64,000 nt of DNA from an uncultured Candidatus Saccharibacteria bacterium. Lineage in GTDB: Bacteria; Patescibacteriota; Minisyncoccia; Phycocordibacterales; SBAW01. How positions within the stretch are numbered: the first letter of the stretch is position 1; each line of letters opens with the position of its first letter. The position numbers and the translations under genes were made by a program. The notes beneath the pieces were generated by a model. It searched no databases. It worked only from the letters and a program-made list of their open reading frames with translations, and was not told the origin of the DNA. Of this stretch, positions 1-64,000 are shown one piece after another. Location of the stretch: contig CAZTNI010000002.1 in the NCBI GenBank assembly GCA_964615415.1, positions 104,687 to 168,686 of the forward strand, read 5' to 3'.

Positions 1-145
1 GGTGATCTTAAAAAACAGGGGATTGATTCCTCAAAAGGCTGTATCCGGTTTCCCTACACCAAGCCGCTTCCGACTGCACTCATCAAAAAAATAATAAAAT
101 TCCGCCTGCAAGAAGAAAAGATGCGAAACAAAATACAGTAAAAGT

Positions 146-535
146 ATGAACAAAGAAATTCAAGCATATAATGCAGCACAAAGCGCAAAGGATAAGAAAA
201 TCTGTGCCCTTTTGATGCGCGAGATACACGCCAACCTACCCAAGGCTGAAAGTAAGATCTGGCACCGGAACCCGGTGTGGTTTTTGGATGGCAACCCAAT
301 TGTGGGGTATGACAAACTGAAAGACTGTGTACGACTTTTGTTTTGGAGTGGGCAATCGTTTGATGAAGAGGGGCTGGAACCCGAAGGAAGTTTTAAAGCT
401 GCCGAGGCTCGGTATGTTGATGTGAAGGAGGTAGATGTTAAAGCATTGAAGCGCTGGCTTAAAAAAGCACAAACAATCCAGTGGGATTATAAAAATATTG
501 TTAAACGAAAGGGGAAACTGGTTCGTATAAAATAG
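146..535 (+). CDS. small DUF1801-like protein
   Basis: 129 aa ORF; N-terminal MNKEIQAYN... resembles the DUF1801/YdhG-like family from memory; no transmembrane segment or signal peptide. Confidence 0.35.
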   Translation: MNKEIQAYNAAQSAKDKKICALLMREIHANLPKAESKIWHRNPVWFLDGNPIVGYDKLKDCVRLLFWSGQSFDEEGLEPEGSFKAAEARYVDVKEVDVKALKRWLKKAQTIQWDYKNIVKRKGKLVRIK

Positions 536-558
536 ATATAAGTGTATTAAAGAATAAA

Positions 559-1038
559 ATGTCCCAAGAGGAAATATTTCAACAAGTTTACGAAAAATAT
601 AAAAGTGTCTTTCCTGAGATGTTGCACAGCTCAGGTGGACTTCCGGATACAAAAGGACCTGGGACAAGTGATGTAGATATTTCCTTGTTTCATAAAGAGC
701 CCGCTTCTCTCGTAAAGTTTTTTCCAGAAGATACGGAAATGGACACAAGTAATCCTGGGAGAACCATTTATAAATTAAAAGGCTATCCGCGAGAGGTTAA
801 TATCTATTCCTCGGATGGAGCATGGTGGAACCAAGCTGTATTGCATAGAAATACAGAATTGGCATTGCGCGACAAGCATCCTCATTTATTCCAACAAGCA
901 TTCGCGTACAAAAAAGACCTCGGCATTTCCACCGAGGCAGCGTGGGCTAGGGTGCTAGGTCTGGGCGATGATTATTTTGAAATCCTTCTAGATACTGAAA
1001 AAACATTAAGAATTGCAAGTTCAGTTGGTACAAAATAA
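559..1038 (+). CDS. GrpB-like nucleotidyltransferase-fold protein (hypothetical)
   Basis: Motif GGLPDTKGPGTSDVDISLF resembles the GrpB HxGST...IDI signature; 159 aa. Confidence 0.3.
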   Translation: MSQEEIFQQVYEKYKSVFPEMLHSSGGLPDTKGPGTSDVDISLFHKEPASLVKFFPEDTEMDTSNPGRTIYKLKGYPREVNIYSSDGAWWNQAVLHRNTELALRDKHPHLFQQAFAYKKDLGISTEAAWARVLGLGDDYFEILLDTEKTLRIASSVGTK

Positions 1039-1039
1039 A

Positions 1040-1681
1040 ATGAAAGTGCAATTTCAATACGAGAAGGAAAAAGATATTTGGTGCCTTTTAAACAAAGGCA
1101 AGAGTTCTAACAACTCTAAAAACCCGACAAAGCAGTATGAACAACTTGTCGCTGCGCATGGAGAAAATCCTACTTTAACGGAGACGGCTGCGTTTATAGA
1201 AACATATCTTGTTGAAAATAAGATTGATGTGCAGGAACGTATAAAAAAGTTTCAAAAAGAGTGGGAGAGTGTTGCAGAAGAATATCAAAAACGCGCAGAA
1301 ACAATCTTTGGAGTTTCTCTCCCCGTCGATATTATTGCCTACCTTACTGTAAATAGCCGCTGCCCGTACAGTATCAAAGAGAACTCTTTTTATGTATCTT
1401 TACAGTCGGCGTCTGTCAAAAAAACGGCCATGCACGAGTTGTGGCATTTTTACACGTGGTACGGCCTTGGTACTGATCAAGAGGAAAAGCTAGGCAAGGA
1501 AAAATATAACGATCTAAAAGAGGCTCTAACTGTGTTGCTAAATGTAGAGTGCAAAGACCTGCTCCCAGAAGGAGTTACTGACGGCGGGTATCCGCAGCAC
1601 AAGGAACTAAGAGAAAAAATAGTAGAATTGTGGGGTAAAGAGAGGAATATAAACAGTCTTTGGAAATCTTTAACAGTATAA
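1040..1681 (+). CDS. hypothetical protein with HExxH-like motif (MHELWH)
   Basis: ORF trimmed to the internal ATG (MKVQ) immediately after the upstream stop; HELWH motif; no family confidently recognised. Confidence 0.35.
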   Translation: MKVQFQYEKEKDIWCLLNKGKSSNNSKNPTKQYEQLVAAHGENPTLTETAAFIETYLVENKIDVQERIKKFQKEWESVAEEYQKRAETIFGVSLPVDIIAYLTVNSRCPYSIKENSFYVSLQSASVKKTAMHELWHFYTWYGLGTDQEEKLGKEKYNDLKEALTVLLNVECKDLLPEGVTDGGYPQHKELREKIVELWGKERNINSLWKSLTV

Positions 1682-1693
1682 GAGCCTCTCAAT

Positions 1694-2056
1694 ATGAAAG
1701 AGACCACGAAAAAACACCGAGTATACACTATGCCTGTTGCACGCGTGTACCCTTTGTATATTACTAAGGCAGAGAAAAAGGGCCGCACCAAGCAGGAAGT
1801 CGATACTATCATCCACTGGCTTACTGGTTATACGCAGAAAAAGCTTGAGACAGAACTAAAAAAGGAGACAGACTTTGAAACTTTCTTTGCACAAGCTCCC
1901 AAACGTAACCCGTCGCGTAAACTCATTACGGGTGTCATTTGTGGCATGCGAGTTGAAGATATTAAAGAACCCACAATGCAAGAAATCCGCTACTTAGACA
2001 AATTGGTGGACGAGCTGGCAAGAGGAAAAGCGATGGAGAAAATCTTACGCAAGTGA
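1694..2056 (+). CDS. DUF2200-like protein
   Basis: 120 aa; [39 protein letters not shown] matches my recollection of DUF2200. Confidence 0.4.
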
Positions 2057-2133
2057 TCCACAAGAGATTAATTTACAAACACAATAATTCATGATATAAT
2101 CATATTTAGATTCCTCAATATAAAGGTGCAACG

Positions 2134-2721
2134 ATGGCTCTAAAAGTAGCTATATGGAAGAGGTACATCGACAAGAAAAAAGGTGCGCCGCCTCGCGAAC
2201 TACTTCTCGAGGCAGTGTCTCGTGTTCCAGGTCGCGGTACTGCTATTGATCTGGGAGCTGGACCGATGAACGATTGTCGTTACCTTTTGAATCAAGGTTT
2301 CGAGCGTGTGGTAGCTGTCGATTATGACGAGACTGCCGAGGAGTGCTCAAAAGAGTTTGCGGACGATGCCCGTTTTAGCTTTGCAAAGAGTCGCTTCGAT
2401 GAATTTCAGTTTCCTCTGGAGGTCGACCTCGTAAATGCGGCCTACGCATTGCCGTTCAATCCTTCGTGGACGTTTGCGGTGGTGTTGCAAGCAATACATG
2501 CATCACTCAAGAAGGGTGGCGTGTTTTGTGGCCAGTTTTTCGGCATCAACGACTCGTGGAATGTTCCGCGTACCGCAAAAACATTCCTTACTCGTGCAGA
2601 AGCAGAAAAATGTCTCGCCGAGTATGAGATTTTGAAATTCCTCGAAGAAGAACAAGATGGAACATCTTCCTTAGGAGAGCCAAAACACTGGCACGTCTTC
2701 CACTTTATTATGCGGAAATAG
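2134..2721 (+). CDS. class I SAM-dependent methyltransferase
   Basis: AIDLGAGPMNDCRYLLNQGFERVVAVDYDE is a GxGxG SAM-binding motif followed by an acidic loop. Confidence 0.55.
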   Translation: MALKVAIWKRYIDKKKGAPPRELLLEAVSRVPGRGTAIDLGAGPMNDCRYLLNQGFERVVAVDYDETAEECSKEFADDARFSFAKSRFDEFQFPLEVDLVNAAYALPFNPSWTFAVVLQAIHASLKKGGVFCGQFFGINDSWNVPRTAKTFLTRAEAEKCLAEYEILKFLEEEQDGTSSLGEPKHWHVFHFIMRK

Positions 2722-2831
2722 GTGTCTCACGGGTCTGCGTATCTACGCAGACCTTTTTCTTTTACAACAATAATTCGAGTAAACAAAAACCGCCACGACT
2801 CTTTCGAGGTGGCGGTTGCAGATAAGTATGG

Positions 2832-3389
2832 CTAACAAATAAGGGCTTTTATGAGTTCGGGGTACAAATACTGCTCGACTTTTTTGATCCTCTCGTGGAG
2901 GCTTTCAACAGTATCGCCTGGTAAAACCTTCACGGCTTCCTGAGCTAAGATGGGCCCGTCATCAAGCTCCGCAGTGGCCCAATGAATCGTGCATCCGGTA
3001 ATTTTGACGCCGTGTGCAAGTGCTTGCTTAACCGCGTCCTTTCCTTTGAATGACGGAAGCAGTGATGGATGCGTGTTAAGAACTTTTAGTTGGTACGCAT
3101 CGCGTGTAAACATGGCTGGTGCTAAGTGCGTTCTGTAGCCAGCCATTGCTACTGCGTGGATTCGATGCAGCTGTAGCTGCTCGAGCACGAGATTCGTATA
3201 TGCTTCTCGATCGAAGGTTTCATCGAAACTTCTTGGCACGATTGTGCAAGGAATGCATGCGTCTATGGCAATTTTCAGTGCACGGCACTGCCGATCCGCT
3301 AGCACAAACGCAATAGGTATTCGCTGCTCTATCATTGCGTTCAGTAGTGACCCAGTACCAGAGACGAATACTGCAAGACGAAGTGGCAT
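2832..3389 (-). CDS. purN: phosphoribosylglycinamide formyltransferase
   Basis: MPLRLAVFVSGTGS...NTHPSLLP...; start moved to the internal Met, which has an AGGAGG RBS; strong PurN family resemblance. Confidence 0.8.
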   Translation of the reverse strand: MPLRLAVFVSGTGSLLNAMIEQRIPIAFVLADRQCRALKIAIDACIPCTIVPRSFDETFDREAYTNLVLEQLQLHRIHAVAMAGYRTHLAPAMFTRDAYQLKVLNTHPSLLPSFKGKDAVKQALAHGVKITGCTIHWATAELDDGPILAQEAVKVLPGDTVESLHERIKKVEQYLYPELIKALIC

Positions 3390-3510
3390 AGCAGCCTCCT
3401 GTGTGTGATGAGCAAACCCGGCAAGCACTATAGCATAAAAGTTTTTGTGGCTGATGTAAGTGAGAGCGACCTGTGCCGTCTATAAAAATACATACTTTAT
3501 TATTGTATAT

Positions 3511-4089
3511 ATGACATCTAAACAAATAGGAGTGGGAGTTGCAGTGGTGCTTGCAGTTGCAGCAGCAGGATATTTTTTCTTTTTTGATGCTATAGCGAGT
3601 CAATTTAAGACTCAGAATGTAGATGCTATTCCTCAAAATGTGACTCTTTCTGGTACATACACTTGCTTGCCGCATCTCGACACGACGGGTCCCCAAACGG
3701 AAGAGTGCGCATTCGGTATCCGCACCGACGAGGGCGACTACTATGCAGTTAACTTTGGTCAGTCTGCAAGTGCGATGGAACAATTCCAAAGCGGCGCGCA
3801 TGTACGCGCAGAAGGCTTTGTAGTGATTAAAGAAGCACTAAGTTCCGATCATTGGCAAAAATATAATATGAAAGGCATCTTCACGGTGACGCAGATTCTT
3901 GAATCTTCGCAGCCGACTTCCGGCGCAAAGCTCAATATCCACGTGGTGTGCGAAGAGGCGCTCGCATTCATGACCTTCCCTGATGCTGCAGCTGCTGAAG
4001 CTTTTGTTGCCGAGTGTGAGGCGGGCGAGCATCCTGACATTATTGAGCGTTACAAGGCGGACCACGGCTATAACGGCGCCACTATTTAG
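3511..4089 (+). CDS. membrane-anchored hypothetical protein
   Basis: Start placed at MTSKQIG; one N-terminal TM helix then a soluble Cys-containing domain. Confidence 0.45.
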   Translation: MTSKQIGVGVAVVLAVAAAGYFFFFDAIASQFKTQNVDAIPQNVTLSGTYTCLPHLDTTGPQTEECAFGIRTDEGDYYAVNFGQSASAMEQFQSGAHVRAEGFVVIKEALSSDHWQKYNMKGIFTVTQILESSQPTSGAKLNIHVVCEEALAFMTFPDAAAAEAFVAECEAGEHPDIIERYKADHGYNGATI

Positions 4090-4139
4090 GCCCACCACGC
4101 AAGACTTTTCTTTGCTCGGGTTATCTATATACTTGAGCC

Positions 4140-4535
4140 ATGGATATTAATTACATTGCCGTTTTCTTGGCAGCTTTATCAGCATTTGTTTTGGGCTACG
4201 TGTGGTACTCAGTAGTGTTTGCAAAGCCGTGGCAGAAGCTTATTGGTATGCACAAGGAGGGTGGCGCTGCACGTCCGCCGCAGATGTGGAAACTACTCGT
4301 TGGTTCCGCGATCATTCAAATTTGTATGGCGCTTAACCTTGCCGCCTTTCTTGGCCGCAATGCGGACTGGACCTTTGGTCTTTTTGCAGGTGTTGCAGTT
4401 GGATTCGGCTGGGTAGGTTTAGCATTCGGCCTGAGCTATCTCTTTGAAGGGCGCCCGTTCAAACTCTGGCTTATTAACGCAGGGTACAACACAGTCTCAT
4501 TCGTGCTTATGGGCGTTATTCTTGGTGCGATGTAA
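4140..4535 (+). CDS. DUF1761-like small membrane protein
   Basis: MDINYIAVFLAALSAFVLGYVWY... with 3-4 TM segments; resembles DUF1761. Confidence 0.45.
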   Translation: MDINYIAVFLAALSAFVLGYVWYSVVFAKPWQKLIGMHKEGGAARPPQMWKLLVGSAIIQICMALNLAAFLGRNADWTFGLFAGVAVGFGWVGLAFGLSYLFEGRPFKLWLINAGYNTVSFVLMGVILGAM

Positions 4536-4592
4536 TTGACGCGCTTCTTGCTCTAGATTTAAATAGAGGGAGGTGTTCATCGGGAGGAACTG

Positions 4593-4778
4593 ATGTTGGA
4601 TGTGCAAGGAGGTCCGGCTCCGGCTCGGCTCGCTTGCGCTTTTTGTGGCGCGGCGCTTACGGGACACCCGAAGCATGTCATGTGGCGTGCAGAGGGGAAG
4701 GAGGATGTGTTTTTTTGCAATCGTGTGCATGAACAGGAGTACGTAGCGGAGCAAGCTGCAACTTCTGTAGCAGCGTAG
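4593..4778 (+). CDS. small YHS/TRASH-like metal-binding domain protein
   Basis: CAFCGAAL...FFCNRVHEQEY pattern; GGAGG RBS 6 bp upstream; 61 aa. Confidence 0.35.
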   Translation: MLDVQGGPAPARLACAFCGAALTGHPKHVMWRAEGKEDVFFCNRVHEQEYVAEQAATSVAA

Positions 4779-4964
4779 CTGCTCACCCCACGATTGCGTG
4801 CGTATGGCGAGGAGTACCCGGTTTCGAATGCTCGTAGCGAGCGACAAAGCTGGGAGGATACGTGCCCAGTACAAAAACCTATCGGGGAAGACTGGCGTAA
4901 GCCCCTCGCCCACCCTTTTTAACAGCTCGTAAGAGCTGTTTTTCTTTGGGGTACAATTATACAT

Positions 4965-5387
4965 ATGTGGATGGTATACGCATTCGGCTCTGCAGTCGCC
5001 GCGTCGCTCGTTGCAATTTTTGGAAAGATCGGATTACAAGGAGTTGATCCTACCCAGGCAACCGCCGTGCGCAGCGTTATTATGGCCGTCATGTTGGTAC
5101 TAGGTGCGCTGATGTTCGGTAAGTTTGCCGGGTTTGATATTTCTTCGCTCGGCAGCAAGGTATGGGTTTTTATCCTGCTTTCCGCGCTCGCGGGTGCTGC
5201 CTCGTGGCTTTTGTATTTTATTGCACTGCAAACTGGTCCTGCGAGCGCTGTGTCGGTGATAGACAAACTGAGTGTTGTGTTTGTGATACTGCTCGCGGCA
5301 CTGTTTTTAGGAGAAGCACTTACGTTGAAGAGCAGTATCGGCCTCGTGCTCACATTAGTAGGTACAGTATTAATTGTTTTTAAATAA
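4965..5387 (+). CDS. EamA-like (DUF6) small transporter
   Basis: 140 aa with 4 TM helices; half-size EamA architecture. Confidence 0.5.
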   Translation: MWMVYAFGSAVAASLVAIFGKIGLQGVDPTQATAVRSVIMAVMLVLGALMFGKFAGFDISSLGSKVWVFILLSALAGAASWLLYFIALQTGPASAVSVIDKLSVVFVILLAALFLGEALTLKSSIGLVLTLVGTVLIVFK

Positions 5388-5388
5388 T

Positions 5389-5865
5389 ATGAAAAAGAAA
5401 GACTGGGCAACGCTCGCGGGTTTTATTGTTTTTGCACAGGCTGCAGGGTTAATCGGCTCCTTTTTTACCATGCCGGCAATAGACAGTTGGTACCGCACAC
5501 TTGCGCGGCCAGACCTTGCGCCACCGAACTGGGTCTTTGGACCTGTGTGGACGACCTTGTTTCTTTTAATGGGTATAGCGGCGTTTTTGGTCTGGAAGAA
5601 GGGGTGGGGGAAAGTCCGTGTACAAGAAGCGCTCGGGATGTTTGTGGTCCAGCTCGGGCTTAATGTGCTGTGGTCATTCATCTTTTTTGGACTTAAAAAT
5701 CCAGGTCTCGCGTTTGTAGAGATCATGTTCCTGTGGCTTGCGATTATGGCAACGATCGTGCTCTTTGCACGGGTGTCTAAGTGGGCAGCGTTACTCCTTG
5801 TGCCGTACATTGCGTGGGTAAGTTTTGCTTCCTATCTTAATTATATGATCAGCATCTTAAATTAA
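5389..5865 (+). CDS. tspO: TspO/MBR tryptophan-rich sensory protein
   Basis: Trp-rich five-TM protein with WYRTLARPDLAPPNWVFGPVWTTLF motif; start at MKKKDW directly after the EamA stop. Confidence 0.75.
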   Translation: MKKKDWATLAGFIVFAQAAGLIGSFFTMPAIDSWYRTLARPDLAPPNWVFGPVWTTLFLLMGIAAFLVWKKGWGKVRVQEALGMFVVQLGLNVLWSFIFFGLKNPGLAFVEIMFLWLAIMATIVLFARVSKWAALLLVPYIAWVSFASYLNYMISILN

Positions 5866-5874
5866 ACTACTTAT

Positions 5875-6258
5875 ATGAAAGGATTTATTGCAGATATTGA
5901 AGATGAGTCGTTGAGTAATGAGTATTTTCGCAAAGTGCTCTACACAGACGAACGCTTGCAGTTAGTGGTGATGAGTTTACAGCCGAACGAAGACATTGGA
6001 GAGGAAGTGCACCAATTGGACCAGTTTATTCGTGTTGAGTCTGGCGAAGGAAAAGCGGTACTCGATGGTGTTGAGCATGAAATTCATGATGGGTCAGTAG
6101 TAGTTGTTCCTCAGGGTGTGCGCCATAACATCATCAACACTTCAAACGAGCAGCCGATGAAACTCTATACCCTGTACGCCCCGCCGAACCATCCCGACGG
6201 CACCATACATAAAACAAAGGAAGAAGCCGAGGCCGCTGAAGCGCAGTACGAAAAATAA
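5875..6258 (+). CDS. cupin-domain protein
   Basis: HQLDQFIRVESGEGKAVLDGVEHEIHDGSVVVVPQGVRHNI is a cupin two-motif pattern. Confidence 0.55.
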   Translation: MKGFIADIEDESLSNEYFRKVLYTDERLQLVVMSLQPNEDIGEEVHQLDQFIRVESGEGKAVLDGVEHEIHDGSVVVVPQGVRHNIINTSNEQPMKLYTLYAPPNHPDGTIHKTKEEAEAAEAQYEK

Positions 6259-6288
6259 AACAGGCCACTCCCTTGGGAGTGGCCTGTT
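6259..6288. terminator. bidirectional intrinsic terminator hairpin
   Basis: AACAGGCCACTCCC-TTG-GGAGTGGCCTGTT flanked by an A-run upstream. Confidence 0.6.
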
Positions 6289-6299
6289 GTTGTAGATGG

Positions 6300-6794
6300 T
6301 TATTCCGGAACGGATGCGAGGAGTTGCCGAACTGCGTCGCGAATCTCGTTCGAGATAAATACAGAAATGTTCGGGTCGCCCTGGGCACCTGCTCCTGGGT
6401 GAGGAATGTTGAGGTAGTTCCCGAAGCGGATGAAGCGTCCCTGCACCGAAGCATGCGCTCCATAGCGGTTGGCAAAATCAGCCATCTCTGCAGGTTGCTC
6501 AGAAAAACGGACCTCTTTCAGTCCAAACGCAACTTCAAGTTCCTTGCTGGTTACTTGAGTCTGGCCCCGTACAGAACCATCGATGTGGTGCACTTCCCAT
6601 ATAAGGCGCCACTCATCCGGTACGTCCGCCAGTTGTATGGTGAGGGTGGCTACTTCTCCATTTCGGATAACGAGCATGTTGCGCTCAAAATCGGGCTTGT
6701 CCGGCACCATTTTGTCGCCATGTCCAACCCACCAATCGGGTGGAAATGTTGCACGACGAGCCACGGGTCGTTCAGAAGTTGCAAGGGTCTGCAT
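6300..6794 (-). CDS. hypothetical protein
   Basis: 164 aa ORF bounded by a bidirectional terminator at 6259-6288; no family recognised. Confidence 0.4.
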   Translation of the reverse strand: MQTLATSERPVARRATFPPDWWVGHGDKMVPDKPDFERNMLVIRNGEVATLTIQLADVPDEWRLIWEVHHIDGSVRGQTQVTSKELEVAFGLKEVRFSEQPAEMADFANRYGAHASVQGRFIRFGNYLNIPHPGAGAQGDPNISVFISNEIRDAVRQLLASVPE

Positions 6795-6862
6795 GTAGTC
6801 CTCCTTAGGGTTAAAGCGACTTCCGCTTGCAGACTACCATACCTTTATAAAATGAACTATAT

Positions 6863-7387
6863 TTGCATAAGGAGTTTTTTAGAAAGGAGAAACGCGTGTC
6901 GCAAGATCCAATTCGCGCAGTCATTGGTGTGTGGTATCGGCGTGAGCCGGTAACCAACATGCTGCAGACATTCTACGTTCGCCGGTCCGAGTCTATGAAA
7001 AATTATCCTGGTGTGTGGAGTCTTCCGTCCTATCAGTATCGCCCGGATGATCTTCCTGATCCGATGGATCATGAAAGTGTTAGTGCGCTGTTTTCGGCCA
7101 TGAGTCGAGAACGCTTCCTTGGGGCGCCCGTAACCGTGCTCGAGTTTTTAACGGCCGGCCGATCGGATGATAACCCAATGGGCAGAATGGTGGAGTTGCT
7201 GCTGTATCGTATTGCGTTTGAGTATCCGCCACTCTTGCATTCTGCGTTTTATATCGACGCTGCGTGGTTAACGTCGCCGGAGTATGAACTGCGTACTGTG
7301 GGAGCTGCTATCGAGTGCGGTCTGTGCACGCATTTGTGGCGGGCATACGAATACGACACCTTGCTTAGCACTTCTGCGGCATCATAA
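6863..7387 (+). CDS. hypothetical protein (possible degenerate Nudix-like)
   Basis: 174 aa; weak GxxxxxE...RE-like segment (SAMSRERFLG); terminator immediately downstream. Confidence 0.35.
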   Translation: MHKEFFRKEKRVSQDPIRAVIGVWYRREPVTNMLQTFYVRRSESMKNYPGVWSLPSYQYRPDDLPDPMDHESVSALFSAMSRERFLGAPVTVLEFLTAGRSDDNPMGRMVELLLYRIAFEYPPLLHSAFYIDAAWLTSPEYELRTVGAAIECGLCTHLWRAYEYDTLLSTSAAS

Positions 7388-7417
7388 AGCCGCTCCCTAG
7401 GGAGCGGCTTTTCTTAT
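7387..7417. terminator. bidirectional intrinsic terminator
   Basis: AAGCCGCTCCC-TAG-GGGAGCGGCTT + TTTCTTATTT between convergent genes. Confidence 0.7.
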
Positions 7418-8907
7418 TTCAATATTTCCCACATGCCGGGGGACTGTGCGCCGCCCATACTGAAGACTGCTACGCCGCGCACACCTAAGCGCTTCGCAAG
7501 AGCTACCTTGTCGGCAATAGCTTGTGCATCGCTCCATGTCATGTAGTTAAATGGCTGCAGAGAATTTCCTAATTGTGACCCGAGATTTTGTGTTACAGAA
7601 GTCGTCGGTGTTGTTTGTTGTGTTTGCGTTGATTCGCTTCCTGTTGGCGCAAGTGTTGCAAGCTGGGAAGGGTAGTACGTAAAGCCAACTTCGTTTGCAC
7701 TGGTGCGCAGCGGTGTAATGCCAAGCTTTGCAGCAATATCAGTTGCATACTTGGGGTTAAATGCCCAGAGTCGTTGATATTTAAAACTACCATCTGCTTG
7801 CGGCGTTACTTCGTACTCGTAGCCGTAGGTTGCAACACCGACAATAATTTTGTTGCGCGAAATAGTTTGCGCAGCAAGGGTTACAAGAGTTTCTACCCAG
7901 CCGGTATCTGCAACCGGTGCATATGGCGCGGAACGCGCGATGTTAAGTCGGCGGTCGACGGTGCCTTGGTCGTAAGCCATTATTTCCACACGGTCGCAAT
8001 ACTTATTGAGCGCGTAGTAGTCGTTTGCGTAGTTGGTGGCATCTGGCGGAATCGTTTGTCCGGGTAAGTAGCGATTCTCAAGTGGCATGCGGGCCTCGAT
8101 GGTGCAGTAGACCCACTTGTTGCCCATACGTTGATACAGCCCTTTGAGGAATGTTGAGAAGTAATCTATTGTTTCGTGTTTCTTCGCTTCGAAGTCGATG
8201 TCAATGCCATCCCAGCCCTGCGCTTTCACAAGCGCAGCAATCTCATCCTCAAGCGCGATACGCGTTGTTTGGTTACTCAAGATGCGATGCATCTCTTCGC
8301 CGTCTCCCCACATAATAGAAGGTACTACGCGTACGTTTTGACGTTTTGCTTCTGCAATGAATGAAAGCCAAGGCTCTTTGTTGGTTATGCCGGTGCGGTC
8401 TACCAACTTTCCATTACTGTCTACACTAAGGGCAAACGGCATCACGCTTTTAAGTTGTGACAGACGGGGAAGTACGTCTTGTGTTGCAGATGCTACTCTC
8501 CAGTCGGGAAGCCATCCAGAAAATTCAAATGCTCCTGTTGCGCGGGGAGTTAAAGCCCCGCTGATAGTTCCGGGGTTTTGTATTCCTGGTACAACAGAGG
8601 TGCTGCCCAGACCGAGTGCAGCTTGGGTGCGAGGTCCAACAATGCCATACCCCGAGACGGCCGCTCCCGAGCAAATGATGCCTTTGTCGCACTGAAATTT
8701 TTTAACTGCTGCTTCAGTGAGTGGTCCAAAGTATCCCGTATTTTTTCCTGCTGCCAAGTATCCCTGAGCGATAAGTGTGTTTTGGAGTGCAGTCACGTCG
8801 CTGCCAGACATGCCGGAAGAAAGCGAACGTGTCGCAGCAAAAGTAGTAAGAGGGGATGCAAAGGCACAAGCGAACACAATAGATGTAAATACAAAAAAGC
8901 GCTTCAT
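7414..8907 (-). CDS. secreted peptidoglycan-binding domain + glycoside hydrolase family 18 protein
   Basis: Signal peptide; PG_binding_1-like LSSGMSGSDVTALQNTLIAQGYL...FGPLTEAAVKKFQ; GH18 catalytic motif WDGIDIDFE (DxxDxDxE). Confidence 0.7.
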   Translation of the reverse strand: MKRFFVFTSIVFACAFASPLTTFAATRSLSSGMSGSDVTALQNTLIAQGYLAAGKNTGYFGPLTEAAVKKFQCDKGIICSGAAVSGYGIVGPRTQAALGLGSTSVVPGIQNPGTISGALTPRATGAFEFSGWLPDWRVASATQDVLPRLSQLKSVMPFALSVDSNGKLVDRTGITNKEPWLSFIAEAKRQNVRVVPSIMWGDGEEMHRILSNQTTRIALEDEIAALVKAQGWDGIDIDFEAKKHETIDYFSTFLKGLYQRMGNKWVYCTIEARMPLENRYLPGQTIPPDATNYANDYYALNKYCDRVEIMAYDQGTVDRRLNIARSAPYAPVADTGWVETLVTLAAQTISRNKIIVGVATYGYEYEVTPQADGSFKYQRLWAFNPKYATDIAAKLGITPLRTSANEVGFTYYPSQLATLAPTGSESTQTQQTTPTTSVTQNLGSQLGNSLQPFNYMTWSDAQAIADKVALAKRLGVRGVAVFSMGGAQSPGMWEILK

Positions 8908-8996
8908 ATTTTTATATAGTAACAGACGAAGTTGAGTAAACAGTCTTACTGCTCTAGATGAGCGTACGTGTATGTAAATGATGTTATGCTGAAGTT

Positions 8997-9491
8997 ATGC
9001 GCGAGAGAGGTTTTACTCTTATTGAGCTTTTGGTAGTCATCGCTATTATCGGCATTTTGGCAGGACTTGTGTTGAGTTCTCTGAGCACAGCGCGTACTAA
9101 CGCGCGGACCGCTGCTATTAAATCCGGTGTAAATGAATTTCGTAAATTAATGGAGTTCGAATATATAGCGACCGGGAGTTACACCAATTTAAATAAACTG
9201 TGGGTAGGAACGGGCACGTCTTGCGCGGCGCGCGGTTACGCAGGTGCATATGCAGCCAAAGCAGTTGAGATCTGCGAAAATTTGATAAATAATATCGGCA
9301 GTAGTGTGACGCTTGCGTTCCATACCGGAGTAGATACAGCGAGCGGATTCAGTAATGCAAGCCAGTATGCCATCATGGCTCGTCTGCCGAGTGGTACGTT
9401 TTATTGTGTTGGTTCGAGCGGCAAAACCTCTGATACAGAAAACGGTTCAGGCGGTGTGTGGGCGTCACCCGGGTGTTGGGGAAATCCGTAA
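8997..9491 (+). CDS. type IV pilin (prepilin-type N-terminal cleavage/methylation domain)
   Basis: MRERG|FTLIELLVVIAIIGILA is the class III signal peptide and N-methylation motif. Confidence 0.75.
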   Translation: MRERGFTLIELLVVIAIIGILAGLVLSSLSTARTNARTAAIKSGVNEFRKLMEFEYIATGSYTNLNKLWVGTGTSCAARGYAGAYAAKAVEICENLINNIGSSVTLAFHTGVDTASGFSNASQYAIMARLPSGTFYCVGSSGKTSDTENGSGGVWASPGCWGNP

Positions 9492-9511
9492 AATAATAAT
9501 CTTTATTACAT

Positions 9512-9910
9512 ATGTTGATAAAACTCTACGCTATTGCGCTGCCGATTTGTTTCCTGCTCGATTTGGTATGGATTGGGTTTGTTGCCAACGGTTTTTACCG
9601 CACACAGTTAGGTGAGTTGATGAAAACCAACATCACCTGGTCTGCCGCTATTAGTTTCTACGTATTGTTTATTATCGGCCTTGTCTTTTTTGTAATAGCA
9701 CCTGCAGTTGAAAAACAATCACTGCTGTACGCGCTCGGAGCGGGAGCATTTTTTGGGCTTATTGCGTACGCAACCTATGACCTTACTAACCTTGCCACAA
9801 TAAAAAACTGGCCGCTTATTGTTTCGATAGTAGATATGGTGTGGGGTGCAGTACTTGCAGCGATTGTGTCGGGGGCAACATATTTCATTGCCACAAAACT
9901 TCACTGGTAG
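9512..9910 (+). CDS. DUF2177-like membrane protein
   Basis: 132 aa with 4 TM helices; MLIKLYAIALPICFLLDLVWIGFVANGFY. Confidence 0.4.
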   Translation: MLIKLYAIALPICFLLDLVWIGFVANGFYRTQLGELMKTNITWSAAISFYVLFIIGLVFFVIAPAVEKQSLLYALGAGAFFGLIAYATYDLTNLATIKNWPLIVSIVDMVWGAVLAAIVSGATYFIATKLHW

Positions 9911-9914
9911 GTAT

Positions 9915-10424
9915 ATGCGGCGAGTTACCGTTAACGACAAGATGCAGCAAGGGTACCAGTACACCTGTACTGAACCAGTAGGAAAACATTTTGATCCGCG
10001 TTTTAAGCCCGAACTAACTCCTAAGCAAATGCTCGCGCTCGGTGTGTTTGGTGGTGTGTATATGCGCGACTGCACGAAAGAATTTCCGAAAGAGTGGTTT
10101 ACTAAAGCAAAGTTCCAAAAGAAGGGGAGTTATGAGCACGACCCAAAGCTCAATTACTTTAAAGTGAATGCAAGCCAGCCGCTTTCGGTCTGGCGTAAGA
10201 AAGGATGGATACATGCAGACGACCCGCGGGGTTGGTTTCAGTGGTACTGTCGATACTACATGGGACGACGAGGTCCGGACGACGAGCGACAAATTAAACG
10301 ATGGGTTGCGATCCGTCGACACATTATGCAAATTAAAAATCACTGCACAGTGGGTGATAAAAACTGCCACACCAAACAACGCCAAGCAGTACTTCATTGG
10401 GCGTACGATAGCAGGAAGATGTAA
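9915..10424 (+). CDS. conserved hypothetical protein
   Basis: Start set at MRRVTVNDK just after the upstream stop; W/Y-rich segment WFQWYCRYYMGRRG; family not recognised. Confidence 0.4.
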   Translation: MRRVTVNDKMQQGYQYTCTEPVGKHFDPRFKPELTPKQMLALGVFGGVYMRDCTKEFPKEWFTKAKFQKKGSYEHDPKLNYFKVNASQPLSVWRKKGWIHADDPRGWFQWYCRYYMGRRGPDDERQIKRWVAIRRHIMQIKNHCTVGDKNCHTKQRQAVLHWAYDSRKM

Positions 10425-10496
10425 AGCGTCTTCCTGATTTCTTCATGTTTCTTGGTATACCTTTATGCCGTTACTAAATAACGGTTTTTAAAAGGT

Positions 10497-11060
10497 ATGA
10501 ATAAGCAGACTATTATTGGTATTTTGGTATTTCTGGTGCTTGTGGCAGTAGGTGTGTGGTACTTCACTTCCGGTCCTTCAGTTACCCCTGAGGTTGAAGA
10601 AAATAATAATCAGACCGCTACAACAACTACCTCGGGCACGCAAAACTCAACGGGTGCTACTAGTGGTGCTACCCGCGGCACAGGTACGTTAAGTGCTGCT
10701 ATTACACGTGGCGGTAATTACACCTGCAGCGTCAACACTAATCGCGATGGTATTACAACAAAAGGTACGGTGTATGTTGAAGGAACTAAAACTCGGGTAA
10801 ATCTTCGCATCGAGCCGACAACAGGCGCACCAGTTGAAACACACGTTATTCGTACGGGTGGATGGGCGTACACATGGACTGAAGGTCAGACCACAGGAAG
10901 CAAGACTCGCGTTACTACTACCAGCGCTATCGTGCCTCAGGCACAGGGAGCAGGAAGTATTGTAGATGAGGGCGCTACCTTTGATTGGGAGTGTCGTGCA
11001 TGGATTCCTGATCAAGAAGAATTTACGCCTCCTACCCAAATTACTTTTACAGAAGCGTAA
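10497..11060 (+). CDS. secreted/membrane-anchored hypothetical protein (Thr/Gly-rich linker)
   Basis: N-terminal TM/signal segment, T/S/G-rich linker, then a C-terminal domain; terminator at 11065-11094. Confidence 0.4.
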   Translation: MNKQTIIGILVFLVLVAVGVWYFTSGPSVTPEVEENNNQTATTTTSGTQNSTGATSGATRGTGTLSAAITRGGNYTCSVNTNRDGITTKGTVYVEGTKTRVNLRIEPTTGAPVETHVIRTGGWAYTWTEGQTTGSKTRVTTTSAIVPQAQGAGSIVDEGATFDWECRAWIPDQEEFTPPTQITFTEA

Positions 11061-11171
11061 CAACAAAAACTCCCCGGTAGGGGAGTTTTTGTTTAATCCT
11101 GTTAAAAACTGTAGGTAAAGCGTAAAAATAATGGTATAACTACCAACGTATATTATTTTTTAAGATTTAGT

Positions 11172-11429
11172 ATGGCTACCAAAAAAGCTTCAGCGTTCAT
11201 GAAACCAATGACTATTAGTGGAGACCTCGCAGCAGTGGTGGGCAAGGGTCCTATGCCTCGCTCAGAAGTAGTAAAGAAGCTCTGGGCCTACATTAAGAAG
11301 AATGGCCTTCAAGACGCAAAGAATAAGCGCAACATTAATGCTGACGATACTCTCAAGAAAGTATTCGGTGGCAAAAAGACAGTCAGTATGTTCGAAATGA
11401 CAAAACTCGTTTCGAAGCACCTTTCCTAA
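11172..11429 (+). CDS. SWIB/MDM2-domain protein
   Basis: 85 aa; KRNINADDTLKKVFGGKKTVSMFEMTKLVSKHL is a typical SWIB motif. Confidence 0.6.
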   Translation: MATKKASAFMKPMTISGDLAAVVGKGPMPRSEVVKKLWAYIKKNGLQDAKNKRNINADDTLKKVFGGKKTVSMFEMTKLVSKHLS

Positions 11430-12203
11430 TTGCGAATGGAAAAACGGGCGAACAACGAAACATCATGGGGCAAGGTGGCTGACTGGTATGGCGAGTATTT
11501 AGCCAACCCAGACAGCTACCAGGCTCAAGTGGTGCTTCCTAACCTTATGCGCATGCTTTCAGTTACGGCTGGAGAGCGCGTGTTGGACCTTGCTTGTGGG
11601 CAAGGTTTTTTCACAAAAGAGATACACAAAGCGGGGGCGAATGTTGTTGGTGCAGATATTTCGGAAGAGTTAGTTGCTGATGCGCGTCGGAATGTTCCAG
11701 GCGTAACCTTTTACGCTGCGCCTGCGTCCCAACTTTCGTTTGCAAAAAATAACGAGTTTGATGCAGTGGTGTGCGTATTGGCTCTCCAAAATATGGAAGA
11801 CCTGAGCGCTGTATGTAAAGAAGTGTCACGAGTATTGGAGCAAAAAGGCCGCTTTCTGATGGTGCTTAACCATCCGGCATTTCGTGTACTCAAGCGCTCA
11901 AGTTGGGGGTGGGACGAAGGGCTTGGGGTACAGTATCGTCGCGTCGACGGGTACCTCTCGGGGGCAAAAATAGAAATAGATATGCATCCGGGTAAAAGTG
12001 GTAAAAAAGTGAAAACAATTTCCTACCATCGCTCGCTCCAAGATTTTTCAAAAGCATTATTTGCTGCTGGGTTTGCTTTGACACGCTGCGAAGAGTGGAT
12101 TTCTCATAAAATCAGCGAACCAGGTCCACGCCAAAAAGCGGAAGATACAGCGCGCAAAGAATTTCCTCTTTTCTTAACACTTGAGGCTCGCAAACTCTCA
12201 TGA
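11430..12203 (+). CDS. class I SAM-dependent methyltransferase
   Basis: VLDLACGQGFF SAM motif I; 257 aa. Confidence 0.6.
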   Translation: MRMEKRANNETSWGKVADWYGEYLANPDSYQAQVVLPNLMRMLSVTAGERVLDLACGQGFFTKEIHKAGANVVGADISEELVADARRNVPGVTFYAAPASQLSFAKNNEFDAVVCVLALQNMEDLSAVCKEVSRVLEQKGRFLMVLNHPAFRVLKRSSWGWDEGLGVQYRRVDGYLSGAKIEIDMHPGKSGKKVKTISYHRSLQDFSKALFAAGFALTRCEEWISHKISEPGPRQKAEDTARKEFPLFLTLEARKLS

Positions 12204-12949
12204 AGCAGAAAAAAATATACATATACGGCAAACATGCCGTCACAGAAGCCTTGAAGCACCGTCCGCAAATTGTGCGAGAAATTTCTCTCGCTGCCCAGAT
12301 GGATGACAGAGAGTTGCGTAAGTTGATCCGCGATCGTGCAGTGCCGACGGTGCCGCTCGATGAGCGTAAAGCAACGTCTCAAGTAGAGCGGAATGCACCA
12401 CATCAAGGTGTGATTGCGCTTATTTCGCTTACTGAACTTACGACACCATTTGAAAAATTTCTTGATACGTTTACGCCAACTCCACACACATCGCTGGTGC
12501 TTTTAAGTGAAGTACAAGATCCGCACAATGTGGGGGCGATTATTCGCTCTGCGGCAGCGTTTGGGGTGTCCGCAGTATTGCTGCCCACACATAACCAGTC
12601 TCCAATAACTGGCGTCGTTATTAAAACCTCTGCAGGTATGGCGTTTCGTGTACCGCTCGTAACGCTCGATAATATGCAGCAAGGAGTCGCTCTTCTTAAA
12701 AAGAAAGGTGTTCGGGTCTATGGTCTTACAGCAGGAGGAAAAACATCGGTGACGACAGAACAATTTTCGACCCCTTCGTTATTTGTGTTGGGAAACGAAG
12801 CGGAAGGAGTTGCTCCTGCAGCTAAAGCGCTGTGCGACACGATGCTCTCTATTCCGATCAACGCTCGCGCAGAGTCGCTCAATGTTGCGGCGTCTGCCGC
12901 GGTAGTGCTCTATGCGTGGAGTGCGCAACACAAAGAAGCTTTAGAGTGA
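12200..12949 (+). CDS. rlmB: TrmH/SpoU-family 23S rRNA 2'-O-methyltransferase (RlmB-like)
   Basis: SLVLLSEVQDPHNVGAIIRSAAAFG, LGNEAEGV and ESLNVAASAAVVLY SpoU motifs; start overlaps the upstream stop. Confidence 0.7.
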   Translation: MKQKKIYIYGKHAVTEALKHRPQIVREISLAAQMDDRELRKLIRDRAVPTVPLDERKATSQVERNAPHQGVIALISLTELTTPFEKFLDTFTPTPHTSLVLLSEVQDPHNVGAIIRSAAAFGVSAVLLPTHNQSPITGVVIKTSAGMAFRVPLVTLDNMQQGVALLKKKGVRVYGLTAGGKTSVTTEQFSTPSLFVLGNEAEGVAPAAKALCDTMLSIPINARAESLNVAASAAVVLYAWSAQHKEALE

Positions 12950-12964
12950 TAGTACAATAAAAGC

Positions 12965-13603
12965 ATGGCTTCGTTTCGTCAGCATGTAACTTTTGGTGCA
13001 CTTATCGGCATTGTTGGTACCACGCTCTTATATTTTTACGCGTTTGTAACCGACCCACTTTTGCTGGCGCTGATATTTGTTGTTACTACTATCGCTTCAT
13101 TTTTACCTGACCTAGACAGCGACTCAGGTGTACCGTTTTATCTACTTTTTGGAATATTCACACTCTTGTGTACCGGCCTAAGCTTGCTCTATGCACTACG
13201 GCACTATCCGCACGATGTGTATTACCTCTTCGGCATTCCTCTTGGAACTGCTCTAGGGGTGTGGTTTGTAGGGGGAACAATACTAAAAAAGTTTACCCAC
13301 CATCGTGGCATGATGCATTCGCTGCCAACGATGCTGATTGTCGGCACAGCGACGTATCTTATTACGCAGTACTTAGGACAAGGAAATACTGTCGCTGCAG
13401 TAGTGGCTGTAGGAGTAATGGCGGGTTTTTTTAGTCACTTAGTCCTTGATGAACTGCATGCAGAGCTCAACATGCAAGGGAAACCATTTGTGGCGCGGCG
13501 TTCTTTAGGAACTGCAATGAAATTATTTTCGCCACAGAAGGGAATTACTGTTTTTACCTATGTTGTGCTCGCGTTTTTGCTCTACAAAGCAGTCACACTC
13601 TAA
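12965..13603 (+). CDS. membrane-bound metal-dependent hydrolase (YdjM/DUF457-like)
   Basis: Polytopic membrane protein with His-rich motifs (HHRGMMHS, HLVLDELH). Confidence 0.5.
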   Translation: MASFRQHVTFGALIGIVGTTLLYFYAFVTDPLLLALIFVVTTIASFLPDLDSDSGVPFYLLFGIFTLLCTGLSLLYALRHYPHDVYYLFGIPLGTALGVWFVGGTILKKFTHHRGMMHSLPTMLIVGTATYLITQYLGQGNTVAAVVAVGVMAGFFSHLVLDELHAELNMQGKPFVARRSLGTAMKLFSPQKGITVFTYVVLAFLLYKAVTL

Positions 13604-13647
13604 AAATAAACCCGCGGCTTTTCAGCCGCGGGTAAGGGGAGCATGTG

Positions 13648-14217
13648 CTACCAGGTGCAGACGATGACCGGGTTGCTGCCGGAGTCGAGCGAAGTGATTT
13701 CCTCGGCGCGCGCAAGTGCTGCGTTACCTTCCCCGAGGAAGATCACGATGTCGGGCAGAGAAGTGCTGCCACTGCTGTCGGAGCTGTCACTGCCGCTCAT
13801 AGTGTCGGCGGCAATGTATACATCGGTGTGGCCGTCGATCCGAATGTGGGTGCCGAGCGGGATGTAGTCGAGTACGGCGACCATACCCACCTCGAGCCGC
13901 TGACCTTCCGACGTGAGCGGGTAGGGTGTGTAGACCCAGCCATCGTTCTCGTCGTAGCGGATGTAGCGCGTGCCGATGCGTCCCATCTGTTCGAGCAGTA
14001 CGGCGTTGACGAACTCGACCGACACGACCACAGGTTCACTGTTGATGTCGATCGTGACCGGAACGCTGTCCATCTCTTCAGCGATGGGAACGTAGGAAAA
14101 GCCGGCCTCAACGCGTCTGGTCGTTTCGGATGGTGCGCACGAGCCGCCTTCTTGAGCGAACGCACTCGCTCCAGACGCGACAACAAAGAGTGTTGCCGCA
14201 ATAATCGTTCTAAGCAT
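13648..14217 (-). CDS. secreted hypothetical protein (possible 3D-like domain)
   Basis: Signal peptide MLRTIIAATLFVVASGASAFA; IPLGTHIRIDGHTDVYIAADTMSG weakly resembles a 3D domain; GC-rich region with spurious overlapping ORFs. Confidence 0.35.
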   Translation of the reverse strand: MLRTIIAATLFVVASGASAFAQEGGSCAPSETTRRVEAGFSYVPIAEEMDSVPVTIDINSEPVVVSVEFVNAVLLEQMGRIGTRYIRYDENDGWVYTPYPLTSEGQRLEVGMVAVLDYIPLGTHIRIDGHTDVYIAADTMSGSDSSDSSGSTSLPDIVIFLGEGNAALARAEEITSLDSGSNPVIVCTW

Positions 14218-14527
14218 CGAAGAACTCTCCCAGTTTTGGTGCCGCGGGTGCGGACACTACCATGTACTATGGTGTCACGGCGCGTCTTTTGGGGCAATTA
14301 GTTTTAGTACTACAAGCGACAGGGGAACTTCTTGTCAAACCACCCTTGTAGGTTAGGACGAAGCATCTTGACACTTGTAAATGAAGTATTCAATTACATC
14401 TATCACGTAATATTCAGTGCTCCTGTGCGTTACTACTACCTAAGTAGCGAGGGTGTGTATGACTCGCATGCATATCGCTGCTTCCTTATTACTATATGAT
14501 TATTAGTAATCTAATTAGCACATTGAT

Positions 14528-15790
14528 ATGAAAGTATATGCATATGCAAATTCACTTCGGGAATATGCGCGCATTCTTGCGGTTGCTGCAGTAGGTGTTG
14601 CGGCAGCTTGTATAGCGCTGCCGGCAGCTCAGGCACAAGTAGTCCCTACTGTATCAGCAGAGATACGTAACGCTTCAAATAATACTATTACCAGCAGTCC
14701 TGTGGGTGCTATGGTGCATCTTCGTGCGGTAGTAGCCTCCTCGACCTCATCTACGTCTCCGCAAGGAACGGTAGATTTTATTCGCTACGAAGGAGCAACG
14801 TGTAGTGGCACGGGTACTTCCTTCGAGTCTAATACGACTCTCAATGGAGGCGTAGCACTTTCCGACGCTTTTCCGGCACAGCTTTCGAACACGTCGTTCC
14901 GTGTCCACTATGACGGTCAAGGCGACATGTTTGCACAAGCAACCAGCTCCTGTGTGTCACTTCAAGTCACACAGTTTGATCCGGCACTCGCTCTATCACT
15001 TTCAAGTTCGACAATTCATGCCGGAACATCAGTGTATGCATCTTCAACCTTGAGTAGTGCTACATCGACTGCAGACGGGACACTGACGTACCGTGTGTAC
15101 ACCAACAATTCGTGCACCAACCTCTATGCACAAGCAGGAGTTAAAACGGTAACGAATACAAATATTCCGGGTTCAGATGCTATTCAGTTCAACACCCCGG
15201 GTACGTACTACTGGCAAGGCGTCTACAGTGGTGATGCAGAAAACGAAGCGGCAACGAGTACCTGCAGCAGCGGTATGCTGACTGTTCTTGCAACATCGTC
15301 TACGCCAACCACGACGGGTAACGGCACCATTAGTGGTACGGTATATCACGACAAAAACGGTAACCGCACGTACGATAGTGGTGACACTGGTCTCTCGGGA
15401 TTCACCGTCTGGCTCTTTAAGTTGCCAACCAAACACTACAAAGCAGAGTACGCATTCAAAACAGCGGTCTCTGACACCAACGGTAATTACAGCTTCGCTA
15501 ATCTTCCTGATGGTACCTATCGTGTAGAATTGCACGAACAGAAGAAAAACGGATGGAATCAGAAAACGTCTGACTATAAGTCGATCAGTATTCAAAACGG
15601 GTCTGACCTCGACGATATAGACTTCGGTAATGCATCAACTACCGGCAAAGGTAAAGACAAAGATAAAGATGACGACAAGTGGCGTGGTGGGTGGTGGTCA
15701 TGGGGCGGATGGGTTCGCGATAATAACGCTTCAACAAGTGTAAAAGATTTCCTGGAGCATCTTCGCGAATGGAAATGGAACTGGCGCTAA
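14528..15790 (+). CDS. secreted repeat protein with C-terminal SdrD-B/CnaB-like domain
   Basis: Signal peptide; Ser/Thr-rich Ig-like repeats; GTISGTVYHDKNGNRTYDSGDTGLSGFTVWL...DTNGNYSFANLPDGTYRV; odd KDKDKDDDKWRGGWWSWGGW tail. Confidence 0.5.
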   Translation: MKVYAYANSLREYARILAVAAVGVAAACIALPAAQAQVVPTVSAEIRNASNNTITSSPVGAMVHLRAVVASSTSSTSPQGTVDFIRYEGATCSGTGTSFESNTTLNGGVALSDAFPAQLSNTSFRVHYDGQGDMFAQATSSCVSLQVTQFDPALALSLSSSTIHAGTSVYASSTLSSATSTADGTLTYRVYTNNSCTNLYAQAGVKTVTNTNIPGSDAIQFNTPGTYYWQGVYSGDAENEAATSTCSSGMLTVLATSSTPTTTGNGTISGTVYHDKNGNRTYDSGDTGLSGFTVWLFKLPTKHYKAEYAFKTAVSDTNGNYSFANLPDGTYRVELHEQKKNGWNQKTSDYKSISIQNGSDLDDIDFGNASTTGKGKDKDKDDDKWRGGWWSWGGWVRDNNASTSVKDFLEHLREWKWNWR

Positions 15791-15813
15791 CCTCTATCCT
15801 TGTGTGACAAAAC

Positions 15814-15846
15814 AAAAACTCCCTACAGGGAGTTTTTGTTTTTTAA
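15814..15846 (+). terminator. intrinsic terminator
   Basis: AAAAACTCCCT-ACA-GGGAGTTTTT GTTTTTT; similar hairpin at 11065-11094. Confidence 0.7.
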
Positions 15847-15915
15847 CCATTCCTTCATGCACATGTGGTTGTATGAACAGGTGTGTAGGTTTAGTCGCAA
15901 TAATACATAAATCAT

Positions 15916-16461
15916 ATGAAACAATTTACTCTTGGAGTGTTCGCGACCCACGCGGAAGCAGAGCAGGCGATTAATGAGCTACATCGGAGTCTCGGTGTAT
16001 CTACCGATGATATCTCATACGTCTATCGTAACAACAATGGGCAAATTCGAGAGGTCGATGCAAGCGACGTGGCTGACGATACCCCTGGAGAGGGCGCTAC
16101 AAAAGGTGCTGCTATTGGCGGTACGCTAGGTGCGCTCGCCGGGTTAGCAACGTTTGCGGGTATTATTCCTGTTATTGGTCCACTCTTTGCAGCAGGGCCA
16201 CTGGCAGCAGCGCTTGGCTTAACAGGAGCGCTTGGTTCCGCGGCTGCTGGCGGACTTACGGGTGCAGCAGCGGGCGGGGTAGTTGGAGCGTTAGTGAACC
16301 TTGGTGTCAGCGATGAACATGCACAGCAATACGAAGAAAGTATTCGTGCAGGCAGTGTCCTCGTTGCGGTACACACCGATAGTGATATTGATGTTGCCTC
16401 GACACTCGTGAAGCAAGGAGCTGTGGATGTAAACGAGTATTCGCTCGCTTCAGCGATCTAA
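15916..16461 (+). CDS. general stress protein (YflT-like N-domain + glycine-zipper)
   Basis: MKQFTLGVFATHAEAEQAINEL...DDISYVYRNN N-domain; GxxxG glycine-zipper membrane segment. Confidence 0.5.
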   Translation: MKQFTLGVFATHAEAEQAINELHRSLGVSTDDISYVYRNNNGQIREVDASDVADDTPGEGATKGAAIGGTLGALAGLATFAGIIPVIGPLFAAGPLAAALGLTGALGSAAAGGLTGAAAGGVVGALVNLGVSDEHAQQYEESIRAGSVLVAVHTDSDIDVASTLVKQGAVDVNEYSLASAI

Positions 16462-16542
16462 CGGCACGGTTGCCGAAAAGTCCAAACCATCGTATTATGA
16501 AAGTATCTAGCTCGGGGACCCGAGCTATTTACTTTAAATACT

Positions 16543-18309
16543 ATGGATATCCGAAACATCGCGATTATTGCTCACGTGGACCACGGTAAGACAACGCTTA
16601 CTGACGCTCTTTTGCGTCAAACAGGTGTTGCTGCTGAGGGTGTCTCCATGGACTCTAACGACCTCGAGCGCGAGCGCGGCATTACGATTTATGCGAAAAA
16701 TGCCGCAGTGTTTTATAAAGACACTAAGATCAATATTGTCGACACGCCGGGTCACGCAGACTTCGGCAGTGAAGTAGAGCGTGTGCTCCGCTCGATCGAC
16801 TCGGTGCTGCTTGTGGTCGACGCACAGGAGGGTCCTATGCCACAGACGCGTTTCGTATTGAAGAAGTCGCTTGAACTCGGCCTTAAACCAATTGTGGTTA
16901 TCAATAAAATCGACAAGCCAGCAGCAAACCCTGCACAGGCAGAGGAGCAGGTGCTTGAGTTGTTCTTGGAGCTTGGCGCATCTGACGAGCAGTCTAACTT
17001 TCCAGTTGTGTATGCGATCGGCCGCCAAGGTATTGCAAAGAAAAAACTCGAGGATGATTCGAAAGATTTAACCCCACTTCTCGATACTATTTTGGAAAAG
17101 GTTCCTGCTGCAGATCCTGCAAAGGCATCTTTGCCACTGCGTGCACAGCCGTTTAACCTTGCGTACGACACGTTTATGGGTCGTCTCGCGGTCGTGCGTG
17201 TGTATGAAGGAGCTATCTCTACCGGGCAGAGCGTGTTTGTAAAAAATGCAGACGGTGTTGCGCGTCCGGGTAAGGTAGTAAAAATGTTTTCGTTCAAAGG
17301 CCTTGAACGTGTAGAAACTACTACTGCGGTTGCGGGCGACATTGTCGTGGTTGCTGGCTTTCCAGACATCGATATTGGCGAAACTATTTGCAGCGATGAG
17401 CATGCAGAGATTCTTCCTGTTATTGCGGTTGATGCGCCAACAATCGCGCTTAACTTTATGGTTAACGCCTCTCCTTTTGCTGGTCGCGAAGGAAAGTTTG
17501 TCACAACGCGTCAGATCCGTGAGCGCCTTGAACGCGAACTCGAGGTAAACGTCGGGCTTAAGGTAGATTTTTCATCAGCAGAGGCATACAAAGTGTATGG
17601 TCGTGGCGAAATGCACATTTCAGTATTACTTGAACATATGCGCCGCGAAGGATACGAGATGCAGGTGTCCCAGCCACAAGTTATTTTCCATGAAGAAAAC
17701 GGTGTAAAAATGGAACCGTTTGAAGAAGTGGTTATTGATATCCCAGAACAATACCAAGGTGCAATTATCGAGCGTCTAGGCCAGCGTAAAGTAGTGCTTA
17801 AAGACATGCGCGTGCAAAACGGCGCAGTGCGCATGGTGCTTGAGGGTCCAACGCGCGGGCTCCTTGGCTACCGCTCACAATTTGTGCTCGACACCAAAGG
17901 CGAAGGCATTTTCTCATCTCGCTTTATTGAATTCCGTCCACACGCAGGAGAAATAACGAAGCGCGCAGTAGGCTCTATGGTCTCGATGGCAGCAGGGAAG
18001 GCACTCGGCTTTTCACTCTGGAATTTGCAGGACCGCGGCCAGCTGTACATCGCTCCTACAACAGAAGTGTATGAAGGTATGGTGGTGGGTAATACCTCTA
18101 AGGGTGATGAGATGTTTGTAAACCCAACGAAGGGTAAACAACTTACTAACATGCGCGCATCTGGTTCTGACGAAGCGATGTATCTTACGCCGCCGTATGA
18201 ACTCACGATTGAACGTGGTCTTGAAGTAATGTCTGAGGACGAATATCTCGAAGTGACTCCAAAGTCTGTCCGCCTCCGCAAACAAGGAGGTGTTGCTCGC
18301 AAGTTTTAA
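16543..18309 (+). CDS. typA: translational GTPase TypA/BipA
   Basis: [34 protein letters not shown]-motifs; 588 aa; full-length family match. Confidence 0.92.
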
Positions 18310-18322
18310 CTAACGATACATA

Positions 18323-18360
18323 AAAAAGAGGCGAGGTCTTATAAGACCTCGCCTTTATTT
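18323..18360. terminator. bidirectional terminator between typA and nadV
   Basis: AAAAAAGAGGCGAGGTCTT-ATA-AGACCTCGCCTTTATTT. Confidence 0.75.
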
Positions 18361-18361
18361 G

Positions 18362-19777
18362 TTACAGAACCTGCGCACGGGAGCGAATCTCGGCGAAGGT
18401 GTATTCATGGAGTACTTTCCCGTTTACAAACACCGGCACCAGCACGTTCTCGAGGTTTTGAACAATCGCATCTTCCTCGCGGATCGTGCGGTAGGTGCCG
18501 TCTTCCTCGACGAGAGCCAGTCGACCGGCCTTCGAGCGCTTGCCCGGGTCGGTCACGGGGTCCTTGATCACGTCGTGCCAGGTACCGTCGACATCGACCG
18601 CAGAGCATTTGATCGCGAACTTCTGCGTATCGCGATTCATATTCTGCAGTAGTCCGCCGCCGGAGCCGAACGCAACGTTGTCTGCAGACCAGCCCGCCTC
18701 CTTCATCGCTTCGAGTACGACACCGAGCATTGTGTAGTCGATGCCGTCGCCCTGGATGACACGCACCTTCGGGTTGAGGACCTTGTACCCCTTCTCGTTG
18801 GTGGTGTATCCGAAGGCACTGCCGAGTGCTTCGAGCACCTTCACGACGACATCGGGCGGATTGCCCGAGTCCGGGCGTACCACTAGGGTGCCGTCGCGGG
18901 CCAGGACCTGCTCACGCAACTCCTTGCCCCAGAGCTCGGTGCATGCCCGGTAGATGTCGAAGCTGTCAGAGACGACAGCGACGAGGCCGGTCGGGTACTG
19001 TTCGAGCATGTTGCGGTACGCGTCCGCCTCCTTGTTGCGACCCCACGAAGTAATTGTGGAGTGCTCCGCAGCGGGGATCGAGTATCCCGCCATCGGCTCG
19101 TGGTAGTACTTGCGCGCGACACGAGTCGCCTGGAGCGTGTCGGTGCCGCGGAAGGAAACCAAGTGTGCGGCGCCGCCGAGGCCCGCGGACTCGACCGAAG
19201 TCGAACCGCGGAAGCCGAAGTCGTGGACCTTGAAGTCGATCAGCGCAGGAGTACCGGTCTGCTCCAGATAGGAGAGGACTAATCTCCGCATCTCACGGCT
19301 CTGAGTCGCCACGGTGGTGGGGTACCAGAGCATCGAGAGTAGGGTCTCGACATAGTTGGTGATCCACGGTAGTTCCGGATCCGTATTTTCGATCGTCATC
19401 AGCACGTTGCGGGTCGGAACCGAAATTCCTTCCGGCACTGCCTTGATGATGACCGGCAGCCGTCCGCCGTGAACGTTCAGGATACGATCCCATCCGTCAC
19501 GGTTGTAGACGCCCGGAGTGCCGAAGTGTGCAGCAAAATCTTCTGCCGCTTCCTCGACATTCTGCCGGTTGACGACCGGACCCTCGAGATACCGCTTGAG
19601 ATAGTACTGCAGTCCAAAGAAGGTGGTGCTCGCAAAGAGGCCACCCCGGCTTTCGAAGAAGGAATACACCTTCCTCGTTTTGGGCGGGTACTGCCGCCAG
19701 TGCGAGACCTTGTAGCTGTCGGTCAACTCGACCGTATTGACTTCGTCTTCGACGAAGAGGCGAGGATTGTAGTTCAT
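18362..19777 (-). CDS. nadV: nicotinamide phosphoribosyltransferase (NadV/Nampt family)
   Basis: NPRLFVEDEVNTVELTDSYKVSHWRQYPPKTRKVYSFFESRGG Nampt signature; start at the internal Met with an AAGGAG RBS; ~470 aa. Confidence 0.85.
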   Translation of the reverse strand: MNYNPRLFVEDEVNTVELTDSYKVSHWRQYPPKTRKVYSFFESRGGLFASTTFFGLQYYLKRYLEGPVVNRQNVEEAAEDFAAHFGTPGVYNRDGWDRILNVHGGRLPVIIKAVPEGISVPTRNVLMTIENTDPELPWITNYVETLLSMLWYPTTVATQSREMRRLVLSYLEQTGTPALIDFKVHDFGFRGSTSVESAGLGGAAHLVSFRGTDTLQATRVARKYYHEPMAGYSIPAAEHSTITSWGRNKEADAYRNMLEQYPTGLVAVVSDSFDIYRACTELWGKELREQVLARDGTLVVRPDSGNPPDVVVKVLEALGSAFGYTTNEKGYKVLNPKVRVIQGDGIDYTMLGVVLEAMKEAGWSADNVAFGSGGGLLQNMNRDTQKFAIKCSAVDVDGTWHDVIKDPVTDPGKRSKAGRLALVEEDGTYRTIREEDAIVQNLENVLVPVFVNGKVLHEYTFAEIRSRAQVL

Positions 19778-19802
19778 GAGAGTGTCTCCTTTTGTATTGC
19801 GA

Positions 19803-20756
19803 TTACCGGTGCCGTAAGGCTTCCAGGTCATCGAGCATGGGTTGGACAGACGTTTTCCTTGCAGATTCCGTAAGATGCTCAGTCAGCATCTCACCAAACG
19901 CTTGGTGTCCGGGTTGAAGCACTGCAAGTAGCTTGTCGTACGGAATCCAAGCAAGGTGTGCGATATCGTCTGCGGGGCAGGGAGTCCCGGAGACATACGT
20001 TGCCGCGAAGAGAGTACTCATGATGACGTCTCCTGTGCCGCGGTAGCGCCAGTCGTCAACAACGCGCGAGCCTACAAAGCGGATGTTGGCGAGCGTAGGT
20101 AGTGAAGTTTCTTCCCTGGCTTCGCGCAGGGCTGCTTGTTCAAGAGATGCGTCAGTCGTGTCGACAAACCCGCCGATAAAGCGGTACTTGTCGCCGTCAC
20201 TCACCTTTGCCCCGAGCAAGACTTCTTGTCGGGCCGGATTGAGGATGGCGATGTCGACCGCAGGGTAGGGAATAGGAAAGCGATTTTCCTGCGTGTGAAT
20301 CACTCCCCGTCTGAATGCTGCTGAGCGCAAGATGCGTTTTGAAGTTTTGCGGCGATACTCGGTGCCGCTTTGCGCATCAATCTTCGGCACTTCAACGACA
20401 GTGTTTCCTCCACTGTAGTAGGGGATGAACGAGTCTCGAGATCCGTAGAGCACGGCGTTTGCGGCGGGGAACGTTTTCGCGATCAATGCATCGAGATTCT
20501 TACTCCACTCTTCGTTTGAAGGGTGGTCATAGAGTGGGGCAATATGCGCGTGCGGATATGCCGTGCGCACCATTGCTTCGCGCATTACATACGAGAGAGG
20601 ATTCTTCTTGGTGGGGAAGGCCTCGGTCGCGCCGATCAAGATCAACAGCTGGTCGTGGCGTGCAGCAACGTAGTCGAGAAGATAGCGGTGGCCAGCGTGG
20701 AGAGAGGCTACTTGAAAGCGGCCAATTACCACGCCAACGCTGGTTCGTGTGTGCAT
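19803..20756 (-). CDS. nadM: bifunctional NMN adenylyltransferase / Nudix hydrolase (NadM-Nudix)
   Basis: GVVIGRFQVASLHAGHRYLL cytidylyltransferase HxGH motif; C-terminal Nudix box GGFVDTTDASLEQAALREAREETSL; start moved to MHTRTSVG, which has a GGAG RBS. Confidence 0.8.
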   Translation of the reverse strand: MHTRTSVGVVIGRFQVASLHAGHRYLLDYVAARHDQLLILIGATEAFPTKKNPLSYVMREAMVRTAYPHAHIAPLYDHPSNEEWSKNLDALIAKTFPAANAVLYGSRDSFIPYYSGGNTVVEVPKIDAQSGTEYRRKTSKRILRSAAFRRGVIHTQENRFPIPYPAVDIAILNPARQEVLLGAKVSDGDKYRFIGGFVDTTDASLEQAALREAREETSLPTLANIRFVGSRVVDDWRYRGTGDVIMSTLFAATYVSGTPCPADDIAHLAWIPYDKLLAVLQPGHQAFGEMLTEHLTESARKTSVQPMLDDLEALRHR

Positions 20757-20797
20757 GTTATTTCTCCATGTTGTTAAAGAACCTCCCGTTCGATTAG

Positions 20798-20818
20798 TTA
20801 GTGTTATTAATACACTAA
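20798..20818. promoter_or_regulatory. NrtR-type operator TTAGTGTTATTAATACACTAA (21-bp palindrome, GT-N7-AC core)
   Basis: Perfect 7-bp inverted arms TTAGTGT/ACACTAA with a 7-nt AT spacer, 42 bp upstream of the nadM start. Confidence 0.6.
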
Positions 20819-20861
20819 CATTAGGTAAAAAAATAAGCCTTTTTACCCTATCGTACGAGAC

Positions 20862-20882
20862 TTCGTGTATCTTATACACTAA
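20862..20882. promoter_or_regulatory. second NrtR-type operator TTCGTGTATCTTATACACTAA
   Basis: Same 21-bp layout with one arm mismatch; 64 bp from the first site, in the ARH-nadM intergenic region. Confidence 0.5.
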
Positions 20883-20950
20883 CAAAACAGAAGTCAAGTC
20901 GCGCTGTGGATAAGAAAAACCCCGGCTTCTGTGAGCCGGGGTGAGTGTCG

Positions 20951-21970
20951 TTACGCGAACTGTTGATTATCGGGACGAAAGAGCTGGGCTTTGTTGAACA
21001 AGGCTACGCCCAGCTCGGTCATTTTCTCGCGTCCATGCAGCACCTTAAGCCATTGCTCCGGAATCCCGCCAATGCCGTAGCGAAGTCCAAGGAGCCCGCC
21101 CGCAATTGCGCCGTAGGTGTCGACGTCGCCGCCCACAGAAATTGCCTTGATGATGCCGTTGGCAAAGCTGGTGGCAGTGACTGTTGCCCATACTGCGACA
21201 CGCAACGAGAGTACCACGTCGCCCTCATGGCCCTGAATGTTGAGGTTGTAGTTGGGGCTGGTAAGGGGAAGAGAGGTGACATATTTGACTGCATCTGCTT
21301 CAAGGTGCGGAACATCTGAGAATTTGCGCGCAAGTCTGCAAGCATCTTCCCATGCATTGCGTGGTTCGATGCCGTAGAGCAGTAGGTTGGCCATGATGCT
21401 GTAGATCGCGCACGAAGCAATTGCGAGACCGTTGCGGTGAGTCACCCACGACTGTTCGGCGCCCAGCACTGCTGCTTGGCGAGCGTCGCCTCTTGCGGCA
21501 AGAGGTGCTGCAATACAGCGCATAAGGCTCCCGTTGCTTGCTGGAGTAGGAATGTTTCCTGCGGCAAACTCCGCGATAGACTCTGCGTGAGTTGCCGGTC
21601 TCAGTGCTGCTCGTAGTGTACTGCCGCTGCCATACGCGACCTTGCCGAGGATGGGCCTGCGGCCATGGATGAACGCACGCAAGTGGTCGTATACGAGAGA
21701 TGCAGAAAAGTCGTCTGCGGCGAGTAGGGCAGAGGCAAGGTAGGCAGCAAGCTCAGAGTCGTCGGTCGGCTGCCCTGCCTCCATGAGAGTCTGGCCCAAC
21801 TTCCCCGGAGGATCGAAGGGTTTGTAGTCATGGAAGACCAATCCGCCACGTGCTATGTCGGCAGCAATGTACGCATCGCTCTTCCATTCGTACGGTGCGC
21901 CGAGTGCGTCACCGCAGGTAGTGCCGACCATGGCACCAACAAAACGATCAAGTGTTTCTTTTTCAAACAC
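20951..21970 (-). CDS. ADP-ribosylglycohydrolase family protein
   Basis: MFEKETLDRFVGAMVGTTCGDALGAPYEW...GQPTDDSELA are ARH (DraG-like) signatures; 339 aa. Confidence 0.8.
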   Translation of the reverse strand: MFEKETLDRFVGAMVGTTCGDALGAPYEWKSDAYIAADIARGGLVFHDYKPFDPPGKLGQTLMEAGQPTDDSELAAYLASALLAADDFSASLVYDHLRAFIHGRRPILGKVAYGSGSTLRAALRPATHAESIAEFAAGNIPTPASNGSLMRCIAAPLAARGDARQAAVLGAEQSWVTHRNGLAIASCAIYSIMANLLLYGIEPRNAWEDACRLARKFSDVPHLEADAVKYVTSLPLTSPNYNLNIQGHEGDVVLSLRVAVWATVTATSFANGIIKAISVGGDVDTYGAIAGGLLGLRYGIGGIPEQWLKVLHGREKMTELGVALFNKAQLFRPDNQQFA

Positions 21971-22051
21971 GAATGTTTCCTTTCTTGTTGAGAATAACTT
22001 CCAAACCGACTATAGCAACAGCGCTGAAGAGTGTAAAGCAAACACTAATTG

Positions 22052-22750
22052 TTACAGTACTTCTATTTCGTGCACTTTTGGTGAGGTGAACTTATAGAGT
22101 TGTGCGGGGCGGAAGCGGCCGCCAGTGCGCTTGCGAGGGAGTTCAGTCACGATTTTTAATTTGTGAATTTTTTTACGGAAATTTCGCTTGTCGAGGTCAG
22201 CATGCAAAATACTTTCGTACGCTGATTCAAGTTCGGTTAGTGTAAATTCCTCTGGCATAAGTTTACTCATGAGGGTGGTGTAGGTAACGCGCGAGCGAAG
22301 GCGTTTAAGGGCAATGTCGAGCATCTCGTCGTGGTCGTAGGCAAGTGACTTTGCGTCTTGAACGCGCGCCCACCACGCATCTTGAGAATCTCCTTGTTCG
22401 GCGGTCGAAAGAGCGTCCCATGGTATAAACCCGCTGTACGCTACAGCGACAACACGGCCGCGAGGGTCGCGACTTACTTCACTAAAGGTATAGAGTTGCT
22501 CGAGATAAATCTTTTTTGATGAGACTCCCGCTTTTTCTTCAAGCAGGCGCTTCGCTGCTTCTTCAGCAGTTTCTTTCGGGTGGATAAGGCCGCCGGTAAA
22601 TGCAGCAGAGTTGGGGAAGTGGGGAGGGCGATGTACTGAAACAAGACGCACAAGGAGTTCGTTGTCGCGAATAGTAAAAAGCACCACGTCGGATGCGATA
22701 ACTGCAAACCGCAAATGGGCAGGCGCAAGAGAGGTTTTTGCCTTTTTCAT
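22052..22750 (-). CDS. nrtR: Nudix-related transcriptional regulator NrtR (Nudix domain + C-terminal winged-helix)
   Basis: N-terminal Nudix-like domain (FAVIASDVVLFT...TGGLIHPKETAEEAAKRLLEEKAGV); C-terminal ~90 aa wHTH; sits at the head of the nadM/nadV/ARH operon with matching palindromic operators. Confidence 0.7.
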   Translation of the reverse strand: MKKAKTSLAPAHLRFAVIASDVVLFTIRDNELLVRLVSVHRPPHFPNSAAFTGGLIHPKETAEEAAKRLLEEKAGVSSKKIYLEQLYTFSEVSRDPRGRVVAVAYSGFIPWDALSTAEQGDSQDAWWARVQDAKSLAYDHDEMLDIALKRLRSRVTYTTLMSKLMPEEFTLTELESAYESILHADLDKRNFRKKIHKLKIVTELPRKRTGGRFRPAQLYKFTSPKVHEIEVL

Positions 22751-22807
22751 ACATGTATTATAGCAGCAGTATAGATATTGTCAAGAGTACACTTATCAAC
22801 ACCTAAG

Positions 22808-22828
22808 TTAGTGTAAACTTGACACAAA
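22808..22828. promoter_or_regulatory. NrtR-type operator-like site TTAGTGTAAACTTGACACAAA
   Basis: Left arm perfect, right arm 6/7; lies in the nrtR / J-pseudokinase divergent intergenic region. Confidence 0.4.
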
Positions 22829-22860
22829 ACAAGTGCGGGTGTAGAGTCCGATATAGATAG

Positions 22861-22881
22861 TAAGTGTAGCAAATACACTTA
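22861..22881. promoter_or_regulatory. NrtR-type operator TAAGTGTAGCAAATACACTTA (perfect 21-bp palindrome)
   Basis: 8-bp perfect inverted arms with GT-N7-AC core; 46 bp upstream of the 22927 gene and 111 bp upstream of nrtR. Confidence 0.55.
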
Positions 22882-22926
22882 TAAACAAAGATCTTTCACA
22901 ACAGCAAAAACGCTAGGAGGTGGCGC

Positions 22927-24081
22927 ATGAGTAGCGTCGACGCAGTTGAACAGGTGCTCGCAAAACTCACTACCGCAACCACGTTCGTAGCGGTCTTCGG
23001 ATCGCTCCCAACGGGCGATGTGCGAGAAAAGCGAGGCGCGCTGCGCAAGCAGTTTGCGTACTTGGTTAATCTGGTACATCCAGACCACGTGCCGCCGATT
23101 ATGAAAGATCGTGCAGGCGAAGCGGTGCAACGACTTACCGACCTGCATGCTGCAGCGAAAGTTGCGGTCGATGCGGGAAAGTATGAGGTGCCGTTTGCTG
23201 CTGGGTCGACCGTGTCGCCCAAGTCGGCAGAAGTGGTGCTGCAATCACCGACCGCGACATATCGCCTTTCCGGTAATCCGTACAAGGAAGGAGACTTCTC
23301 GGTACTCTATCGGGGTAGTGTGGTTGGTACTGGACACGACGTGATCATAAAGATCGCCAGTGTTCCCGCACACAACACGTACCTCGAAGCAGAAATCAGA
23401 ACGCTGAAGAAATTCAGTGGCGCTGATCCTGTCTCGCCTGTCGGTAAGATAGGCCGGTTTGTGCCACGAGTGCTCGATACGTTTCTGGTGTCTGACGAAG
23501 ACAACCGGCGTGTGCGAGCAACAGTGCTTCCGTATCTCGATGGCTACGTGGCAGTGAGTGACATCATTGGCGCGTTCCCAAACGGGCTCGACCCACGAGA
23601 CGCTGCATGGATTGCCCGGCGACTGCTTGCACAAGTGCTTGCGGCGCAGGCTATCAAGGTGGTGCATGGGGCGATCGTTCCTGACCACCTGTTGGTGTCA
23701 CTTCATTCGCACGACCCGCTGCATATCGGGTGGGTGCACGCGATCGAGGACCCAGCGACTACCGGCAAGCGCATCACTCAGGTGATCGACCGCTATCGCG
23801 AGTGGTATCCGGAAGAAGTCTTCCACAAGGAAGTGCCTGACTTCCGGACTGACCTCTACATGGCCGGGAAAACTATCATCAAGCTTTTGGGTGGCGACGT
23901 AAGGCGGAATACATTTCCGACAAGCGTTCCCGACCAACTGAAGCGCATCATTCTTCGGTGCGTTGAAACATCTCCCGCGCGCAGGCCAAGTAACGGCATG
24001 CAGTTCCTCGACGAGTTCACAAGCGTCGTCAGGAATGTGTGGGGGAAGGCGTGGCGACCTCTTTCGATGCCGCCACGTTAA
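22927..24081 (+). CDS. J-domain (HPD) + kinase-like domain protein (predicted pseudokinase)
   Basis: N-terminal FVAVFGSLPTGDVREKRGALRKQFAYLVNLVHPDH aligns to a DnaJ J-domain including HPD; kinase-like GDFSVLYRGSV...DVIIKIAS...LEAEIRTL; catalytic-loop position reads VVHGAIVPDHLL (no catalytic Asp); AGGAGG RBS. Confidence 0.55.
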   Translation: MSSVDAVEQVLAKLTTATTFVAVFGSLPTGDVREKRGALRKQFAYLVNLVHPDHVPPIMKDRAGEAVQRLTDLHAAAKVAVDAGKYEVPFAAGSTVSPKSAEVVLQSPTATYRLSGNPYKEGDFSVLYRGSVVGTGHDVIIKIASVPAHNTYLEAEIRTLKKFSGADPVSPVGKIGRFVPRVLDTFLVSDEDNRRVRATVLPYLDGYVAVSDIIGAFPNGLDPRDAAWIARRLLAQVLAAQAIKVVHGAIVPDHLLVSLHSHDPLHIGWVHAIEDPATTGKRITQVIDRYREWYPEEVFHKEVPDFRTDLYMAGKTIIKLLGGDVRRNTFPTSVPDQLKRIILRCVETSPARRPSNGMQFLDEFTSVVRNVWGKAWRPLSMPPR

Positions 24082-24120
24082 AATCGCTTATGAGCAACCA
24101 GAAGAAAAGGAGTACTCCAC

Positions 24121-25158
24121 ATGGGTGGCGGTACCTTTGATTCAAGTGCCTACCGCGCAGCAGCTGCTGCGCGTGCGAGTGCCGGCGTCGACGACTTCGA
24201 CTATGACCGCAAGGTTAAGTCGGGCGTCGTGTCTGGCATTCATGCAAGCCTCGACCCGAAGACGGTCGCGGGCGCAACCAGTCCTCTCGCGGGAAAGAAT
24301 GTCCGCGAGAGTCGCGACAACGATGAGCATCCGAACTCGATCCCGATCGCTGTCTTCTTCGACGTCACGGGTTCGATGCATCGTGTGCCTGTCGTGCTCC
24401 AGAAGAAGCTCGCGACGCTGATGGACGTGATCATCGCCAAGGCCGGCATCCCCGACCCGCAGGTTCTGGTCGGCGCTATCGGCGACTCGAGTCCGTACTA
24501 CGGGCGTGGTATGACCGACCAGTATCCGTTCCAGGTCGGGCAGTTCGAGTCGGACAACCGCTTCGACGACGCTCTGCGCAACATCATCCTCGAGGGCGGA
24601 GGCGGCGGGCAGGTCATGGAGTCCTATGGACTTGCATACCGCTTCGCCGCTCACCACACGGCAACCGACGCGTGGGACAAGCGCGGCAAGAAGGGCTACC
24701 TCTTCACCATGGGTGACGAGGCCTTCTGGCCCACGATCACTTCTGGCGAGCTGAAGCAGATCTTCGGCGTCGAGGATGCGGCGGATGAATCCGTTGCGGA
24801 TCTCTATGCCAAGGCCTCGGAGCGCTGGGAGATCTACCACATCGCTATCACCGCCGGCACGTCGCACGGCGGCAACACCGCCATCCACGACAAGTGGCGT
24901 GCTCTGCTCGGCGAGCGCTTCATCAAGCTCGACGACGCAGACCTCGTCTGCGAGGTGATCGCCGGTATCGTGCACATGCTCGAAACGGCGAACGACCTCG
25001 ACAAGGTCGTCGGCGACATCGGCCTCTCCGGCCGGGCGGCAACGAGTGTGAAGAACGCACTCGTTCCCGTATCGGGCGGCCGCGTCCCCGGTCACCTCGC
25101 GAAGGGGAATCTCCCCAAGCGGCGTGACAAGGGCGCGGGCGGTGTGAGCGCGATCTAG
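24121..25158 (+). CDS. von Willebrand factor A (vWA) domain protein with MIDAS motif
   Basis: IAVFFDVTGSM (DxTxS MIDAS) plus downstream T and D residues; 345 aa; ~62% GC; AAGGAG RBS; terminator at 25181-25214. Confidence 0.6.
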   Translation: MGGGTFDSSAYRAAAAARASAGVDDFDYDRKVKSGVVSGIHASLDPKTVAGATSPLAGKNVRESRDNDEHPNSIPIAVFFDVTGSMHRVPVVLQKKLATLMDVIIAKAGIPDPQVLVGAIGDSSPYYGRGMTDQYPFQVGQFESDNRFDDALRNIILEGGGGGQVMESYGLAYRFAAHHTATDAWDKRGKKGYLFTMGDEAFWPTITSGELKQIFGVEDAADESVADLYAKASERWEIYHIAITAGTSHGGNTAIHDKWRALLGERFIKLDDADLVCEVIAGIVHMLETANDLDKVVGDIGLSGRAATSVKNALVPVSGGRVPGHLAKGNLPKRRDKGAGGVSAI

Positions 25159-25180
25159 TATCGCCTCTATACACAAACCT

Positions 25181-25214
25181 ATGGCTGGACGGTATACCCG
25201 CCCAGCCATTTTTC
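25181..25214 (+). terminator. intrinsic terminator separating the vWA gene from the purA-like gene
   Basis: ATGGCTGGACGG-TATAC-CCGCCCAGCCAT + TTTTTCT. Confidence 0.65.
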
Positions 25215-25233
25215 TCACCGAAAGGAGAACGAC

Positions 25234-26577
25234 ATGAGTAACAGAAAAGCGACTATCGTCGTCGGACTCGGGTTCGGTGACGAAGGTAAGGGAACAACCG
25301 TCGACTACCTTGCTCGACAGAACGACGTGTCGGCAGTAGTTCGCTTTAACGGCGGCGCACAAGCCGCACATAACGTGGTGACTCCCGATGGGAAGCATCA
25401 TACGTTCCAGCAGTTCGGGAGCGCATCGTTTCTGCCGCGGGTACGCACGCATCACTCTCGTTTTATGGTGCTCGACCCGCTTGCTCTTGCGAACGAGGCG
25501 AAACATCTGGCGGAAATTGGATGCGGCAATGTGTTCGCTCGACTTTCGGTCGACGAACAAGCGCTCGTGGTGTCGCCCTTCCACAAGGCGGCGAATCGCA
25601 TTCGCGAAGTGCTTCGAGCGAAGGGTAAGCATGGCAGTGTTGGTATGGGTGTGGGCGAGACGGTTGGCGACTCGATCGCATTTCCGGAGTACGCACTCCA
25701 TGCACGCGACTTGCGAGACCGTGCAGCAATTCTTTCTCGCTTCAAGTTCTTTCAGAATATGAAGCAAGGAGAATTTCGGGAACATCTCTCCGACCTTGCG
25801 AGTAATCCGCATATACAAGAAGAAGTGAAGATCCTTGCGGATCCGGATATGCCTGCGCTACTCGCCGACTTGTACTACCGGGTAGCCATGCGCTTTCCTA
25901 TCGTCGATGGAAACTACCTTGCGCGACTCGCACGCGAGGGAAGTCTTATCTTCGAAGGGGCGCAGGGAGTACTGCTTGACGAGTGGTATGGGTTCCATCC
26001 CTACACCACCTGGAGCACAACGACGTTTAGAAATGCACTGACTCTCTTGCGAGAAATCGGCTACGAGGGTCATGTGGAAAAGCTCGGTGTGCTCCGTGCG
26101 TACTCGACGCGCCACGGTGCCGGTCCCTTCCCGACGGAAGATCCGAATCTTGGCATGTTGGTGCCGGAGCTGCATAACGGCATTGGGCCGTGGCAGGGCG
26201 GCTTCCGTATCGGCTGGCCGGACCTGGTGCTCGCCCGGTACGCGCTCGCGGTTGCGGGTGGGGCAGACGCACTTGCGATCACGCACCTCGACCGCTTCAT
26301 GCCGCTTACTCGTAAAAAAGTCGCGGTACGCTACCAAGTTCGCGACACGACTGTTGCTACTCTGCAGCCGAAAGAGCACCTTACTGATCTGGTCTACCAA
26401 GAGCAGCTCATGGGGCTCGTATCTCGTGCTACTCCGCAGTATGAAGATATTGCTCCGGGGGAAGCAGCGTACCTACAATTCCTCGAGCGACGGCTCTGCG
26501 TGCCGATCGCGCTTACCTCGCACGGCATGACGTATCTCGATAAACGTTCCCGTTCTATGGTAAGAGCGGCAGCATGA
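25234..26577 (+). CDS. adenylosuccinate synthetase (PurA) family protein, divergent paralog
   Basis: GLGFGDEGKGTTVDYL, FNGGAQAAHNV, FEGAQGVLLD and GVLRAYSTRHGAGPFPTE match PurA; canonical GTTGRGIGP reads GSVGMGVGE and GATTGRRRR reads GPWQGGFRIGWPD. Confidence 0.7.
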   Translation: MSNRKATIVVGLGFGDEGKGTTVDYLARQNDVSAVVRFNGGAQAAHNVVTPDGKHHTFQQFGSASFLPRVRTHHSRFMVLDPLALANEAKHLAEIGCGNVFARLSVDEQALVVSPFHKAANRIREVLRAKGKHGSVGMGVGETVGDSIAFPEYALHARDLRDRAAILSRFKFFQNMKQGEFREHLSDLASNPHIQEEVKILADPDMPALLADLYYRVAMRFPIVDGNYLARLAREGSLIFEGAQGVLLDEWYGFHPYTTWSTTTFRNALTLLREIGYEGHVEKLGVLRAYSTRHGAGPFPTEDPNLGMLVPELHNGIGPWQGGFRIGWPDLVLARYALAVAGGADALAITHLDRFMPLTRKKVAVRYQVRDTTVATLQPKEHLTDLVYQEQLMGLVSRATPQYEDIAPGEAAYLQFLERRLCVPIALTSHGMTYLDKRSRSMVRAAA

Positions 26578-26596
26578 GTTCTTTGTTCTACGTACT

Positions 26597-26630
26597 AAGC
26601 CCTGCTACGCGCAGGGCTTTTCTTTTTGTA
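26597..26630 (+). terminator. intrinsic terminator after the purA-like gene
   Basis: AAGCCCTGC-TACGC-GCAGGGCTT + TTCTTTTT. Confidence 0.7.
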
Positions 26631-26649
26631 TATTTGGTAGGATAGAGGT

Positions 26650-27177
26650 ATGCACACGGAAACTATTGTTCTTGGAGGTGGGTGCTTTTGGTGCACCGAA
26701 GCGGTGTTTACGATGCTGAAGGGTATCGTGTCTGTGCGACCAGGATATGCAGGCGGTCATGTTGCAAACCCAACCTACGAACAAGTTTCAGGAGGTAAGA
26801 CGGGCCACATAGAAGTGATAGAAATTGTGTACGACCCGGACCAACTTTCTTTCGAAGAGATTTTGCAGGTATTTTTTGATACCCACGACCCGACGACACC
26901 CAACCGACAGGGGAACGACGTGGGTCCGCAGTATCACTCGGCTGTTTTTTACACCACTCCTCGGCAGAAAGAAAAAACCGAGCACTACATCATGCTCATA
27001 AAAAATAAATTCACCAAGCCTATCGTTACTACGGTTGCGCCACTTGATACGTTTTATGTGGCCGAGGATTATCATCAGCAATACTACGAGCACCACAAAG
27101 ATGCACCGTACTGCCAAGTCATTATTGATCCGAAGGTAGAGAAAGTGCAGACTAAATTCAAAAATCTACTAAAATAA
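26650..27177 (+). CDS. msrA: peptide methionine sulfoxide reductase MsrA
   Basis: IVLGGGCFWCTEAVF...YHQQYY are MsrA active-site motifs. Confidence 0.85.
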   Translation: MHTETIVLGGGCFWCTEAVFTMLKGIVSVRPGYAGGHVANPTYEQVSGGKTGHIEVIEIVYDPDQLSFEEILQVFFDTHDPTTPNRQGNDVGPQYHSAVFYTTPRQKEKTEHYIMLIKNKFTKPIVTTVAPLDTFYVAEDYHQQYYEHHKDAPYCQVIIDPKVEKVQTKFKNLLK

Positions 27178-27570
27178 ATGTCCCAAGACGAATTTGAACA
27201 ACTTGTTGCAGAAGAATTTCCTAAGGCGGTGCCCGAGAAATTTCATAGTGTCATAACGAACGTTGCGTTTTTAATAGAAGACGAACCTTCAGAAGAGGTG
27301 CGCCGCATAGAGGGCTTGGGACCAGAGGAAACCTTGCTTGGCTACTACAAAGGAGTGCCGGTCACTGCGCGTGGCGACGGATACGGCATGGGCGGCACGC
27401 TGCCGGACACTATTACGCTGTACCAACTTCCCATAGAAAAAGTTGCTGCGGAGGAAGGGGTAGAGGTGCGTACTGTCATTCGCGAAACTATTTGGCACGA
27501 AGTGGCACACTACATGGGTATGGATGAGGATGTGGTAAGAAATCGCGAGGCCAAACGTGATAGCATATAA
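27178..27570 (+). CDS. zincin-like small metallopeptidase-fold protein (DUF1025-like)
   Basis: WHEVAHYMG HExxH motif; 130 aa; start 1 nt after the msrA stop. Confidence 0.5.
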   Translation: MSQDEFEQLVAEEFPKAVPEKFHSVITNVAFLIEDEPSEEVRRIEGLGPEETLLGYYKGVPVTARGDGYGMGGTLPDTITLYQLPIEKVAAEEGVEVRTVIRETIWHEVAHYMGMDEDVVRNREAKRDSI

Positions 27571-27573
27571 CGT

Positions 27574-28140
27574 ATGAATAAGACTATTTTCGCAGGAGCA
27601 ATTGCGGCGCTACTTCTTATTGGAGGCGGCTATTGGGTCTGGAGCACTATGGCAGCGAGCGGGCCAGAGCCGGTGACTGAAGTGGAAGACAATGAATACC
27701 ATTCAGCGCAGTACGGCATTTCCTTTACCTACCCGGAGCAGTACACCATGACTGAACATGACGAAGGTACTGGCGAGCGTATGATGCACACGATCGTTCT
27801 TATTAATAAAGAGTATGCAGATGGGGGTGGTATGGAGGGACCTCCGGCGATCGCGGTAACCGTATTCGAAAATCCAGAAAATCTTTCCCTTCAGAATTGG
27901 ATTACGACTACCTCGTATTCAAACTACAAACTCGCAACCGATGAGACGCTCCATGCAACGTCAGTAGGCGGGCAAGCGGCGCTTTCGTATGCACATAGCG
28001 GTCTTTACGAAACTGATGCCGTGGTCGTGATGAATAACGGCCGTGTGTACATGTTTACCGCAGGTTGGTTGACAGTACAGGATGACATTCGCAGCGATCT
28101 TGAGAAGATTCTCTCTAGTGTAGAATTTGTCGCTTCGTAA
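27574..28140 (+). CDS. membrane-anchored hypothetical protein
   Basis: N-terminal TM anchor; 188 aa; no recognised domain. Confidence 0.4.
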   Translation: MNKTIFAGAIAALLLIGGGYWVWSTMAASGPEPVTEVEDNEYHSAQYGISFTYPEQYTMTEHDEGTGERMMHTIVLINKEYADGGGMEGPPAIAVTVFENPENLSLQNWITTTSYSNYKLATDETLHATSVGGQAALSYAHSGLYETDAVVVMNNGRVYMFTAGWLTVQDDIRSDLEKILSSVEFVAS

Positions 28141-28154
28141 TATACTATATAGAT

Positions 28155-28607
28155 ATGAAGCTCACACCATATCTGCTTATCGCGGGCGCCTTAATTGGTA
28201 TTGGCGATACAGCGTTTTTGTCGTACTACCAGTATTTAAATCTTATTCCGTCGTGTGCGGTCGGAGGCTGCGAGGTGGTATTGTCGCACGCGCTGTCTAA
28301 ATTCTTTGGTGTGCCGTGGGGATACATCGGCTTGGTGTACTATGCCTTTGCACTTTTCCTCGCATTCTTTTTGTCGTTCGACCAATACTCAAAAGGGTTG
28401 CGCGCAGCAGTATTGCTCTATACTGCAATCGGCGTCGTGTGTTCAGCGATCTTTATCTTCTATATCCAGATGGCGATCATCGGTGCGATCTGTCTGTACT
28501 GTGCAATTTCCGCAGGCACGACTGCATTCCTCTTTATAGTAGCGCTCTGGCACTACCTTACGACAAAGCCGAGACACCTCGACATTCGTCAGGATCTTAC
28601 ACGGTAG
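28155..28607 (+). CDS. vitamin K epoxide reductase (VKOR)-like membrane protein
   Basis: 4 TM helices; loop cysteines CAVGGC and CxxC (CLYC) within a TM segment. Confidence 0.5.
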   Translation: MKLTPYLLIAGALIGIGDTAFLSYYQYLNLIPSCAVGGCEVVLSHALSKFFGVPWGYIGLVYYAFALFLAFFLSFDQYSKGLRAAVLLYTAIGVVCSAIFIFYIQMAIIGAICLYCAISAGTTAFLFIVALWHYLTTKPRHLDIRQDLTR

Positions 28608-28608
28608 A

Positions 28609-29388
28609 TTAAAACTCTGGGTAGGCGGGGCGACGCATTCTTTTATAGAGACGCCACAGACCGTAGAGGAACAGTACTGCAAAGAGCGGGTAGAAAATAG
28701 CCGCGTTTGAAATCAAGTATTTCAGAATATTGAAGAGGTGGAGGAGAAGGGTCGCAGCGATGGTCCAAATCGTGCCCACAATACCCCCGTCTTCTTTTGT
28801 GTCTTGTGCGCCAGCGATACTACCCGACGAGGTTGCTTTCTTTTTTGTCGCTTGTTCTTCAGCCCACGCAATGCCTTTATCGATTGCACTGACTGCAGAA
28901 TTGCGCACTGAGTCGATTCCGGAAAATACAGGAGTCGCTGCTTGTGCAACGCCGGGCGAAAGGTTTGCGAGTTGTGCCTGAATATCCTCAGACGACTCTA
29001 CGATTGTCGGCTCGTTTGAGTCTGGTTTTGGCTTTTCCTGAATACGAAATGTTGCAGACTGCTTTTCGGCTACCTCTCCGTCGGTTGCAGTAAGAGTAGC
29101 TTCAATGGTGTGCGAACCAGCAACCGGCTTCCACGACACAGACACGGCTTGTGCTTCTTGGGCGGCAAGAGTAACCGGCACCGTACCGATTTTCACATCG
29201 CCTTCTTTCAGAATAAGAGTGCCGGTAAACGCCTCTATGTTTTCGTTCGACACCACGGCGTGGATAAGCACGGTTTCTCCTTCTGTCACTGCGTTGCGAG
29301 AAAGAAAGAGCGACTGTTTGCTAAACCCGGCAGCAAAGGTAAGGGTAGGGAGCGCAAAAAAGACGAGCGCAATGAACAGCTGTTTCAT
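28609..29388 (-). CDS. membrane hypothetical protein (signal peptide + C-terminal TM)
   Basis: Start set to MKQLFIALVFFALPTLTFA; C-terminal TM helices. Confidence 0.4.
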   Translation of the reverse strand: MKQLFIALVFFALPTLTFAAGFSKQSLFLSRNAVTEGETVLIHAVVSNENIEAFTGTLILKEGDVKIGTVPVTLAAQEAQAVSVSWKPVAGSHTIEATLTATDGEVAEKQSATFRIQEKPKPDSNEPTIVESSEDIQAQLANLSPGVAQAATPVFSGIDSVRNSAVSAIDKGIAWAEEQATKKKATSSGSIAGAQDTKEDGGIVGTIWTIAATLLLHLFNILKYLISNAAIFYPLFAVLFLYGLWRLYKRMRRPAYPEF

Positions 29389-29430
29389 ATACACCCAGTA
29401 TACCCCACGCACGCGTGCTACAATTTTTGC

Positions 29431-30495
29431 ATGCGCAAGGTTTTGCACAAGCTGCGACAGTACTTTTTTCCGTCGCATCATAATGCGTACCGGCCTCATA
29501 TTCTAAAAAAACAGTGGCTCCTCTTTTTTCTTACGATGGTACTTACTGCGGAAGCAGTCTTTGTAGGAGGCGCGCTACTAAAACAAACGGGGATACAGTT
29601 TCTTGCTGCGGTACTGCCGGGAGAGATTATTGCGTTCACTAATACCGAACGCTCAGGAGTGGCCGTGGGTACGGTAGTTGAATCTTCGCTGCTTTCAAAA
29701 GCTGCGCAAGCTAAAGCGGAAGACATGGCAGCAAAAGGATATTTTTCGCATGTTGGGCCGGATGGCAAAGAGCCGTGGGTATGGATAGAAGAAGCAGGAT
29801 ACAGCTACACGTATGCAGGAGAAAACCTGGCAGTCCGATTTTTAGACTCTCATCAAGTAGTTGATGCGTGGATGGCGTCCCCAAGCCACCGCGCAAACAT
29901 TGTAAAAGGGCAGTACACCGAAATCGGCGTAGGTGTTGCAGAAGGTATGTATGAAGGCCAACCTGCAACGTATGTGGTGCAGTACTTTGGCACGCCGCGT
30001 GTTGCAGCAGTTGCACAAGCCGCTGAACCAGTCTCCACTCCTGCGTCGGTTGTTGATGAAGAAGAGACCGTTTCTGCACCAGTAATTCCAGAACCTGAAG
30101 TGCAAGGTGTCGCAACGCCAGTTGTTACAGAAATTGTGCCAGACGTCGAGCTGCCGGCTGCCGTTGAGTCGCAAGGAGGAGTGGAAGCATATCTGCGCGC
30201 TGTCTTTGAAGGAATTATGCGTGCAGATACATCCGCGCTATGGCTTATCGGCGGCATAGCGGCGCTGCTGGTGGTCGCACTTCTGCTAGCATTCTTTATA
30301 CATCTCCAAGTGCAACCGACCGATATGTTAATGAGCGGAGCAACTGTTGCAGCAATTGCGATAACACTGCTTGCGATTAATGCGTACTATGTGCGACCTG
30401 GGGGAGTTGATACGCCGCTCGGTGCTTCTGTTGCGACGGCGCTCCCAGAAGGCGTGGTGGGCGACAGTGCTGCATTTGCGGAGGCATCCTTTTAA
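29431..30495 (+). CDS. CAP/SCP (YkwD-like) domain protein with C-terminal TM
   Basis: GYFSHVGPDGKEPWVWIEEAGYSYTYAGENLA...WMASPSHRANI are CAP-domain motifs; start at MRKVLHK; alternative starts possible. Confidence 0.5.
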   Translation: MRKVLHKLRQYFFPSHHNAYRPHILKKQWLLFFLTMVLTAEAVFVGGALLKQTGIQFLAAVLPGEIIAFTNTERSGVAVGTVVESSLLSKAAQAKAEDMAAKGYFSHVGPDGKEPWVWIEEAGYSYTYAGENLAVRFLDSHQVVDAWMASPSHRANIVKGQYTEIGVGVAEGMYEGQPATYVVQYFGTPRVAAVAQAAEPVSTPASVVDEEETVSAPVIPEPEVQGVATPVVTEIVPDVELPAAVESQGGVEAYLRAVFEGIMRADTSALWLIGGIAALLVVALLLAFFIHLQVQPTDMLMSGATVAAIAITLLAINAYYVRPGGVDTPLGASVATALPEGVVGDSAAFAEASF

Positions 30496-30525
30496 ACACT
30501 CACAAGAGTGGTACACTACAACTAT

Positions 30526-31017
30526 ATGTCAAAACGATTTACACAAGGTGTCGCGGTAGCAGCGTCTCTCGTTGTTGTCGCGCTTTTCTTTATTTTTGGT
30601 AGTCCGTTTGCTGCATCACTGTCACTCTTTCAAGGAGCTGGTGCGGCCAGTGGTCAAGCACAGCTTGTCGTGCAAGACGAAGTTATCGGCACTGGCACAA
30701 CCGCTATGCCCGGAGACATTGTGACTGTTAACTACACTGGTCGTCTGGAAAACGGTACTGTGTTCGACACGTCCGTTGGTCGCGGACCATTCCAGTTTAT
30801 CCTCGGCGCAGGACAAGTGATCCAAGGATGGGACCAGGGTCTTGCGGGCATGAAAGTGGGTGGTAAACGCATCCTTATTGTGCCGCCACAGCTTGGCTAT
30901 GGTAGCGATGCATACGGACCCATCCCGTCTAACTCAACTCTTATATTTGAAGTCACGTTGGTAAACGTTTCGCCTGCATCAAACAACCTCCTTCCGCAAA
31001 ACCCTTCCGCACAGTAG
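30526..31017 (+). CDS. FKBP-type peptidyl-prolyl cis-trans isomerase
   Basis: VTVNYTGRLENGTVFDTS...FILGAGQVIQGWDQGLAGMKVGGKRILIVPPQLGYG is the FKBP core. Confidence 0.8.
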   Translation: MSKRFTQGVAVAASLVVVALFFIFGSPFAASLSLFQGAGAASGQAQLVVQDEVIGTGTTAMPGDIVTVNYTGRLENGTVFDTSVGRGPFQFILGAGQVIQGWDQGLAGMKVGGKRILIVPPQLGYGSDAYGPIPSNSTLIFEVTLVNVSPASNNLLPQNPSAQ

Positions 31018-31029
31018 TATAGGGCTTCA

Positions 31030-32259
31030 ATGCGTCCGATTTCGTTTGATATCAAGCACGAACTGCCCGGCTCCCTTGCGCGAGCCGGCGTTTTGCATAC
31101 CCCACACGGCGATATTGAAACTCCGGCGTTTATTGCTGTCGGCACTAAAGCGAACGTAAAAGCGGTACCATCCGCAGTGTTTGAAAAGCTCGGCATCCAG
31201 GGAATTATTGCAAACACGTACCACCTCTACCTTTCCCCGGGAGAGAACTTGATACAAAAAGCAGGAGGTATTCATACGTTCATGGGATGGCAGGGGCCGA
31301 TTATGACTGACTCCGGTGGCTTCCAAGTATTTTCCCTCGGCGAAGGGTTTGGCAAAAAACTTTCAAAGTTTTTGCCGGAAGAAGCTGCTCGTGAAGAAGG
31401 CGTAGCAGTCTATGATGAAGAATTGGCGACGAGTCACGGAAAACTTGCGGTGATAGACGAAGATGGGGTGTCCTTTACGTCACACCTCGACGGCACGCTT
31501 CACCGCTTTACTCCAGAACGCTCGATAGAAATCCAGCATAAAATCGGTGCAGACATTATTTACGCATTCGATGAATGCACTGCACCAAATGCAGAATATG
31601 ACTATCAGAAGGAGGCGATGGATCGCACGCATCGCTGGGCAGAGCGCAGTTTAAAGGCGCATCGGCAAAATATTGATGCAAATAATAAGCAGGGTATCTA
31701 CGGCATCGTCCAAGGCGGGCGCTTTGCCGACCTGCGCATAGAAAGCGCGAAGGAAATTGCGGGGATGGACTTCGACGGTTTTGGCATCGGCGGTTCATTC
31801 AGTAAACACGATATCTTGGGTATTTTAGATAAAGTAAATCGCGAGTTGCCGAAGGAAAAACCACGCCACCTCCTTGGTATTGGCGAGCCGGAAGATATTT
31901 TTATTGGAGTTGAGGCCGGCATCGATACGTTCGACTGTGTGCTCCCGACACGCAACGGCCGTACGGGCGGGATGTACACCAAAGACGGCAAGAAACAGCT
32001 TCCTAATGCTGAGTTCCGCGAAGACTTCACACCGCTCGACGAAGGTTGCGAGTGTGGTGTATGTAAAAAATACACGCGCGCATACGTACATTCGCTCTTC
32101 CGCAGCAAAGAAATGTTAGGGCAAATCCTCCTTTCGCAGCACAACATCTTCTTCCTTACTAATTTAACGAAAAAAATCCGGGAATCGCTTCTTAATGGCA
32201 CCTTCGAGGAGTTTCGTGATACATTTTTAGGACGATATCAGGCTGCAAAAGCAGCATAA
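31030..32259 (+). CDS. tgt: queuine tRNA-ribosyltransferase (tRNA-guanine transglycosylase)
   Basis: Full-length Tgt match including the zinc motif CECGVCKKYTRAYVHSLF. Confidence 0.9.
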   Translation: MRPISFDIKHELPGSLARAGVLHTPHGDIETPAFIAVGTKANVKAVPSAVFEKLGIQGIIANTYHLYLSPGENLIQKAGGIHTFMGWQGPIMTDSGGFQVFSLGEGFGKKLSKFLPEEAAREEGVAVYDEELATSHGKLAVIDEDGVSFTSHLDGTLHRFTPERSIEIQHKIGADIIYAFDECTAPNAEYDYQKEAMDRTHRWAERSLKAHRQNIDANNKQGIYGIVQGGRFADLRIESAKEIAGMDFDGFGIGGSFSKHDILGILDKVNRELPKEKPRHLLGIGEPEDIFIGVEAGIDTFDCVLPTRNGRTGGMYTKDGKKQLPNAEFREDFTPLDEGCECGVCKKYTRAYVHSLFRSKEMLGQILLSQHNIFFLTNLTKKIRESLLNGTFEEFRDTFLGRYQAAKAA

Positions 32260-32264
32260 AGGGA

Positions 32265-32339
32265 GGCGAGTGGGACGATAAAAATGGGTTAGACTTGGCC
32301 TAACGGCCCGGAGTGCACATTTTTATCGTCCTACTCGCC
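32265..32339. repeat. long inverted repeat (22-bp arms with 1 mismatch, 31-nt loop) immediately after tgt
   Basis: GGCGAGTGGGACGATAAAAATG ... CATTTTTATCGTCCTACTCGCC; the loop contains the nested inverted repeat GTTAG/CTAAC. Confidence 0.6.
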
Positions 32340-32355
32340 GGACAACACCACTAGT

Positions 32356-34401
32356 ATGACTTTTAAAATCAAATCTAACTACAAACCAGCCGGTGACCAG
32401 CCAAAAGCGATTAAGGCGCTTGTGGAGGGATTGAAGCGTGGAGAAAATCATCAGACACTCCTTGGTGTCACCGGCTCGGGTAAAACATTTACTGCGGCAA
32501 ATGTTATTGAAGCCTACGGCAAGCCGACCCTTGTTATTGCACACAACAAAACACTCGCAGCACAGCTGGCGCAAGAGTATCGCGACTTCTTTCCGGATGC
32601 TGCAGTACACTACTTCGTGTCGTACTACGACTACTATCAACCAGAGGCCTACGTGCCGCATAGCGATACGTATATAGAAAAAGAGGCGCAGATTAACGAA
32701 GAGATCGAACGTCTTCGTCACGCGTCAACCCAAGCGCTTCTTTCGCGTAAAGACGTTATTATCGTGGCGTCGGTGTCATGTATTTACGGCCTCGGCTCAC
32801 CAGCAGAATATAAGAAGGCGCTCATAGAAATCGCCCCTGGGTTAAAGAAGAATCGCGCCGACTTTATCCGCGACCTTATCCATATTTACTTCGAGCGCAC
32901 GAACGCCGACATTACTCCGGGCACTTTCCGAGCGCTCGGTAACTCGGTTGAAATTATGCCGACCAACGAACGTGTGCTCTACCGCGTCGAGTTTGGTACC
33001 GACACAATAGAAAAAGTTCGCGTTATCGACCCAGTGACACGCGCCGAGCGCGAGGAAGCACACTCGGTATTTCTCTTCCCAACAAAGCATTATGTGACTC
33101 CGGAAGACGAACGCGACCGCGCTGTTGCAGACATTAAGCACGAGCTCGAGATGCAGCTTACAAAGTTGAATGCGCAAGGAAAAATGCTCGAGGCAGAACG
33201 CCTGAAGCGCCGCACCAACCACGACCTCGCTCTTATTAAAGAAATCGGCTACTGCAACGGTATTGAAAACTACTCCCGCCACTTCGACGGACGTAAGGCA
33301 GGGGAACCGTCTTACACCTTGCTCGACTACTTTCCGCACAATAAAGACGGCTCTGCAGACTTTCTTACCATTATCGACGAGTCGCACGTAACGGTGCCGC
33401 AAATTGGCGGTATGTACGCGGGCGACCAGGCACGCAAGACGACGCTCGTCGACTTCGGCTTCCGCTTGCCGTCTGCGCTCGACAATCGCCCGCTTCAGTT
33501 TGAAGAGTTTGAAGCGCGTATCGGGCAAACAATATATACGTCTGCGACTCCGGGGCCTTACGAAAAAGAAAAGTCAGGGAAAAGTGTTGTGGAGCAGATT
33601 ATTCGCCCGACTGGTCTTGTCGACCCGGAAATTATCGTGCGTCCAGTTACAGGGAATCGCGACGAAGACAAACGCGGCCAGGTGGAAGATTTCCTCGACG
33701 AAGTAGATAAGGTGGTGGAGCATGGCGGCCGCGTCATGGTCACAACGCTTACTAAAAAAATGGCCGAGGACTTGGCAGAGTTTCTTAAAGATAGAAAAAT
33801 TAAAGCAGCATACCTCCACTCTGATGTAGAAACACTCGATCGTATTACCACTCTTACTGAGCTGCGTAAGGGTACGTATGACGTATTGGTGGGCGTTAAC
33901 CTTTTGCGCGAGGGTCTCGATCTTCCTGAAGTAGAACTTGTGGCAATCTTGGATGCGGACAAATCGGGCTTCCTTCGCTCAGAAACGTCACTCATTCAAA
34001 CTATCGGCCGCGCGGCACGTAACGTGTTTGGTCGTGTGATCCTCTATGCCGACGAAATGACGCCGCAGCTCGACTTCGCAATTAAAGAAACTGAGCGCCG
34101 CCGCACCATCCAGATGGCGTATAACAAAGAACACAATATTACGCCGCAGACCGTAAAGAAAAATATTAAAGATATTACCGAGGGGCTCCGCACCGAGCAC
34201 GACAAAGCTGTGGGGGAGATGATTACTATCGAGCAAAAGCTCTACAAGGAAAATCCGCGCAAATTTATTGCAGAAAAGCGCGAGCAAATGGCACAAGCCG
34301 TAAAAGACCTAGACTTCGAAACAGCAGCGCTTATTCGTGATGAACTAGCTGCCTTAACAGGAGAAAAGCTAACTACTAAGCCAAAAAAGCCTAAAAATTA
34401 A
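32356..34401 (+). CDS. uvrB: excinuclease ABC subunit B
   Basis: GVTGSGKT Walker A, helicase motifs and C-terminal UvrB/C interaction motif; 681 aa. Confidence 0.95.
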   Translation: MTFKIKSNYKPAGDQPKAIKALVEGLKRGENHQTLLGVTGSGKTFTAANVIEAYGKPTLVIAHNKTLAAQLAQEYRDFFPDAAVHYFVSYYDYYQPEAYVPHSDTYIEKEAQINEEIERLRHASTQALLSRKDVIIVASVSCIYGLGSPAEYKKALIEIAPGLKKNRADFIRDLIHIYFERTNADITPGTFRALGNSVEIMPTNERVLYRVEFGTDTIEKVRVIDPVTRAEREEAHSVFLFPTKHYVTPEDERDRAVADIKHELEMQLTKLNAQGKMLEAERLKRRTNHDLALIKEIGYCNGIENYSRHFDGRKAGEPSYTLLDYFPHNKDGSADFLTIIDESHVTVPQIGGMYAGDQARKTTLVDFGFRLPSALDNRPLQFEEFEARIGQTIYTSATPGPYEKEKSGKSVVEQIIRPTGLVDPEIIVRPVTGNRDEDKRGQVEDFLDEVDKVVEHGGRVMVTTLTKKMAEDLAEFLKDRKIKAAYLHSDVETLDRITTLTELRKGTYDVLVGVNLLREGLDLPEVELVAILDADKSGFLRSETSLIQTIGRAARNVFGRVILYADEMTPQLDFAIKETERRRTIQMAYNKEHNITPQTVKKNIKDITEGLRTEHDKAVGEMITIEQKLYKENPRKFIAEKREQMAQAVKDLDFETAALIRDELAALTGEKLTTKPKKPKN

Positions 34402-34738
34402 GAATACTTGACATTTATTGTAAGTGGGTGTATTATAGTAAATGGAGGCTCTTCTATAGAGGTTTATTCTTACCTTGTCGGTGGAAAGCGGTGCTGTGGG
34501 GGCTTGCTCCTTATGCCCGTTTGATCCAATACCGTCAACGGCGAAGAAATACTCGTGAACAAGGTGTGAGGCCCAGCCTCTATCCTATTTCACCCTCTAG
34601 GGTTTGTCGGGTCCATAAAGTTTTGCCCGCTCTATCCAAACCCTGTTCCTCCCGTCAAAGATTCGGGAGTCGTCGTTAACTAACTAACATGAATAGGCCC
34701 GCTGTCTCTCTATTGGGATGGCGGGCCACTTATTTTTT
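34402..34738 (+). ncRNA. candidate structured non-coding RNA or long leader (unidentified)
   Basis: 337-nt coding-free gap between uvrB and uvrA; several hairpins (e.g. CTCCCG-N9-CGGGAG); ends with intrinsic terminator GGCCCGC...GCGGGCC + T7 at 34697-34738; only an R-rich low-complexity ORF. Confidence 0.3.
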
Positions 34739-34753
34739 ACAGATGAGCTACTT

Positions 34754-34789
34754 GTGTATCCTGTGTATAAGTCAGTGGATTTGTGTACA
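34754..34789. promoter_or_regulatory. three direct TGTGTA(T/C) repeats upstream of uvrA
   Basis: TGTGTAT at 34754 and 34763 and TGTGTAC at 34783, about 90-120 bp upstream of the uvrA ATG. Confidence 0.3.
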
Positions 34790-34874
34790 AGTAGGGTACT
34801 ATTAGTGTGTGACTAAGCGTGGTATACTGCTCTATACCCACCCCTCGGAGCATCCGTGGGGCCATTAACGTTAT

Positions 34875-37457
34875 ATGGCTGAAGAATTTATACATATCAA
34901 AGGCGCCAAGACGCACAATCTTAAGAATATCGACCTTAAGATTCCGCGTAACAAGATGGTGATTTTTACAGGACTCTCCGGTAGCGGAAAGTCATCTTTG
35001 GCGTTCGACACTATTTTTGCAGAAGGGCAGCGCCGTTACGTTGAGTCGCTTTCCGCATACGCGCGACAATTCTTGCGCCAGATGCAAAAACCGGATGTAG
35101 AGGAAATTACAGGTCTTTCCCCAGCAATTTCTATCGACCAAAAGTCTCGCTCTAACAATCCGCGCTCAACCGTTGCAACAATTACTGAAATTTACGACTA
35201 CCTGCGTATTCTCTTTGCTCGCGTAGGGCACCCGCACTGTCCTGTGTGTGGTCGCGAGATCAAAAAACACTCAAACGAGGAAATTGTGCAGAGTGTTGTT
35301 GAAAGTGTTACTAAAAATGCTCCACAAAAGTCCCGCAACGTGATGGGTGTGGAAATTGCAGACGATGTCGTGCGTATTTACGCGCCGGTCGTTGTTGGTC
35401 GCAAGGGTGAATACTATCAACTGCTCTACGATCTGCTTGGTAAAGGCTTTGAGCGTGCAAAGATCGATGGCGAATTGAAGAGTTTGCGCGAGCAAGTCAT
35501 CCTTTCGAAGTATAAAAAGCACGACATAGACGCGCTTGTTGATGAAATTGTCATTACTGACTTTACTCGGCAGAAACAAGCAGCGCTCGAGCGCTTAAGT
35601 GAGGCGGTTGAGCGTGCGCTCGCAGAGTCTGAAGGCTTGGTGCGTATTGAAAGTGCGGGAGAGTCGCGCCTTATTTCTGCAAAGTTTATGTGTGCGTACG
35701 ACGGATTCTCTTTCCCGGAAGTAGAGCCGCGCCTGTTCTCATTTAACTCGCCGTACGGCGCGTGTCCTGCATGTAATGGCTTGGGTACGAAGCATTTTAT
35801 GGGCGAGGAGCCCTGCCCCGTCTGTAAGGGTGCGCGTTTGCGCCCAGAGTCACTTAATGTGTTTATTGGCGACAAGAAAAACATTGTCGATACTTCAACG
35901 TTTTCTATACAAAATGCATACGACTTCTTCGACTCGCTTGAATTAACTAAAAAAGAGCAAGAAATTTCTAAGACCATCATTAAGGAAATCATGGCGCGCC
36001 TGAAGTTTATGCTCGATGTGGGCTTGGACTACCTCACCCTCGACCGTCGTGCGAATACACTCTCCGGCGGCGAGGCGCAGCGCATTCGTCTTGCATCGCA
36101 ATTGGGGAGCGGCTTGGTGGGTGCACTCTACGTGCTCGACGAGCCGACCATCGGCCTCCATCAGCGTGACAACGAGCGCCTTATTAAAACATTGGTTAAC
36201 TTGCGCGACTTGGGCAACACTATTTTGGTTGTCGAGCACGACGAAGACACTATTTACGCAGGCGACTATCTTGTCGACATCGGCCCGGGTGCCGGCGTGC
36301 ATGGCGGCAACGTGGTCGTTGCGGACTACTTAGACAAGCTCCTTACTGCAAAGAAAAATGATAGCGGCTCGCTCACTTTGGCGTACTTGCGTGGCGAGAA
36401 GCAAATCGAGGTGCCGGAGAAACGTCGCGATGGCGAAAAAGGGCATATCAAAATTAAGGGTGGTAAGGCATTTAACATCGACAATCTTTCTGCAGAGATC
36501 CCGCTCGGCCGCTTGGTAACCATTACCGGCGTCTCTGGTTCAGGGAAGTCGACCTTCCTTTATGAAATTGTGCACCAAAACTTGCGCGCACGCTTCGATA
36601 AAAAATATCGCACGAACAAGGTCTACAACGCTGCATCATTTGATGTGACCGCACTCATTTCTCGTACGATTCTTATCGACCAGTCGCCTATCGGCCGCAC
36701 ACCACGCTCTAACCCGGCAACATATACCGGCGCCTTCCAACACATTCGCGACATGTTTGCAGAAACGACCGAGGCTCGTGCGCGCGGGTGGAAGTCATCC
36801 CGCTTTTCATTCAATGTGCCGCAGGCTCGTGGTGGCGGTCGCTGCGAAGCGTGCGAGGGTAACGGTATGATCGCAGTTGAAATGTCCTTCCTCCCGACTG
36901 TCTATGTGCTTTGCGACATTTGTAACGGCAAGCGCTTTACCAAGGAGACCTTGGAAGTGAAGTATAAAAAGAAGAGCATTTACGACGTGCTTGAAATGAC
37001 GGTTGAAGAGGGGCTCGAATTCTTTAAAGATATACCGGCAATTTACGATCGCTTAAAAACTTTGCAGGAAGTAGGGTTGGAATACTTGAAGTTAGGTCAG
37101 TCTGCGACGACACTCTCGGGCGGTGAGGCACAGCGCGTTAAAATTTCTGCCGAGCTCTACAAACCCCATCTCCAGAAAACGATTTATCTTCTTGATGAGC
37201 CTACGGTAGGTCTCCACTACGAAGACGTTTCTAAACTCATCGATATTCTGAACCGTCTTGTTGCGGCAGGGAACTCGGTTATTTTGATCGAGCACAATAT
37301 GGACGTTATAAAATGCTCGGACTACCTCCTCGACTTCGGTCCGGAAGGGGGTGTGGGTGGCGGCAAACTGATAGCAAAAGGCACACCAGAGGAAGTTGCA
37401 AACAATAAAAACTCTCACACGGGTAAGTACTTAAAACGCGTGCTCAAGGGCAAATAA
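34875..37457 (+). CDS. uvrA: excinuclease ABC subunit A
   Basis: Two ABC ATPase modules ([22 protein letters not shown]), zinc-finger cysteines; 860 aa. Confidence 0.95.
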
Positions 37458-37482
37458 CACGAGTATGCTATAATGTCAAAAT

Positions 37483-38766
37483 ATGACGTTGGAGCACTAT
37501 AACGACATAAAGAAGACCATTCCGGATAACCCGGGGGTGTACTTCTTCATGGGGCCTCGCAAGGAGGTGCTCTATATAGGCAAGGCAACATCTTTGCGTG
37601 ATAGAACGCGCTCGTACTTTGCTGCGGACTTGTTGACTACTCGGGGGCCGCTTCTTGTAGAAATGCTCAGCAATGCTGTTGCTATTGAGTGGAAGGAAAC
37701 AGACTCTGTGCTTGAGGCACTTATTTTAGAGGCAAACCTCATTCGTTCACACTTACCGCGCTACAACACTGACCTGAAAGACGACAAAAGTTTTAATTAT
37801 CTTGTTATCACCAAGGAAGACTACCCGCGTGTGCTTATTGTGCGCGGAAAAAACTTAGAAGATGAATTTCCGTCGCGCAATCGCCTTTATACGTTTGGTC
37901 CGTTCCCACACGGGTTACAGTTGCGCGAGGCAATGAAGCTGGTGCGTAAAATTTTCCCCTTCCGCGATACGTGTACACCCGCAGAAGAGCTTATTGCAGC
38001 GGGGAAGAAGCCGAAGTCGTGTTTTAACCATCATATAGGCCTCTGTCCCGGTGTGTGCACCGGAGAAATCTCTAAAGAAGAATATCGTCGGATTATCCGC
38101 CACATAGCACTCCTCTTCCAAGGGAAGAAAAAAGAGCTCGTAAAAACACTCGAGAAAGAGATGAAGCGTGCGGCAGAGTGGGAAGACTTTGAAGAGGCGG
38201 CACGCTTACGCTCGCAGCTCTTTGCGCTTAACCATATTCAGGACGTGTCGCTTATTAAAGAAGAGTATCGCAAGCCACGCTTGGTGGTGGGGACGATGCG
38301 TATAGAGGCGTACGACATGGCGCATCTTCAGGGTTCCGCAAACGTTGGTGTGATGACTGTGGTGGAAGATGGTGTGGCACAAACAAATGAGTATCGTAAA
38401 TTTAGAATCCGCTCCGCAAAGCCGGGAGACGACATTGGTGCGCTGCGCGAAGTGCTGACACGCCGACTGACACACGAGGAGTGGCCGATGCCGCGTATGA
38501 TCGTCGTTGACGGTTCGACTGCACAGATGAACGCTGCGGGGGCAGTGCTTGAGGAGTACGAGATGCAGATTCCGATTGTTGGCGTCGTGAAAGACCAGAA
38601 GCATCGCCCGCGTGATATTAAAGGTGACCGCAATTTAATTGCAGGACGCGAGCGCGACATACTCCTTGCCAACGCCGAGGCGCACCGCTATGCAATCGGT
38701 TACCATCGCAAAACAAGCAGAGCACGCTTGAAAGATGTTCCAGAAGGGGAACGCACGATTAGATAA
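37483..38766 (+). CDS. uvrC: excinuclease ABC subunit C (short form, no C-terminal HhH)
   Basis: N-terminal GIY-YIG (GVYFFMGPRKEVLYIGKATSLRDR), UvrB-interaction region, RNaseH-like endonuclease domain; only 427 aa. Confidence 0.8.
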   Translation: MTLEHYNDIKKTIPDNPGVYFFMGPRKEVLYIGKATSLRDRTRSYFAADLLTTRGPLLVEMLSNAVAIEWKETDSVLEALILEANLIRSHLPRYNTDLKDDKSFNYLVITKEDYPRVLIVRGKNLEDEFPSRNRLYTFGPFPHGLQLREAMKLVRKIFPFRDTCTPAEELIAAGKKPKSCFNHHIGLCPGVCTGEISKEEYRRIIRHIALLFQGKKKELVKTLEKEMKRAAEWEDFEEAARLRSQLFALNHIQDVSLIKEEYRKPRLVVGTMRIEAYDMAHLQGSANVGVMTVVEDGVAQTNEYRKFRIRSAKPGDDIGALREVLTRRLTHEEWPMPRMIVVDGSTAQMNAAGAVLEEYEMQIPIVGVVKDQKHRPRDIKGDRNLIAGRERDILLANAEAHRYAIGYHRKTSRARLKDVPEGERTIR

Positions 38767-38769
38767 ATG

Positions 38770-38802
38770 AAAAGCGGCGCCTGACGGCGCCGCTCGTTTT
38801 CG
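38770..38802. terminator. bidirectional terminator after uvrC
   Basis: AGCGGCGCC-TGAC-GGCGCCGCT CGTTTTCG. Confidence 0.7.
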
Positions 38803-38807
38803 ATTTA

Positions 38808-39065
38808 TCAGAAGGAAACTCCGAGTGATTCCTTCAGCCAGGCCTGCAAGAGGAGGACCCTACCCCGCTTGTCGCCCGATATTTCGGCTGCTTCCATGGC
38901 AGAAATCTTGCCGAAGGAAAGAACGGCCTCCATCTGGCGCCGGGTCAGGTCGGCCGACTTCGTATAGCCTCCGTCGGTGTTGATCCAGAAGGCCGTGCAG
39001 AGCTGTCCGAAAATATCCCTGTGTACGTCGGCGGACAAGGCTGCAAATTCTTCGTTTGTCATCAC
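38808..39065 (-). CDS. small hypothetical protein
   Basis: 85 aa ORF between a bidirectional terminator and ddl; no homology recognised. Confidence 0.3.
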   Translation of the reverse strand: MMTNEEFAALSADVHRDIFGQLCTAFWINTDGGYTKSADLTRRQMEAVLSFGKISAMEAAEISGDKRGRVLLLQAWLKESLGVSF

Positions 39066-39152
39066 TTCTCCTGTCAGATATCAGGTTGTAGTCCTGTTCG
39101 AATCTATCAAAGTACAACCTTTTGCGCAATTTTCTTGTTGTACAATGTGTAT

Positions 39153-40130
39153 ATGCGTAGGGTAGTTGGCGTGCTTCGCGGCGGTCCTTCAACTGAATAT
39201 GAGGTGTCACTTAAAAGTGGCGCCAACGTGCTTCAGGCTCTAAACCAAGAGCACTTTGAGCCGCGCGATATTTTTATAGACAAAAAGGGTCAGTGGCACC
39301 TCCATGGTGTTGGCGTGCACCCGGAGCGTGCGCTGCGCGGCGTCGATGTTGCGTTTAACGCAATGCATGGTGAGTTTGGCGAAGACGGCGAGGTACAAAA
39401 ACTGCTCGAGCAGCTCGCGATTCCCTACACTGGGTCAGACGCGCTTTCGTCGGCGATCGCGTTTAATAAACACAAAACAAAAGACGCGGTAGTGAAGTTC
39501 GGTGTAAAAGTGCCGCGACATGTGATAGTGAATCAACCAACGGCGGAATTTCCGCTCGAGGCCAAGGCGCTCCATATTTTCCGCACATTTCCGCTGCCGG
39601 TTATTGTTAAACCTGTTGTTGGTGGTTCTTCAGTAGGGACCACACTGGTGGAAAACTTTCACGCACTGGAGTGGGCGCTCGCACAAGGGCTCCAAGTAGC
39701 ACCGAAGGTACTTGTCGAAGAATTTATTAAAGGACGAGAGGCTACGGTGGGTGTTATAGATCATTTCCGGAATGAAAAAGTGTACGCCTTGATGCCGATA
39801 GAAATTATCCCGCCACCAGACCGACCATTTTTCGATTACGAAGCGAAGTATAGTGGAAAATCTATCGAACGTGTGCCAGGGAACTTTACCGATACAGAAA
39901 AGGCGCACTTGATGGACTTGGCACGCAAGGTGCATGAAGGTATGGGGCTTAAGCACTACTCGCGCTCGGACTTTATCGTTTCGCGCAGGGGGATTTACTT
40001 CCTTGAGGTGAATACGCTTCCGGGTTTAACAGGAGAGTCACTCCTGCCGAAGGCGCTCGGTGCTGTTGGCTCAAAAATGTCGGACTTCCTCCACCACGTA
40101 ATAGACTTGGCACACAGAAAAAATGCCTGA
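39153..40130 (+). CDS. ddl: D-alanine--D-alanine ligase
   Basis: MRRVVGVLRGGPSTEYEVSLKSG...ATP-grasp motifs...EVNTLPGLT; start trimmed to MRRVV. Confidence 0.85.
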   Translation: MRRVVGVLRGGPSTEYEVSLKSGANVLQALNQEHFEPRDIFIDKKGQWHLHGVGVHPERALRGVDVAFNAMHGEFGEDGEVQKLLEQLAIPYTGSDALSSAIAFNKHKTKDAVVKFGVKVPRHVIVNQPTAEFPLEAKALHIFRTFPLPVIVKPVVGGSSVGTTLVENFHALEWALAQGLQVAPKVLVEEFIKGREATVGVIDHFRNEKVYALMPIEIIPPPDRPFFDYEAKYSGKSIERVPGNFTDTEKAHLMDLARKVHEGMGLKHYSRSDFIVSRRGIYFLEVNTLPGLTGESLLPKALGAVGSKMSDFLHHVIDLAHRKNA

Positions 40131-40470
40131 CTCTTCCAAACAGCCGCTCGCAAAGCGTAAGTGCAAACCATGCGAAGGTAACGTGCCTCCTTTGCCGCCC
40201 AACCGGGCTATGGAAATGATGCGGGAGTTAGACAGCGAGTGGATGCTTATTGACGATGCACACATGCTCGCAAAGTCATTCCATTTTAAAGATTTTGCAG
40301 AAACTATGGCCTTTGTAAACAAAGTAGCTGTCATTGCCGAAGAAGAGGGGCACCACCCGGACATGACTATTTCCTACGCCGACTTATCGATAGAGTTAAT
40401 GACCCACGCCATAGGCGGCCTTTCCGAGAATGACTACATCCTTGCGGCAAAGATAGATGAAATAAAATGA
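40123..40470 (+). CDS. pterin-4a-carbinolamine dehydratase (PCD/DCoH)
   Basis: EEEGHHPD motif and 115 aa size. Confidence 0.75.
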   Translation: MPDSSKQPLAKRKCKPCEGNVPPLPPNRAMEMMRELDSEWMLIDDAHMLAKSFHFKDFAETMAFVNKVAVIAEEEGHHPDMTISYADLSIELMTHAIGGLSENDYILAAKIDEIK

Positions 40471-40495
40471 CCTCGCTCAGTGGCGAGGTCACAAG

Positions 40496-41095
40496 TTATA
40501 TTTGAGGCGTGAGGCGCTCAAGAATTTCTTCCCAATTTGCCACACGTGTGACGAGCGGCGGCATCTCGCCTTGGTTCCACGGCCTGTCCGGCAGATAGAC
40601 GGGGATTCCAGCTGTTGCAGTAGTGCGTGCTGTGCCCGGACTGTCGTCTATGAGCGCCGCAACGTTGAGGCGTTTGCATATCTCCACCTTGGGGATGGGT
40701 GTCTTGGTATCTCCAAGAACATAATGATTTGCAAAGTGGAGTTCTTGGAAGAGTTGTGCAAAATGCTTCGCAACAAGTTCGTCCACCGGATTGCGCATGA
40801 TGTCGTCCCGGGCAGTAATAACGAACAAATCGTAGTAGTCGCTCAGGGTCCGCATTGCGTCCGCGGCCCCTTCAATAGGGGCGACTTGTATATGATGATG
40901 AGAAAACACGAAGTCGTACACACGCCGACGCATTTCCTCTTCGCTGCAGCCAAAGACATTACCGAGGTTCCAGTCGACAAGATGACCGTACTCGAGAGTG
41001 GTCCCGTGGAGTTCGTTGTGATGGATACGGAACGTGTTGGTGAAGTCTATAAGGACGTCGTCAAAGTCGACCCCCAATCTAGGCTTATTTGCCAT
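40496..41095 (-). CDS. HAD-superfamily 5'(3')-deoxyribonucleotidase-like hydrolase
   Basis: N-terminal DxD motif (LGVDFDDVL) and later HAD motifs. Confidence 0.55.
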   Translation of the reverse strand: MANKPRLGVDFDDVLIDFTNTFRIHHNELHGTTLEYGHLVDWNLGNVFGCSEEEMRRRVYDFVFSHHHIQVAPIEGAADAMRTLSDYYDLFVITARDDIMRNPVDELVAKHFAQLFQELHFANHYVLGDTKTPIPKVEICKRLNVAALIDDSPGTARTTATAGIPVYLPDRPWNQGEMPPLVTRVANWEEILERLTPQI

Positions 41096-41202
41096 TATGT
41101 ATCTCCTGTTGTTCTATCTAAACCGACTATAGCAGAGGCGAGTAAAAGGGTCTAGACGGTAGATAAAATTGATGTAATATAAGGAATGTTCAACATTTAG
41201 TT

Positions 41203-41278
41203 GGGCCCGTAGCTTAGTTGGTAGAGCACCTCATTTGCAATGAGGGGGTCAGGAGTTCGAATCTCCTCGGGTCCACCA
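41203..41278 (+). tRNA. tRNA-Ala (TGC)
   Basis: Cloverleaf with G3:U70 identity pair, anticodon loop TTTGCAA, encoded CCA; terminator at 41289-41312. Confidence 0.9.
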
Positions 41279-41489
41279 GACGAAAATTAACCTGCCTTGA
41301 GGCAGGTTTTTCGTACTGGTGGAGGCCGGAGCGATGTTTCGTCAGTAAACGAAACCGCGAGGCGGGGCCGGCGACCAAACTTTGCGACGGCAAAGTTTGA
41401 GTTGTGGGCCACAAGGTGGAAGTCTTTGAGTCGTAGTCCATAAAAACTTTTATGCTATAGTGCTTCTCGGTTAGAAACGGAGAGTTCTT

Positions 41490-41795
41490 ATGAGTCGGCA
41501 TGCAGCTACACTTTCTCCTGAAGAAGCCGCATTCAGGCGACTGGAAGCGGAATTCATACCACACATCGAAGACGTGCGCCGTAAGTGGATGCAAGAAAAT
41601 AATCGCATTCCCATGGGTGCAGGGCTCTATGAACTTGATCCTCAAGAGCAAAATCGGGTCAAGTGGGTTATTGCTGCCTGGGAGCGATACATCACTCCTA
41701 TTGCAGAAGCGTGGTGGCGAGAGCGCGGCTATGAAATTATCTGGCCGGAACAGTCTTCCGACCCGTGCACATACAGAAAGCTTGTAGCAGCGTAA
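41490..41795 (+). CDS. hypothetical protein
   Basis: 101 aa ORF followed by a strong terminator at 41798-41835. Confidence 0.4.
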   Translation: MSRHAATLSPEEAAFRRLEAEFIPHIEDVRRKWMQENNRIPMGAGLYELDPQEQNRVKWVIAAWERYITPIAEAWWRERGYEIIWPEQSSDPCTYRKLVAA

Positions 41796-41901
41796 TCAAA
41801 AGTCCGTCTGTTTTCAGACGGACTTTTTCTTTTTGGCATATAAATTGACTTTCACCACAAAAATGGTATTTTAGTTTCGGATACAACCACGGGAGAGTTC
41901 A

Positions 41902-42315
41902 ATGCAAGTTTCTGACATTCCGCTCCAGCATCTGCGGATCGGACAGGTTGTGTATATGCCCCGCACAGGTCTCTATGCTTTCATTCTTTCCATACATGCC
42001 GCTATTTTGTCAGCGACTACTGCTAAAAGACCTCCGTATACACAAATTGCTGTACAAGACACCAGAGGACATATACTTGAGTTTGCTCGTGTACCCAGCA
42101 ACAATGTAAAAGCAGTCTCGCGTGTTATCGATGAAAGCGAGTTCGAGCGCTTCCTCGAAATCGTCGCGCTCGAGTCGAAGCATTGGCAGCCACTTACACC
42201 TGAAGCGTTTGCAGAGTCGGGAAGTTGGGCGTCGAACCTTGTTCGCAGAGCCGCCGCCGGCCCTGAACTCCCAGTGGGTGAAAGCCCTGACCTCGGTGCT
42301 GCGCCCTCCTCGTGA
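41902..42315 (+). CDS. hypothetical protein
   Basis: 137 aa ORF; terminator at 42301-42331. Confidence 0.35.
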   Translation: MQVSDIPLQHLRIGQVVYMPRTGLYAFILSIHAAILSATTAKRPPYTQIAVQDTRGHILEFARVPSNNVKAVSRVIDESEFERFLEIVALESKHWQPLTPEAFAESGSWASNLVRRAAAGPELPVGESPDLGAAPSS

Positions 42316-42397
42316 GGGCGCTTTTCTTTTTATGAAAATAAAATACGCCAGTCTCTTGAAGAGACTGGCGTTCTGGAGAAGCAGAAACATTGCTAGG

Positions 42398-42775
42398 TTA
42401 CCAACGAAACCACCCGTAGTCGGCGTAAGTGGAACAGGCATAGTCGCCGCGATAATTCTGGACGCATACTCGCGTATACCCGTCTCGGCAGGTCTGGTCG
42501 ATCCACCAATAGATCTGCTCACCATTGGTGCCGTTCTGACGCAGAATTCGCTCCATGGTGTTGTAACCTGCGCCTGAGTATACACAGTAGCGTTCGGTAC
42601 CGCCCAGTTCGAGCGCCCAGCCATTGCCGTCACCAAGAATGAGGTAGCGCTGGCCGTTATCGTAGGTACCATATTCCCAATCGCCCCAGTATGCCTCCTG
42701 AGCGGCACTGACAGTAGCGCTCGCCGCAAGGAACATTGTGGCGACTGCAAGCATTGCAATGAACTTCCTTACCAT
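42398..42775 (-). CDS. small secreted W/Y/G-rich protein
   Basis: Start at MVRKFIAMLAVATMFLAASATVSA (signal peptide); terminator hairpin at 42345-42371. Confidence 0.4.
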   Translation of the reverse strand: MVRKFIAMLAVATMFLAASATVSAAQEAYWGDWEYGTYDNGQRYLILGDGNGWALELGGTERYCVYSGAGYNTMERILRQNGTNGEQIYWWIDQTCRDGYTRVCVQNYRGDYACSTYADYGWFRW

Positions 42776-42853
42776 CACTTCCTCCGTGGGGTTGATGACG
42801 GCCCCACTATATGAAGGGTTTAGATACTTGTCAAAGCTCCCTATCAACAGTCT

Positions 42854-43909
42854 CTATTTCTTTTTTGCAGCGTCGATAACTTTTTTATAGATAGCTTCGT
42901 AGCCTTCGGCCATCTTTGCGGCATTAAATTTTGTTAATGCGTGTGCGCGACAGTATGCGCGGTCGATAGTGTCAACGTTTTTAATAGCTTCAACCATCTC
43001 GTCAAGATTTTTTACGAGAAAACCAGTTTTCCCTTCTTCAATTATTTCTGGCATAGCACCAAGGTTGAATGCCACAACCGGGAGGCCGCAGGCATTCGCT
43101 TCGATGATGGTAAGGCCGAATGGTTCGCGCCAGGTGATAGGGTGGAGGAACACGAGCGCACGCGCCATCAAGTCGTTACGTTCGGTTTCATCGATCTCGC
43201 CGATCCATTTGATCTGATCATTTAAAAACGGCTTTACGTATTTTCTGTAGTAGCGTTGACCAGCCTCTGTTTCCTCGATTTTTCCTGCAAGGATAAGCGG
43301 CAGGTTGAGTCGTTTTGCTGCAACGATAGCATGGTGTGGTCCCTTCTCGAGACAAATTCGGCCCACCCACAAAAGGTAGCCATCATGCTGGGCAGAAAAT
43401 GGATAGTGCTCCATCGGGAGACCGTTGTGTACAAAGCCCGCAAGATTCAGGTCCTGAATATCTCGTCCTAAGTCTTGAGAGATAGTAACGATATTCATTT
43501 TACGGAACTCGCGGTAGGTAGAAATGTGGTCCGGTTCAATGTGGCCATGCAGGGTAAGGACTGCCGGAGTGGTAGATTTTTCTGCGAGTGCAGCACCGAT
43601 AGACGGTCCTGGAAACGCTACGTGGTCGTGGATAACATCAAACTCTTTTTCCATCACGTATGCACGACTAATAGAATGCATGAGCGGTGCGTTGAATCCG
43701 TATACGGGGCGTATTTTGCTGTTGCGGATAGAGGTAGGGAATACCGAGTTTAATTTTGCCGAGGTGATGGAATCGCCGGAAGCAAAGAGTGTTACTTCAT
43801 GGCCCCGCTTAACAAGCTCCTCGGTGAGAGCGTGAACCACGCGTTCCGTGCCGCCGTACTTTTCCGGAGGGACACGAATAGCGAGTGGCGCTATTTGAGC
43901 AATTCTCAT
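42854..43909 (-). CDS. GT4-family glycosyltransferase
   Basis: MRIAQIAPLAIRVPPEKYGGTERVVHALTEELVKRGHEVTLF and a C-terminal EX7E-like region. Confidence 0.8.
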   Translation of the reverse strand: MRIAQIAPLAIRVPPEKYGGTERVVHALTEELVKRGHEVTLFASGDSITSAKLNSVFPTSIRNSKIRPVYGFNAPLMHSISRAYVMEKEFDVIHDHVAFPGPSIGAALAEKSTTPAVLTLHGHIEPDHISTYREFRKMNIVTISQDLGRDIQDLNLAGFVHNGLPMEHYPFSAQHDGYLLWVGRICLEKGPHHAIVAAKRLNLPLILAGKIEETEAGQRYYRKYVKPFLNDQIKWIGEIDETERNDLMARALVFLHPITWREPFGLTIIEANACGLPVVAFNLGAMPEIIEEGKTGFLVKNLDEMVEAIKNVDTIDRAYCRAHALTKFNAAKMAEGYEAIYKKVIDAAKKK

Positions 43910-44079
43910 AGATGCCTAAAAGACACGTAAGAAAAGGCACGTTAATAGTGCCACGAGGTTGGTGTGCGCACAATGCAAGTTCTTGACAGTAAAAATAGGG
44001 GCTGAGTAGAAAATATTTACAATTTTGAATTTTGTGACATAGTTTATTTAGAAGGAATACAAACATAGGGAGAAGCCTA

Positions 44080-44589
44080 ATGGGCGCTTTTAGTATCTTC
44101 TTTCAAGATCGAATGGCGGCTGGAGTGCGCGTGTGCGGCACCTGTAGCGCGTGCTGTAAAACCCACGGCGTGACACTTGCGCCCGATACATACAAACCAA
44201 AAGGAGTCTGGTGCCCACACTGGGACAAGCAGGAGCGTTGCACTATATATAAGACGCGCCCGAGGGATTGTCAGGATTTTCGGTGCGAGTGGCTGAAGGG
44301 ATACGGATCCGACTCGCTGCGTCCCGATAGAACAAAAGTAGTGCTCGACTTTGTAAACCTTCCTGATGGCCCCCAGGGAGGAATGCTCCAGATGTTTGAA
44401 GTGTCGGAGGGGGCACTCCTAAAGTCGGACATGCAAGCACTTACGCAGGAAGTTTGTACGCGTGGCGTGACCGTGGTCCACGTGCCGCTCGGTAGGCAGA
44501 AAAAGATCTTCATTCCTCGTCGGGTGAAAGATTTTACAGAAGTTGTAGAAAGTGCAACGGAAGAAGGGTATATAATCGTGCTCGTTTAA
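44080..44589 (+). CDS. YkgJ-family Fe-S/zinc-chelating domain protein (CxxCxxCC)
   Basis: CGTCSACC motif and further Cys pairs; terminator at 44594-44623. Confidence 0.55.
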   Translation: MGAFSIFFQDRMAAGVRVCGTCSACCKTHGVTLAPDTYKPKGVWCPHWDKQERCTIYKTRPRDCQDFRCEWLKGYGSDSLRPDRTKVVLDFVNLPDGPQGGMLQMFEVSEGALLKSDMQALTQEVCTRGVTVVHVPLGRQKKIFIPRRVKDFTEVVESATEEGYIIVLV

Positions 44590-44673
44590 GTTCGCCGCTT
44601 CTCCTTAGAAGCGGCTTTTTCTTGCTCGACACCTCGTCAAACTCGCTCTATAGTAGCTACATTCGAACCCCCT

Positions 44674-44747
44674 GTCGGGCTGTCGTATAGTGGTAGTATG
44701 TAGGCCGTCGGAAATTTAGTCGGGCTGTCGTATAGTGGTATTATGTA
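44674..44747 (+). repeat. tandem direct repeat of the tRNA-Pro 5' half (29 nt, 1 mismatch, 45-bp spacing)
   Basis: GTCGGGCTGTCGTATAGTGGTA(G/T)TATGTA occurs at 44674-44702 and again as the 5' part of the tRNA at 44719-44747. Confidence 0.7.
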
Positions 44748-44791
44748 CGCTTCGGGTGCGTAAGATCCGAGTTCGATTCTCGGCAGCCCGA
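44721..44791 (+). tRNA. tRNA-Pro (CGG)
   Basis: Acceptor CGGGCTG/CAGCCCG, anticodon stem TACGC/GCGTA with loop TTCGGGT, T-arm CCGAG-TTCGATT-CTCGG; weak D-stem; no encoded CCA. Confidence 0.6.
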
Positions 44792-44812
44792 CTAAGTTTC
44801 TGACAATTCATA

Positions 44813-45430
44813 ATGAAAAAGACTGACCTACAGAGCATTACCGATTTTATTTACGAGATAGGCATCTTGCGCCACACGCCACGTTCGGGCTTTTGGTTTT
44901 TGGGTACGGGCAAGCAGTCTGTTGCGGAACATTTGTTTCGCACCGCGATGATAGCCTACGCGCTGTGTAAGATGACTCCGGGTGCAAACAAAGAGCGTGC
45001 GATTTTTATGGCACTGGTACACGACGTAGGCGAAGGGCGTACCTCGGACCTTAACTATGTGCACCAGCGCTACGGCCGCTTGGCAGAAACAACCGCGTTT
45101 GAAGACATTGCCCGCGCAGTACCCTTCGGTAAAGAAATGCAGGACGCATACTTAGAAGAGCAAAAGCGCGAAAGTCTTGAAGCAAAGCTGGTTAAAGACG
45201 CAGACCAGTTGGAATGGATAGCGTCACTCCGCGAAGAGGAAATGAAAGGGAATGCAAAAGCGAAGGAGTGGGTCGCTATTGCAGCAAAGCGTCTTAAAAC
45301 TCCTGCTGCGCAAACTATCTGCAAACTTTTGTTGAAGACAAAGCCAGATGCGTGGTGGTTCGACAAAGCCGACAAGTGGTTTGTCGACCGGCAAGAAGCC
45401 CACAGGAAAATTTCTAAAAAGAAGAAATAG
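44813..45430 (+). CDS. HD-domain phosphohydrolase (YfbR-like 5'-deoxynucleotidase)
   Basis: H...HDVGEGRTSD...DADQLE HD motifs. Confidence 0.65.
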   Translation: MKKTDLQSITDFIYEIGILRHTPRSGFWFLGTGKQSVAEHLFRTAMIAYALCKMTPGANKERAIFMALVHDVGEGRTSDLNYVHQRYGRLAETTAFEDIARAVPFGKEMQDAYLEEQKRESLEAKLVKDADQLEWIASLREEEMKGNAKAKEWVAIAAKRLKTPAAQTICKLLLKTKPDAWWFDKADKWFVDRQEAHRKISKKKK

Positions 45431-45494
45431 ACGCGGTGCTGTACGCGTGGTATAGTTTTTTTGGAAAAGTTTCCTTACAAATAGGAGGCATGCC

Positions 45495-46280
45495 GTGCTT
45501 GACCAGCCGACACTAACACTTGATCATCCTGCCGTGCAGGCAGCGAAGGATCAGTGGGAGAGGAGACTCGCTAAACGTCCCGCTCCTCGAAAACATTCTT
45601 TTACGTTCGAGACCTTTTTCGAGCGTTTTAGTGACACCACTCTACCTCTTTCGCATTTACAGAAAGAGACAGGTCTGACACGAGCCCGGTTGTATCAAAT
45701 CTATGACAGATATTTCCGTACTCTATTTGGAGGGGTGTCCGCACGGAAACGCTTCCAAAAGATACTGTCTCGCAAGCGCGCTGCAGAGCTTGAAACAGCA
45801 GAGCAAACATTGCTCAAAAAACATCCTCGCTGGCGGCATGTTGTAAAGCAAGCACAACTCGCTTCCTGTGTCGTGGAAGCGGTGCCTATGGGGAATCATG
45901 GAAAAGAAACAGGGAGGGTGCTTGCCACTTCCTTGCGCATTAATGGACACCTTTGCTCTGCTCACATTGCACGCACTGCCCGCAGGTTGGCAGACACCAA
46001 GCGGAGTTATGTGCGTGTGCAGCTGAGTACTTTGGTGGTTCAAAGAAAATATGCAGTCGTTATTCATACGAGAGTGAAGGATCAAAAGCCACACACGTTC
46101 GTAATCCCGACTGCAGACATCCTCGCTGCCTATCCTGCGCTCCGCGAAGGTAAAGATGTGATGTTGAACATACCAGTAGAACGGTCGTCGGCATCTCATA
46201 AAAACATGTCGAAGCTTGCGTATTGGAACTACGAAAATGCGTGGCACTTGCTACGCCCCGAAGAAACATCCGCCCCGTAA
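45495..46280 (+). CDS. hypothetical protein with HTH-like segment
   Basis: LSHLQKETGLTRARLYQIYDRYF is HTH-like; 261 aa; terminator at 46268-46300. Confidence 0.4.
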   Translation: MLDQPTLTLDHPAVQAAKDQWERRLAKRPAPRKHSFTFETFFERFSDTTLPLSHLQKETGLTRARLYQIYDRYFRTLFGGVSARKRFQKILSRKRAAELETAEQTLLKKHPRWRHVVKQAQLASCVVEAVPMGNHGKETGRVLATSLRINGHLCSAHIARTARRLADTKRSYVRVQLSTLVVQRKYAVVIHTRVKDQKPHTFVIPTADILAAYPALREGKDVMLNIPVERSSASHKNMSKLAYWNYENAWHLLRPEETSAP

Positions 46281-46305
46281 ATAGGGGCGGATTCTTTTTT
46301 GCAAG

Positions 46306-46339
46306 CATATTGACCATCGAGGTTTTTAATGTTAAAAAT
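46306..46339 (+). promoter_or_regulatory. sigma70-like promoter CATATTGACC-N16-(TG)TTAAAAAT
   Basis: -35 TTGACC and extended -10 TGTTAAAAAT; shares the upstream ACATATTGAC block with promoters at 47540 and 51294. Confidence 0.45.
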
Positions 46340-46408
46340 CTGCCTGGAAGTCCGGCGGTAGTTGCCGCCACACAACCTCTGTTCAATCAACCACGAAAGG
46401 GTTCTCTC

Positions 46409-47482
46409 ATGTGGATTCTCGCGCTTATTGCGCTCGGTTTCTTTGCCTACATGGCGTATGACTTTCTGAGAGTAAACAGTCTTGATACTGCAGTGGCAGA
46501 TGCATTTTTTGCAGCCTCTTCTGAGACACAAGCAGTGCTTGGTATAACTCTCTGCCTGGTTATTGGGTTTATTATCCTGCAAGGAACGACATACCGAGCT
46601 GCCAAAAAAGATCGTGAAATAGCGCAGAAGGAGGCAGGTAGTCTTGCGGACGACTTGCTCGAACTTCGTGCCAAGCGAACGGAGCCTTATGACGATCCTA
46701 TCGCAGAGCTTGCCAGAATGATGGGTCGTCCTATACCAACTTCTCGTGTCTTCGATCAAGGCGAAGAGTCGGAAGATGTGCTCAAGACACTCGGTACGAG
46801 TATCGAAGAGTTGGAGACACAGTTGGGTACGGTGCGTCGCGAGTTCGGCGACGATGATCGGGTGCAGGAACTCTCCGAGCGTCTTGGACGCCTGCGGACT
46901 TTGCATAGCGAAGCGATGCGGCGATTCGAGTCGATCGAGAGCCTCCAAGAAGAGACGGATCGTCTTCAGCAGCGTCTTACGTCAGCTTTTGAAAAGGTCG
47001 ACATCGACGACCTTGAAGCGAAAGTCGACGAGATTGCCGACTTTGTTCGCGAAAAGCGCGATGTTGTAGAACGAGCAGCTACGCTCGCGCAGTCGCTTCC
47101 GGCGCATACTACTCGTCTGAAGAATTTGGACGAGCAGTCTCGCAAGATGATCGATGGAGAGTCGGGCATCATGGCGCAGGTTCGCGCTGCGGAGCGGACC
47201 ACTGCCGTGGTGAAGGGCCGCATCGAACAGCTGGCGGGTCGGCAAGGGGATCAGCAGCGAGGTGTCGCCGCTATTCCACCGATTGGCCAGCGGATCAGCA
47301 CCCTCGCTCAAGAGGTTGCGACTATCGAACGCGACATGGACAAACTGGATACTGATACCGGGATCCAGCGAGTCAATAGCCTCGGTACTCGCCTAGAAGC
47401 GCTGCGTGTGCAGCTGACCGGTCACAATTCGCCGCCGGTCCAGAGGCAGCAGCTCGCGGTTGTCCCCGCCGCTGCAGAGTGA
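46409..47482 (+). CDS. membrane-anchored long coiled-coil protein
   Basis: Start at MWILALIALGFFAY (2 TM helices) then ~300 aa of heptad-rich coiled coil; GC-rich. Confidence 0.5.
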   Translation: MWILALIALGFFAYMAYDFLRVNSLDTAVADAFFAASSETQAVLGITLCLVIGFIILQGTTYRAAKKDREIAQKEAGSLADDLLELRAKRTEPYDDPIAELARMMGRPIPTSRVFDQGEESEDVLKTLGTSIEELETQLGTVRREFGDDDRVQELSERLGRLRTLHSEAMRRFESIESLQEETDRLQQRLTSAFEKVDIDDLEAKVDEIADFVREKRDVVERAATLAQSLPAHTTRLKNLDEQSRKMIDGESGIMAQVRAAERTTAVVKGRIEQLAGRQGDQQRGVAAIPPIGQRISTLAQEVATIERDMDKLDTDTGIQRVNSLGTRLEALRVQLTGHNSPPVQRQQLAVVPAAAE

Positions 47483-47503
47483 GTTCTTTTTGTGCAGTAA
47501 TCA

Positions 47504-47536
47504 AGCGCGGCCAGTAGGCCGCGCTTTTTCTTTTTG
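47504..47536 (+). terminator. intrinsic terminator after the coiled-coil gene
   Basis: AAGCGCGGCC-AGTA-GGCCGCGCTT + TTTCTTTTT. Confidence 0.75.
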
Positions 47537-47539
47537 ATA

Positions 47540-47574
47540 CATATTTGACGATACGCACTTTTAGTGTTAAAAAT
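47540..47574 (+). promoter_or_regulatory. sigma70-like promoter CATATTTGACG-N16-(TG)TTAAAAAT
   Basis: Near-identical architecture to the 46306 promoter; 45 bp upstream of the E2-like gene. Confidence 0.45.
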
Positions 47575-47618
47575 TTGTCAGACGGACATCGTCAATATGT
47601 CAACAAAGGAGTCTTCTG

Positions 47619-49016
47619 ATGAAAGAAGAAATTCTTTATTTTCTGCCGAAGACGCTCGAAAGCGCTTTTGCGTGTCTTGATGCCGAAGGGCTTACAGCTG
47701 TGGAGCGAATAGTCGAGATCGAAGGATTCAAATTCCCCGGTCTCGTCATCTCTGGGCCAGAGGAAAAGCTTGAGCATTTTGCTCGGACGGCACGCGTACC
47801 CGAAGGTGGGCCGCGTGCGAGATTGCTTACTAATTTGGAAAAGATCTACGGCTCGCGCCTTGTGTTCGATGAAAAAATCGAACTCTGTGGCGAAACTGTT
47901 GTGGACGACAAAATGTGTCACGTGCTCGGGCTCGAGGGTGTTGTTGCAAACCTGCCGGAATATGGGTGGGGCTTAGATAAACATACCGAGCTTCTGGACG
48001 AGATCAATAGTACGCTCGCCGATATTTCTGCTTGGGCGGGGAAACCTGTTCTTCTTGCGGCGCCTTCGGAAGTCGTGGTGGGTCTCCCGCTTATTCCAGA
48101 GACGCAGATCTGCGTCATTCTCGATAGTTCTCCGGCGGGACACTACTCTGAAATGAGGAGTAAAAAACTGTGCGGCGTTTCCTTCAGCGAAATCGATGAA
48201 GGTATACGCCACTCAGGACCGACCGCAGGGAGAGGGTATGTAGTGCGCGACGAAGATGGTACTGCAGTTGCACAAATTATCCGGAACTGTTTCTACCTCT
48301 TCTTGCCATATGATGTGCTCCATAAGCGCATGGTACTGACTCAGGGTGGAAACGGCCTCGGCCTCTTTCGTAAGACGCTCATGCGAGCATGGAATGCGCA
48401 GTTTGAAGCGCGTGATCCTCAGATAGAAGTGTTCGAAAGTGCTGAGGCATACGTTGCCTTTGGACGAGAGACGGTTCAGGAAGCGCCGAGGATCCTTCGT
48501 GCACTTGTGGACGCACACGACAAAAAAATCGCTGAGGCAGAAGAAAAACTGCGGAATGCGATATCTGAAAAACGTCGTATGCTCCGCCTGATCGAGCACT
48601 TAGAGCGCGAGGCGAGTGAACTGACGCCTGAAAAGTTGAAACAGAGTTGGAACAAGCTTACTCAGTTGCCACAGGTGCGCTCTATAGCTTCGGTAGATAA
48701 CGCACTCCAGGTCGAGACTAACCTGCTTGTGAATACGCAGTACGGTCGTCGGCCGCTCGGGCGCTACATCCTACGTCTTGCAGAGCAGCAGATCTTTGTG
48801 TGGTGTATCGAGTCGTGCCATCCGGCCGGCTTGTCGCATCCGCACATTGGCGTTAAACATGGTAACCCGTGTTTCGGCAACGTTTCTATCGCGATTCAAA
48901 AAGCAGCAAGCGAGTCTCGAGCGTATGCTATCGAGTTAGCTATCCGCTGGCTCGAAAGTGGATACGACCACGACCTCGCAGATATAAAGATCACTGAGTG
49001 GCCGGAGGCAGCGTAA
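47619..49016 (+). CDS. multidomain protein with C-terminal E2 (UBC-like) ubiquitin-conjugating-like domain
   Basis: C-terminal IFVWCIESCHPAGLSHPHIGVKHGNPCFGNVSIAIQ parallels the UBC HPN-x(5-8)-G-x-(I/P)C(L/F) catalytic motif; AAAGGAG RBS; stop overlaps the E1 start (TAAATG). Confidence 0.5.
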   Translation: MKEEILYFLPKTLESAFACLDAEGLTAVERIVEIEGFKFPGLVISGPEEKLEHFARTARVPEGGPRARLLTNLEKIYGSRLVFDEKIELCGETVVDDKMCHVLGLEGVVANLPEYGWGLDKHTELLDEINSTLADISAWAGKPVLLAAPSEVVVGLPLIPETQICVILDSSPAGHYSEMRSKKLCGVSFSEIDEGIRHSGPTAGRGYVVRDEDGTAVAQIIRNCFYLFLPYDVLHKRMVLTQGGNGLGLFRKTLMRAWNAQFEARDPQIEVFESAEAYVAFGRETVQEAPRILRALVDAHDKKIAEAEEKLRNAISEKRRMLRLIEHLEREASELTPEKLKQSWNKLTQLPQVRSIASVDNALQVETNLLVNTQYGRRPLGRYILRLAEQQIFVWCIESCHPAGLSHPHIGVKHGNPCFGNVSIAIQKAASESRAYAIELAIRWLESGYDHDLADIKITEWPEAA

Positions 49017-49658
49017 ATGGTAGAACGTAACTACTCGCACCAAGACGATTTCTTTAACCCTGCGAACGCTCGGTCGGTAACGCTAATCGGCTGCGGATCG
49101 GTCGGGAGTATGGTAGCGTACACTCTGGACAAGATGGGTGTGCCCACGCTTGAGATATGGGACGGCGACAAAGTGGATTCCCACAACTGCCCCATGTCGT
49201 TCTATGACGAACCTGACATCGGCCGCTTCAAGGTCGATGTGCTGGCAGAGCGGCTTCGTAACGCGCAGGTGGTCCCTCATCGGGCCATGTATGCCGGCGA
49301 AGCGCTTACGAGTAGTGTCGTTATCGCTTGTGTCGACACCATGGTTGCGCGCAAACTCATATGGGAGCGCGTAAAAATGGTGCCGAGCGTCGCTTTGTTT
49401 TGCGACACGCGTACGGCAGAGCTCTATGTCGAAGTCCTTACTGTCTCGCCCTGCGAGCATGAAGACATCGGCAACTACGAGCAGCTGCTCTACGGCGACG
49501 AAAAGGCGGTGCGTCAGTCGTGTGGCCGGCATGGGCTCATGACCGTTTCCATGCGGGCAGCGCAAGTGGTTGCTTCCAACCTTGCTGCGTTTTGGCAAGA
49601 TGGGAGAAAGACGTGGCGCGTTGGTGAGCGGACAGACATCCACCACCGCGCGTTCTGA
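49017..49658 (+). CDS. minimal E1-like ThiF/MoeB-family adenylyltransferase
   Basis: VTLIGCGSVGSMVAYTLDKMGVPTLEIWDGDKVDSHN (GxGxxG Rossmann plus acidic loop) and VIACVDTMVARK match the E1 adenylation fold; 213 aa; translationally coupled to the E2-like gene. Confidence 0.65.
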   Translation: MVERNYSHQDDFFNPANARSVTLIGCGSVGSMVAYTLDKMGVPTLEIWDGDKVDSHNCPMSFYDEPDIGRFKVDVLAERLRNAQVVPHRAMYAGEALTSSVVIACVDTMVARKLIWERVKMVPSVALFCDTRTAELYVEVLTVSPCEHEDIGNYEQLLYGDEKAVRQSCGRHGLMTVSMRAAQVVASNLAAFWQDGRKTWRVGERTDIHHRAF

Positions 49659-49688
49659 AGTACAACTCACAACCAGAGAGGAACAAGC

Positions 49689-49937
49689 ATGTTCGGAAAA
49701 GACAAAAAGGGAACGATCAACATCAAGCTGATCGTCGTCACTGCGGCGGGTACACCGGTTGGCGACCGCGAGGTGCCGGTCGAGGAAAGCGCGACCATCG
49801 CGCAGATCCTCGAAACCCAGGGGATCAGCACTGAGGGGATGGAAATTTCCGTCAACGGCAAGCCGACCAGCAACCTCAGTCAGAAGGTGCGAAGCGGCAT
49901 GCAGATCTCGGTCACCGAGCGCCCCAAGGGCTCGTAG
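49689..49937 (+). CDS. ThiS/MoaD-like beta-grasp (ubiquitin-like) small protein, C-terminus -RPKGS
   Basis: 82 aa; ...ISVNGKPTSNLSQKVRSGMQISVTERPKGS resembles the MoaD/ThiS C-terminal strand; immediately downstream of the E1; terminator at 49955-49988. Confidence 0.45.
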   Translation: MFGKDKKGTINIKLIVVTAAGTPVGDREVPVEESATIAQILETQGISTEGMEISVNGKPTSNLSQKVRSGMQISVTERPKGS

Positions 49938-49954
49938 TTCTTTTGTGCGACAGC

Positions 49955-49988
49955 AAGTGCGACCTACGGGTCGCACTTTTTCTTTTGT
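49955..49988 (+). terminator. intrinsic terminator after the Ubl-like gene
   Basis: AAGTGCGACC-TACG-GGTCGCACTT + TTTCTTTTG. Confidence 0.75.
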
Positions 49989-50065
49989 ATTTTTATGAAG
50001 AACTACGTATAGTAGGAGTGGAATTGGTACTGCTTTTTTGACTCACACACACGAGAGAGGAAAGC

Positions 50066-50458
50066 ATGAAAAAGATCGTCGTAATCGCCCTGGGGGCACT
50101 ACTCTGTGCGGGTGTCGTTGCCTATGCGCAAAATATAAATGCGTGGCGCGGACAACTGGAAGAAGTGGTGTTTATGGGAGATCAGCAGATTCAGCTTCGT
50201 TTTTTTGAAACACCTGAAGGTACCGGCGGTGCGATCGCGCTCGGGCGCGACGAAACTAACGTCTGCAGAACGCGTAATTCGTTTGATGATTTTGTATACG
50301 CACTCAACGCAGACGCAGATCGACAGATATGGGGAGTTACAAGTCGTTGCAGCGTCGAAAACTATGTTGCTGTATGTCTCGACCTCTCTGGTCGGGGACG
50401 CAGCGAGATGTGTACCTCCTTCACGCTGCTGCTTTGGGATATTGAGTGGATCGAATAA
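50066..50458 (+). CDS. small secreted hypothetical protein
   Basis: Signal peptide MKKIVVIALGALLCAGVVAYA; 4 Cys; bidirectional terminator at 50462-50496. Confidence 0.4.
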   Translation: MKKIVVIALGALLCAGVVAYAQNINAWRGQLEEVVFMGDQQIQLRFFETPEGTGGAIALGRDETNVCRTRNSFDDFVYALNADADRQIWGVTSRCSVENYVAVCLDLSGRGRSEMCTSFTLLLWDIEWIE

Positions 50459-50522
50459 GTAAAAGCCGCACCTTTTGGGTGCGGCTTTAGTTTTTGTGGG
50501 AACTTTCGACTTGAGGCAGCTG

Positions 50523-51170
50523 CTACCAGCTGTTCGATTCGTCATTCCACATCTCGGGGGTGAGCCCGGCGCGCGGAGGAACGATGTGCCCCTTCAGGAT
50601 CTGGCACATCCGCCGGACGTTGCGTCCGACCAGGACTCGGTCGGTCGTCTGCCAGTCGCCTTCGGATGAACCCCCCGCCATGTTCTTGTTGTAGAAGTAC
50701 GAGCAGAACGGCGGGATGTGCAGGCCCATGTGGTTGGCCGGACTGAACATCTTTTCATTCGCCGACTGGCCGCCATCTTCTTCGCATGCACTCATGAACG
50801 CGCCGACCTTGCCCGCGAGGCAATAGTCCGGGGCGTCTGTCGTGACTTGGAGCCAGCTCAGAAGAGCGAGCATCCGCGACGATGCGGTAAAGTTCCGCAC
50901 CGGTGTCGCGAAGATGATTCCGTCGGCCGCGAGAATCGCACGTACGATGTCCGGGAGGCGGCCCTCGTCGGGCAGCATCGCGATCCGCGTCTCGAGGTCG
51001 TAGACCTCTTCGTGCCGACGGCCATCGTCGTGCGGGATCTGGCCGAGGTGAATCATATTCACCTCGGTATCGACCAGCTCACCAGCTGCCCTGAGGGCAG
51101 TGACAAGCATGTTGGCGACGTTGCCGTTTTGGAACGGCGAGGCGTTGATGCCAACGATCTTGATAGTCAT
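50523..51170 (-). CDS. NADPH-dependent FMN reductase / flavodoxin-like fold protein
   Basis: MTIKIVGINASPFQNGNVANML... is typical of the FMN_red N-terminus. Confidence 0.55.
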   Translation of the reverse strand: MTIKIVGINASPFQNGNVANMLVTALRAAGELVDTEVNMIHLGQIPHDDGRRHEEVYDLETRIAMLPDEGRLPDIVRAILAADGIIFATPVRNFTASSRMLALLSWLQVTTDAPDYCLAGKVGAFMSACEEDGGQSANEKMFSPANHMGLHIPPFCSYFYNKNMAGGSSEGDWQTTDRVLVGRNVRRMCQILKGHIVPPRAGLTPEMWNDESNSW

Positions 51171-51293
51171 GTATGTTCTCCGTCGAGTTGATCTAGGGGT
51201 TGAGCCAAAGAGGGCTTCTACCTTTAATCATAGCATATTTCAACACAAAAGTCAAGAATAGCCGAGAAGTGTTTATGTATAGCCTGCGCCGAG

Positions 51294-51326
51294 AACATTG
51301 ACGAATATTAAAAATTACTGTATTTT
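51294..51326 (+). promoter_or_regulatory. sigma70-like promoter ACATTGACG-N17-(TG)TATTTT
   Basis: Shares the ACAT(AT)TTGAC(C/G) upstream block with the 46306 and 47540 promoters. Confidence 0.4.
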
Positions 51327-51371
51327 GCGAGCGGAAATTGTTCACTGTCACTCACGGAAAGGAGTCGTCCC

Positions 51372-52667
51372 ATGCTTGTTACAGATGCAGCGCGCGAACT
51401 GATGGATCTTCCCAACACAAGCCTGCGGTTTGTCTTCGACGAAAAGCAACAGCAAACAAGTGCTCAAGTGCTTTTGCAGTGGTGTATCGACCCACAACTT
51501 GTCGCATTTTTGCGCGAGAACACAATCAAAGACCCATTCCTCTTTATTTGCGTTACCAGCCCGTCAGGGCGAGAGGAGCGGCGGATTGTGTCGCTGTGGA
51601 GCATGCAGGAACTCATTCAGTTCCACAGGCCAGGCATGCACACTGTCTATGGTCGCGTGTTGTGGGGACACGAGTCGCTCGCCGCTATGCGCAAGAAGTA
51701 TCTCAAGATGTGGAATCGCTTCGAGTATGAGAATGAAATCGCCCTAGTTCAGAAGCGTCAAAGTTCGCTCGGTCATGCCGAACTAAAGCTTGAAGTCCCG
51801 AAGGACTTCTTTGCGAAAGAACTTTCGGCATGGGAAAAGTGGTGGCTCACGCTGTGGCTGGGGGAATTGTGGGATGAATGCAACATTCGGCGTCGCCGTG
51901 CGTTTGCATATTTCATCCAAGGTCCACTCGTACTGGTGTGGCTCCTCATCTCCTTCTTGGTCCGGTTTGCTATAGCGGGGACCCTTAGTGGGTTACTCTT
52001 GGAGCGCAAGATCAACTGGAGAGCTGTCGTGCACCCGTTCGAATATGATGTCGAAGATGTGTGGGGCAAATGGGACGGTAGTCGATCTTTTTGGCATAAA
52101 GCGTTCGGCTCCCGTATTCTGTACAACGCCGAGGGTAGGAGGCGGCCTCCAGTTATGCATCTGCTATGGTTTGTCTTCCCGTTCTTCCATGCGACACTCT
52201 TTGTTTCTGTCACCGCCGTTGCTCTTACAGTAGATGCGCCGCTTCTTGAGATGGTGAAGTGGCACTTCTTGATCTTTGGCGGAATCTTAGTACTTGCGGC
52301 ACTCTTCGCAGCTATCACGACAATCGTCGCGTCGATCGGTATTTTCTGGGAGAGTGTAAAGAGAGAAAAAACCGCAGGGAAAACGTCGGAAGGTCAGCAG
52401 GCTGTAGGCATCCTCCCGTCTTGGCTGACAAAAGCGGGGAGTTGGTTCTATCGTATGCTCAACACTCCTGTTGATCGTCTCGGAAACTATGTCGCACGTC
52501 GAGCGGACGAACGTACCGAGCGGCTCTACCAGAGTTTGCAGTGCGACACAGTCCCCGAGTCAGGTCTACGACCCATACGGGCTCTGCCTGTTCCGGTGAC
52601 ACAGCGTGCACGTCTGCTGTACCAGCAGGCCAAGAGCAAGGTCTGCAAACCTATGGCTCGCGGATAG
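51372..52667 (+). CDS. hypothetical membrane protein (N-terminal soluble domain + multiple TM)
   Basis: 431 aa; AAAGGAG RBS; TM-rich middle and C-terminal region; terminator at 52695-52723. Confidence 0.45.
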   Translation: MLVTDAARELMDLPNTSLRFVFDEKQQQTSAQVLLQWCIDPQLVAFLRENTIKDPFLFICVTSPSGREERRIVSLWSMQELIQFHRPGMHTVYGRVLWGHESLAAMRKKYLKMWNRFEYENEIALVQKRQSSLGHAELKLEVPKDFFAKELSAWEKWWLTLWLGELWDECNIRRRRAFAYFIQGPLVLVWLLISFLVRFAIAGTLSGLLLERKINWRAVVHPFEYDVEDVWGKWDGSRSFWHKAFGSRILYNAEGRRRPPVMHLLWFVFPFFHATLFVSVTAVALTVDAPLLEMVKWHFLIFGGILVLAALFAAITTIVASIGIFWESVKREKTAGKTSEGQQAVGILPSWLTKAGSWFYRMLNTPVDRLGNYVARRADERTERLYQSLQCDTVPESGLRPIRALPVPVTQRARLLYQQAKSKVCKPMARG

Positions 52668-52694
52668 TCAGAGATGGTATGTTCAACAACAAGC

Positions 52695-52723
52695 GATGCG
52701 GCCCACGGGCCGCATCTTTTTAT
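52695..52723 (+). terminator. intrinsic terminator
   Basis: GATGCGGCC-CAC-GGCCGCATC + TTTTTATT. Confidence 0.7.
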
Positions 52724-52761
52724 TAGGTTGCACGTTATTTTTTAATGTACAATACAGACAT

Positions 52762-53058
52762 ATGATCTACGGGGCAGTACTTGCACTCCATATTGTTGCT
52801 GCGTGTGTAACTTTTGCAGTTATTGCGGGTGTAGGCATTGCGCTTTTGAAGCAAATGCATCGTTTCTATAAACCACTGGGTCTTTCGCTCGCTCTCGTTG
52901 CGCTTGTACAAATTGCAAGCGGCGTCATGATGATCGTACTTAATCCGGAACTCTCTGTACTAAAAGTTGGTCTGCACTTACTTGTGTACCTTGGCGTGTG
53001 TGTGATGGTTGAGGGTGCGCTCTACCTTAAGGCGCGCTCAGTTGCATGGACTTCTTAA
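52762..53058 (+). CDS. small membrane protein upstream of cyoA
   Basis: ~99 aa, 3 TM helices; start MIYGAVLALH follows the terminator; overlaps the cyoA start. Confidence 0.4.
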   Translation: MIYGAVLALHIVAACVTFAVIAGVGIALLKQMHRFYKPLGLSLALVALVQIASGVMMIVLNPELSVLKVGLHLLVYLGVCVMVEGALYLKARSVAWTS

Positions 53059-53861
53059 ATTTTTTTGACGTCTTAAACCCTGCGGGAACTATCGCCCTTG
53101 CGGAGCGCGGACTTATGATCCACGCAGCACTGTTCATGACTATAGTCACCATTGCGGTCTTTGGTCTGACTTTTTTCTTTGCGTGGTATTACCGCGCAGG
53201 GAACACGAAGGCGAAATATACTCCCGACTGGCAGCACTCGCGGATGGAGGAACTTGTCTGGTGGGCGATCCCACTCGAAATTATTCTTGTACTTGGAGCA
53301 TTAACGTGGACGAGTACACACAACCTCGACCCGCGTAAACCACTTTCAGCAGAACCGCCGCTTGTGGTGCAAGTGGTGGCGCTGGATTGGAAGTGGCTGT
53401 TTGTGTATCCGGAAGAACATATTGCGACGGTTAATTATGTGCGCATCCCGGTTAATAAACCGGTGCGATTTGAAATTACTGCCGACGCGCCGATGAACTC
53501 GTTTTGGATCCCGCGCTTGGGCGGACAAATTTACGCGATGACGGGCATGGTGAATCATTTGAACTTAGATGCAACCGAAGAGGGAACGTTTAAGGGATTG
53601 TCTGCGAACTATAGCGGTGAAGGGTTTGCAGATATGAAATTTACAGTCGAAGCGACCTCGCAGGAGGAGTTTGATGCATGGGTAGCACAGACAAAAATGC
53701 AGCACGCAGTACTAACAACCGACTCCTACGCTGCGCTTGCGGCACCGAGTGTGGTCGAAGAGCCTGTGTATTACGGAATAGTCGAATATAATTTATTCGA
53801 CCAGATCGTAGGAAAATTCATGGGGCACGCACATGAAGTGAATGAACACGCACATCAGTAA
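53046..53861 (+). CDS. cyoA: quinol oxidase subunit II (CyoA/QoxA-like, no CuA ligands)
   Basis: 2 TM helices plus cupredoxin-like domain NSFWIPRLGGQIYAMTGMVNHLNL without the CuA Cys/His set. Confidence 0.8.
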   Translation: MDFLNFFDVLNPAGTIALAERGLMIHAALFMTIVTIAVFGLTFFFAWYYRAGNTKAKYTPDWQHSRMEELVWWAIPLEIILVLGALTWTSTHNLDPRKPLSAEPPLVVQVVALDWKWLFVYPEEHIATVNYVRIPVNKPVRFEITADAPMNSFWIPRLGGQIYAMTGMVNHLNLDATEEGTFKGLSANYSGEGFADMKFTVEATSQEEFDAWVAQTKMQHAVLTTDSYAALAAPSVVEEPVYYGIVEYNLFDQIVGKFMGHAHEVNEHAHQ

Positions 53862-53864
53862 TAT

Positions 53865-55673
53865 ATGTTTGGAAACCTTACCTTAGACGCTTTCATACAT
53901 GGTCCGATAGAAACCGGCGCGCAGCTCATGGTTGTACTTGGCGGTGTGGCTATCGCCCTTTTGCTCACCGTCTTTAAACGGTGGGGATGGTTCTATAAAG
54001 AGTGGCTCACGACCGTCGACCATAAAAAGATCGGCATCATGTACATCATCCTCGCGGTGATCATGCTCTTCCGTGGTGCGATGGATGCGTTTATGATGCG
54101 TGCACAACAAGCGATAGCGGTGGGTGACAGCGTGGGCTACCTCGACCCAAACCACTTTTCGCAAATCTTTACGGCGCATGGGATCATTATGATCTTTTTT
54201 GTCGCTATGCCCTTGATGTTCGGGCTCATCAACTACATGGTCCCGCTCCAAATTGGTGCGAAGGATGTCGCGTTCCCGTTCCTGAACTCTGTCTCGTTTT
54301 GGCTTACTGCTGCAGGGGCGATGCTACTTAATGCGTCGTTAGTGATAGGTGAATTCGCGGCAACGGGGTGGCTCGCATATCCGCCGCTCTCCGGTATTGA
54401 GTACAGTCCTGGTGTTGGAGTCGACTACTACATTTGGGCGCTCCAGATAGCAGGTGTCGGTACACTCCTTTCGGCAATCAACTTTATTGCGACGATTCTG
54501 AAGATGCGGAAGGCAGACATGAAGTTGATGCAGATGCCTATCTTCCCGTGGACCGTGTTCGGCTCGATGCTGCTCGTCTTGTTTGCATTCCCGATCCTTA
54601 CCGCAACGCTCGCACTCTTGTCTTTGGACCGTATCTTCGGCATGCACTTCTTTACCACCGACCTTGGCGGGAATGCCATGATGTACATCAACCTGATTTG
54701 GGCATGGGGTCACCCGGAGGTGTACATTCTTATCCTCCCCGCGTTCGGTATCTTTTCAGAAATTGTGCCAACGTTCGCGCAGAAAAAACTCTTCGGCTAC
54801 ACCTCTATGGTTGTTGCAACGATGATGATCGTCTTTTTGTCGTTCATTGTGTGGGTGCACCACTTCTTTACGATGGGTGCTGGCGCAAATGTGAACGCAT
54901 TCTTCGGCATCATGACCATGGCTATTGCTGTACCAACCGGCGTAAAAGTATTTAACTGGCTCTTTACGATGTTCCGTGGTCGCATCATCTACAAAACCCC
55001 GATGCTGTGGTTTATGGGATTCCTCGTCACCTTTGTAATCGGCGGCATGACGGGTGTCTTGATGTCGATCCCTGCGGCGGACTTCCAGCTCCACAACAGT
55101 TTGTTCCTTGTGGCGCACTTCCACAACATGATCATCGGCGGCGTATTGTTTGGCATGTTTGCGGGGCTCTCGTATTGGTTCCCAAAAATATTTGGATTCA
55201 TGTTGAACGAGCGCTTGGGCAAGTGGGCATTTTGGTCATGGATCATCGGTTTTTTGGTCGCGTTTTTGCCAATTTATGCTGCAGGGTTGATGGGTATGAC
55301 GCGCCGCTTAAGCCAAGTGGAGCCGCAGTTCCAGCCACTCCTTATTGTTGCTGCAATTGGTGCGTGTATCATTGCGCTCGGTATTTTCTTCCAAGTGCTG
55401 CAAATTGTGGTCAGTATTGTGCAGCGCAAACAGCATCCTGCAGGAAATAATCCATGGAACGGAACGAATTTGGAGTGGACACTGCCGTCGCCGCCGCACT
55501 ACGAGCCGTACGACCCGAAGCACAACACGCTGCTTGGTGTGATGATAGCGGGGCTTAGCTTCTTTCTGGGGTTTGGGATCATCTGGCACATATGGTGGCT
55601 CGCAGCCGTCGCAGCTGTGGCGATAGTTGGCGGACTTATCCTGCGTACATTTAGATATGAAGGAGCACACTAA
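53865..55673 (+). CDS. cyoB: heme-copper quinol oxidase subunit I
   Basis: [23 protein letters not shown] and His-ligand pattern; 602 aa. Confidence 0.95.
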
Positions 55674-56217
55674 CACAGCAACATTCGGATTTTGGATCTA
55701 CCTCATGAGCGATGTGGTGCTTTTTGCATCGCTCTTTGCAACGTTTGCGGTGCTGCAAGGCGCAACGTTCGGTGGACCGACTCCAAAAGAATTATTTGAC
55801 CTACAGTTTGTGTTGTTTGAAACGCTGATCCTTCTTACCTCAAGTTTTACTGTGGGATTAAGTCTTTTGTCTGCACATGCAGGGAAGCGACAAGCAACGC
55901 TTATCTTCCTCGGCATGACCCTGCTTTTAGGCTTAGGATTTTTGGCGATGGAACTGACCGAGTTTCGTCATCTTATTGCGGAAGGGCATGGTCCCGGAAC
56001 GAATGCATATCTCTCCTCATTCTTTACGCTCGTCGGGACGCACGGACTCCATGTCTTTTTTGGCGCACTATGGATGATAGTGACGATGGTCTTTATTGCG
56101 CTGCGCGGCCTTGACCGTGCGCTCACAAAACTTGCGTGCCTCTCGCTGTTTTGGCACTTCCTTGATGTGATCTGGATATTTATTTTTACGCTGGTGTATC
56201 TTATTCCGATGCTATAA
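55657..56217 (+). CDS. cyoC: quinol oxidase subunit III
   Basis: [24 protein letters not shown] is a conserved subunit III N-terminus; start within the overlap with cyoB is uncertain. Confidence 0.75.
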
Positions 56218-56222
56218 ATCGT

Positions 56223-56552
56223 ATGCTTACTTCATCGCGCACATATGTTATAGGGTTCGCACTCTCTACACTGCTGACGCTTGCTGCGTTTGGCTTGGTC
56301 TTTCAATACATAGCAGGAAGTTTGCCCATAGCGCGCGAGTGGCTCATTGTTGCGCTTCTGGTGTTCGCGGTCGCGCAGTTGATCGTACAGGTAACGTGCT
56401 TCCTCCACTTAGGATCAGAAACAAAACCGCGCTGGCAACTCATCACGTTCCTCTTTTCCCTCCTTGTTGTAGTAATTTTAGTAGGAGGCAGCATTTGGAT
56501 CATGACCCATCTCACGCACAACATGATGCAAGACACCTCGCACGTGTGGTAG
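56223..56552 (+). CDS. cyoD: quinol oxidase subunit IV
   Basis: 109 aa, 3 TM helices, position in operon. Confidence 0.7.
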   Translation: MLTSSRTYVIGFALSTLLTLAAFGLVFQYIAGSLPIAREWLIVALLVFAVAQLIVQVTCFLHLGSETKPRWQLITFLFSLLVVVILVGGSIWIMTHLTHNMMQDTSHVW

Positions 56553-56644
56553 GGTTGGAGCGAAGTGCTTTGCAAAAAAGAGGCTATGACTTGGGCTAGC
56601 GCCCCCGGAGCGCACTCTTTTTTGTAATGCACGAGCTACTACAC

Positions 56645-57370
56645 ATGTCCGCAATCATTAAAAAATATTACTACCTCGCAAAGCCGGGGATCGTGCGCAG
56701 TAACGCGCTCGCTGCTGCGGCAGGTTTTGTATTTGCTTCAAGCGGCGCGATCAATTGGGGAGTGTTTGCCGCAATGTTGTTGGGATTGATAGGAATCATC
56801 GCAAGTGGCTGCGTGTTTAATAATTACTACGACCGCGACATAGACGCGCGCATGGAACGAACGGCAAAACGCGCCCTTGTGCGCGGCACTATTTCCGACG
56901 CACATGCACTTATATATGGAACAGTATTAGGAGTCCTGGGTGGGGCAGTGCTGCTTTTATATACTAATTTCCTGACGTTTGCTGTCGCGCTTGTCGGCTT
57001 TGGTGTGTACGTGCTCCTCTATACGCCGGTTAAACACAAACACCCTGTAGCGCTGTTTATCGGCGCTGTTGCGGGCGCAGTGCCACCGGTCGTGGGTTAT
57101 GTTGCGGTAACCAATACGTTCGACTGGTGGGCAGTGGTTCTCTTTACCTTTTTATATGTGTGGCAGTTGGTGCACTTTATGGCGATAGCGGTCTATCGGT
57201 ATGACGAGTATACGGCTGCTGGCGTGCCTCTCTATATAAAGGAGCGTCCGTCAGATGCCACAAAACAGAAAGCAAAAAAAGTATTTCACGTCTCGCTCGT
57301 TGTACTGCTTTTGTTTTGTGCAGGTCTTGTCGTGTATAGTTTATTGACTTTATTTAAAATTATTATATAA
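56645..57370 (+). CDS. cyoE: protoheme IX farnesyltransferase (heme O synthase)
   Basis: UbiA-family polytopic protein after cyoD; YYDRDIDARMERT motif. Confidence 0.8.
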   Translation: MSAIIKKYYYLAKPGIVRSNALAAAAGFVFASSGAINWGVFAAMLLGLIGIIASGCVFNNYYDRDIDARMERTAKRALVRGTISDAHALIYGTVLGVLGGAVLLLYTNFLTFAVALVGFGVYVLLYTPVKHKHPVALFIGAVAGAVPPVVGYVAVTNTFDWWAVVLFTFLYVWQLVHFMAIAVYRYDEYTAAGVPLYIKERPSDATKQKAKKVFHVSLVVLLLFCAGLVVYSLLTLFKIII

Positions 57371-57453
57371 TACCGTCGGTTTTGAACTTTGTAATCTACT
57401 GCAGTTTCAAGATGCATTTCGCATCTCGATAATCAACAAGGAGAGGTACGTTC

Positions 57454-59013
57454 ATGTACAATCGTTCTCTGACTGCTGCTGCGGCGCTCCGTGCTACAGT
57501 GGTGCCCGGACTGTATCGGGAGCTGCCGCTCGAGTCTATCCTTCCGGAGTTCTTTTACGACAAAGGTTACGACCTTGGCGTTGTAAAAGATCTTGCACGG
57601 AAGAGTTATCTCGGCAGTATGCTCGATGGCCTGTTTATGCGTGGCGGAGCTTTCGCTGATGCTTCATCAGTGTTCGAATACTTTGCATTGCGTGACGTGG
57701 GTGGTGTTCGGCGTCATGGAATCACAATTCCATACACCGGCACGCCCGACCAAAACCTCGAAATCGACCGTGTTCTCACGACACTGTCTGACTCTAGTCG
57801 GTTCCTAGGGGAAGGAGCGGGTTCTTCGTTTAAAACGAGGCACTTCTCTCATCCGCCTGATTACCTGCACGTGCCTATAGCGATCGTCGGATATGGTGCG
57901 GCGGGGATCATGGTCCACCGGGCACTCCGCGACCTCGGCTTCGAGAAAATAACCATCTTCGAACGGCGCGAGGCGCTCGGGATCTGGTCCCAGCGGAATG
58001 TCTTTGATGGATCCAGGAACAATCCTCGCAGAATCGAATTCCAGGATTTTAGACTCGACTCAGCTCCGGGAGGAGGAGATGAAGTGAAGAAGTTTCTCCT
58101 TGACTCAAGCATCTTAAGACCGGATCGGCTCGAAGTCGACGAGATCGTTCCTTCCGACCTTGGGCACTTACTCAGTGTCAAAGGAAAAGAGCCTGATGTG
58201 CGGACGTTTCCGATCGTCATCAACTGCTGCGGTATCGGCAAGCCGGTGCCGCTTTCCGACCCCGAACGTATGCTGGGGCCAGATGAGCGGGTGCCGGCGG
58301 TTCGCTGGCAGATGCAGCTCGAGGAAAAGGACGCTCGGAGAAAGCGTTTCATCCTGATCGGTCTTGGGAATTCGACCGCGGAAATGCTTCGGCAGATCCA
58401 CGCCCTCCAGGACGAAGGCGTTGACGTCGACTATCGGGTCCTTACCCACTATCCGCGCGACGCGGTCTTCAACCCCTCTCACTCTGTGGAGTTGCACGGG
58501 AGGATCTATCGAGTCTTTCGCGACCTAAGTCGGCCTGAGCTAACGTCCTTTCAGGGCGATCTGCCAGTCTCCCGAGAAGACTACTACCGGGCGCTTCACG
58601 GCGGCCGGATATTTTCTGGAGTCACGCAGTGGGATGTGTCTCAAAACGGCAGGCTCGGCGTTTGGCAAGGAAATGATAGAGGAGACGCTCATACGGAGCT
58701 GTCCTACGACGCTCTGTATGCGTTGATCGGGTATCGCCACTCGAAGGAGAGTTTCGAGGCGATGGGGTGCACCTACGACCACGTTGGAAGGTGTGCTCAA
58801 TACGACTACGACGGCGAGATGATCCGTACGCCGGGCAAAACCGGTGGGGATCGCGTGCATAAGGGATACTTCGGGTTCGGTGCGGTGCTGGATGCACCGC
58901 ATAACCGCAACACGAGCGTCATTCCCGGCATGCTATTCCGCCTCCCGGACCTCATCTTCGGCATCACTATGCGAGCCGGAGAGTGGGTCCGCCGGGAGCG
59001 GGTCAAGCATTGA
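57454..59013 (+). CDS. FAD/NAD(P)-binding class-B flavoprotein monooxygenase-like protein
   Basis: Two Rossmann dinucleotide motifs (IAIVGYGAAGIMVHRAL...IFERRE and FILIGLGNSTAEM); ~60% GC; 130-aa N-terminal extension. Confidence 0.5.
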   Translation: MYNRSLTAAAALRATVVPGLYRELPLESILPEFFYDKGYDLGVVKDLARKSYLGSMLDGLFMRGGAFADASSVFEYFALRDVGGVRRHGITIPYTGTPDQNLEIDRVLTTLSDSSRFLGEGAGSSFKTRHFSHPPDYLHVPIAIVGYGAAGIMVHRALRDLGFEKITIFERREALGIWSQRNVFDGSRNNPRRIEFQDFRLDSAPGGGDEVKKFLLDSSILRPDRLEVDEIVPSDLGHLLSVKGKEPDVRTFPIVINCCGIGKPVPLSDPERMLGPDERVPAVRWQMQLEEKDARRKRFILIGLGNSTAEMLRQIHALQDEGVDVDYRVLTHYPRDAVFNPSHSVELHGRIYRVFRDLSRPELTSFQGDLPVSREDYYRALHGGRIFSGVTQWDVSQNGRLGVWQGNDRGDAHTELSYDALYALIGYRHSKESFEAMGCTYDHVGRCAQYDYDGEMIRTPGKTGGDRVHKGYFGFGAVLDAPHNRNTSVIPGMLFRLPDLIFGITMRAGEWVRRERVKH

Positions 59014-59054
59014 GCTTCATGCAACTCCAACAAAGAAACGGAGGAACACGCACT

Positions 59055-59681
59055 ATGACGCTCACTCAACAGGGCCGAGCCGCGCGAGCGGCAGAAGCCC
59101 CGATCGTTGAAGGGCTTCCGCCCTTTCCCGGAATCATTGCGGCGATGCACCTCACTCCTACACTCGGGGTGCATCTGTGTGGCCTGGCGCAGACACTCAT
59201 GGTCGAGCCCTTCCCGGGTTCGACCATGGAGCGGAGCGAACGCGAGCTGATCGCGCTCCATGTCTCTGTGCGAAACGGCTGCTACTTCTGCGCCGATTCG
59301 CACGGGGAATTCGTCCGCCATCTCCTTCTTGGTGATGGGTGTGACGATGTATACTCCGCACGCGTGGTGGAGGAACTGAAAGAGGGCTGGCTTGAGAGCC
59401 AGCCCGACATGATGAAGGTCCTTCTCAAGATCGCAGAGCAGGTGGCGGAAGACCCGCTTACGCTCTCTGCAGACCTCGTCAGTAGGGCGCAGGACCTCGG
59501 GGCAACTCCTGGCGATATTCACCTTACGGTGCTTATCGCGAGTGCGTTCTCGATGTACAACCGGATCGTCGACGGTCTTCGGGCCGTAACGCCGGGCGAC
59601 CCAGCCGCCTTTACCGAGGCAGCACAGCGGGTCGTCGCTCACGGCTACATGCCGCCGAGTGCAACCCCTGCCCACCTGTAA
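59055..59681 (+). CDS. AhpD/carboxymuconolactone decarboxylase-family protein
   Basis: NGCYFCADSH (CxxCxxxH AhpD-like motif); AGGAGG RBS; terminator at 59702-59732. Confidence 0.6.
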   Translation: MTLTQQGRAARAAEAPIVEGLPPFPGIIAAMHLTPTLGVHLCGLAQTLMVEPFPGSTMERSERELIALHVSVRNGCYFCADSHGEFVRHLLLGDGCDDVYSARVVEELKEGWLESQPDMMKVLLKIAEQVAEDPLTLSADLVSRAQDLGATPGDIHLTVLIASAFSMYNRIVDGLRAVTPGDPAAFTEAAQRVVAHGYMPPSATPAHL

Positions 59682-59701
59682 GGGCAGAAAACAAGTTCTT
59701 C

Positions 59702-59732
59702 AGCCACCCCAAACGGGGTGGCTTTTTTCTTA
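59702..59732. terminator. bidirectional terminator
   Basis: AGCCACCCC-AAAC-GGGGTGGCT + TTTTTTCTT. Confidence 0.75.
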
Positions 59733-60260
59733 CACACTTTTATTTTTTATACTCCAAAGGTGGATGAGGTAGGGCACAATGGAGCCGATAAGGAACGCGC
59801 CCACCGCGCTGGTAAGCAAAGTAAGTGGCTGCATATTGTGGAAAAGAACCGTCGTAAGTCCTACTAAGTTAATAAGCACGAGCGCGCTCATTATGGTGTA
59901 GAAGTTAAGGAAGGTGAGCCAACTAAACTCTTTTACTTCGTCAGTATGAATATGCGCAAAGTGTCGCATGTAGTGCATAAGGCCTTCCATTTTGATGCGC
60001 AACTCGGCAGCGCGGACGCCTACAAAATAACCAGTCAACACTCCTACAAAAAACGCAGGGATCGTGTAGGGGAGTGTAATGAGCGTATATTCGCGGAAGG
60101 AAATAGTGAGGGTGAGGATAATAAATATATAGAACGAGGTCATCAGCAGACGCGCACGACGGAAGTAGTCGTCCACAGCAAATTTAATCGCGGTGCTGTA
60201 GATAAAAAACGCCGTTAAAAGCGCAATAGTTAAAGTAATAGTGAGCGGAAGCTGTTCCAT
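59730..60260 (-). CDS. hypothetical polytopic membrane protein
   Basis: 176 aa with 5-6 TM helices. Confidence 0.4.
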   Translation of the reverse strand: MEQLPLTITLTIALLTAFFIYSTAIKFAVDDYFRRARLLMTSFYIFIILTLTISFREYTLITLPYTIPAFFVGVLTGYFVGVRAAELRIKMEGLMHYMRHFAHIHTDEVKEFSWLTFLNFYTIMSALVLINLVGLTTVLFHNMQPLTLLTSAVGAFLIGSIVPYLIHLWSIKNKSV

Positions 60261-60516
60261 AGAATCTTGTTAAAACTGTATCATATAAATGAACCACCCC
60301 TTACGTAGCGTATGTATAGGCATGTTCTCCCACTAAAAAACGGCTTTGTTGCAAAGTAGAAAAAAATTCTACACACATTTCGCTTTCTACGACAAAAAAT
60401 ATTTCTAGTAAACTTGCGCACTTGTCAAAGAAATTTTCGAAAATCTTATACACAGCAATAAACCCTTAATTCAGGAGTCCTTCATTTTTTGTACTCTACA
60501 ATTCGAGCGTGTGTGA

Positions 60517-60536
60517 TTCATGAATTAGTTCATGAA
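60517..60536. promoter_or_regulatory. tandem palindromic 8-mers TTCATGAA-TTAG-TTCATGAA in the tasA-like leader
   Basis: Two self-complementary TTCATGAA copies 4 nt apart inside the 480-bp AT-rich region upstream of 60744. Confidence 0.35.
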
Positions 60537-60743
60537 GGAGTTCCGTTCCTTTATCACTAAGATTCCGCAACAGCACTATATGGGAATAGTGTCGGTGAGA
60601 ATTTGCAGCAGGGTTCCCGCAACAAAGGCCACGTTTGGTCGCGCAACTTGTGCGTGCCTAAGCGCGGTCTTTTTTGTTGCCACCTTTGGTCGATGAAGGT
60701 GGTGCCCGCTGTGTTTGTGGTTACTAACTAATTAAAATAATTA

Positions 60744-62300
60744 ATGAAACGAATCATTATGAGTTTGGGCGCCATCGTAGTTGTTGGCGCAATAGCAGCA
60801 AGTGCAACGGGCGCATTCTTTAGCGACACAGAAACATCAACAGGTAACACGTTTGCAGCGGGAGATATCGACTTGAAGATTGATAACGAGAGTTATGTAA
60901 CAGATGTGAACGGTACCTTGGTTGCAAGTCCAAATAACTCTTGGAGCATTTCCGACCTTACTAACCAACTCTTCTTTAGCTTTGCAGACGTAAAGCCAGG
61001 AGATGTGGGCGAAGACACGATCTCAGTTCATGCGGGTAGTAACGATGCGTATGCATGTATGGCCGCTGACATAACTGCTACACCAGAAAATACACTTGTT
61101 GACCCAGAAGTGGACGCGCTTGATGCTGGTCCAGCTAATGGAGACAATGGTGAACTTCAGAACTTCCTTAATTTCTCATTCTGGAACGATGACGGAGATA
61201 ATGTCTACGAATCTGATGAGACGATCATTCAGAGTCTTAGTGGTTCTGCAAACACAATCTTTAACGGTGCGTGGAGTCAGATCGGTACAACGACTATTCC
61301 AGGCAACTCAACTGCGTATGTTGCTAAGGCGTGGTGCTTCGGTACTCTCACGCCAAATCCAGTTGCTCAGGATAATGGTTCAGACGAAGGTCGTAGTCCT
61401 TTATCAGACGGGACTGGGTTCACTTGCGATGGTTCAGGTAACAACAACATTGCACAGACCGACGGTGTAGTAATGGATGTTTCCTTCTATGCAGTCCAGG
61501 CTCGTAATAACAGTGACTTTAGCTGTTCAAGTCTTCCTCCGTTTGTTGGCGAGGATAATGAAGTCGTAGTTGCAGACTATGCGACTGGCTTTGAACCAGG
61601 CGAAGGTTTTGCGCCGGGTAATATTAACGGTCAGAGTGGATGGAAAAAGACCGGAACGTACGATGCAGTAGTTGTTAATGATCCTGTGATTGCTAACGCA
61701 CAATCGCTCCGCATCTCTAATGCGGTTACAAGTGGTGCGTTTGGTGACCAGACTTTTGCTCCTGACCTTGCAAATGGAGCAGGAGAGACAGGTATTGGAG
61801 ACAGTGAAAATCATTTCGAAGCGCAGTTCGATATCAAATCAACACAGGCTGCGCAACAGCCTGGCTTGATACTTTCTGTCTCGCCAGATGATGGAAACGG
61901 AGCCCGTATGAGCTATCTTCGCTTTGAGGATCAAGCTGATGGTATCCATGTGTTCTTCTCTGAGGCTCAAAACGCAGGTCCATTACCTACCGCTACTAAC
62001 TTCACAAGTGAAGACATAGCTACTATCGATCGCACTAGTGCACACACGATTAAATTCGTTATGGACTTTGTAGATGGTCCAGGCAACGATGTTGTAAAGA
62101 TCTACGTTGACGGTGTCCTCAAGAAAACAGGAACCAGTTGGGAAAATTACTACCGCTTCGACCCTGAACAAACTGGCGGCGGCAACCTCCTCTCTGAGGT
62201 AGATACCCTTATCTTCCGCGCAGGAGGCACCGCAGCTCCAGCAACGAGTGGTAATGGCTTCCTCTTCGACAAAGTAACGCTTACAACTAGCAATATCTAG
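60744..62300 (+). CDS. TasA/CalY/camelysin-family secreted protein with SipW-type signal peptide
   Basis: MKRIIMSLGAIVVVGAIAASATGAFFSDTETSTGNTFAAGDIDL is a SipW-cognate signal peptide plus camelysin N-domain; large C-terminal extension. Confidence 0.8.
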   Translation: MKRIIMSLGAIVVVGAIAASATGAFFSDTETSTGNTFAAGDIDLKIDNESYVTDVNGTLVASPNNSWSISDLTNQLFFSFADVKPGDVGEDTISVHAGSNDAYACMAADITATPENTLVDPEVDALDAGPANGDNGELQNFLNFSFWNDDGDNVYESDETIIQSLSGSANTIFNGAWSQIGTTTIPGNSTAYVAKAWCFGTLTPNPVAQDNGSDEGRSPLSDGTGFTCDGSGNNNIAQTDGVVMDVSFYAVQARNNSDFSCSSLPPFVGEDNEVVVADYATGFEPGEGFAPGNINGQSGWKKTGTYDAVVVNDPVIANAQSLRISNAVTSGAFGDQTFAPDLANGAGETGIGDSENHFEAQFDIKSTQAAQQPGLILSVSPDDGNGARMSYLRFEDQADGIHVFFSEAQNAGPLPTATNFTSEDIATIDRTSAHTIKFVMDFVDGPGNDVVKIYVDGVLKKTGTSWENYYRFDPEQTGGGNLLSEVDTLIFRAGGTAAPATSGNGFLFDKVTLTTSNI

Positions 62301-62403
62301 TTCTCTCTAGCCGTTCACAGTCTCGCTTAGGCGGGGCTGTGCGGGCTGGTGAGAATTCTCCAGCATCGTTGGTAAATTAATAATTTTTATTCAGACATTC
62401 ATT

Positions 62404-63789
62404 ATGAGACGCATACTTCTTGGGCTGATAGCTATCGTGGGTGCAGGGTCTGCACTTTACGTCGGCAGTACGGGGGCATTCTTTAGCGACACGGAAACAT
62501 CCTCAGGTAACACGTTTGCTGCAGGCGCTATCGACCTTCTGGTCGACAACGAAAGCTACTACAACGGCGTGCTGAACCAAGGCACCACGTGGGAGGCAGT
62601 AAACCTCACTATCCAGAAGTTTTTTGACTTCGACGACGTAAAACCTGCCGACTACGGCGAGGATACTATTTCGCTCCATGTCGACACCAACGATGCGTAC
62701 CTCTGTGCTGAAGTATCGCTTACATCGAACGACGACAACGGCATTAACGAGCCTGAAGGCGATGCGGGTGACACGACCGACGGTCCGGGGAATGGCGAGC
62801 TTGCCGACGCAATGAACTTTGTCTGGTGGGCGGACGATGGCGACAATGTGCTTGAAACGAACGAGCAAGTAATCTCGCAGGGTCCTATTGGTGCACTCGA
62901 CCTTAACGCGACGACTACTGTTGCGCTTGCAGACTCTGCAACAAATATCTGGGGCGGCGTGGGACCAATTGATGGCGACACCACTTACTACGTTGGTAAA
63001 GCATGGTGCTTTGGTGCGATAGGCACTGCTCCCATTACGCAAGATGGTAATGGGACAACCATGTCTCCTGCTGGCGACAATAATGGCAATCAGACTATCG
63101 GCGAGCCAGAAGACGGCGGCATAACCTGCAACGGTGCGGACCTCGGAAACGAAACGCAGACAGACTCTGTTACTGCAGATGTCTCCTTCCGTGCAGTGCA
63201 GGCGCGCAATAACCCGAGCTTCCTGTGTGTGCCGCCTCCACCACCACCGACCTTTGGCGCCTGCGAACTTCCCACGCTCGCATATGCCGACAGTGTCGTT
63301 TCTTCAAGCCAAGGTGTTCGTAAAAATAACACTGCAGTTCTTGCGAACCGCAGCAACACCGCTTCAGTCCTTGGTGCACCACAATCATCTGGTCTTGCGT
63401 CCGACCCAGCAGTACCGGCAGGGAGCTTCTTCTCCCTCGGGTTCAAAAATAGTGGTGCAACGGATGGTGGCTCTATCATCGTCGAGTTTACCGATAACGT
63501 TATAGTGGACGGTCCGGGTAACGACCTCCAGGTGTGGGAAGTAACGGGCGGCACCTATCCAGATGAATTCGTAAAAGTTGAAGTCTCGCAAGATGGAGTA
63601 AGTTGGTTTACTGCGGCTGCAAGTCTCTCGCGCGATGCACAGGCTGACCTTGCAGGTTCGGGTCTTGCGTGGGCAAAGTTCATCCGCTTAACCGATGTAA
63701 CTCCTATTGGTCCGTTTGAAGCAGAGGCAGATGCCTACGACCTAGACGCCTTCAGCGCACTTAACTGCGGCGTGCCTCTGATTGATTAA
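62404..63789 (+). CDS. TasA/CalY/camelysin-family secreted protein (paralog 2)
   Basis: MRRILLGLIAIVGAGSALYVGSTGAFFSDTETSSGNTFAAGAIDL; PPPPPT linker then a distinct C-terminal domain. Confidence 0.8.
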   Translation: MRRILLGLIAIVGAGSALYVGSTGAFFSDTETSSGNTFAAGAIDLLVDNESYYNGVLNQGTTWEAVNLTIQKFFDFDDVKPADYGEDTISLHVDTNDAYLCAEVSLTSNDDNGINEPEGDAGDTTDGPGNGELADAMNFVWWADDGDNVLETNEQVISQGPIGALDLNATTTVALADSATNIWGGVGPIDGDTTYYVGKAWCFGAIGTAPITQDGNGTTMSPAGDNNGNQTIGEPEDGGITCNGADLGNETQTDSVTADVSFRAVQARNNPSFLCVPPPPPPTFGACELPTLAYADSVVSSSQGVRKNNTAVLANRSNTASVLGAPQSSGLASDPAVPAGSFFSLGFKNSGATDGGSIIVEFTDNVIVDGPGNDLQVWEVTGGTYPDEFVKVEVSQDGVSWFTAAASLSRDAQADLAGSGLAWAKFIRLTDVTPIGPFEAEADAYDLDAFSALNCGVPLID

Positions 63790-63812
63790 AACAACAAATC
63801 GACTTCCTGCTG

Positions 63813-64000
63813 ATGAAAAAAACTTCACGACACATAGGTAAGAGAGCGCTCCTCATTTTTGGAGCACTCTCCCTTGTCGTGGGTCTCTCGCAACTACGTG
63901 CAGAGGCGACGGGTACAACGTTTGCGGGTGGCAACTTTGACCTGAAGGTAGACAGTGAGGCGAGCTATAACGGCGCTCCTGTCCCGGGAGGCACATGGTC
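63813..64000 (+). CDS. TasA/camelysin-family protein (paralog 3, 5' partial; runs off window)
   Basis: MKKTSRHIGKRALLIFGALSLVVGLSQLRAEATGTTFAGGNFDLKVD; no stop before the window end. Confidence 0.55.
   Translation, partial: MKKTSRHIGKRALLIFGALSLVVGLSQLRAEATGTTFAGGNFDLKVDSEASYNGAPVPGGTW

Follow-up and report, generated by a model that had tools for sequence, protein, structure and literature searches.

Promoters of the sigma70/sigmaA type that carry an extended -10 (TGn) element combine a TTGAC -35, a 17-nt spacer and a TG one base before an A/T-rich -10. Three predicted promoters, which we call S1, S2 and S3, stand ahead of a coiled-coil membrane protein gene, of an operon for an E2-like protein, a ThiF-type mini-E1 and a putative Ubl, and of a second membrane protein gene in the window (the whole 64,000-nucleotide stretch of DNA that was analysed, from an uncultured, Patescibacteria-like bacterium with a small genome). 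The original prediction had joined all three into one regulon, with both membrane proteins as plausible effector or sensor components of the Ubl system.

The Bil, Bub and Cap2 E1/E2/Ubl systems (PMC10557695, PMC11601596, PMC10097602) resemble this cassette in three components, which here are encoded in one operon: a ThiF-type E1, a small Ubl-like protein and an E2-like protein that carries a Cys besides an HPN-like motif. Bil differs in that its E1 combines tandem adenylation domains with a Cys domain, whereas the E1 here is only ~215 aa long. The Bub E2 uses Ser, whereas the E2-like protein here keeps an invariant Cys; Cap2 and BubBD are fusions, whereas E1 and E2 are separate proteins here; and, unlike the described systems, the cassette includes neither a JAB peptidase nor a DUF6527 protein and its Ubl ends in GS. 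Transcriptional repressors often accompany other bacterial Ubl operons (PMC11601596), and the idea of a Ubl operon under a shared promoter-proximal control site brings this locus close to the repressor-controlled Bub and type II CBASS operons described there. Here, however, no regulator gene was identified beside the cassette, related loci show no conserved operator, and the sequence that S1 and S2 share falls on the core promoter.

Results

Organization of the locus

The genes and terminators that bear on the three promoters are as follows.

46268-46302, plus strand: intrinsic terminator after the gene at 45495-46280 (hairpin 46268-46292)
46409-47482, plus strand: 357-aa coiled-coil membrane protein, with two N-terminal hydrophobic segments and a long coiled coil
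47484-47534, plus strand: terminator module after the coiled-coil gene
47619-49016, plus strand: 465-aa E2-like protein, with invariant H407-P408-H409, C418 and G420 and a nearly invariant N421
49017-49658, plus strand: 213-aa ThiF-type mini-E1, with invariant C169
49689-49937, plus strand: 82-aa putative Ubl, with the conserved C-terminus TE[RK]xxGS
49938-49986, plus strand: terminator module after the Ubl gene
51372-52667, plus strand: 431-aa membrane protein with about four transmembrane segments, its own promoter and its own terminator (52695-52716), upstream of the cyo operon

From 41 to 53 kb, almost all genes come with a consensus promoter and a hairpin terminator of their own. The predicted transcription units comprise the coiled-coil gene alone, the three cassette genes (47619-49937) as one operon, and the genes at 50066, 50523 (minus strand) and 51372, each alone. 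The terminator modules at 47484-47534 and 49938-49986 are paralogous, being alike over ~50 nt with two compensatory changes in the stem. For the two membrane proteins, the two hydrophobic segments and coiled coil of the first and the roughly four transmembrane segments of the second bear out the way in which they had originally been described.

Such autonomous promoter-gene-terminator units recall the 'morons' of prophages and genomic islands, from which they differ here in that there are no phage or integrase genes and no match to phage records. A phage origin was rejected: megablast against phage records returned nothing, and the presence of uvrABC, tgt, ddl, purA and cyoABCDE in the window, with an ATP synthase operon beyond it, therefore identifies the window as cellular. 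Neither membrane protein had a match in viral contigs. A tRNA-Pro whose 5' half is duplicated sits at the edge. None of ten neighbouring proteins matched a DNA-binding family, and no regulator gene was identified; a 261-aa neighbour had no family match, and its structure model (pLDDT 40) was unusable.

A cassette of E2-like, mini-E1 and putative Ubl genes

The label E2-like proved reasonable. Across 62 sequences of the family the HPH...C.G motif is invariant and the N that follows it nearly so, and a profile comparison (hhalign) with UBE2D2 aligned this motif with the HPN/Cys85 active site, at a probability of 44%. The structure model consists of a beta-meander followed by two helices; Foldseek found no PDB match for the full-length model, and the protein had no match in PADLOC or Pfam. 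Nothing beyond the protein itself and P0115 came out of word-indexed protein searches with the E2-like sequence or its profile, words from coiled coils having probably swamped the candidates. The mini-E1 matches PF00899 at 2.4e-14, and its GxGxxG motif and C169 are invariant in nine homologs; five homologs of the putative Ubl end in TE[RK]xxGS, with Gly second to last.

Related loci share the cassette core

The E2-like and ThiF (mini-E1) genes are adjacent in 7/7 related loci, and the small Ubl gene comes next wherever the sequence extends far enough. The original prediction had suggested checking whether homologs of the membrane proteins at 46409 and 51372 co-occur with E1/E2 genes; at these seven loci, of which only three (L082, L083 and L090) have long flanks (more than ~1 kb), we detected no homolog of either, nor of the 130-aa secreted protein encoded at 50066. 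The conserved core of the cassette is the E2-like protein, the mini-E1 and the Ubl only. Both membrane proteins were likewise absent from eight Patescibacteria loci anchored on cyoB, and eighty cyoB-anchored loci showed no synteny with the cassette or the membrane-protein genes. The phage-like loci L084-L086 were left out of the comparison because they encode a JAB (HSH...S..D motif) and ThiF pair instead of an E2-like protein. Searching genome contigs for close relatives of the E2-like protein gave no match; a search with the E2-like alignment brought up four mostly short metagenome loci, and the same alignment found nothing among viral sequences.

Upstream of the E2-like genes of six other genomes, TG[T/C]TA stands at the same place in all and a TTGAC-like -35 in most. 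Only these generic TTGAC and TGnTA features are common; the motif specific to S1 and S2 is not conserved there, and promoters of other genomes that are unrelated likewise carry A/T-rich bases ahead of TTGAC.

Anatomy of the three predicted promoters

The promoter features, all placed from sequence, are listed below.

46306-46339, plus strand: S1, predicted promoter of the coiled-coil membrane gene; -35 TTGACC at 46310-46315, 17-nt spacer, TGT followed by TAAAAA(T) at 46330-46339
47540-47574, plus strand: S2, predicted promoter of the E2-like/mini-E1/Ubl operon; -35 TTGACG at 47545-47550, 17-nt spacer, TGT followed by TAAAAA(T) at 47565-47574
51227-51255, minus strand: predicted promoter serving the divergent FMN-reductase gene, back to back with S3; TTGACT, 17-nt spacer, TATGAT and a TGn
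51294-51326, plus strand: S3, predicted promoter of the 431-aa membrane gene; -35 TTGACG at 51298-51303, 17-nt spacer, TATTTT at 51321-51326

All three are plausible sigma70-type promoters, with predicted activity and start sites. Their -35 hexamers (TTGACC, TTGACG and TTGACG) each match TTGACA at 5/6 positions, and each promoter is suitably positioned before a ribosome-binding site and an ATG. From the -10 to the ATG there are 70 nt at S1, 45 at S2 and 46 at S3, in agreement with the 45-70 bp given in the original prediction. The -35 lies in the context gCATATTGACC (46305-46315) at S1, aCATATTTGACG (47540-47550) at S2 and aACATTGACG (51294-51303) at S3. The block TGTTAAAAAT occupies 46330-46339 at S1 and 47565-47574 at S2, so that in both the TG of the extended -10 is in register (TGT-TAAAAA). 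At S3 the TG abuts the -10 hexamer, out of the TGn register, and the spacer holds a displaced TATTAAAAAT at 51306-51315, an A-run 2 nt past the -35 and not at the -10. With the spacer allowed to be 17 +/- 1 nt, a -10 hexamer whose second base is A and whose sixth is T is found at S3 as TATTTT at 17 nt; at S1 and S2 such a hexamer fits only as AAAAAT at 18 nt, and the 17-nt TGn register gives TAAAAA, with no final T (-7). S1 and S2 thus agree with extended -10 promoters in the TTGAC -35, the 17-nt spacer, the TG one base ahead of the -10 and the 45-70 nt to the start codon, and differ from them in lacking the usual T at -7. What held of the initial description was the existence of three sites with TTGAC[C/G], a 17-nt spacer and an A/T-rich -10, and what failed was the near-identity of all three, S3 having a different -10. 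Nor does each follow a terminator: S1 begins 8 nt past the T-tail of the hairpin at 46268-46292 and S2 is preceded by a terminator at 47503-47526, but the intergenic region that holds S3, 201 nt between divergent genes, contains no terminator. An alternative sigma factor was rejected because the -35 and the spacing are of the primary-sigma type and, to our knowledge, no known alternative-sigma consensus fits S1, S2 or S3.

S1 and S2 are alike, and S3 is set apart

The usual -10 of this DNA is TGnTATAGT, strongly enriched between genes: TGnTA...T reaches 1.84 per kb there against 0.42 per kb in coding sequence, and for TGnTA[TA]A[AGT]T the corresponding counts are 9 and 0. Predicted promoters with an extended -10 are thus the norm in this genome. 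The TAAAAA of S1 and S2 departs from the usual TATAGT, and the departure is common to both. The original prediction had asked whether theirs is a generic strong-promoter form; it is not, because the -10 is unusual and no further copy of the motif occurs in the window or the 8.4 kb beyond it (~72 kb scanned, in a contig of at least 294 kb).

Outside TTGAC, S1 and S2 are identical at 28/52 positions, which ranks first among the window's 66 pairings of TTGAC-type sites (mean 15.4, sd 3.9; the next-best pairs reach 24, 23 and 22 of 52). They share the contiguous block TTTTA[A/G]TGTTAAAAAT, with 15/16 positions identical, and the motif ATNTGAC-N9-TTTTANTGTTAAAAAT at up to 3 mismatches matches S1 and S2 only, with 0.00 matches expected. 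These figures support the view that the likeness of the two predicted promoters far exceeds what promoter function would need. The identity of S3 is at background (16/52 to S1, 12/52 to S2), and a search with TTGAC-N15-TGTTAAAAAT at up to 3 mismatches did not find it. Given this background identity, the different -10 and the missing terminator, S3 is best described as an ordinary predicted TTGAC-type promoter and not a third member of the S1/S2 set. The claim of a third near-identical promoter is thereby lost, and that of identity beyond the -35 and -10 hexamers survives for S1 and S2 only.

An inverted repeat at S2

One further feature surrounds S2.

47541-47599, no strand: inverted repeat (12/13 nt) with arms CATATTTGACGAT at 47541-47553 and ATCGTCAATATG at 47588-47599

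The left arm overlaps the -35, and the right arm would lie just downstream of the likely transcription start. The gapped self-complement score of 11 compares with 6.5 +/- 1.25 in shuffled sequence and was reached by 3/400 shuffles, which makes chance an improbable source of the repeat. The half-site CATATTGACGAT of S2, which recurs inverted at 47588-47599, matches CATATTGACCAT of S1 at 11/12 positions, and the -10 block of S1 is nearly self-complementary. The inverted repeat itself is absent from S1, and its arms are ~46 bp apart, which is not typical of a dimer operator. An antisense promoter starting from the right arm was rejected: it would have to use TTTTAA, TTTAAC or TTTTTA as its -10 and would have no gene to serve. 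An Rfam search of the untranslated regions found no RNA family.

Discussion

We favour, with a probability of about 0.7, a reading in which S1, S2 and S3 are three separate primary-sigma promoters, each with its own unit, S1 and S2 being a related pair, with no three-gene regulon and with membrane proteins that are not conserved partners of the cassette. Each would serve a promoter-gene-terminator unit of its own, the units lying among accessory genes of a Patescibacteria-like genome. The likeness of S1 and S2 would most likely reflect local copying of an intergenic promoter module, for which the paralogous terminators offer a precedent within the locus, or a requirement common to both core promoters, for a strong -35 together with TGT-TAAAAAT. 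Under S1 and S2, the adjacent coiled-coil gene and E2-like/E1/Ubl operon would probably be expressed at similar basal levels, and S3 would be another TTGAC-type promoter, back to back with that of the FMN-reductase gene.

The likeness could also be a coincidence between two A/T-rich consensus promoters, given that promoter regions are compositionally biased and that the next-best pairs put the tail of the distribution not far off. The contiguous block and the common -35 context, found at S1 and S2 only, and their position in adjacent intergenic regions make this very unlikely. We regard it as unlikely, with rather more in its favour, that a dedicated DNA-binding protein co-regulates S1 and S2, and not S3, by reading CATATTGAC[C/G]AT and/or the A/T palindrome TTTTTAA-TG-TTAAAAA over the -10, and so couples the coiled-coil protein to the E2-like/E1/Ubl operon. 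Sequence common to both beyond the canonical elements, the shared non-standard -10, the inverted half-site with its near-copy at S1, the self-complementary S1 block and the repressors of other Ubl operons all speak for such a protein; against it stand the failure to identify a regulator gene (including the 261-aa neighbour), a repeat that S1 lacks and whose arms are atypically spaced, a motif that six other genomes do not conserve ahead of their E2-like genes, and the absence of a coiled-coil homolog near the cassette in related loci. Quite unlikely, too, is the more elaborate form of this idea, in which CATATTGAC[C/G]AT half-sites inverted around S2 and the A/T palindrome over the -10 make S1 and S2 a dedicated operator-bearing pair, through which a putative regulator would co-activate the coiled-coil membrane protein and a previously undescribed, minimal cassette of a Cys-dependent E2-like protein, a 215-aa E1 and a GS-ended Ubl. 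Co-regulation of the S1/S2 pair alone is possible, and the -10 departure common to both might just as well be the sign of a dedicated regulator or of a special class of promoter. This point and the inverted repeat of S2, with its near-copied half-site at S1, tell against the reading we favour.

The original prediction, one activator or operator site common to S1, S2 and S3 that ties both membrane proteins to the Ubl system, is highly improbable. All three sites do have TTGAC[C/G] after A/C-A-T, and an A-run, TTAAAAAT, somewhere near each. At the level of sequence this regulon is already contradicted: S3 resembles its supposed partners no more than background, its A-run is out of place, and the A/T-rich bases before TTGAC are shared with unrelated promoters of other genomes. 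The E2-like/E1 cassettes of related loci, moreover, have no homolog of the 431-aa gene near them. Because S3 is unlike the others, the motif is not conserved in six genomes, the membrane proteins do not co-occur with the cassette at seven loci and no regulator gene was identified, the three-gene regulon and the proposed role of the membrane proteins in the Ubl system come down to proximity.

A promoter-based link to the two membrane proteins is thus no guide for annotating the Ubl cassette, and as found the matter is of little consequence, S1 to S3 being predicted standard promoters. If co-regulation of S1 and S2 were true, it would give a first handle on when an uncultured lineage expresses this uncharacterised conjugation cassette.

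Two near-identical promoters and an ordinary one

The promoters of the coiled-coil membrane protein gene 46409 (S1), the E2-like operon 47619 (S2) and the gene 51372 for a 431-aa membrane protein (S3) most likely add three examples to a familiar class, the sigma70-type promoters with an extended -10.

Promoter sites and the divergent neighbour of S3
S1: gCATATTGACC - ATCGAGGTTTTTAATGT - TAAAAA-T; -35 at 46310-46315, TGTTAAAAAT at 46330-46339
S2: aCATATTTGACG - ATACGCACTTTTAGTGT - TAAAAA-T; -35 at 47545-47550, TGTTAAAAAT at 47565-47574
S3: aACATTGACG - AATATTAAAAATTACTG - TATTTT; -35 at 51298-51303, -10 at 51321-51326
FMN-reductase promoter: 51255 to 51227, minus strand; TTGACT, 17-nt spacer, TATGAT with TGn

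From the end of the -10 to the ATG, which has a ribosome-binding site in each case, the distance is 70 nt (S1), 45 nt (S2) and 46 nt (S3), in agreement with the 45-70 bp of the original prediction. Its statement that each site follows a terminator is correct for S1 and S2, which begin 8-11 nt past the T-tail of strong hairpin terminators (46268-46292 and 47503-47526, respectively), but not for S3, whose 201-nt intergenic region is divergent and has no terminator; there it stands back to back with the better promoter of the FMN-reductase gene.

The three sites had also been described as near-identical. When the 12 TTGAC-type sites of the window were registered on TTGAC and compared pairwise over 52 flanking positions, S1 and S2 shared 28 identities, the highest value among the 66 pairs (mean 15.4, sd 3.9; runners-up 24, 23 and 22), whereas S3 matched S1 at 16 and S2 at 12 positions, which is background. 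The shared part consists of CATAT ahead of (T)TGAC, AT past the -35, the block TTTTA[A/G]TGTTAAAAAT (15 of 16 positions identical) and yTGyC 3' of that block. With up to three mismatches allowed, ATNTGAC-N9-TTTTANTGTTAAAAAT matched S1 and S2 only (0.00 expected), and TTGAC-N15-TGTTAAAAAT matched S1, S2 and two in-gene chance sites without recovering S3. The TATTAAAAAT of S3 sits in the spacer, 2 bases past the -35 and thus at a promoter position unlike that in S1 and S2, so that an aligner sets it beneath their -10. The identity counts and motif searches therefore leave a near-identical pair and, in S3, an ordinary promoter.

The generic -10 of this genome is itself extended (TGnTATAGT or TGnTATAAT), as reflected in pattern counts over 6.3 kb of intergenic and 57.7 kb of coding sequence.

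Promoter patterns, intergenic versus coding
TATAGT: 14 versus 13
TGnTA[TA]A[AGT]T: 9 versus 0
TGnTA...T: 1.84 versus 0.42 per kb

Full promoters combining TTGAC and TGnTA are rare (five in the window, S1 and S2 among them; 0.9 expected). The check proposed originally was whether their motif is a general strong-promoter form; within the ~72 kb scanned it is not, since their -10, TGT-TAAAAA-T, differs from the usual TATAGT and no further copy occurs in the window or in the 8.4 kb past its right end.

Origin of the S1/S2 likeness

We consider it most probable (about 0.70) that S1 and S2 are plain promoters whose core was copied or is convergent. Independently of the two sites, the coiled-coil gene and the gene of the putative ubiquitin-like protein Ubl are followed by paralogous terminator modules (47484-47534 and 49938-49986, respectively), alike over ~50 nt including the stop-proximal GTTCTTTT(T)GTGC, with two stem differences that are compensatory (GCGCGGCC/GGCCGCGC versus GTGCGACC/GGTCGCAC), which indicates that intergenic modules have been copied within this locus. 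The other possible source of the likeness is a constraint common to both sites, either a regulator or a specific promoter strength. Co-regulation of the pair ranks second and appears unlikely. An inverted repeat, CATATTTGACGAT (47541-47553) and ATCGTCAATATG (47588-47599), brackets S2 and is centred on the A-run of the -10; its score of 11 (6.5 +/- 1.25 in shuffles) was reached by 3 of 400 shuffles, and the inverted copy matches CATATTGACCAT of S1 at 11 of 12 positions, pointing to something extra at S2 that could be an operator or the remnant of a small inverted-repeat element. Against a regulator, however, the arms are ~46 bp apart, S1 is without a second arm, nothing comparable is conserved elsewhere, and no DNA-binding protein that might serve the pair or the larger proposed regulon is recognisable nearby (a 261-aa neighbour is without assignment).

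Pure coincidence comes third, and we give it little credence. Least credible is the three-member regulon of the original prediction, which fails on three of four features of membership, namely a motif shared by all members, its conservation ahead of orthologous genes, and co-occurrence of the member genes in the loci compared; for the fourth, a cognate regulator, the neighbouring proteins gave no DNA-binding family match. The identity of S3 is no higher than that of unrelated sites, and nothing ties the third unit to the first two.

Comparison with related loci

Seven related loci of other genomes were gathered via ThiF homologs and a metagenome scan, and promoter-like sequences could be tabulated upstream of several E2-like genes.

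E2-like upstream regions in relatives
L083: TTGACA-N15-TGTTAAATA
L088: TTGACT-N16-TGTTATATA
L087: TTGACT-N16-TGCTAGATG
L091: TTGTTT-N15-TGCTAAGGT
L082: TTCACA-N16-TAATAA, TG abutting the hexamer

The extended -10 position reads TG[T/C]TA in all of them (TGTAA in L082) and most have a TTGAC-like -35, while CATAT, the TTTTA block and any inverted repeat are absent from all of these tabulated regions. Past the Ubl gene of L083, the next promoter is full-consensus as well, yet is no copy of the first. The features conserved across genomes are thus the generic ones, and the sequence specific to S1 and S2 is private to this genome.

The suggestion that the two membrane proteins belong to the Ubl system gained no support either: tblastn found homologs of 46409, 51372 and the 130-aa secreted protein gene 50066 in none of the seven loci, of which only L082, L083 and L090 have long flanks, and no 51372 homolog adjoins cyoA in eight Patescibacteria cyo loci.

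Proposed transcription and genomic setting

Transcription by RNA polymerase carrying the primary sigma factor is expected to begin ~7 nt past each -10. The S1 transcript would cover the coiled-coil gene alone, up to the 47503 hairpin; the S2 transcript would encode the E2-like protein, E1 and Ubl, the first two genes abutting (stop 49016, start 49017), and stop at the 49955 hairpin; and the S3 transcript, again monocistronic, would encode the 431-aa protein and stop at the 52695 hairpin, after which the separately promoted cyo operon follows. Because S1 and S2 differ little in their core, the first two units should be similar in basal strength.

A phage origin of the window was rejected given the presence of uvrA, uvrB, uvrC, tgt, ddl, purA, cyoABCDE and two tRNAs; phage records gave no match, and the window runs on into an ATP synthase operon. 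The nearest CyoB is from a Parcubacteria genome bin (68%), with Saccharibacteria and Kaiserbacteria among the best matches, pointing to a Patescibacteria-like genome. Logan assemblies of runs SRR14271365 and SRR14271373 contain sequence of this genome, as does a 294-kb NCBI contig. The quinol oxidase operon cyoABCDE (53046-57370) is complete; bins of Parcubacteria, Kaiserbacteria and Saccharibacteria carry it too, their CyoB sharing 59-68% identity (59-64% outside the best match).

Between 41800 and 52720 nearly all genes come with a consensus promoter and a hairpin terminator of their own, and 8 of the window's 14 TTGAC-type sites fall here, between and after the two tRNA genes, suggesting that accessory genes, each expressed independently, form a patch beside the cyo operon. 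The first 32 nt of tRNA-Pro(CGG) (44721-44792) recur 45 nt upstream as a 94% identical copy (44674-44705), and its leader and trailer can pair over ~13 further bp (44707-44730 with 44781-44804). The arrangement could reflect a processing stem or else a recombination scar at the border of the accessory stretch. Elsewhere, a near-consensus promoter (TTGACA, 17-nt spacer, TATTAT) directly past the uvrB stop precedes ~300 nt whose predicted fold is far more stable than that of shuffled sequence (z = -5.4) and which close with a hairpin and T-run well short of uvrA (34875). This stretch (34408-34745, plus strand) has no Rfam match or tmRNA call and is a candidate unannotated structured RNA.

The E2-like family and its cassette

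With 253 representative clusters at E <= 0.001, the uncharacterised family of the 465-aa E2-like protein is sizeable; H407, P408, H409, C418 and G420 are invariant in it and N421 nearly so. In a profile comparison the motif lines up with HPN...Cys85 of human UBE2D2 (probability 44%), and a confident alignment-based model (pLDDT 87.8) places a beta-meander, the HPH/Cys loop and two helices, in that order, in the C-terminal part. The E2-like protein, about 450 aa long across the cassettes, has no Pfam, PADLOC or PDB sequence match, and Foldseek with the full-length model found none in PDB or BFVD.

Cassette loci
Window, 47619-49937
L082, 8628-10969
L083, 8874-10915
L087, L088, L089, L090 and L091

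A ThiF gene directly follows the E2-like gene in all seven related loci and, where sequence extends, is followed by a small gene whose product ends in TE[RK]xxGS. The ThiF-type E1 is about 215 aa long with an invariant Cys (C169), and the putative Ubl has 75-96 aa, the Gly of its conserved C-terminus being second to last. A distant homolog of this mini-E1 (30% identity) occurs in L084 (9343-10684), L085 and L086, phage-like contigs that are AT-rich and encode RecT and an intein-containing protein; there the position of the E2-like protein, ahead of the mini-E1 homolog, is taken by a 223-aa protein bearing a JAB/JAMM motif (HSH...S..D).

Unlike the Bil, Bub and Cap2 systems (PMC11601596, PMC10557695), the cassette is without JAB and DUF6527 proteins, and an E1-E2 fusion is likewise absent; its E2-like protein bears a Cys, its E1 has 215 aa and its putative Ubl ends in GS. 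No described bacterial Ubl system matches this conserved three-gene cassette, a gene context more unusual than the promoters but separate from the promoter question.

Follow-up and report, generated by a model that had tools for sequence, protein, structure and literature searches.

A three-gene cassette of Patescibacteria, a proposed minimal form of bacterial E1–E2–Ubl conjugation without a peptidase

Bacterial E1–E2–Ubl pathways, including CBASS type II, Bil and Bub, have recently been shown to be real conjugation systems, and are central to the question of how ubiquitination originated. In Bil (BilABCD), separate genes encode the Ubl, a Cys-type E2 and the E1, no E3 is present, and the E2, which carries a conserved His near its catalytic Cys, is proposed to recognize its targets itself (PMC10557695; 10.1101/2024.11.21.623953). 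The cassette described here, three genes termed X, E1 and Ubl in a 64-kb window (the whole stretch of DNA that was analysed), likewise has separate Ubl, Cys-type E2 and E1 genes, a conserved His near the putative catalytic Cys of the E2, and no E3. However, the JAB deubiquitinase BilC is always present in Bil and is missing from the cassette. The Bil E1 is organized as IAD-AAD-CYS, its Cys domain being mobile, and has a zinc site, whereas the cassette E1 comprises one adenylation domain in 213 aa, with no CxxC; the Bil Ubl is trimmed to expose a terminal Gly, whereas the cassette Ubl has a conserved Gly-Ser tail and no accompanying peptidase. X also exceeds the Bil E2 by about 335 N-terminal residues, and is matched by no Bil sequence model.

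The Bub systems (6E/DUF6527), Types I and II, share a compact single-domain E1 with the cassette (10.1101/2024.11.21.623953), and Bub-like fusions occur among the relatives of the cassette, namely Ubl–E2 in locus L004 (compare BubAB) and E2–E1 in locus L026 (compare BubBD). Bub employs oxyester chemistry, with an E2 Ser, an E1 Tyr and no catalytic cysteines, whereas C418 of X and C169 of the cassette E1 are invariant. The DUF6527 (PF20137) serine protease BubE is always encoded in Bub, with a JAB in addition in Type I; in contrast, DUF6527 has no Pfam match in the cassette or its flanks, nor is it among the conserved neighbours. CBASS type II has no Ubl, as the CD-NTase itself is conjugated, and consists of the E2–E1 fusion Cap2, the JAB Cap3, a cyclase and an effector; cyclase, effector and Cap3 are all lacking from the window and from related loci. 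The cassette is, then, a member of neither Bil, Bub nor CBASS type II. A preliminary description of this DNA had not recognized the arrangement as a described subtype, and that view holds: there is no named system for it in PADLOC, NCBIfam or Pfam, and no corresponding Bil, Bub or 6a–6e operon type in the literature searched.

The archaeal SAMP2/UbaA system resembles the cassette in its SAMP2-like Ubl, in a small E1 that is of the ThiF type with a single domain, and in the absence of an E3 from the operon. Sampylation proceeds without an E2, the SAMP C-terminus is Gly-Gly, and the modification is reversed by the JAMM enzyme HvJAMM1; the cassette differs in its obligatorily linked E2-type protein and its Gly-Ser tail. 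The best PDB match of the cassette E1 is UBA5 of the UFM1 system, a likeness that covers the Rossmann half only and implies no orthology. UBA5 is a minimal homodimeric E1 whose adenylation domain houses the catalytic Cys; its E2 partner UFC1 is non-canonical, and the precursor of UFM1 has a C-terminal Gly-Ser-Cys. Unlike the cassette, the UFM1 system uses UfSP proteases that trim the Ubl to expose Gly, and UFC1 is without an HPN motif.

Layout and conservation of the cassette

The cassette is a discrete three-gene unit (47619–49937) with terminator-like hairpins at both ends (Table 1). The preliminary description had placed three consecutive plus-strand ORFs here, and their positions and lengths are as it gave them, including the spacing of 30 nt between genes 2 and 3. 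Its claim of an overlap between the gene 1 stop and the gene 2 start was mistaken, as the two genes abut (TAA-ATG, 49014–49019). The gene junctions are tight, one single set of boundary signals serves the whole unit, and the X, E1 and Ubl genes are co-transcribed. The promoter candidate is a consensus match only, such sites being no commoner than in shuffled sequence.

Table 1. Coordinates of the cassette features in the window
Feature	Coordinates	Strand	Basis
Terminator-like hairpin of upstream gene, 5′ boundary of cassette	47503..47526	+	10-bp stem, 8 GC pairs, then T-run
Sigma-70-like promoter candidate TTGACG-18-AAAAAT	47545..47574	+	9/12 consensus matches
Ribosome-binding site AAAGGAG, 6 nt 5′ of gene 1 ATG	47606..47612	+	Direct sequence reading
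Gene 1 (X), 465-aa multidomain protein with predicted C-terminal E2 (UBC-fold) domain	47619..49016	+	ORF; AF2 model, pLDDT 89.1
X residues 1–140, alpha/beta N-terminal domain, weakly conserved in family	47619..48038	+	
X residues 144–261, conserved beta-rich middle domain	48048..48401	+	
X residues 275–334, single 60-residue coiled-coil-like helix joining N-terminal module to E2 domain	48441..48620	+	AF2 model
X residues 337–465, predicted E2/UBC-fold domain	48627..49013	+	
Putative E2 active-site motif H407-P408-H409 ... C418, then F-G-N	48837..48872	+	Translation; family alignment; UbcH5b alignment
Gene 2, 213-aa single-domain ThiF-type E1 (mini-E1)	49017..49658	+	Pfam PF00899; PDB profile; MoeB hhalign
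E1 nucleotide-binding loop G25-C-G27-S-V-G30	49089..49106	+	Translation; G25, G27, G30 invariant in E1 family
E1 Cys169, candidate catalytic (thioester) cysteine	49521..49523	+	Translation; invariant in 9/9 homologs; MoeB alignment
Gene 3, 82-aa SAMP2/ThiS-like beta-grasp Ubl	49689..49937	+	Profile of 21 homologs vs PDB
Ubl C-terminal tail E-R-P-K-G-S (family consensus ERPQGS)	49917..49934	+	Translation
Terminator-like hairpin, 3′ boundary of cassette	49955..49978	+	10-bp stem, then T-run

The surroundings of the unit are of little help. The cassette had been placed in a GC-richer block downstream of tRNA-Pro, and the GC content of that block (0.52–0.57) is indeed slightly above the window mean of about 0.50; the difference is marginal, and the 18–27 kb region reaches 0.61. 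The tRNA-Pro (44721–44792) does lie upstream, at a distance of 2.8 kb and three genes, and marks no island border. Both cues are uninformative, and the notion of a GC-rich island beside tRNA-Pro was dropped. Several candidate components were also rejected. The upstream coiled-coil gene (46223–47482), and likewise an HD protein and a 261-aa protein, are not conserved beside cassettes elsewhere and are separated from this one by a terminator. A 297-aa antisense ORF (49083–49976) was dismissed as artefactual, together with the spurious JAMM-like regex match that it contains.

The same trio, in the same order, recurs in about 60 independent loci, mostly of ultra-small Patescibacteria, and for that reason represents more than a chance association. 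E1 directly follows X in every locus with room, and the Ubl gene is next in 50/50 loci with enough downstream sequence. X, E1 and Ubl are the only conserved neighbours across these loci, the other flanking genes varying from locus to locus; a fourth conserved gene, be it a JAB peptidase, DUF6527, an effector or a regulator, was not found in the set. As the preliminary description had noted, no JAB/DUB gene stands alongside: the JAMM motif occurs in no CPR-type locus and in no real ORF of the window, and there is no Pfam JAB among the neighbours. A sequence pattern that recovers about 70% of the X family matched 29/185,579 species representatives, a sporadic distribution, and the X motif was absent from 2.9 million viral contigs.

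Two variant loci join the components physically. In L026, the E2 domain is fused in frame to E1. The phage-like contig L004 encodes a Ubl(...VKGG)–coiled coil–E2 fusion, followed by a JAMM peptidase and then by the same type of mini-E1; the fusion protein had no match in viral contigs, and the mini-E1 type is also found in phages (phrog_15670). At the sequence level, these fusion variants support a functional link between E2, E1 and Ubl.

The three proteins

Direct sequence searches convey little about X. The window protein matched nothing in Pfam at E ≤ 1 besides coiled-coil noise, direct searches of NCBIfam, PADLOC, PHROGs and the PDB gave coiled-coil noise at most, and all such matches fall around helix 275–334. 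None of 24 family members reached E ≤ 0.01 with curated E2 models (Pfam UQ_con, Prok-E2_A to E and others). A word-indexed homolog search returned the query itself only, a misleadingly orphan-like result, as the family comprises at least 253 clusters at 50% identity. The X family is an annotation gap, with a Pfam match in 0/25 members scanned. With the X sequence profile, E2s appeared among PDB chains at E of about 1.5, which is not significant, the top chain being the unrelated RBL4 (E 0.24).

The assignment of the C-terminus comes instead from structure prediction and family alignment. In the predicted structure, the E2 domain consists of a helix, a four-stranded antiparallel meander, the HPH loop, the Cys and two C-terminal helices with a conserved ...KIEEWP end, the make-up of a UBC fold. 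A model of residues 1–272 alone produced no E2-type matches, so that the match is located in residues 273–465. The E2-like motif quoted in the preliminary description, HPHIGVKHGNPCFGN, was reproduced by translation (48837–48881), and hhalign placed the HPH...C of X on H75-P76-N77...C85 of UbcH5b (probability 69%), with an identical register in hmmsearch, in agreement with the UBC fold proposed earlier. H407, P408, H409, C418 and G420 are invariant in 126/126 X family sequences; most members have 7 residues between HPH and Cys, the spacing of canonical E2s, and the family range is 7–8. The Asn of the E2 HPN motif is replaced by His. Non-catalytic RWD and UEV domains, which share the UBC fold, are also among the X matches. 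On the strength of the model, residues 337–465 are a predicted catalytic-type E2 domain. The sequence before it had been characterized as some 340 aa of unrecognized sequence with a coiled-coil; the coiled-coil-like helix is borne out, and in the model the remainder forms two folded domains, of which the middle one (residues 144–261) possibly serves target recognition.

Gene 2 had been described as a ThiF/MoeB-type E1, and several lines of evidence agree. Its product scores 53.5 bits against Pfam PF00899 (gathering cut-off 28.1, E = 2.4e-14), and its profile retrieves UBA5 (3.2e-13), ThiF (5e-13), MccB (6e-13) and PaaA (1e-11) from the PDB, with the Citrobacter BubCD E1 as a detectable relative (3.7e-7). 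The hhalign comparison with MoeB extends over 154 columns at 95% probability. The Pfam score, the E1 profile matches and the MoeB alignment exclude a plain dehydrogenase. The GCGSVG Rossmann motif that had been pointed out is present in the translation and aligned to GLGGLG of MoeB. The family conserves GxGxxG, D49, D51, N57, K72, D107, R112 and C169; D49, D51, K72 and D107, corresponding to the ribose-binding Asp, phosphate-binding Lys and Mg-binding Asp, are invariant and aligned to their MoeB counterparts. Cys169 is aligned with the Cys of MoeB ‘LTCVEAGV’, which we take to be Cys187, the crossover-region cysteine (C184 in ThiF). The chain stops shortly past the helix that follows C169.

The mini-E1 is also unusual. 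The preliminary description had remarked on a missing Arg-finger, and translation shows HNCPMSF in place of NLQRQ (family consensus SHNxPMS), with M60 aligned to that Arg in UBA5 and MoeB. No CxxC pair occurs anywhere in the 213 aa that could provide the two pairs of a structural zinc site. As both the NLxRQ Arg and the CxxC zinc motifs are missing, the adenylation competence of the mini-E1 is an assumption. All scores against the NCBIfam ThiF/MoeB equivalog models were far under the cut-offs, and PADLOC gave only partial, generic E1-core matches (E1 residues 13–89) in the cassette and none in its neighbours.

The third product had been called a beta-grasp protein, and the family profile bears this out. 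Built from 21 homologs, the profile matched Pyrococcus furiosus SAMP2 (1rws/5lda, E = 2.1e-5), followed by RnfH, ISG15, polyubiquitin, TtuB and ThiS; the matches to ThiS, TtuB and MoaD are weak. Pfam SAMP2 is matched by 13/21 members, and Ub-Mut7C and ThiF-partner ThiS matches also occur in the family. The window protein alone falls under every Pfam cut-off, and the beta-grasp call is that of the family profile. Judged by sequence, gene 3 encodes a predicted SAMP2-like beta-grasp Ubl. Its homologs are 70–125 aa long, and E77, G81 and S82 are invariant in the alignment. The protein ends not in the terminal Gly-Gly, or Gly, expected for adenylation, but in Gly-Ser, a point that the preliminary description had not made. 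Among 43 unique homolog tails, 41 end in GS, one in GG and one in SS, all of the same length.

Proposed mechanism and alternative readings

What the analysis shows is the fold and family of each protein, the conserved catalytic-type residues, the strict linkage and the fusion variants. We read the cassette as a previously undescribed, minimal form of bacterial E1–E2–Ubl conjugation that dispenses with a peptidase, in which the three genes probably make up a conjugation cascade that is ubiquitin-like and self-contained. The mini-E1 is probably homodimeric, as are MoeB, ThiF and UBA5; it would bind the beta-grasp protein and use ATP to adenylate its C-terminal carboxylate. The Ubl would be taken over as a thioester by the invariant Cys169 and handed to the invariant Cys418 in the UBC-fold domain of X, with H407-P408-H409 acting as the equivalent of the E2 HPN. 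No separate E3 would be needed for X to pass the Ubl on to a target; we infer that the middle and N-terminal domains of X might form a built-in substrate-recognition module, with the 60-residue helix as a spacer or dimerization element. As no dedicated deconjugating enzyme is encoded, tagging would be irreversible or reversed by a host enzyme.

The Gly-Ser end is a difficult feature for such a cascade. To our knowledge, a C-terminal Ser as E1 substrate has no precedent among known E1/Ubl pairs, which counts against a conjugation cascade. So does the finding that in Type II Bil one extra residue past the terminal Gly blocks conjugation (PMC10557695). In the cascade as proposed, no processing peptidase would be needed, because the encoded end before the stop would itself be mature and activatable; the lack of JAMM in CPR-type loci and the window and the equal length of the GS, GG and SS tails are offered in support. 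The fuller reading, that the invariant Gly-Ser end is the mature terminus and that the Arg-less mini-E1 activates a C-terminal serine which the HPH-type E2 transfers, is conceivable, though rather doubtful.

Other chemistries appear improbable to differing degrees. Conjugation might be E1-only, as in archaeal SAMPylation or Urm1, with X as a UEV/RWD-like, non-catalytic adaptor or scaffold to which the Ubl or its targets bind; the cassette Ubl is closest to SAMP2, whose pathway uses the E1 UbaA only. We nevertheless think this unlikely, given that Cys418 and HPH are invariant and line up exactly with the HPN...Cys site of E2s, whose cysteine UEV and RWD domains lack, and that the in-frame fusion in L026 parallels the layout of Cap2 and BubBD, both catalytic. 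Slightly less likely again is a ThiS/MoaD–ThiF/MoeB sulfur-carrier system, in which the Ubl would become a thiocarboxylate for a cofactor or thionucleoside and X would be a persulfide sulfurtransferase acting through Cys418. The tail is Gly-Ser, whereas all sulfur carriers known to us end in Gly-Gly; the cassette and its conserved neighbours hold no rhodanese, cysteine desulfurase, ThiG/ThiH, MoaE or tRNA-thiolase; X has the UBC fold rather than any known sulfurtransferase fold; and the variant with a Ubl–E2 fusion and JAB points to protein conjugation. These points stand against the equal scores of the mini-E1 with ThiF and UBA5, the alignment of Cys169 with the MoeB/ThiF cysteine, the weak ThiS, TtuB and MoaD matches of the Ubl, and the absence of JAB, which classical operons for thiamine and Moco also lack (PMC1779556). 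We give very little credence to MccB/PaaA-like tailoring, in which the C-terminal Ser would be adenylated to yield a nucleotidylated or cyclized terminus on a secreted or toxic product, with no protein conjugation. MccB and PaaA do rank high among the PDB matches of the mini-E1, and the invariant non-Gly end recalls MccA, which requires a C-terminal Asn. However, the substrate is a folded beta-grasp protein and no short peptide, MccB has an extra N-terminal peptide-clamp domain for which the mini-E1 has no room, the MccB match spans the Rossmann core only (chain residues 111–189), and exporter, immunity and peptidase genes are missing from the cassette. Nor would tailoring explain why the neighbouring gene, which is fused in some cases, has an invariant active site of the E2 type.

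A conjugation cascade of this kind could be a Bil-type anti-phage defence that tags phage proteins, or an endogenous regulatory modifier, the same chemistry being compatible with both. Anti-phage defence is a serious possibility that falls somewhat short of an even chance. All characterized bacterial E1–E2–(Ubl) operons in the literature searched are anti-phage, the sporadic distribution and the locus-to-locus change of flanking genes are as expected of a mobile accessory module, and the mini-E1 type occurs in phages and on the phage-like contig. On the other side, PADLOC matches are limited to the generic E1 core; CapW/BrxR, CapH/CapP and other defence regulators, an effector and a DUB are all missing nearby; neither an integrase nor any other sign of a mobile element was seen beside the cassette; the X motif is in none of the viral contigs; and the genes around it in the window (Tgt, UvrABC, Ddl, cyo operon) are either housekeeping or unknown. 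We would guess at an accessory system for stress or conflict, rather than core housekeeping.

Implications for Patescibacteria

The cassette would add a further operon type to the bacterial conjugation pathways, with no deubiquitinase, an Arg-less single-domain E1 of 213 aa, a Gly-Ser Ubl and, as a further novelty compared with the described operons, an E2 joined to its own putative target-recognition module. Being so small, the cassette is an appealing subject for reconstitution in vitro and a potential compact tool for protein tagging. Its main hosts, the Patescibacteria, have genomes of roughly 1 Mb, very little regulatory machinery and almost no experimentally characterized post-translational systems. 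If the Gly-Ser end is indeed activated as such, these three genes, of about 760 codons, would be the smallest complete peptidase-free, E3-free protein-tagging machine known, evolved in, or captured by, ultra-reduced Patescibacteria and their phages.

Gene organization and distribution of the cassette

The three plus-strand ORFs encoding X, the mini-E1 and the Ubl occupy the positions assigned to them in the preliminary description, and all of the motifs cited there are present in the translations. The TAAATG junction it reported is real but is not an overlap, as the TAA of gene 1 directly adjoins the ATG of gene 2; a spacer of 30 nt separates genes 2 and 3. The ribosome-binding site, flanking terminator-like hairpins and promoter-like site define the cassette as a discrete three-gene unit. 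Two cues to a genomic island carried less weight: the GC rise in this block is marginal, with no island border, and the upstream tRNA-Pro, though present, lies 2.8 kb and three genes away and marks no island. The flanks encode Tgt, UvrB/A/C, Ddl, a glycosyltransferase and the cyo oxidase operon, and bear no defence-island signature. Opposite the E1 and Ubl genes, an antisense ORF gave a JAMM-like regex match that proved spurious; because the plus-strand genes are strongly conserved, this ORF is most likely a GC-driven artefact.

Features of the window and of related loci
Feature	Location	Strand	Details
X gene	47619-49016	+	ORF, 465 aa
Mini-E1 gene	49017-49658	+	ORF, 213 aa
Ubl gene	49689-49937	+	ORF, 82 aa
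Ribosome-binding site	5' of gene 1	+	AAAGGAG; sequence inspection
Promoter-like site	47545-47574
Terminator-like hairpin	47503-47526		5' side of cassette
Terminator-like hairpin	49955-49978		3' side of cassette
Antisense ORF	49083-49976	-	297 aa
Coiled-coil protein	46223-47482	+	just 5' of cassette; hydrophobic N-terminal segment; own terminator
tRNA-Pro(CGG), then HD-domain protein	44721-45430	+	YfbR-like 5'-deoxynucleotidase type (PF13023, 1.5e-21)
Putative metal-chelating protein	44080-44589	+	CxxCxxCC (PF03692), slightly under Pfam cut-off
cyo-type quinol oxidase operon	53046-57370	+	CyoA-like with COX2/COX_ARM, 602-aa CyoB-like, more subunits
uvrB, uvrA, uvrC homologs	32356-38766	+	consecutive; UvrC-like short, 427 aa
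CAP/SCP (cysteine-rich secretory protein) domain protein	29110-30495	+	461 aa (PF00188, 2.7e-15)
Possible phage-encoded relative	L004 6300-9080; also L005, L006		Ubl-E2 fusion, 47-aa ORF, JAMM, mini-E1, 98-aa Cys-rich HNH-like protein
CxxCxxCC (PF03692) gene	L004 12478-12828
Intein splicing + LAGLIDADG protein	L004 13370-15649		759 aa
CYTH-like neighbour	L008 6334-7503; L029; L034 5323-6540; L035; L037; L064; L067	opposite to cassette	~400 aa, 3' of cassette; N-terminal motif EFERRWIV...
S24 peptidase/IMS pair	L002 340-2099; L010 4977-7432; L045 ~5803-6417		LexA-like S24 peptidase, Y-family polymerase

The coiled-coil protein encoded immediately upstream measures 419 aa from a TTG start (357 aa as called in locus L001), has only weak coiled-coil-type matches (ABC_tran_CTD, SMC/Rad50, DruC/LmuB/JetC) and is not found beside the cassette in other loci. 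Most Patescibacteria lack respiratory chains, and the cyo operon would be notable if the host genome is that of a Patescibacterium.

A degenerate DNA pattern for HPH-x7-C[FY]GN-x23-WLxxGY (~50 bits) located X at 29 loci in 185,579 species-representative genomes and at 33 metagenome loci, with no match in 2.9 million viral contigs. Fourteen of the genome loci are labelled Patescibacteria (Uhr-, Lloyd- and Kaiserbacteria, Paceibacterota, Saccharibacteria); the other 15 are labelled as 'uncultured Gammaproteobacteria' MAGs (7), Binatia (1) or unclassified (7). The mini-E1 lies directly 3' of X in every locus where sequence extends, and the Ubl follows in all 50 loci with enough room, nine more being too short to judge.

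No further gene family is kept beside the cassette. The largest additional family is confined to seven loci of one clade. The CYTH-like neighbour, also at seven loci of one clade, probably reflects synteny of related genomes with no functional link. At three loci that otherwise differ, the S24 peptidase and Y-family polymerase genes lie a few kb from the cassette; in genomes this small that could be chance, or it may hint at a DNA-damage link.

Predicted E2, E1 and Ubl components

None of Pfam, NCBIfam, PADLOC and PHROGs gave a match to X, nor did the sequences of the PDB, and a word-indexed homolog search recovered the query alone. Exhaustive HMMER searching returned 253 representative clusters at E <= 1e-3 (168 of them at <= 1e-10), mostly of 440-520 aa and aligned across residues ~160-465. 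In a 126-sequence alignment H407, P408, H409, C418, G420 and Y449 are invariant, and H401, W395, N421, W444, L445, G448, W461 and P462 are more than 90% conserved; the protein closes with a conserved WLxxGY...KIEEWP stretch. HPH-x(4-10)-C-x-G occurs in 148 of 150 family members among the matches listed, most commonly with seven residues between HPH and Cys, the spacing of HPN-INSNGSI-C in UbcH5.

The AlphaFold2 model of X built from the alignment (pLDDT 89.1, pTM 0.73) places two N-terminal domains before a 60-residue helix (275-334), then a helix, beta-meander, loop and two helices. Foldseek found no matches to this model in the PDB; lower-ranked fold matches of X were to RWD domains, UEV domains and Cap2. 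Residues 1-272 modelled separately (pLDDT 88.7) gave no E2 matches, and the match therefore lies within residues 273-465. When the C-terminal profile was aligned with UbcH5b by hhalign (69% probability), HPH fell on HPN, C418 on C85 and the preceding strands on the YxGGxF strand, in agreement with the E2-like C-terminus proposed earlier. An hmmsearch of the PDB placed UBE2D2 and UBE2L3 at ranks 2-6 in the same register, at a non-significant E of ~1.5, below the unrelated RBL4 chain (E 0.24). Model and sequence together predict that X ends in an E2 domain. Elsewhere in X, conservation falls on Pro and Gly residues together with D211, Q219 and Y226, and the N-terminal module of ~270 residues may serve in target recognition.

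The assignment of gene 2 to the ThiF/MoeB-type E1s held: its product scores 53.5 bits against Pfam ThiF (gathering score 28.1), and a nine-homolog profile best matches UBA5, ThiF and MccB (~1e-13), followed by UBA1/6/7, NAE, Cap2, Uba4, BubCD, MoeB and ATG7. No NCBIfam equivalog came near its cut-off, and PADLOC Cap2 models cover the Rossmann core only (residues 13-89). Against an E. coli MoeB sequence that may be approximate, hhalign gave 95% probability over 154 columns, pairing GCGSVG with GLGGLG, K72 with the lysine of GQPKV, and D107 and R112 with DCTDNVAVR; the invariant C169 falls opposite the LTCVEAGV cysteine. In the same alignment, M60 occupies the Arg position of NLQRQ, bearing out the suspected loss of the Arg finger, which is common to the whole family (consensus SHNxPMS). 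Lacking CxxC pairs and terminating shortly past the C169 helix, the protein is a single-domain mini-E1.

Alone, the Ubl gave only sub-threshold matches, to Ub-Mut7C, SAMP2 and ThiS. A 21-homolog profile reached Pyrococcus SAMP2 at E = 2.1e-5, as expected of a beta-grasp Ubl, with RnfH, ISG15, polyubiquitin, TtuB and ThiS next; 13 of the 21 family members touch Pfam SAMP2. Its tail ends in GS in 41 of 43 unique sequences (consensus ERPQGS), the exceptions being GG in L028 and SS in L033. In Type II Bil, one extra Ala past the terminal Gly stops conjugation until BilC cleaves it off (PMC10557695). Here the terminal Ser could be trimmed by a host carboxypeptidase. Nevertheless, the GS, GG and SS tails are of equal length and no JAMM motif occurs in the window or in any CPR-type locus, and so we favour a model where the terminal Ser would itself be the activated residue.

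Fusions and possible phage-encoded relatives

At locus L026, E2, linker and E1 are fused in frame. Three phage-like contigs (L004-L006) specify a protein of 305 aa that joins Ubl(...VKGG), coiled coil and an E2-like part, with the motif HHPY...C-Y-G, and downstream of it a JAMM peptidase (HSHx7SxxD) and then a mini-E1 with 30% identity to that of the window. The mini-E1 type corresponds to phrog_15670 (window E1, 1.5e-9; L004 E1, 9.5e-23). The L004 contig carries many small genes, all on the same strand. Its gene set is possibly a phage-encoded relative of the cassette; IMG/VR yielded no relative. These variants indicate that a core of coiled coil, E2, mini-E1 and Ubl exists in two forms: one with a JAB and a Gly-Gly that needs excision from the fusion, and one with a free-standing Ubl and no JAB.

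Relationship to described conjugation systems

CBASS type II operons include a cyclase and lack a Ubl; the cassette encodes a Ubl and no cyclase. Classes 6a-6e always have a JAB fused or adjacent to E1 (Iyer et al. 2006; PMC1779556), which the cassette lacks, and neither the JAB nor the two-domain E1 of Bil (PMC10557695) is present. The cassette likewise lacks the DUF6527 of Bub (10.1101/2024.11.21.623953) and, with invariant cysteines in X and E1, does not fit Bub's Ser/Tyr oxyester chemistry. As it shows none of these defining features, the cassette is filed under none of the named systems, in keeping with its proposed status as an undescribed subtype; it would work like them, without membership. 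Nothing in the literature searched, which misses most subscription-journal papers, ties Patescibacteria to such a cassette.

Overall, this is a real, conserved and previously unannotated E1-E2-Ubl cassette, whose oddities are its Gly-Ser end, Arg-less E1, HPH instead of HPN and 270-residue N-terminal module. A role in defence is plausible, if doubtful, and draws no support from gene context. It seems reasonably probable that the cassette carries out transfer of the Ubl from E1 to E2.

Follow-up and report, generated by a model that had tools for sequence, protein, structure and literature searches.

An operon with a ubiquitin-like gene in a Saccharibacteria contig

The window analysed here is the whole 64,000-nt stretch of contig CAZTNI010000002.1 (assembly GCA_964615415.1, positions 104,687 to 168,686 of the forward strand) from an uncultured Candidatus Saccharibacteria bacterium. 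Within it lies an operon of three genes, which encode a 465-aa protein (here called X), a 213-aa E1 enzyme and, last, an 82-aa ubiquitin-like protein (Ubl); this three-gene system has a size of about 760 codons. The features of the operon, in window coordinates, are as follows:

47503..47526, + strand: terminator-like hairpin (10-bp stem with 8 GC pairs, then a T-run), 5' boundary of the operon
47545..47574, + strand: candidate sigma-70-like promoter (TTGACG, 18-nt spacer, AAAAAT; 9 of 12 positions, only a weak match to the consensus)
47619..49016, + strand: gene X, 465-aa partner protein
48627..49013, + strand: UBC/E2-like domain of X, residues 337-465
48837-48845, + strand: H407-P408-H409 of X, invariant
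48870-48872, + strand: C418 of X, putative catalytic Cys
49017..49658, + strand: minimal ThiF/MoeB-type E1 adenylation enzyme, 213 aa (Pfam ThiF 2.4e-14)
49521-49523, + strand: C169 of the E1, invariant, in the motif QxCGxHG
49689..49937, + strand: Ubl gene, 82-aa beta-grasp ubiquitin-like protein, including the TAG stop at 49935-49937
49917..49934, + strand: C-terminal tail of the Ubl, E77-R78-P79-K80-G81-S82, conserved and predicted to be flexible
49955..49978, + strand: intrinsic-terminator-like hairpin (10-bp stem with 6 GC pairs, then TTTTCTTTTGT), end of the operon

The hairpin at 47503..47526 terminates the preceding gene, which codes for a coiled-coil membrane protein. The original prediction, which was made from the DNA letters and a list of open reading frames, had referred to a neighbouring E1/E2, and both partners are indeed there, i.e., a ThiF-type E1 directly before the Ubl gene and a protein with an E2-like active-site domain.

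The Ubl gene begins with an ATG, with a GAGAGGAA ribosome-binding site 6-13 nt 5' of the start, and its product ends in ...ISVTERPKGS, followed by the TAG stop. The reading frame at 49689-49937 on the + strand confirms the earlier claim that the ORF ends in -RPKGS with no diglycine, and the further claim that it is beta-grasp-like was borne out by structure prediction, Foldseek, and profile and Pfam matches. The AF2 model, predicted from the single sequence, has a pLDDT of 84 and a bb-a-bb-b topology, and a Foldseek search with this model retrieved SUMO2/3, ISG15, MoaD, TtuB and ubiquitin at a probability of 1.0 (E about 3e-4). When the Ubl family profile was compared to the PDB, SAMP2 structures were matched at 3.5e-4, and Pfam SAMP2 was matched by 14 of 28 family members at E<0.1 (best 2.9e-5). 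The scores of the Ubl lie below the Pfam gathering thresholds for SAMP2, ThiS and Ub-Mut7C (16.6, 14.8 and 16.4 bits, with cut-offs of 27, 22.5 and 23, respectively). It is nevertheless confirmed as a real beta-grasp protein of the SAMP2/ThiS/ubiquitin kind. Since residues 81-82 have a pLDDT of 46 and residues 78-82 lie beyond the last strand, the tail is modelled as unstructured.

Profile comparisons of the E1 against the PDB matched UBA5, ThiF and MccB at about 4e-13, with UBA5 as the best solved match (3e-13), and the peptide-modifying E1-like enzymes MccB and PaaA were matched as strongly as UBA5 and ThiF. The residues G25xG27xxG30, D49, D51, K72, D107, R112, R132 and C169 are all present, and the nucleotide- and Mg-binding residues among them (G25, G27, G30, D49, D51, K72, D107 and R112) are invariant. 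As the alignments to solved E1s stop near residue 120, Cys169 can be equated with the catalytic Cys of ThiF, MoeB or UBA5 by position only; its C-x3-G-[VIL] register would be that of MoeB C187 and ThiF C184. The enzyme is probably a homodimer. In the E1s of the GS clade, to which the window E1 belongs, S[HQ]Q and SHNxPMS stand throughout in place of the canonical N-terminal RQ and SNxxRQ motifs; with both of these Arg motifs gone, adenylation could be altered or reduced. The E1s of two GG-type relatives (P0010 and P0011) keep RQ and N..NQ.

Protein X is made up of a variable N-terminal region (residues ~1-160), a conserved beta-rich middle region (~160-260), a long helix (275-334) and, at the C-terminus, the conserved E2-like domain, which runs in the order helix, beta-meander, a loop with HPH and C418, two helices and a conserved tail KI(E/T)EWP. 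The motif HPH-x7-C is invariant, with a Gly at +5, and its spacing equals that of HPN-x7-C in UBC enzymes. The AF2 model of X, predicted with an alignment of database matches, has a pLDDT of 89 and a secondary-structure order that fits UBC. When the domain profile was compared to the PDB, about 50 of 57 weak matches (E 0.18-2) were to E2 enzymes, in register at both HPN/HPH and Cys/Cys, and hhalign gave a 58% probability for the domain against three E2s, versus 1.4% and 0.1% for control alignments. No match of X to Pfam UQ_con or Prok-E2 passes, one of 29 members reaches 0.035 against E2-ntca, Foldseek with the whole X model gave no significant match in the PDB (BFVD was uninformative), and the full-length profile retrieved coiled-coil noise only from the PDB. 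From these motif and profile comparisons, we consider it moderately supported that the C-terminal domain of X looks like a UBC/E2 core.

Two peptidase readings of X were tried and rejected. A JAMM reading of HxH-x7-C-x-G-N does not fit because X has an invariant Asn where the Zn-ligand Asp should be and lacks a conserved Glu upstream, and because its secondary structure is ordered as in UBC rather than MPN domains. A peptidase located in the N-terminal region or the middle domain would require conserved catalytic-type residues, and there are none: outside the E2-like domain, the conserved parts of X have G174, G204, G206 and Q219 as their only near-invariant positions, with no conserved Cys, His, Ser, Asp or Glu.

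Distribution of the module and conservation of the Gly-Ser end

Relatives of the module came to light via the E1 and via an exhaustive phmmer search with X, the latter of which yielded an X family of 253 cluster representatives at E<1e-3. Further loci were found by a hand-designed degenerate DNA pattern (HP-x4-HPH-x7-C[FY]GN), which misses members with an 8-residue spacing, the window's own X included, and which also hit 3 + 6 chance loci without the operon (L020, L028 and L029; L053, L057, L065, L074, L075 and L081). In word-indexed homolog searches, neither the Ubl nor X retrieved anything but itself. The X-E1-Ubl module was found in the same gene order in about 60 further loci, almost all of them in Patescibacteria/CPR metagenome-assembled genomes, and a ThiF-family gene lies directly 5' of the Ubl gene in every locus with sequence available. 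No fourth conserved gene, a peptidase included, is linked to the module in these about 60 loci, the next real cluster being common to at most 3 of them. Being patchy and tied to no particular genomic context, this distribution points to a possible accessory or defence-type role.

The Ubl orthologs, which are about 32% identical, were recovered via the neighbouring gene and not via the tail. Among 44 distinct complete orthologs, 42 end in Gly-Ser, one in Gly-Gly (L039) and one in Ser-Ser (L042), the latter two being of the same length as the others; i.e., exactly one residue follows the Gly position in all 44 orthologs, and this residue is Ser in 43. The tail, with the family consensus V-[TS]-E-R-P-[QR]-G-S-COOH, is the most conserved segment of the Ubl, and the only alignment columns conserved at 90% or more are G21, R78, G81 and S82. 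The original prediction had allowed for the possibility that the terminal residues are not conserved among orthologs; the Gly-Ser end clearly is. The codon for the terminal Ser is TCC in 25 orthologs, TCG in 14, TCA in 2, TCT in 1 and AGC in 1, and the Gly codon before it also varies synonymously, which places the selection at the protein level. An RNA explanation was tried and excluded. As judged from the aligned sequences, the Gly-Ser ending is far beyond chance. In the reading that we prefer, the terminal Ser is a selected, functional part of the mature tail. No convincing covariation of the E1 motifs with the two exceptional termini (GG and SS) was seen.

Comparison with known systems

The original prediction could not match the Ubl to a known system, and we fared no differently: neither the Ubl nor X has a catalogued model in Pfam, NCBIfam, PADLOC or PHROGs, and a literature search found no paper describing an X-E1-Ubl system. 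The closest E1 outside the GS clade is encoded on a phage-like metagenomic contig (L008/L009); it is 30% identical to the window E1, of the same size and with the same conserved Cys. L008 also encodes an E2-like domain that is matched by the X profile (E 2e-9), with the motif HHPYI...G..CYG and a coiled coil before it, as well as a Ubl of the same sequence style as the window Ubl. Unlike in the window, however, the L008 Ubl is fused to the N-terminus of the E2 with a Gly-Gly before the junction (...VKGG followed by AKSS), a JAB/JAMM peptidase gene is present (Pfam JAB 3.8e-5), and the E1 keeps canonical RQ-type motifs, with an N-terminal RQ and N..NQ. In L008, where a peptidase is needed, one is thus encoded; the window operon has none. 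The L008 contig is AT-rich and looks like phage.

The Bub operons (formerly 6E/DUF6527; Types I and II; Ye et al. 2024, bioRxiv 10.1101/2024.11.21.623953) resemble the window module, as we propose it, in being compact, with a minimal homodimer-type E1 adenylation domain, a beta-grasp Ubl, a non-canonical E2 without the last UBC helices, and no E3. The solved BubCD structure is matched by the window E1 profile at 4e-7. Bub lacks catalytic Cys residues and forms oxyesters on a Tyr of the E1 and a Ser of the E2, whereas both candidate positions in the window module hold an invariant Cys. Bub also possesses the serine protease BubE (DUF6527) and often a JAB domain, neither of which is found in the window module by Pfam; the Bub Ubl has a conserved Gly as its last residue, either as encoded or after cleavage, and its gene fusions differ.

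The anti-phage Bil system (BilABCD, ISG15-like) is similar to the proposed window module in having separate Ubl, E2 and E1 genes, Cys chemistry, and an E2 that is proposed to recognise the target directly without an E3. However, BilD is a large E1 with inactive adenylation, active adenylation and catalytic-Cys domains, whereas the window E1 is a single 213-aa domain, and Bil pairs the JAB peptidase BilC with a Gly-terminal Ubl, whereas the window module has no JAB and its Ubl ends in Gly-Ser. The PADLOC models run on the window gave no Bil match. Type II CBASS shares with the window a similarity of the E1 adenylation domain, limited to the nucleotide-binding region (PADLOC E1-E2 ~1e-12; PDB Cap2 1e-8), and, with the chemistry proposed below, conjugation through a C-terminal carboxylate. 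The two differ in several respects: in CBASS, E2 and E1 are fused (Cap2), a CD-NTase rather than a beta-grasp protein is conjugated, a JAB peptidase (Cap3) belongs to the system, and the terminus is Gly or Ala where that of the window Ubl is Ser. No CD-NTase, Cap3 or CBASS effector was found at the window operon or conserved in the loci.

Among eukaryotic pathways, UFM1-UBA5-UFC1 and Atg8 are reminiscent of the window module by virtue of a minimal homodimeric E1, a single Gly and a very short extra C-terminal piece; UFM1 has a Val-Gly end (PMC12355090). In these pathways, dedicated cysteine proteases (UfSP and Atg4) strip the extra residues and the Gly is activated, whereas the window module has no linked protease and its extra residue is strictly one conserved Ser. 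No evidence of orthology to these pathways was found beyond shared superfamilies. The closest relatives of the window Ubl in both sequence and structure are SAMP2 and TtuB-ThiS-MoaD, which are activated by ThiF/MoeB-type E1s. They end in Gly-Gly, have no E2, and many double as sulfur carriers, whereas the window Ubl ends in Gly-Ser and has an E2-like partner.

Possible roles of the terminal serine

We propose that the Ubl is the modifier of a self-contained, Cys-based E1-E2-Ubl conjugation module and that its terminal Ser is functional and probably the activated residue, a proposal to which we give nearly, though not fully, an even chance. The ThiF-type E1 would bind the beta-grasp body, with the flexible tail ...E-R-P-x-G-S threaded into the adenylation site, and would adenylate the C-terminal carboxylate of the Ubl with ATP. 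The acyl group would then move to E1 Cys169 and on to Cys418 in the UBC-like domain of X (HPH-x7-C). The variable N-terminal region of X may select the target, making X an E2/E3 hybrid, and the Ubl would finally be ligated to a target amine. Ser82 would occupy the position of ubiquitin Gly76, with R-P-x-G-S aligned with R72-L-R-G-G76, in an E1 active site remodelled for Ser. More specifically, we put forward tentatively, as something short of an even chance, that Ser82 itself undergoes adenylation, thioester formation and ligation, within a Cys-based E1-E2-Ubl system that has no peptidase and is largely confined to CPR/Patescibacteria.

We know of no characterised E1 that activates a terminal Ser; every characterised Ubl-E1 pair uses a terminal Gly (or Ala in some CBASS cGAS proteins). 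In type II CBASS, changing the terminal Gly to Ser abolishes both the Cap2 thioester and conjugation, and Ala alone is partly tolerated (PMC10097602). These precedents favour the main rival reading, in which Ser82 is a one-residue cap, removed by a peptidase or carboxypeptidase encoded elsewhere that exposes Gly81 for canonical adenylation. The peptidase would possibly be supplied by an invader or a stress response, and the Ser would serve as its P1' determinant, or as a safety catch keeping the Ubl inert. G81 is conserved as strongly as S82, and a conserved Gly at -2 is also the expected look of a cleavage site (P1 Gly). One- and two-residue caps exist, as in yeast Atg8 (...FG-R), UFM1 (VG-SC) and QbsE (QbsE-CF), and the BubAB and L008 fusions are cut after Gly by JAB peptidases. 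Nevertheless, we consider such a cap less likely than activation of the Ser, for several reasons: no peptidase is linked in the about 60 loci, the conserved non-E2 parts of X lack the residues for a catalytic centre, and cleaved extensions normally drift in length and sequence, whereas here a single residue is kept throughout and is almost always Ser. In addition, the Ser-Ser variant minus one residue still ends in Ser, and loss of the Ser would shift the register relative to ubiquitin R72...G76, leaving the Arg at -3 instead of -4.

A retained Ser might also take part in the chemistry itself. By chemical analogy, its beta-hydroxyl could close on the adenylated carboxylate to give a beta-lactone-type end, or an N-to-O acyl shift could give an ester, so that the Ubl would bear a reactive warhead, or its transfer would bypass the classical E1 thioester. 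Ser at a C-terminus is a beta-hydroxy acid, and the lactone version would have parallels in the intramolecular capture of the MccB type and in beta-lactone synthetases; the strength of the E1 profile matches to MccB and PaaA, the clade-wide replacement of the phosphate- and terminus-binding Arg motifs, and the strong selection on the identity of the terminal residue would all be consistent with a chemical role of the Ser. However, no conserved feature specifically demands the Ser hydroxyl, the invariant Cys in both the E1 and X fits a plain thioester relay, and the Gly-Gly variant, which has no such hydroxyl, retains the whole module, which together make this chemistry quite improbable. Only slightly less improbable is that the Ubl carries sulfur in the manner of ThiS/MoaD, or partners the E1 non-covalently, with X being structural or regulatory rather than an E2. 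The closest sequence relatives (SAMP2, ThiS and TtuB) do include sulfur carriers, and the E2 assignment of X is the moderately supported one described above; yet sulfur carriers need a Gly-Gly thiocarboxylate, sulfurtransferase, thiazole, molybdopterin and tRNA-thiolation genes are absent from all loci, the scattered occurrence of the module, with no fixed gene context, is unlike that of a cofactor pathway, and the invariant HPH-x7-C of X, in E2 active-site register, would be left unexplained. As for the stop itself, TGA is recoded and read as Gly in some CPR lineages, and the original prediction had considered a later true stop hidden by a sequencing error or frameshift; the tail could in principle be an artefact of this sort, or the ORF no gene at all. 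The window stop, however, is TAG, and all three stops (TGA 22, TAA 11, TAG 11) fall at the same position across the 44 orthologs. X and the E1 of the same loci are uninterrupted under code 11, and the Ubl ORF comes with a strong ribosome-binding site, a terminator and a confidently predicted fold. The identical Ubl with the same stop is found in several independent sequencing-run assemblies (L001-L003 and L086), which excludes a sequencing error or frameshift as its origin, and we regard an artefact as effectively refuted. The alternatives listed in the original prediction (C-terminal processing, a non-canonical substrate, or a protein that is not conjugated) thus stand as a list, but with the weight moved away from an unconjugated protein and toward a retained Ser.

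Taken as a conjugation module, the locus appears to encode a bacterial protein-tagging system that has not been described before and whose tail chemistry is unusual. To our knowledge, no protein-tagging pathway has been described so far in CPR bacteria. From ThiS to ubiquitin, no chemical feature of ubiquitin-type tagging is as constant as the terminal glycine, and the bacterial E1s tested so far reject a terminal Ser. If Ser82 is activated, the Ubl would be the first natural Ubl modifier with an E1 evolved for a terminus that is neither Gly nor Ala; the substrate range of E1s would be wider, a help both in understanding E1 specificity and in engineering it, and targets would carry a Gly-Ser remnant as a distinct mass tag. 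If the Ser is instead a one-residue safety catch removed by a peptidase encoded elsewhere, it would represent a new control step. The window module would add a fourth bacterial E1-E2-Ubl architecture beside CBASS, Bil and Bub, one that appears to be Cys-based like the eukaryotic systems, has no linked deconjugating enzyme, and is found in reduced CPR genomes.

A three-gene operon ending in a beta-grasp protein

The small ORF whose product ends in ...ISVTERPKGS (the Ubl) closes a tight operon of three genes, which has a terminator-like hairpin at both ends:

47503-47526, plus strand: upstream terminator-like hairpin, the operon's upstream boundary
47619-49016, plus strand: X, 465 aa
49017-49658, plus strand: E1, 213 aa (Pfam ThiF, 2.4e-14)
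49689-49937, plus strand: Ubl, 82 aa, ending ...ISVTERPKGS; ATG start with GAGAGGAA just upstream, TAG stop
49955-49978, plus strand: downstream terminator-like hairpin, a GC-rich stem followed by a T-run

The X stop codon directly abuts the E1 ATG, 30 nt separate the E1 stop from the Ubl start, and the region is free of Rfam families and tRNAs. X belongs to no family in Pfam, NCBIfam, PADLOC or PHROGs, NCBIfam likewise has no model for the Ubl, and scores of the E1 fall far short of every NCBIfam cut-off. Several independent assemblies contain the identical Ubl protein with the same stop, so the coordinates, sequence and stop of the original prediction are correct. On the minus strand, a 297-aa ORF (49083-49976) overlaps E1 and Ubl, but was rejected as a gene because it only shadows their coding sequence. 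Comparable long ORFs, antisense or in alternative frames, turn up repeatedly over the module in GC-richer loci, where they gave spurious "conserved" clusters in the neighborhood analysis.

The description of the Ubl as beta-grasp-like was borne out by family profiles and by structure prediction. Alone, it retrieved only sub-threshold Pfam matches, all to beta-grasp modifier families (Ub-Mut7C, SAMP2, ThiS), while SAMP2 was matched by 14 of 28 family members (best 2.9e-5), and the family profile matched solved structures of SAMP2 and PF1061 at about 4e-4, then TtuB, ThiS and MoaD. A single-sequence AF2 model (pLDDT 84) has bb-a-bb-b topology, with residues 78-82 as an unstructured tail after the last strand, and Foldseek matched it to SUMO-2/3, ISG15, MoaD, FAT10, TtuB and ubiquitin, each with probability 1.0.

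Relatives of the module and conservation of the Gly-Ser terminus

Word-indexed searches with Ubl and X returned only the queries themselves. The E1 query retrieved eight relatives (30-56% identity), on whose contigs the order X, E1, small ORF is repeated. An exhaustive phmmer search of 1.84 billion cluster representatives with X yielded 253 proteins at E<1e-3 (168 at E<1e-10), with conservation starting near residue 160 and reaching the C-terminus. A degenerate DNA pattern of about 41 bits, written from the invariant X motif HP-x4-HPH-x7-C[FY]GN and thus covering only X proteins with a 7-residue HPH-Cys spacing, found 31 loci in a species-representative genome collection (operon in 28), 42 in metagenome contigs (operon in 36) and none in viral contigs. 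Patescibacteria/CPR MAGs (Uhrbacteria, Lloydbacteria, Kaiserbacteria, Paceibacterota, Saccharibacteria) make up the great majority of the named genomes, one of which is a complete 1.19-Mb chromosome. A few pattern-positive MAGs carry the label Gammaproteobacteria.

Wherever a locus has sequence beyond the E1, the small ORF is present, and because the loci were retrieved through X alone, the sample of Ubl termini is unbiased. Among 53 complete small ORFs (44 distinct), Gly-Ser ends 42 of the 44, a result that agrees with the original reading of this terminus. The two exceptions, which are natural "mutants" of the Gly-Ser terminus and retain the whole module, end in Gly-Gly (...RQRPQGG, locus L039, a MAG labelled Gammaproteobacteria) and Ser-Ser (...AERPHSS, locus L042, the 1.19-Mb MAG chromosome OY970181.1). 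Tail length is equal in all 44, exceptions included.

Residues in the Ubl tail, counted from the C-terminus, in 44 distinct orthologs
Position -8: V 33/44
Position -7: T 23, S 11 (of 44)
Position -6: E 38/44
Position -5: R 42/44
Position -4: P 34, A 7, V 3 (of 44)
Position -3: Q 21, R 11 (of 44)
Position -2: G 43/44
Position -1: S 43/44

Across an alignment of 28 members (mean column identity 32%), conservation reaches at least 90% only at G21, R78, G81 and S82. Five codons are used for the terminal Ser (TCC, TCG, TCA, TCT, AGC) and four for the Gly, and the stop is TGA, TAA or TAG; since all three vary, what is selected is the protein sequence together with a stop right after Ser. X and E1 of the same loci are open throughout under the standard bacterial code, so the TGA stops are real and not recoded Gly. 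With an identical stop in independent assemblies and three stop codons across orthologs, the true stop does not lie later, and an artefact as the source of this terminus has a negligible probability. Neither condition set for refuting the original reading, terminal residues that differ among orthologs or a later stop, is thus borne out.

All-against-all clustering of the flanking ORFs of about 35 non-redundant loci recovered only X, E1, Ubl and alternative-frame shadows, which indicates a self-contained module in unrelated contexts. No fourth conserved gene or linked peptidase was found among these loci, the next real cluster being common to at most three. Such a scattered, self-contained pattern would be typical of accessory or putative defense-type cassettes.

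The E1, its E2-like partner and the fate of the terminal serine

Conserved E1 residues comprise G25xG27xxG30, D49, D51, K72, D107, R112 and R132, and Cys169, within the motif QxCGxHG, is invariant. The E1 profile matched UBA5, ThiF and MccB (about 4e-13) more strongly than BubCD and MoeB (about 5e-7), in alignments confined to roughly the first 120 positions; the presumed correspondence of Cys169 to the catalytic residue of ThiF, MoeB or UBA5 is therefore positional and relies on the C-x3-G-[VIL] register. Throughout the GS clade (relatives sharing the operon and the Gly-Ser end), both Arg-containing motifs canonical in ThiF/MoeB/E1 enzymes are absent, with S[HQ]Q at residues 7-9 in place of the N-terminal RQ and SHNxPMS at residues 55-61 (H56 and N57 invariant) in place of SNxxRQ. 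The distant E1 relatives P0010 and P0011 retain KRQ/DRQ and N..NQ. The part of the E1 predicted to contact phosphates and the Ubl terminus is thus remodelled in exactly the GS clade, although as a single evolutionary event this replacement is suggestive only.

X is probably an E2/E3-like protein, its fold being assigned by sequence and model. An AF2 model built with 65 family members (pLDDT 89) divides X into four parts: a variable N-terminal region, a middle domain rich in beta strands, a helix of 60 residues, and a C-terminal domain that runs helix, five strands, long loop, two helices. The loop carries invariant H407-P408-H409, with Gly at +5 and C418 at +9, a spacing identical to that of HPN-x7-C in UBC enzymes (HPNINSNGSIC in UbcH5, for instance). 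Searched against PDB sequences, the C-terminal-domain profile gave 57 weak matches, about 50 of them E2 enzymes (E 0.18-2) aligned in register (meander to meander, HPN to HPH, Cys to Cys), and hhalign against three human E2s gave 58% probability in the same register (controls 1.4% and 0.1%). In the rest of X, near-invariant residues are limited to G174, G204, G206 and Q219, which leaves no peptidase-like active site there. The N-terminal 100-160 residues differ among homologs, a pattern that would suit a module for target recognition.

The best-supported mechanism would be a Cys-based relay from E1 to E2 to target, in which X may serve as E2 plus specificity factor. Two readings of the terminal Ser carry weight. 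We tentatively favor a retained, activated Ser, at a little under an even chance. Its identity and one-residue length are strictly conserved, which counts for retention since the cleaved extensions of SUMO, NEDD8, Atg8 and UFM1 vary; the register R-P-x-G-S matches ubiquitin R72-L-R-G-G76, the Gly-Gly variant keeps the tail length, no peptidase is linked, and the E1 active-site motifs are remodelled. A one-residue Ser cap, the less likely of the two, would agree with the activated residue being universally Gly and with G81 being conserved to the same degree as S82. It would also agree with work on Cap2, where changing the terminal Gly of cGAS to Ser abolishes thioester formation and conjugation while a change to Ala is tolerated in part (PMC10097602). 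We consider a non-conjugation role of the Ubl improbable, and participation of the Ser hydroxyl in the chemistry marginally more so.

Comparison with known systems and genomic surroundings

P0011, the most remote of the E1 relatives, is encoded on L008, a phage-like contig rich in AT (27% GC). Here (L008:4315-6684; same cluster at L009:1097-3466) a Ubl-E2 fusion, a 47-aa ORF, a JAB/JAMM peptidase (HSHN-x7-S-x2-D; Pfam JAB 3.8e-5) and an E1 (30% identity to that of the window) follow in order. The fusion, detected by the X profile at E 2e-9, begins with a beta-grasp-like segment ending ...IIPTVKGG|AKSS; after this come a coiled coil and then an E2-like HHPYIAGDGDICYG with the motif HHPYI..G..CYG. 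JAB and E1 excepted, the cluster's proteins have no PHROG or Pfam family. Its architecture is similar to that of Type I Bub (bacterial ubiquitination-like) operons, but is Cys-based. In contrast to the free-standing Gly-Ser Ubl of the CPR clade, which has no peptidase, its Ubl is fused, Gly-Gly and accompanied by one; the nearest known arrangement thus pairs a canonical Gly-Gly with an encoded peptidase to expose it.

The module has its E1 superfamily, probably its E2 superfamily and its beta-grasp modifier in common with Bil (bacterial ISG15-like), Bub and CBASS, but it lacks the Tyr and Ser oxyesters and BubE or JAB of Bub, the multidomain E1 and JAB peptidase of Bil, and the E2-E1 fusion, CD-NTase and Cap3 of CBASS. 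UFM1/UBA5 and Atg8 resemble it in a minimal E1 and a tail of a single Gly plus an extra residue, but have dedicated proteases, and orthology is not indicated. As a literature search found no description of an X-E1-Ubl system either, the original failure to match a known system holds. The module would represent a new family of bacterial E1-E2-Ubl modules, with the conserved Gly-Ser terminus, the lack of any linked peptidase and the CPR distribution as its hallmarks.

The gene immediately upstream of the operon (46223-47482) has a product of 419 aa (357 aa in the gene call for locus L086) with an N-terminal hydrophobic segment, a long coiled coil and weak matches to ABC_tran_CTD and SMC/JetC/LmuB-like PADLOC models. 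A separate terminator ends this gene, whose adjacency to the module is not conserved in other loci. Genes for tRNA-Ala(TGC) (41203-41278) and tRNA-Pro(CGG) (44721-44792) lie further upstream, and between them and the module are small unrelated or unknown-function genes, including an HD-domain phosphohydrolase and a 261-aa orphan. A CxxCxxCC (PF03692, YkgJ-type) putative Zn/Fe-binding protein is encoded about 3 kb upstream of the module (44080-44589), and a gene of the same family about 4 kb downstream of the E1 on L008 (10478-10828), probably by coincidence. Finally, the organism of the window may belong to an oxidase-bearing CPR lineage or lie outside the CPR: 53046-57370 holds a complete cytochrome bo3-type quinol oxidase cluster (COX2 with COX_ARM, COX1 at 1.6e-150, COX3, COX4_pro and a UbiA-family heme O synthase), and respiratory chains are usually absent from CPR bacteria, the source of most relatives of the module.
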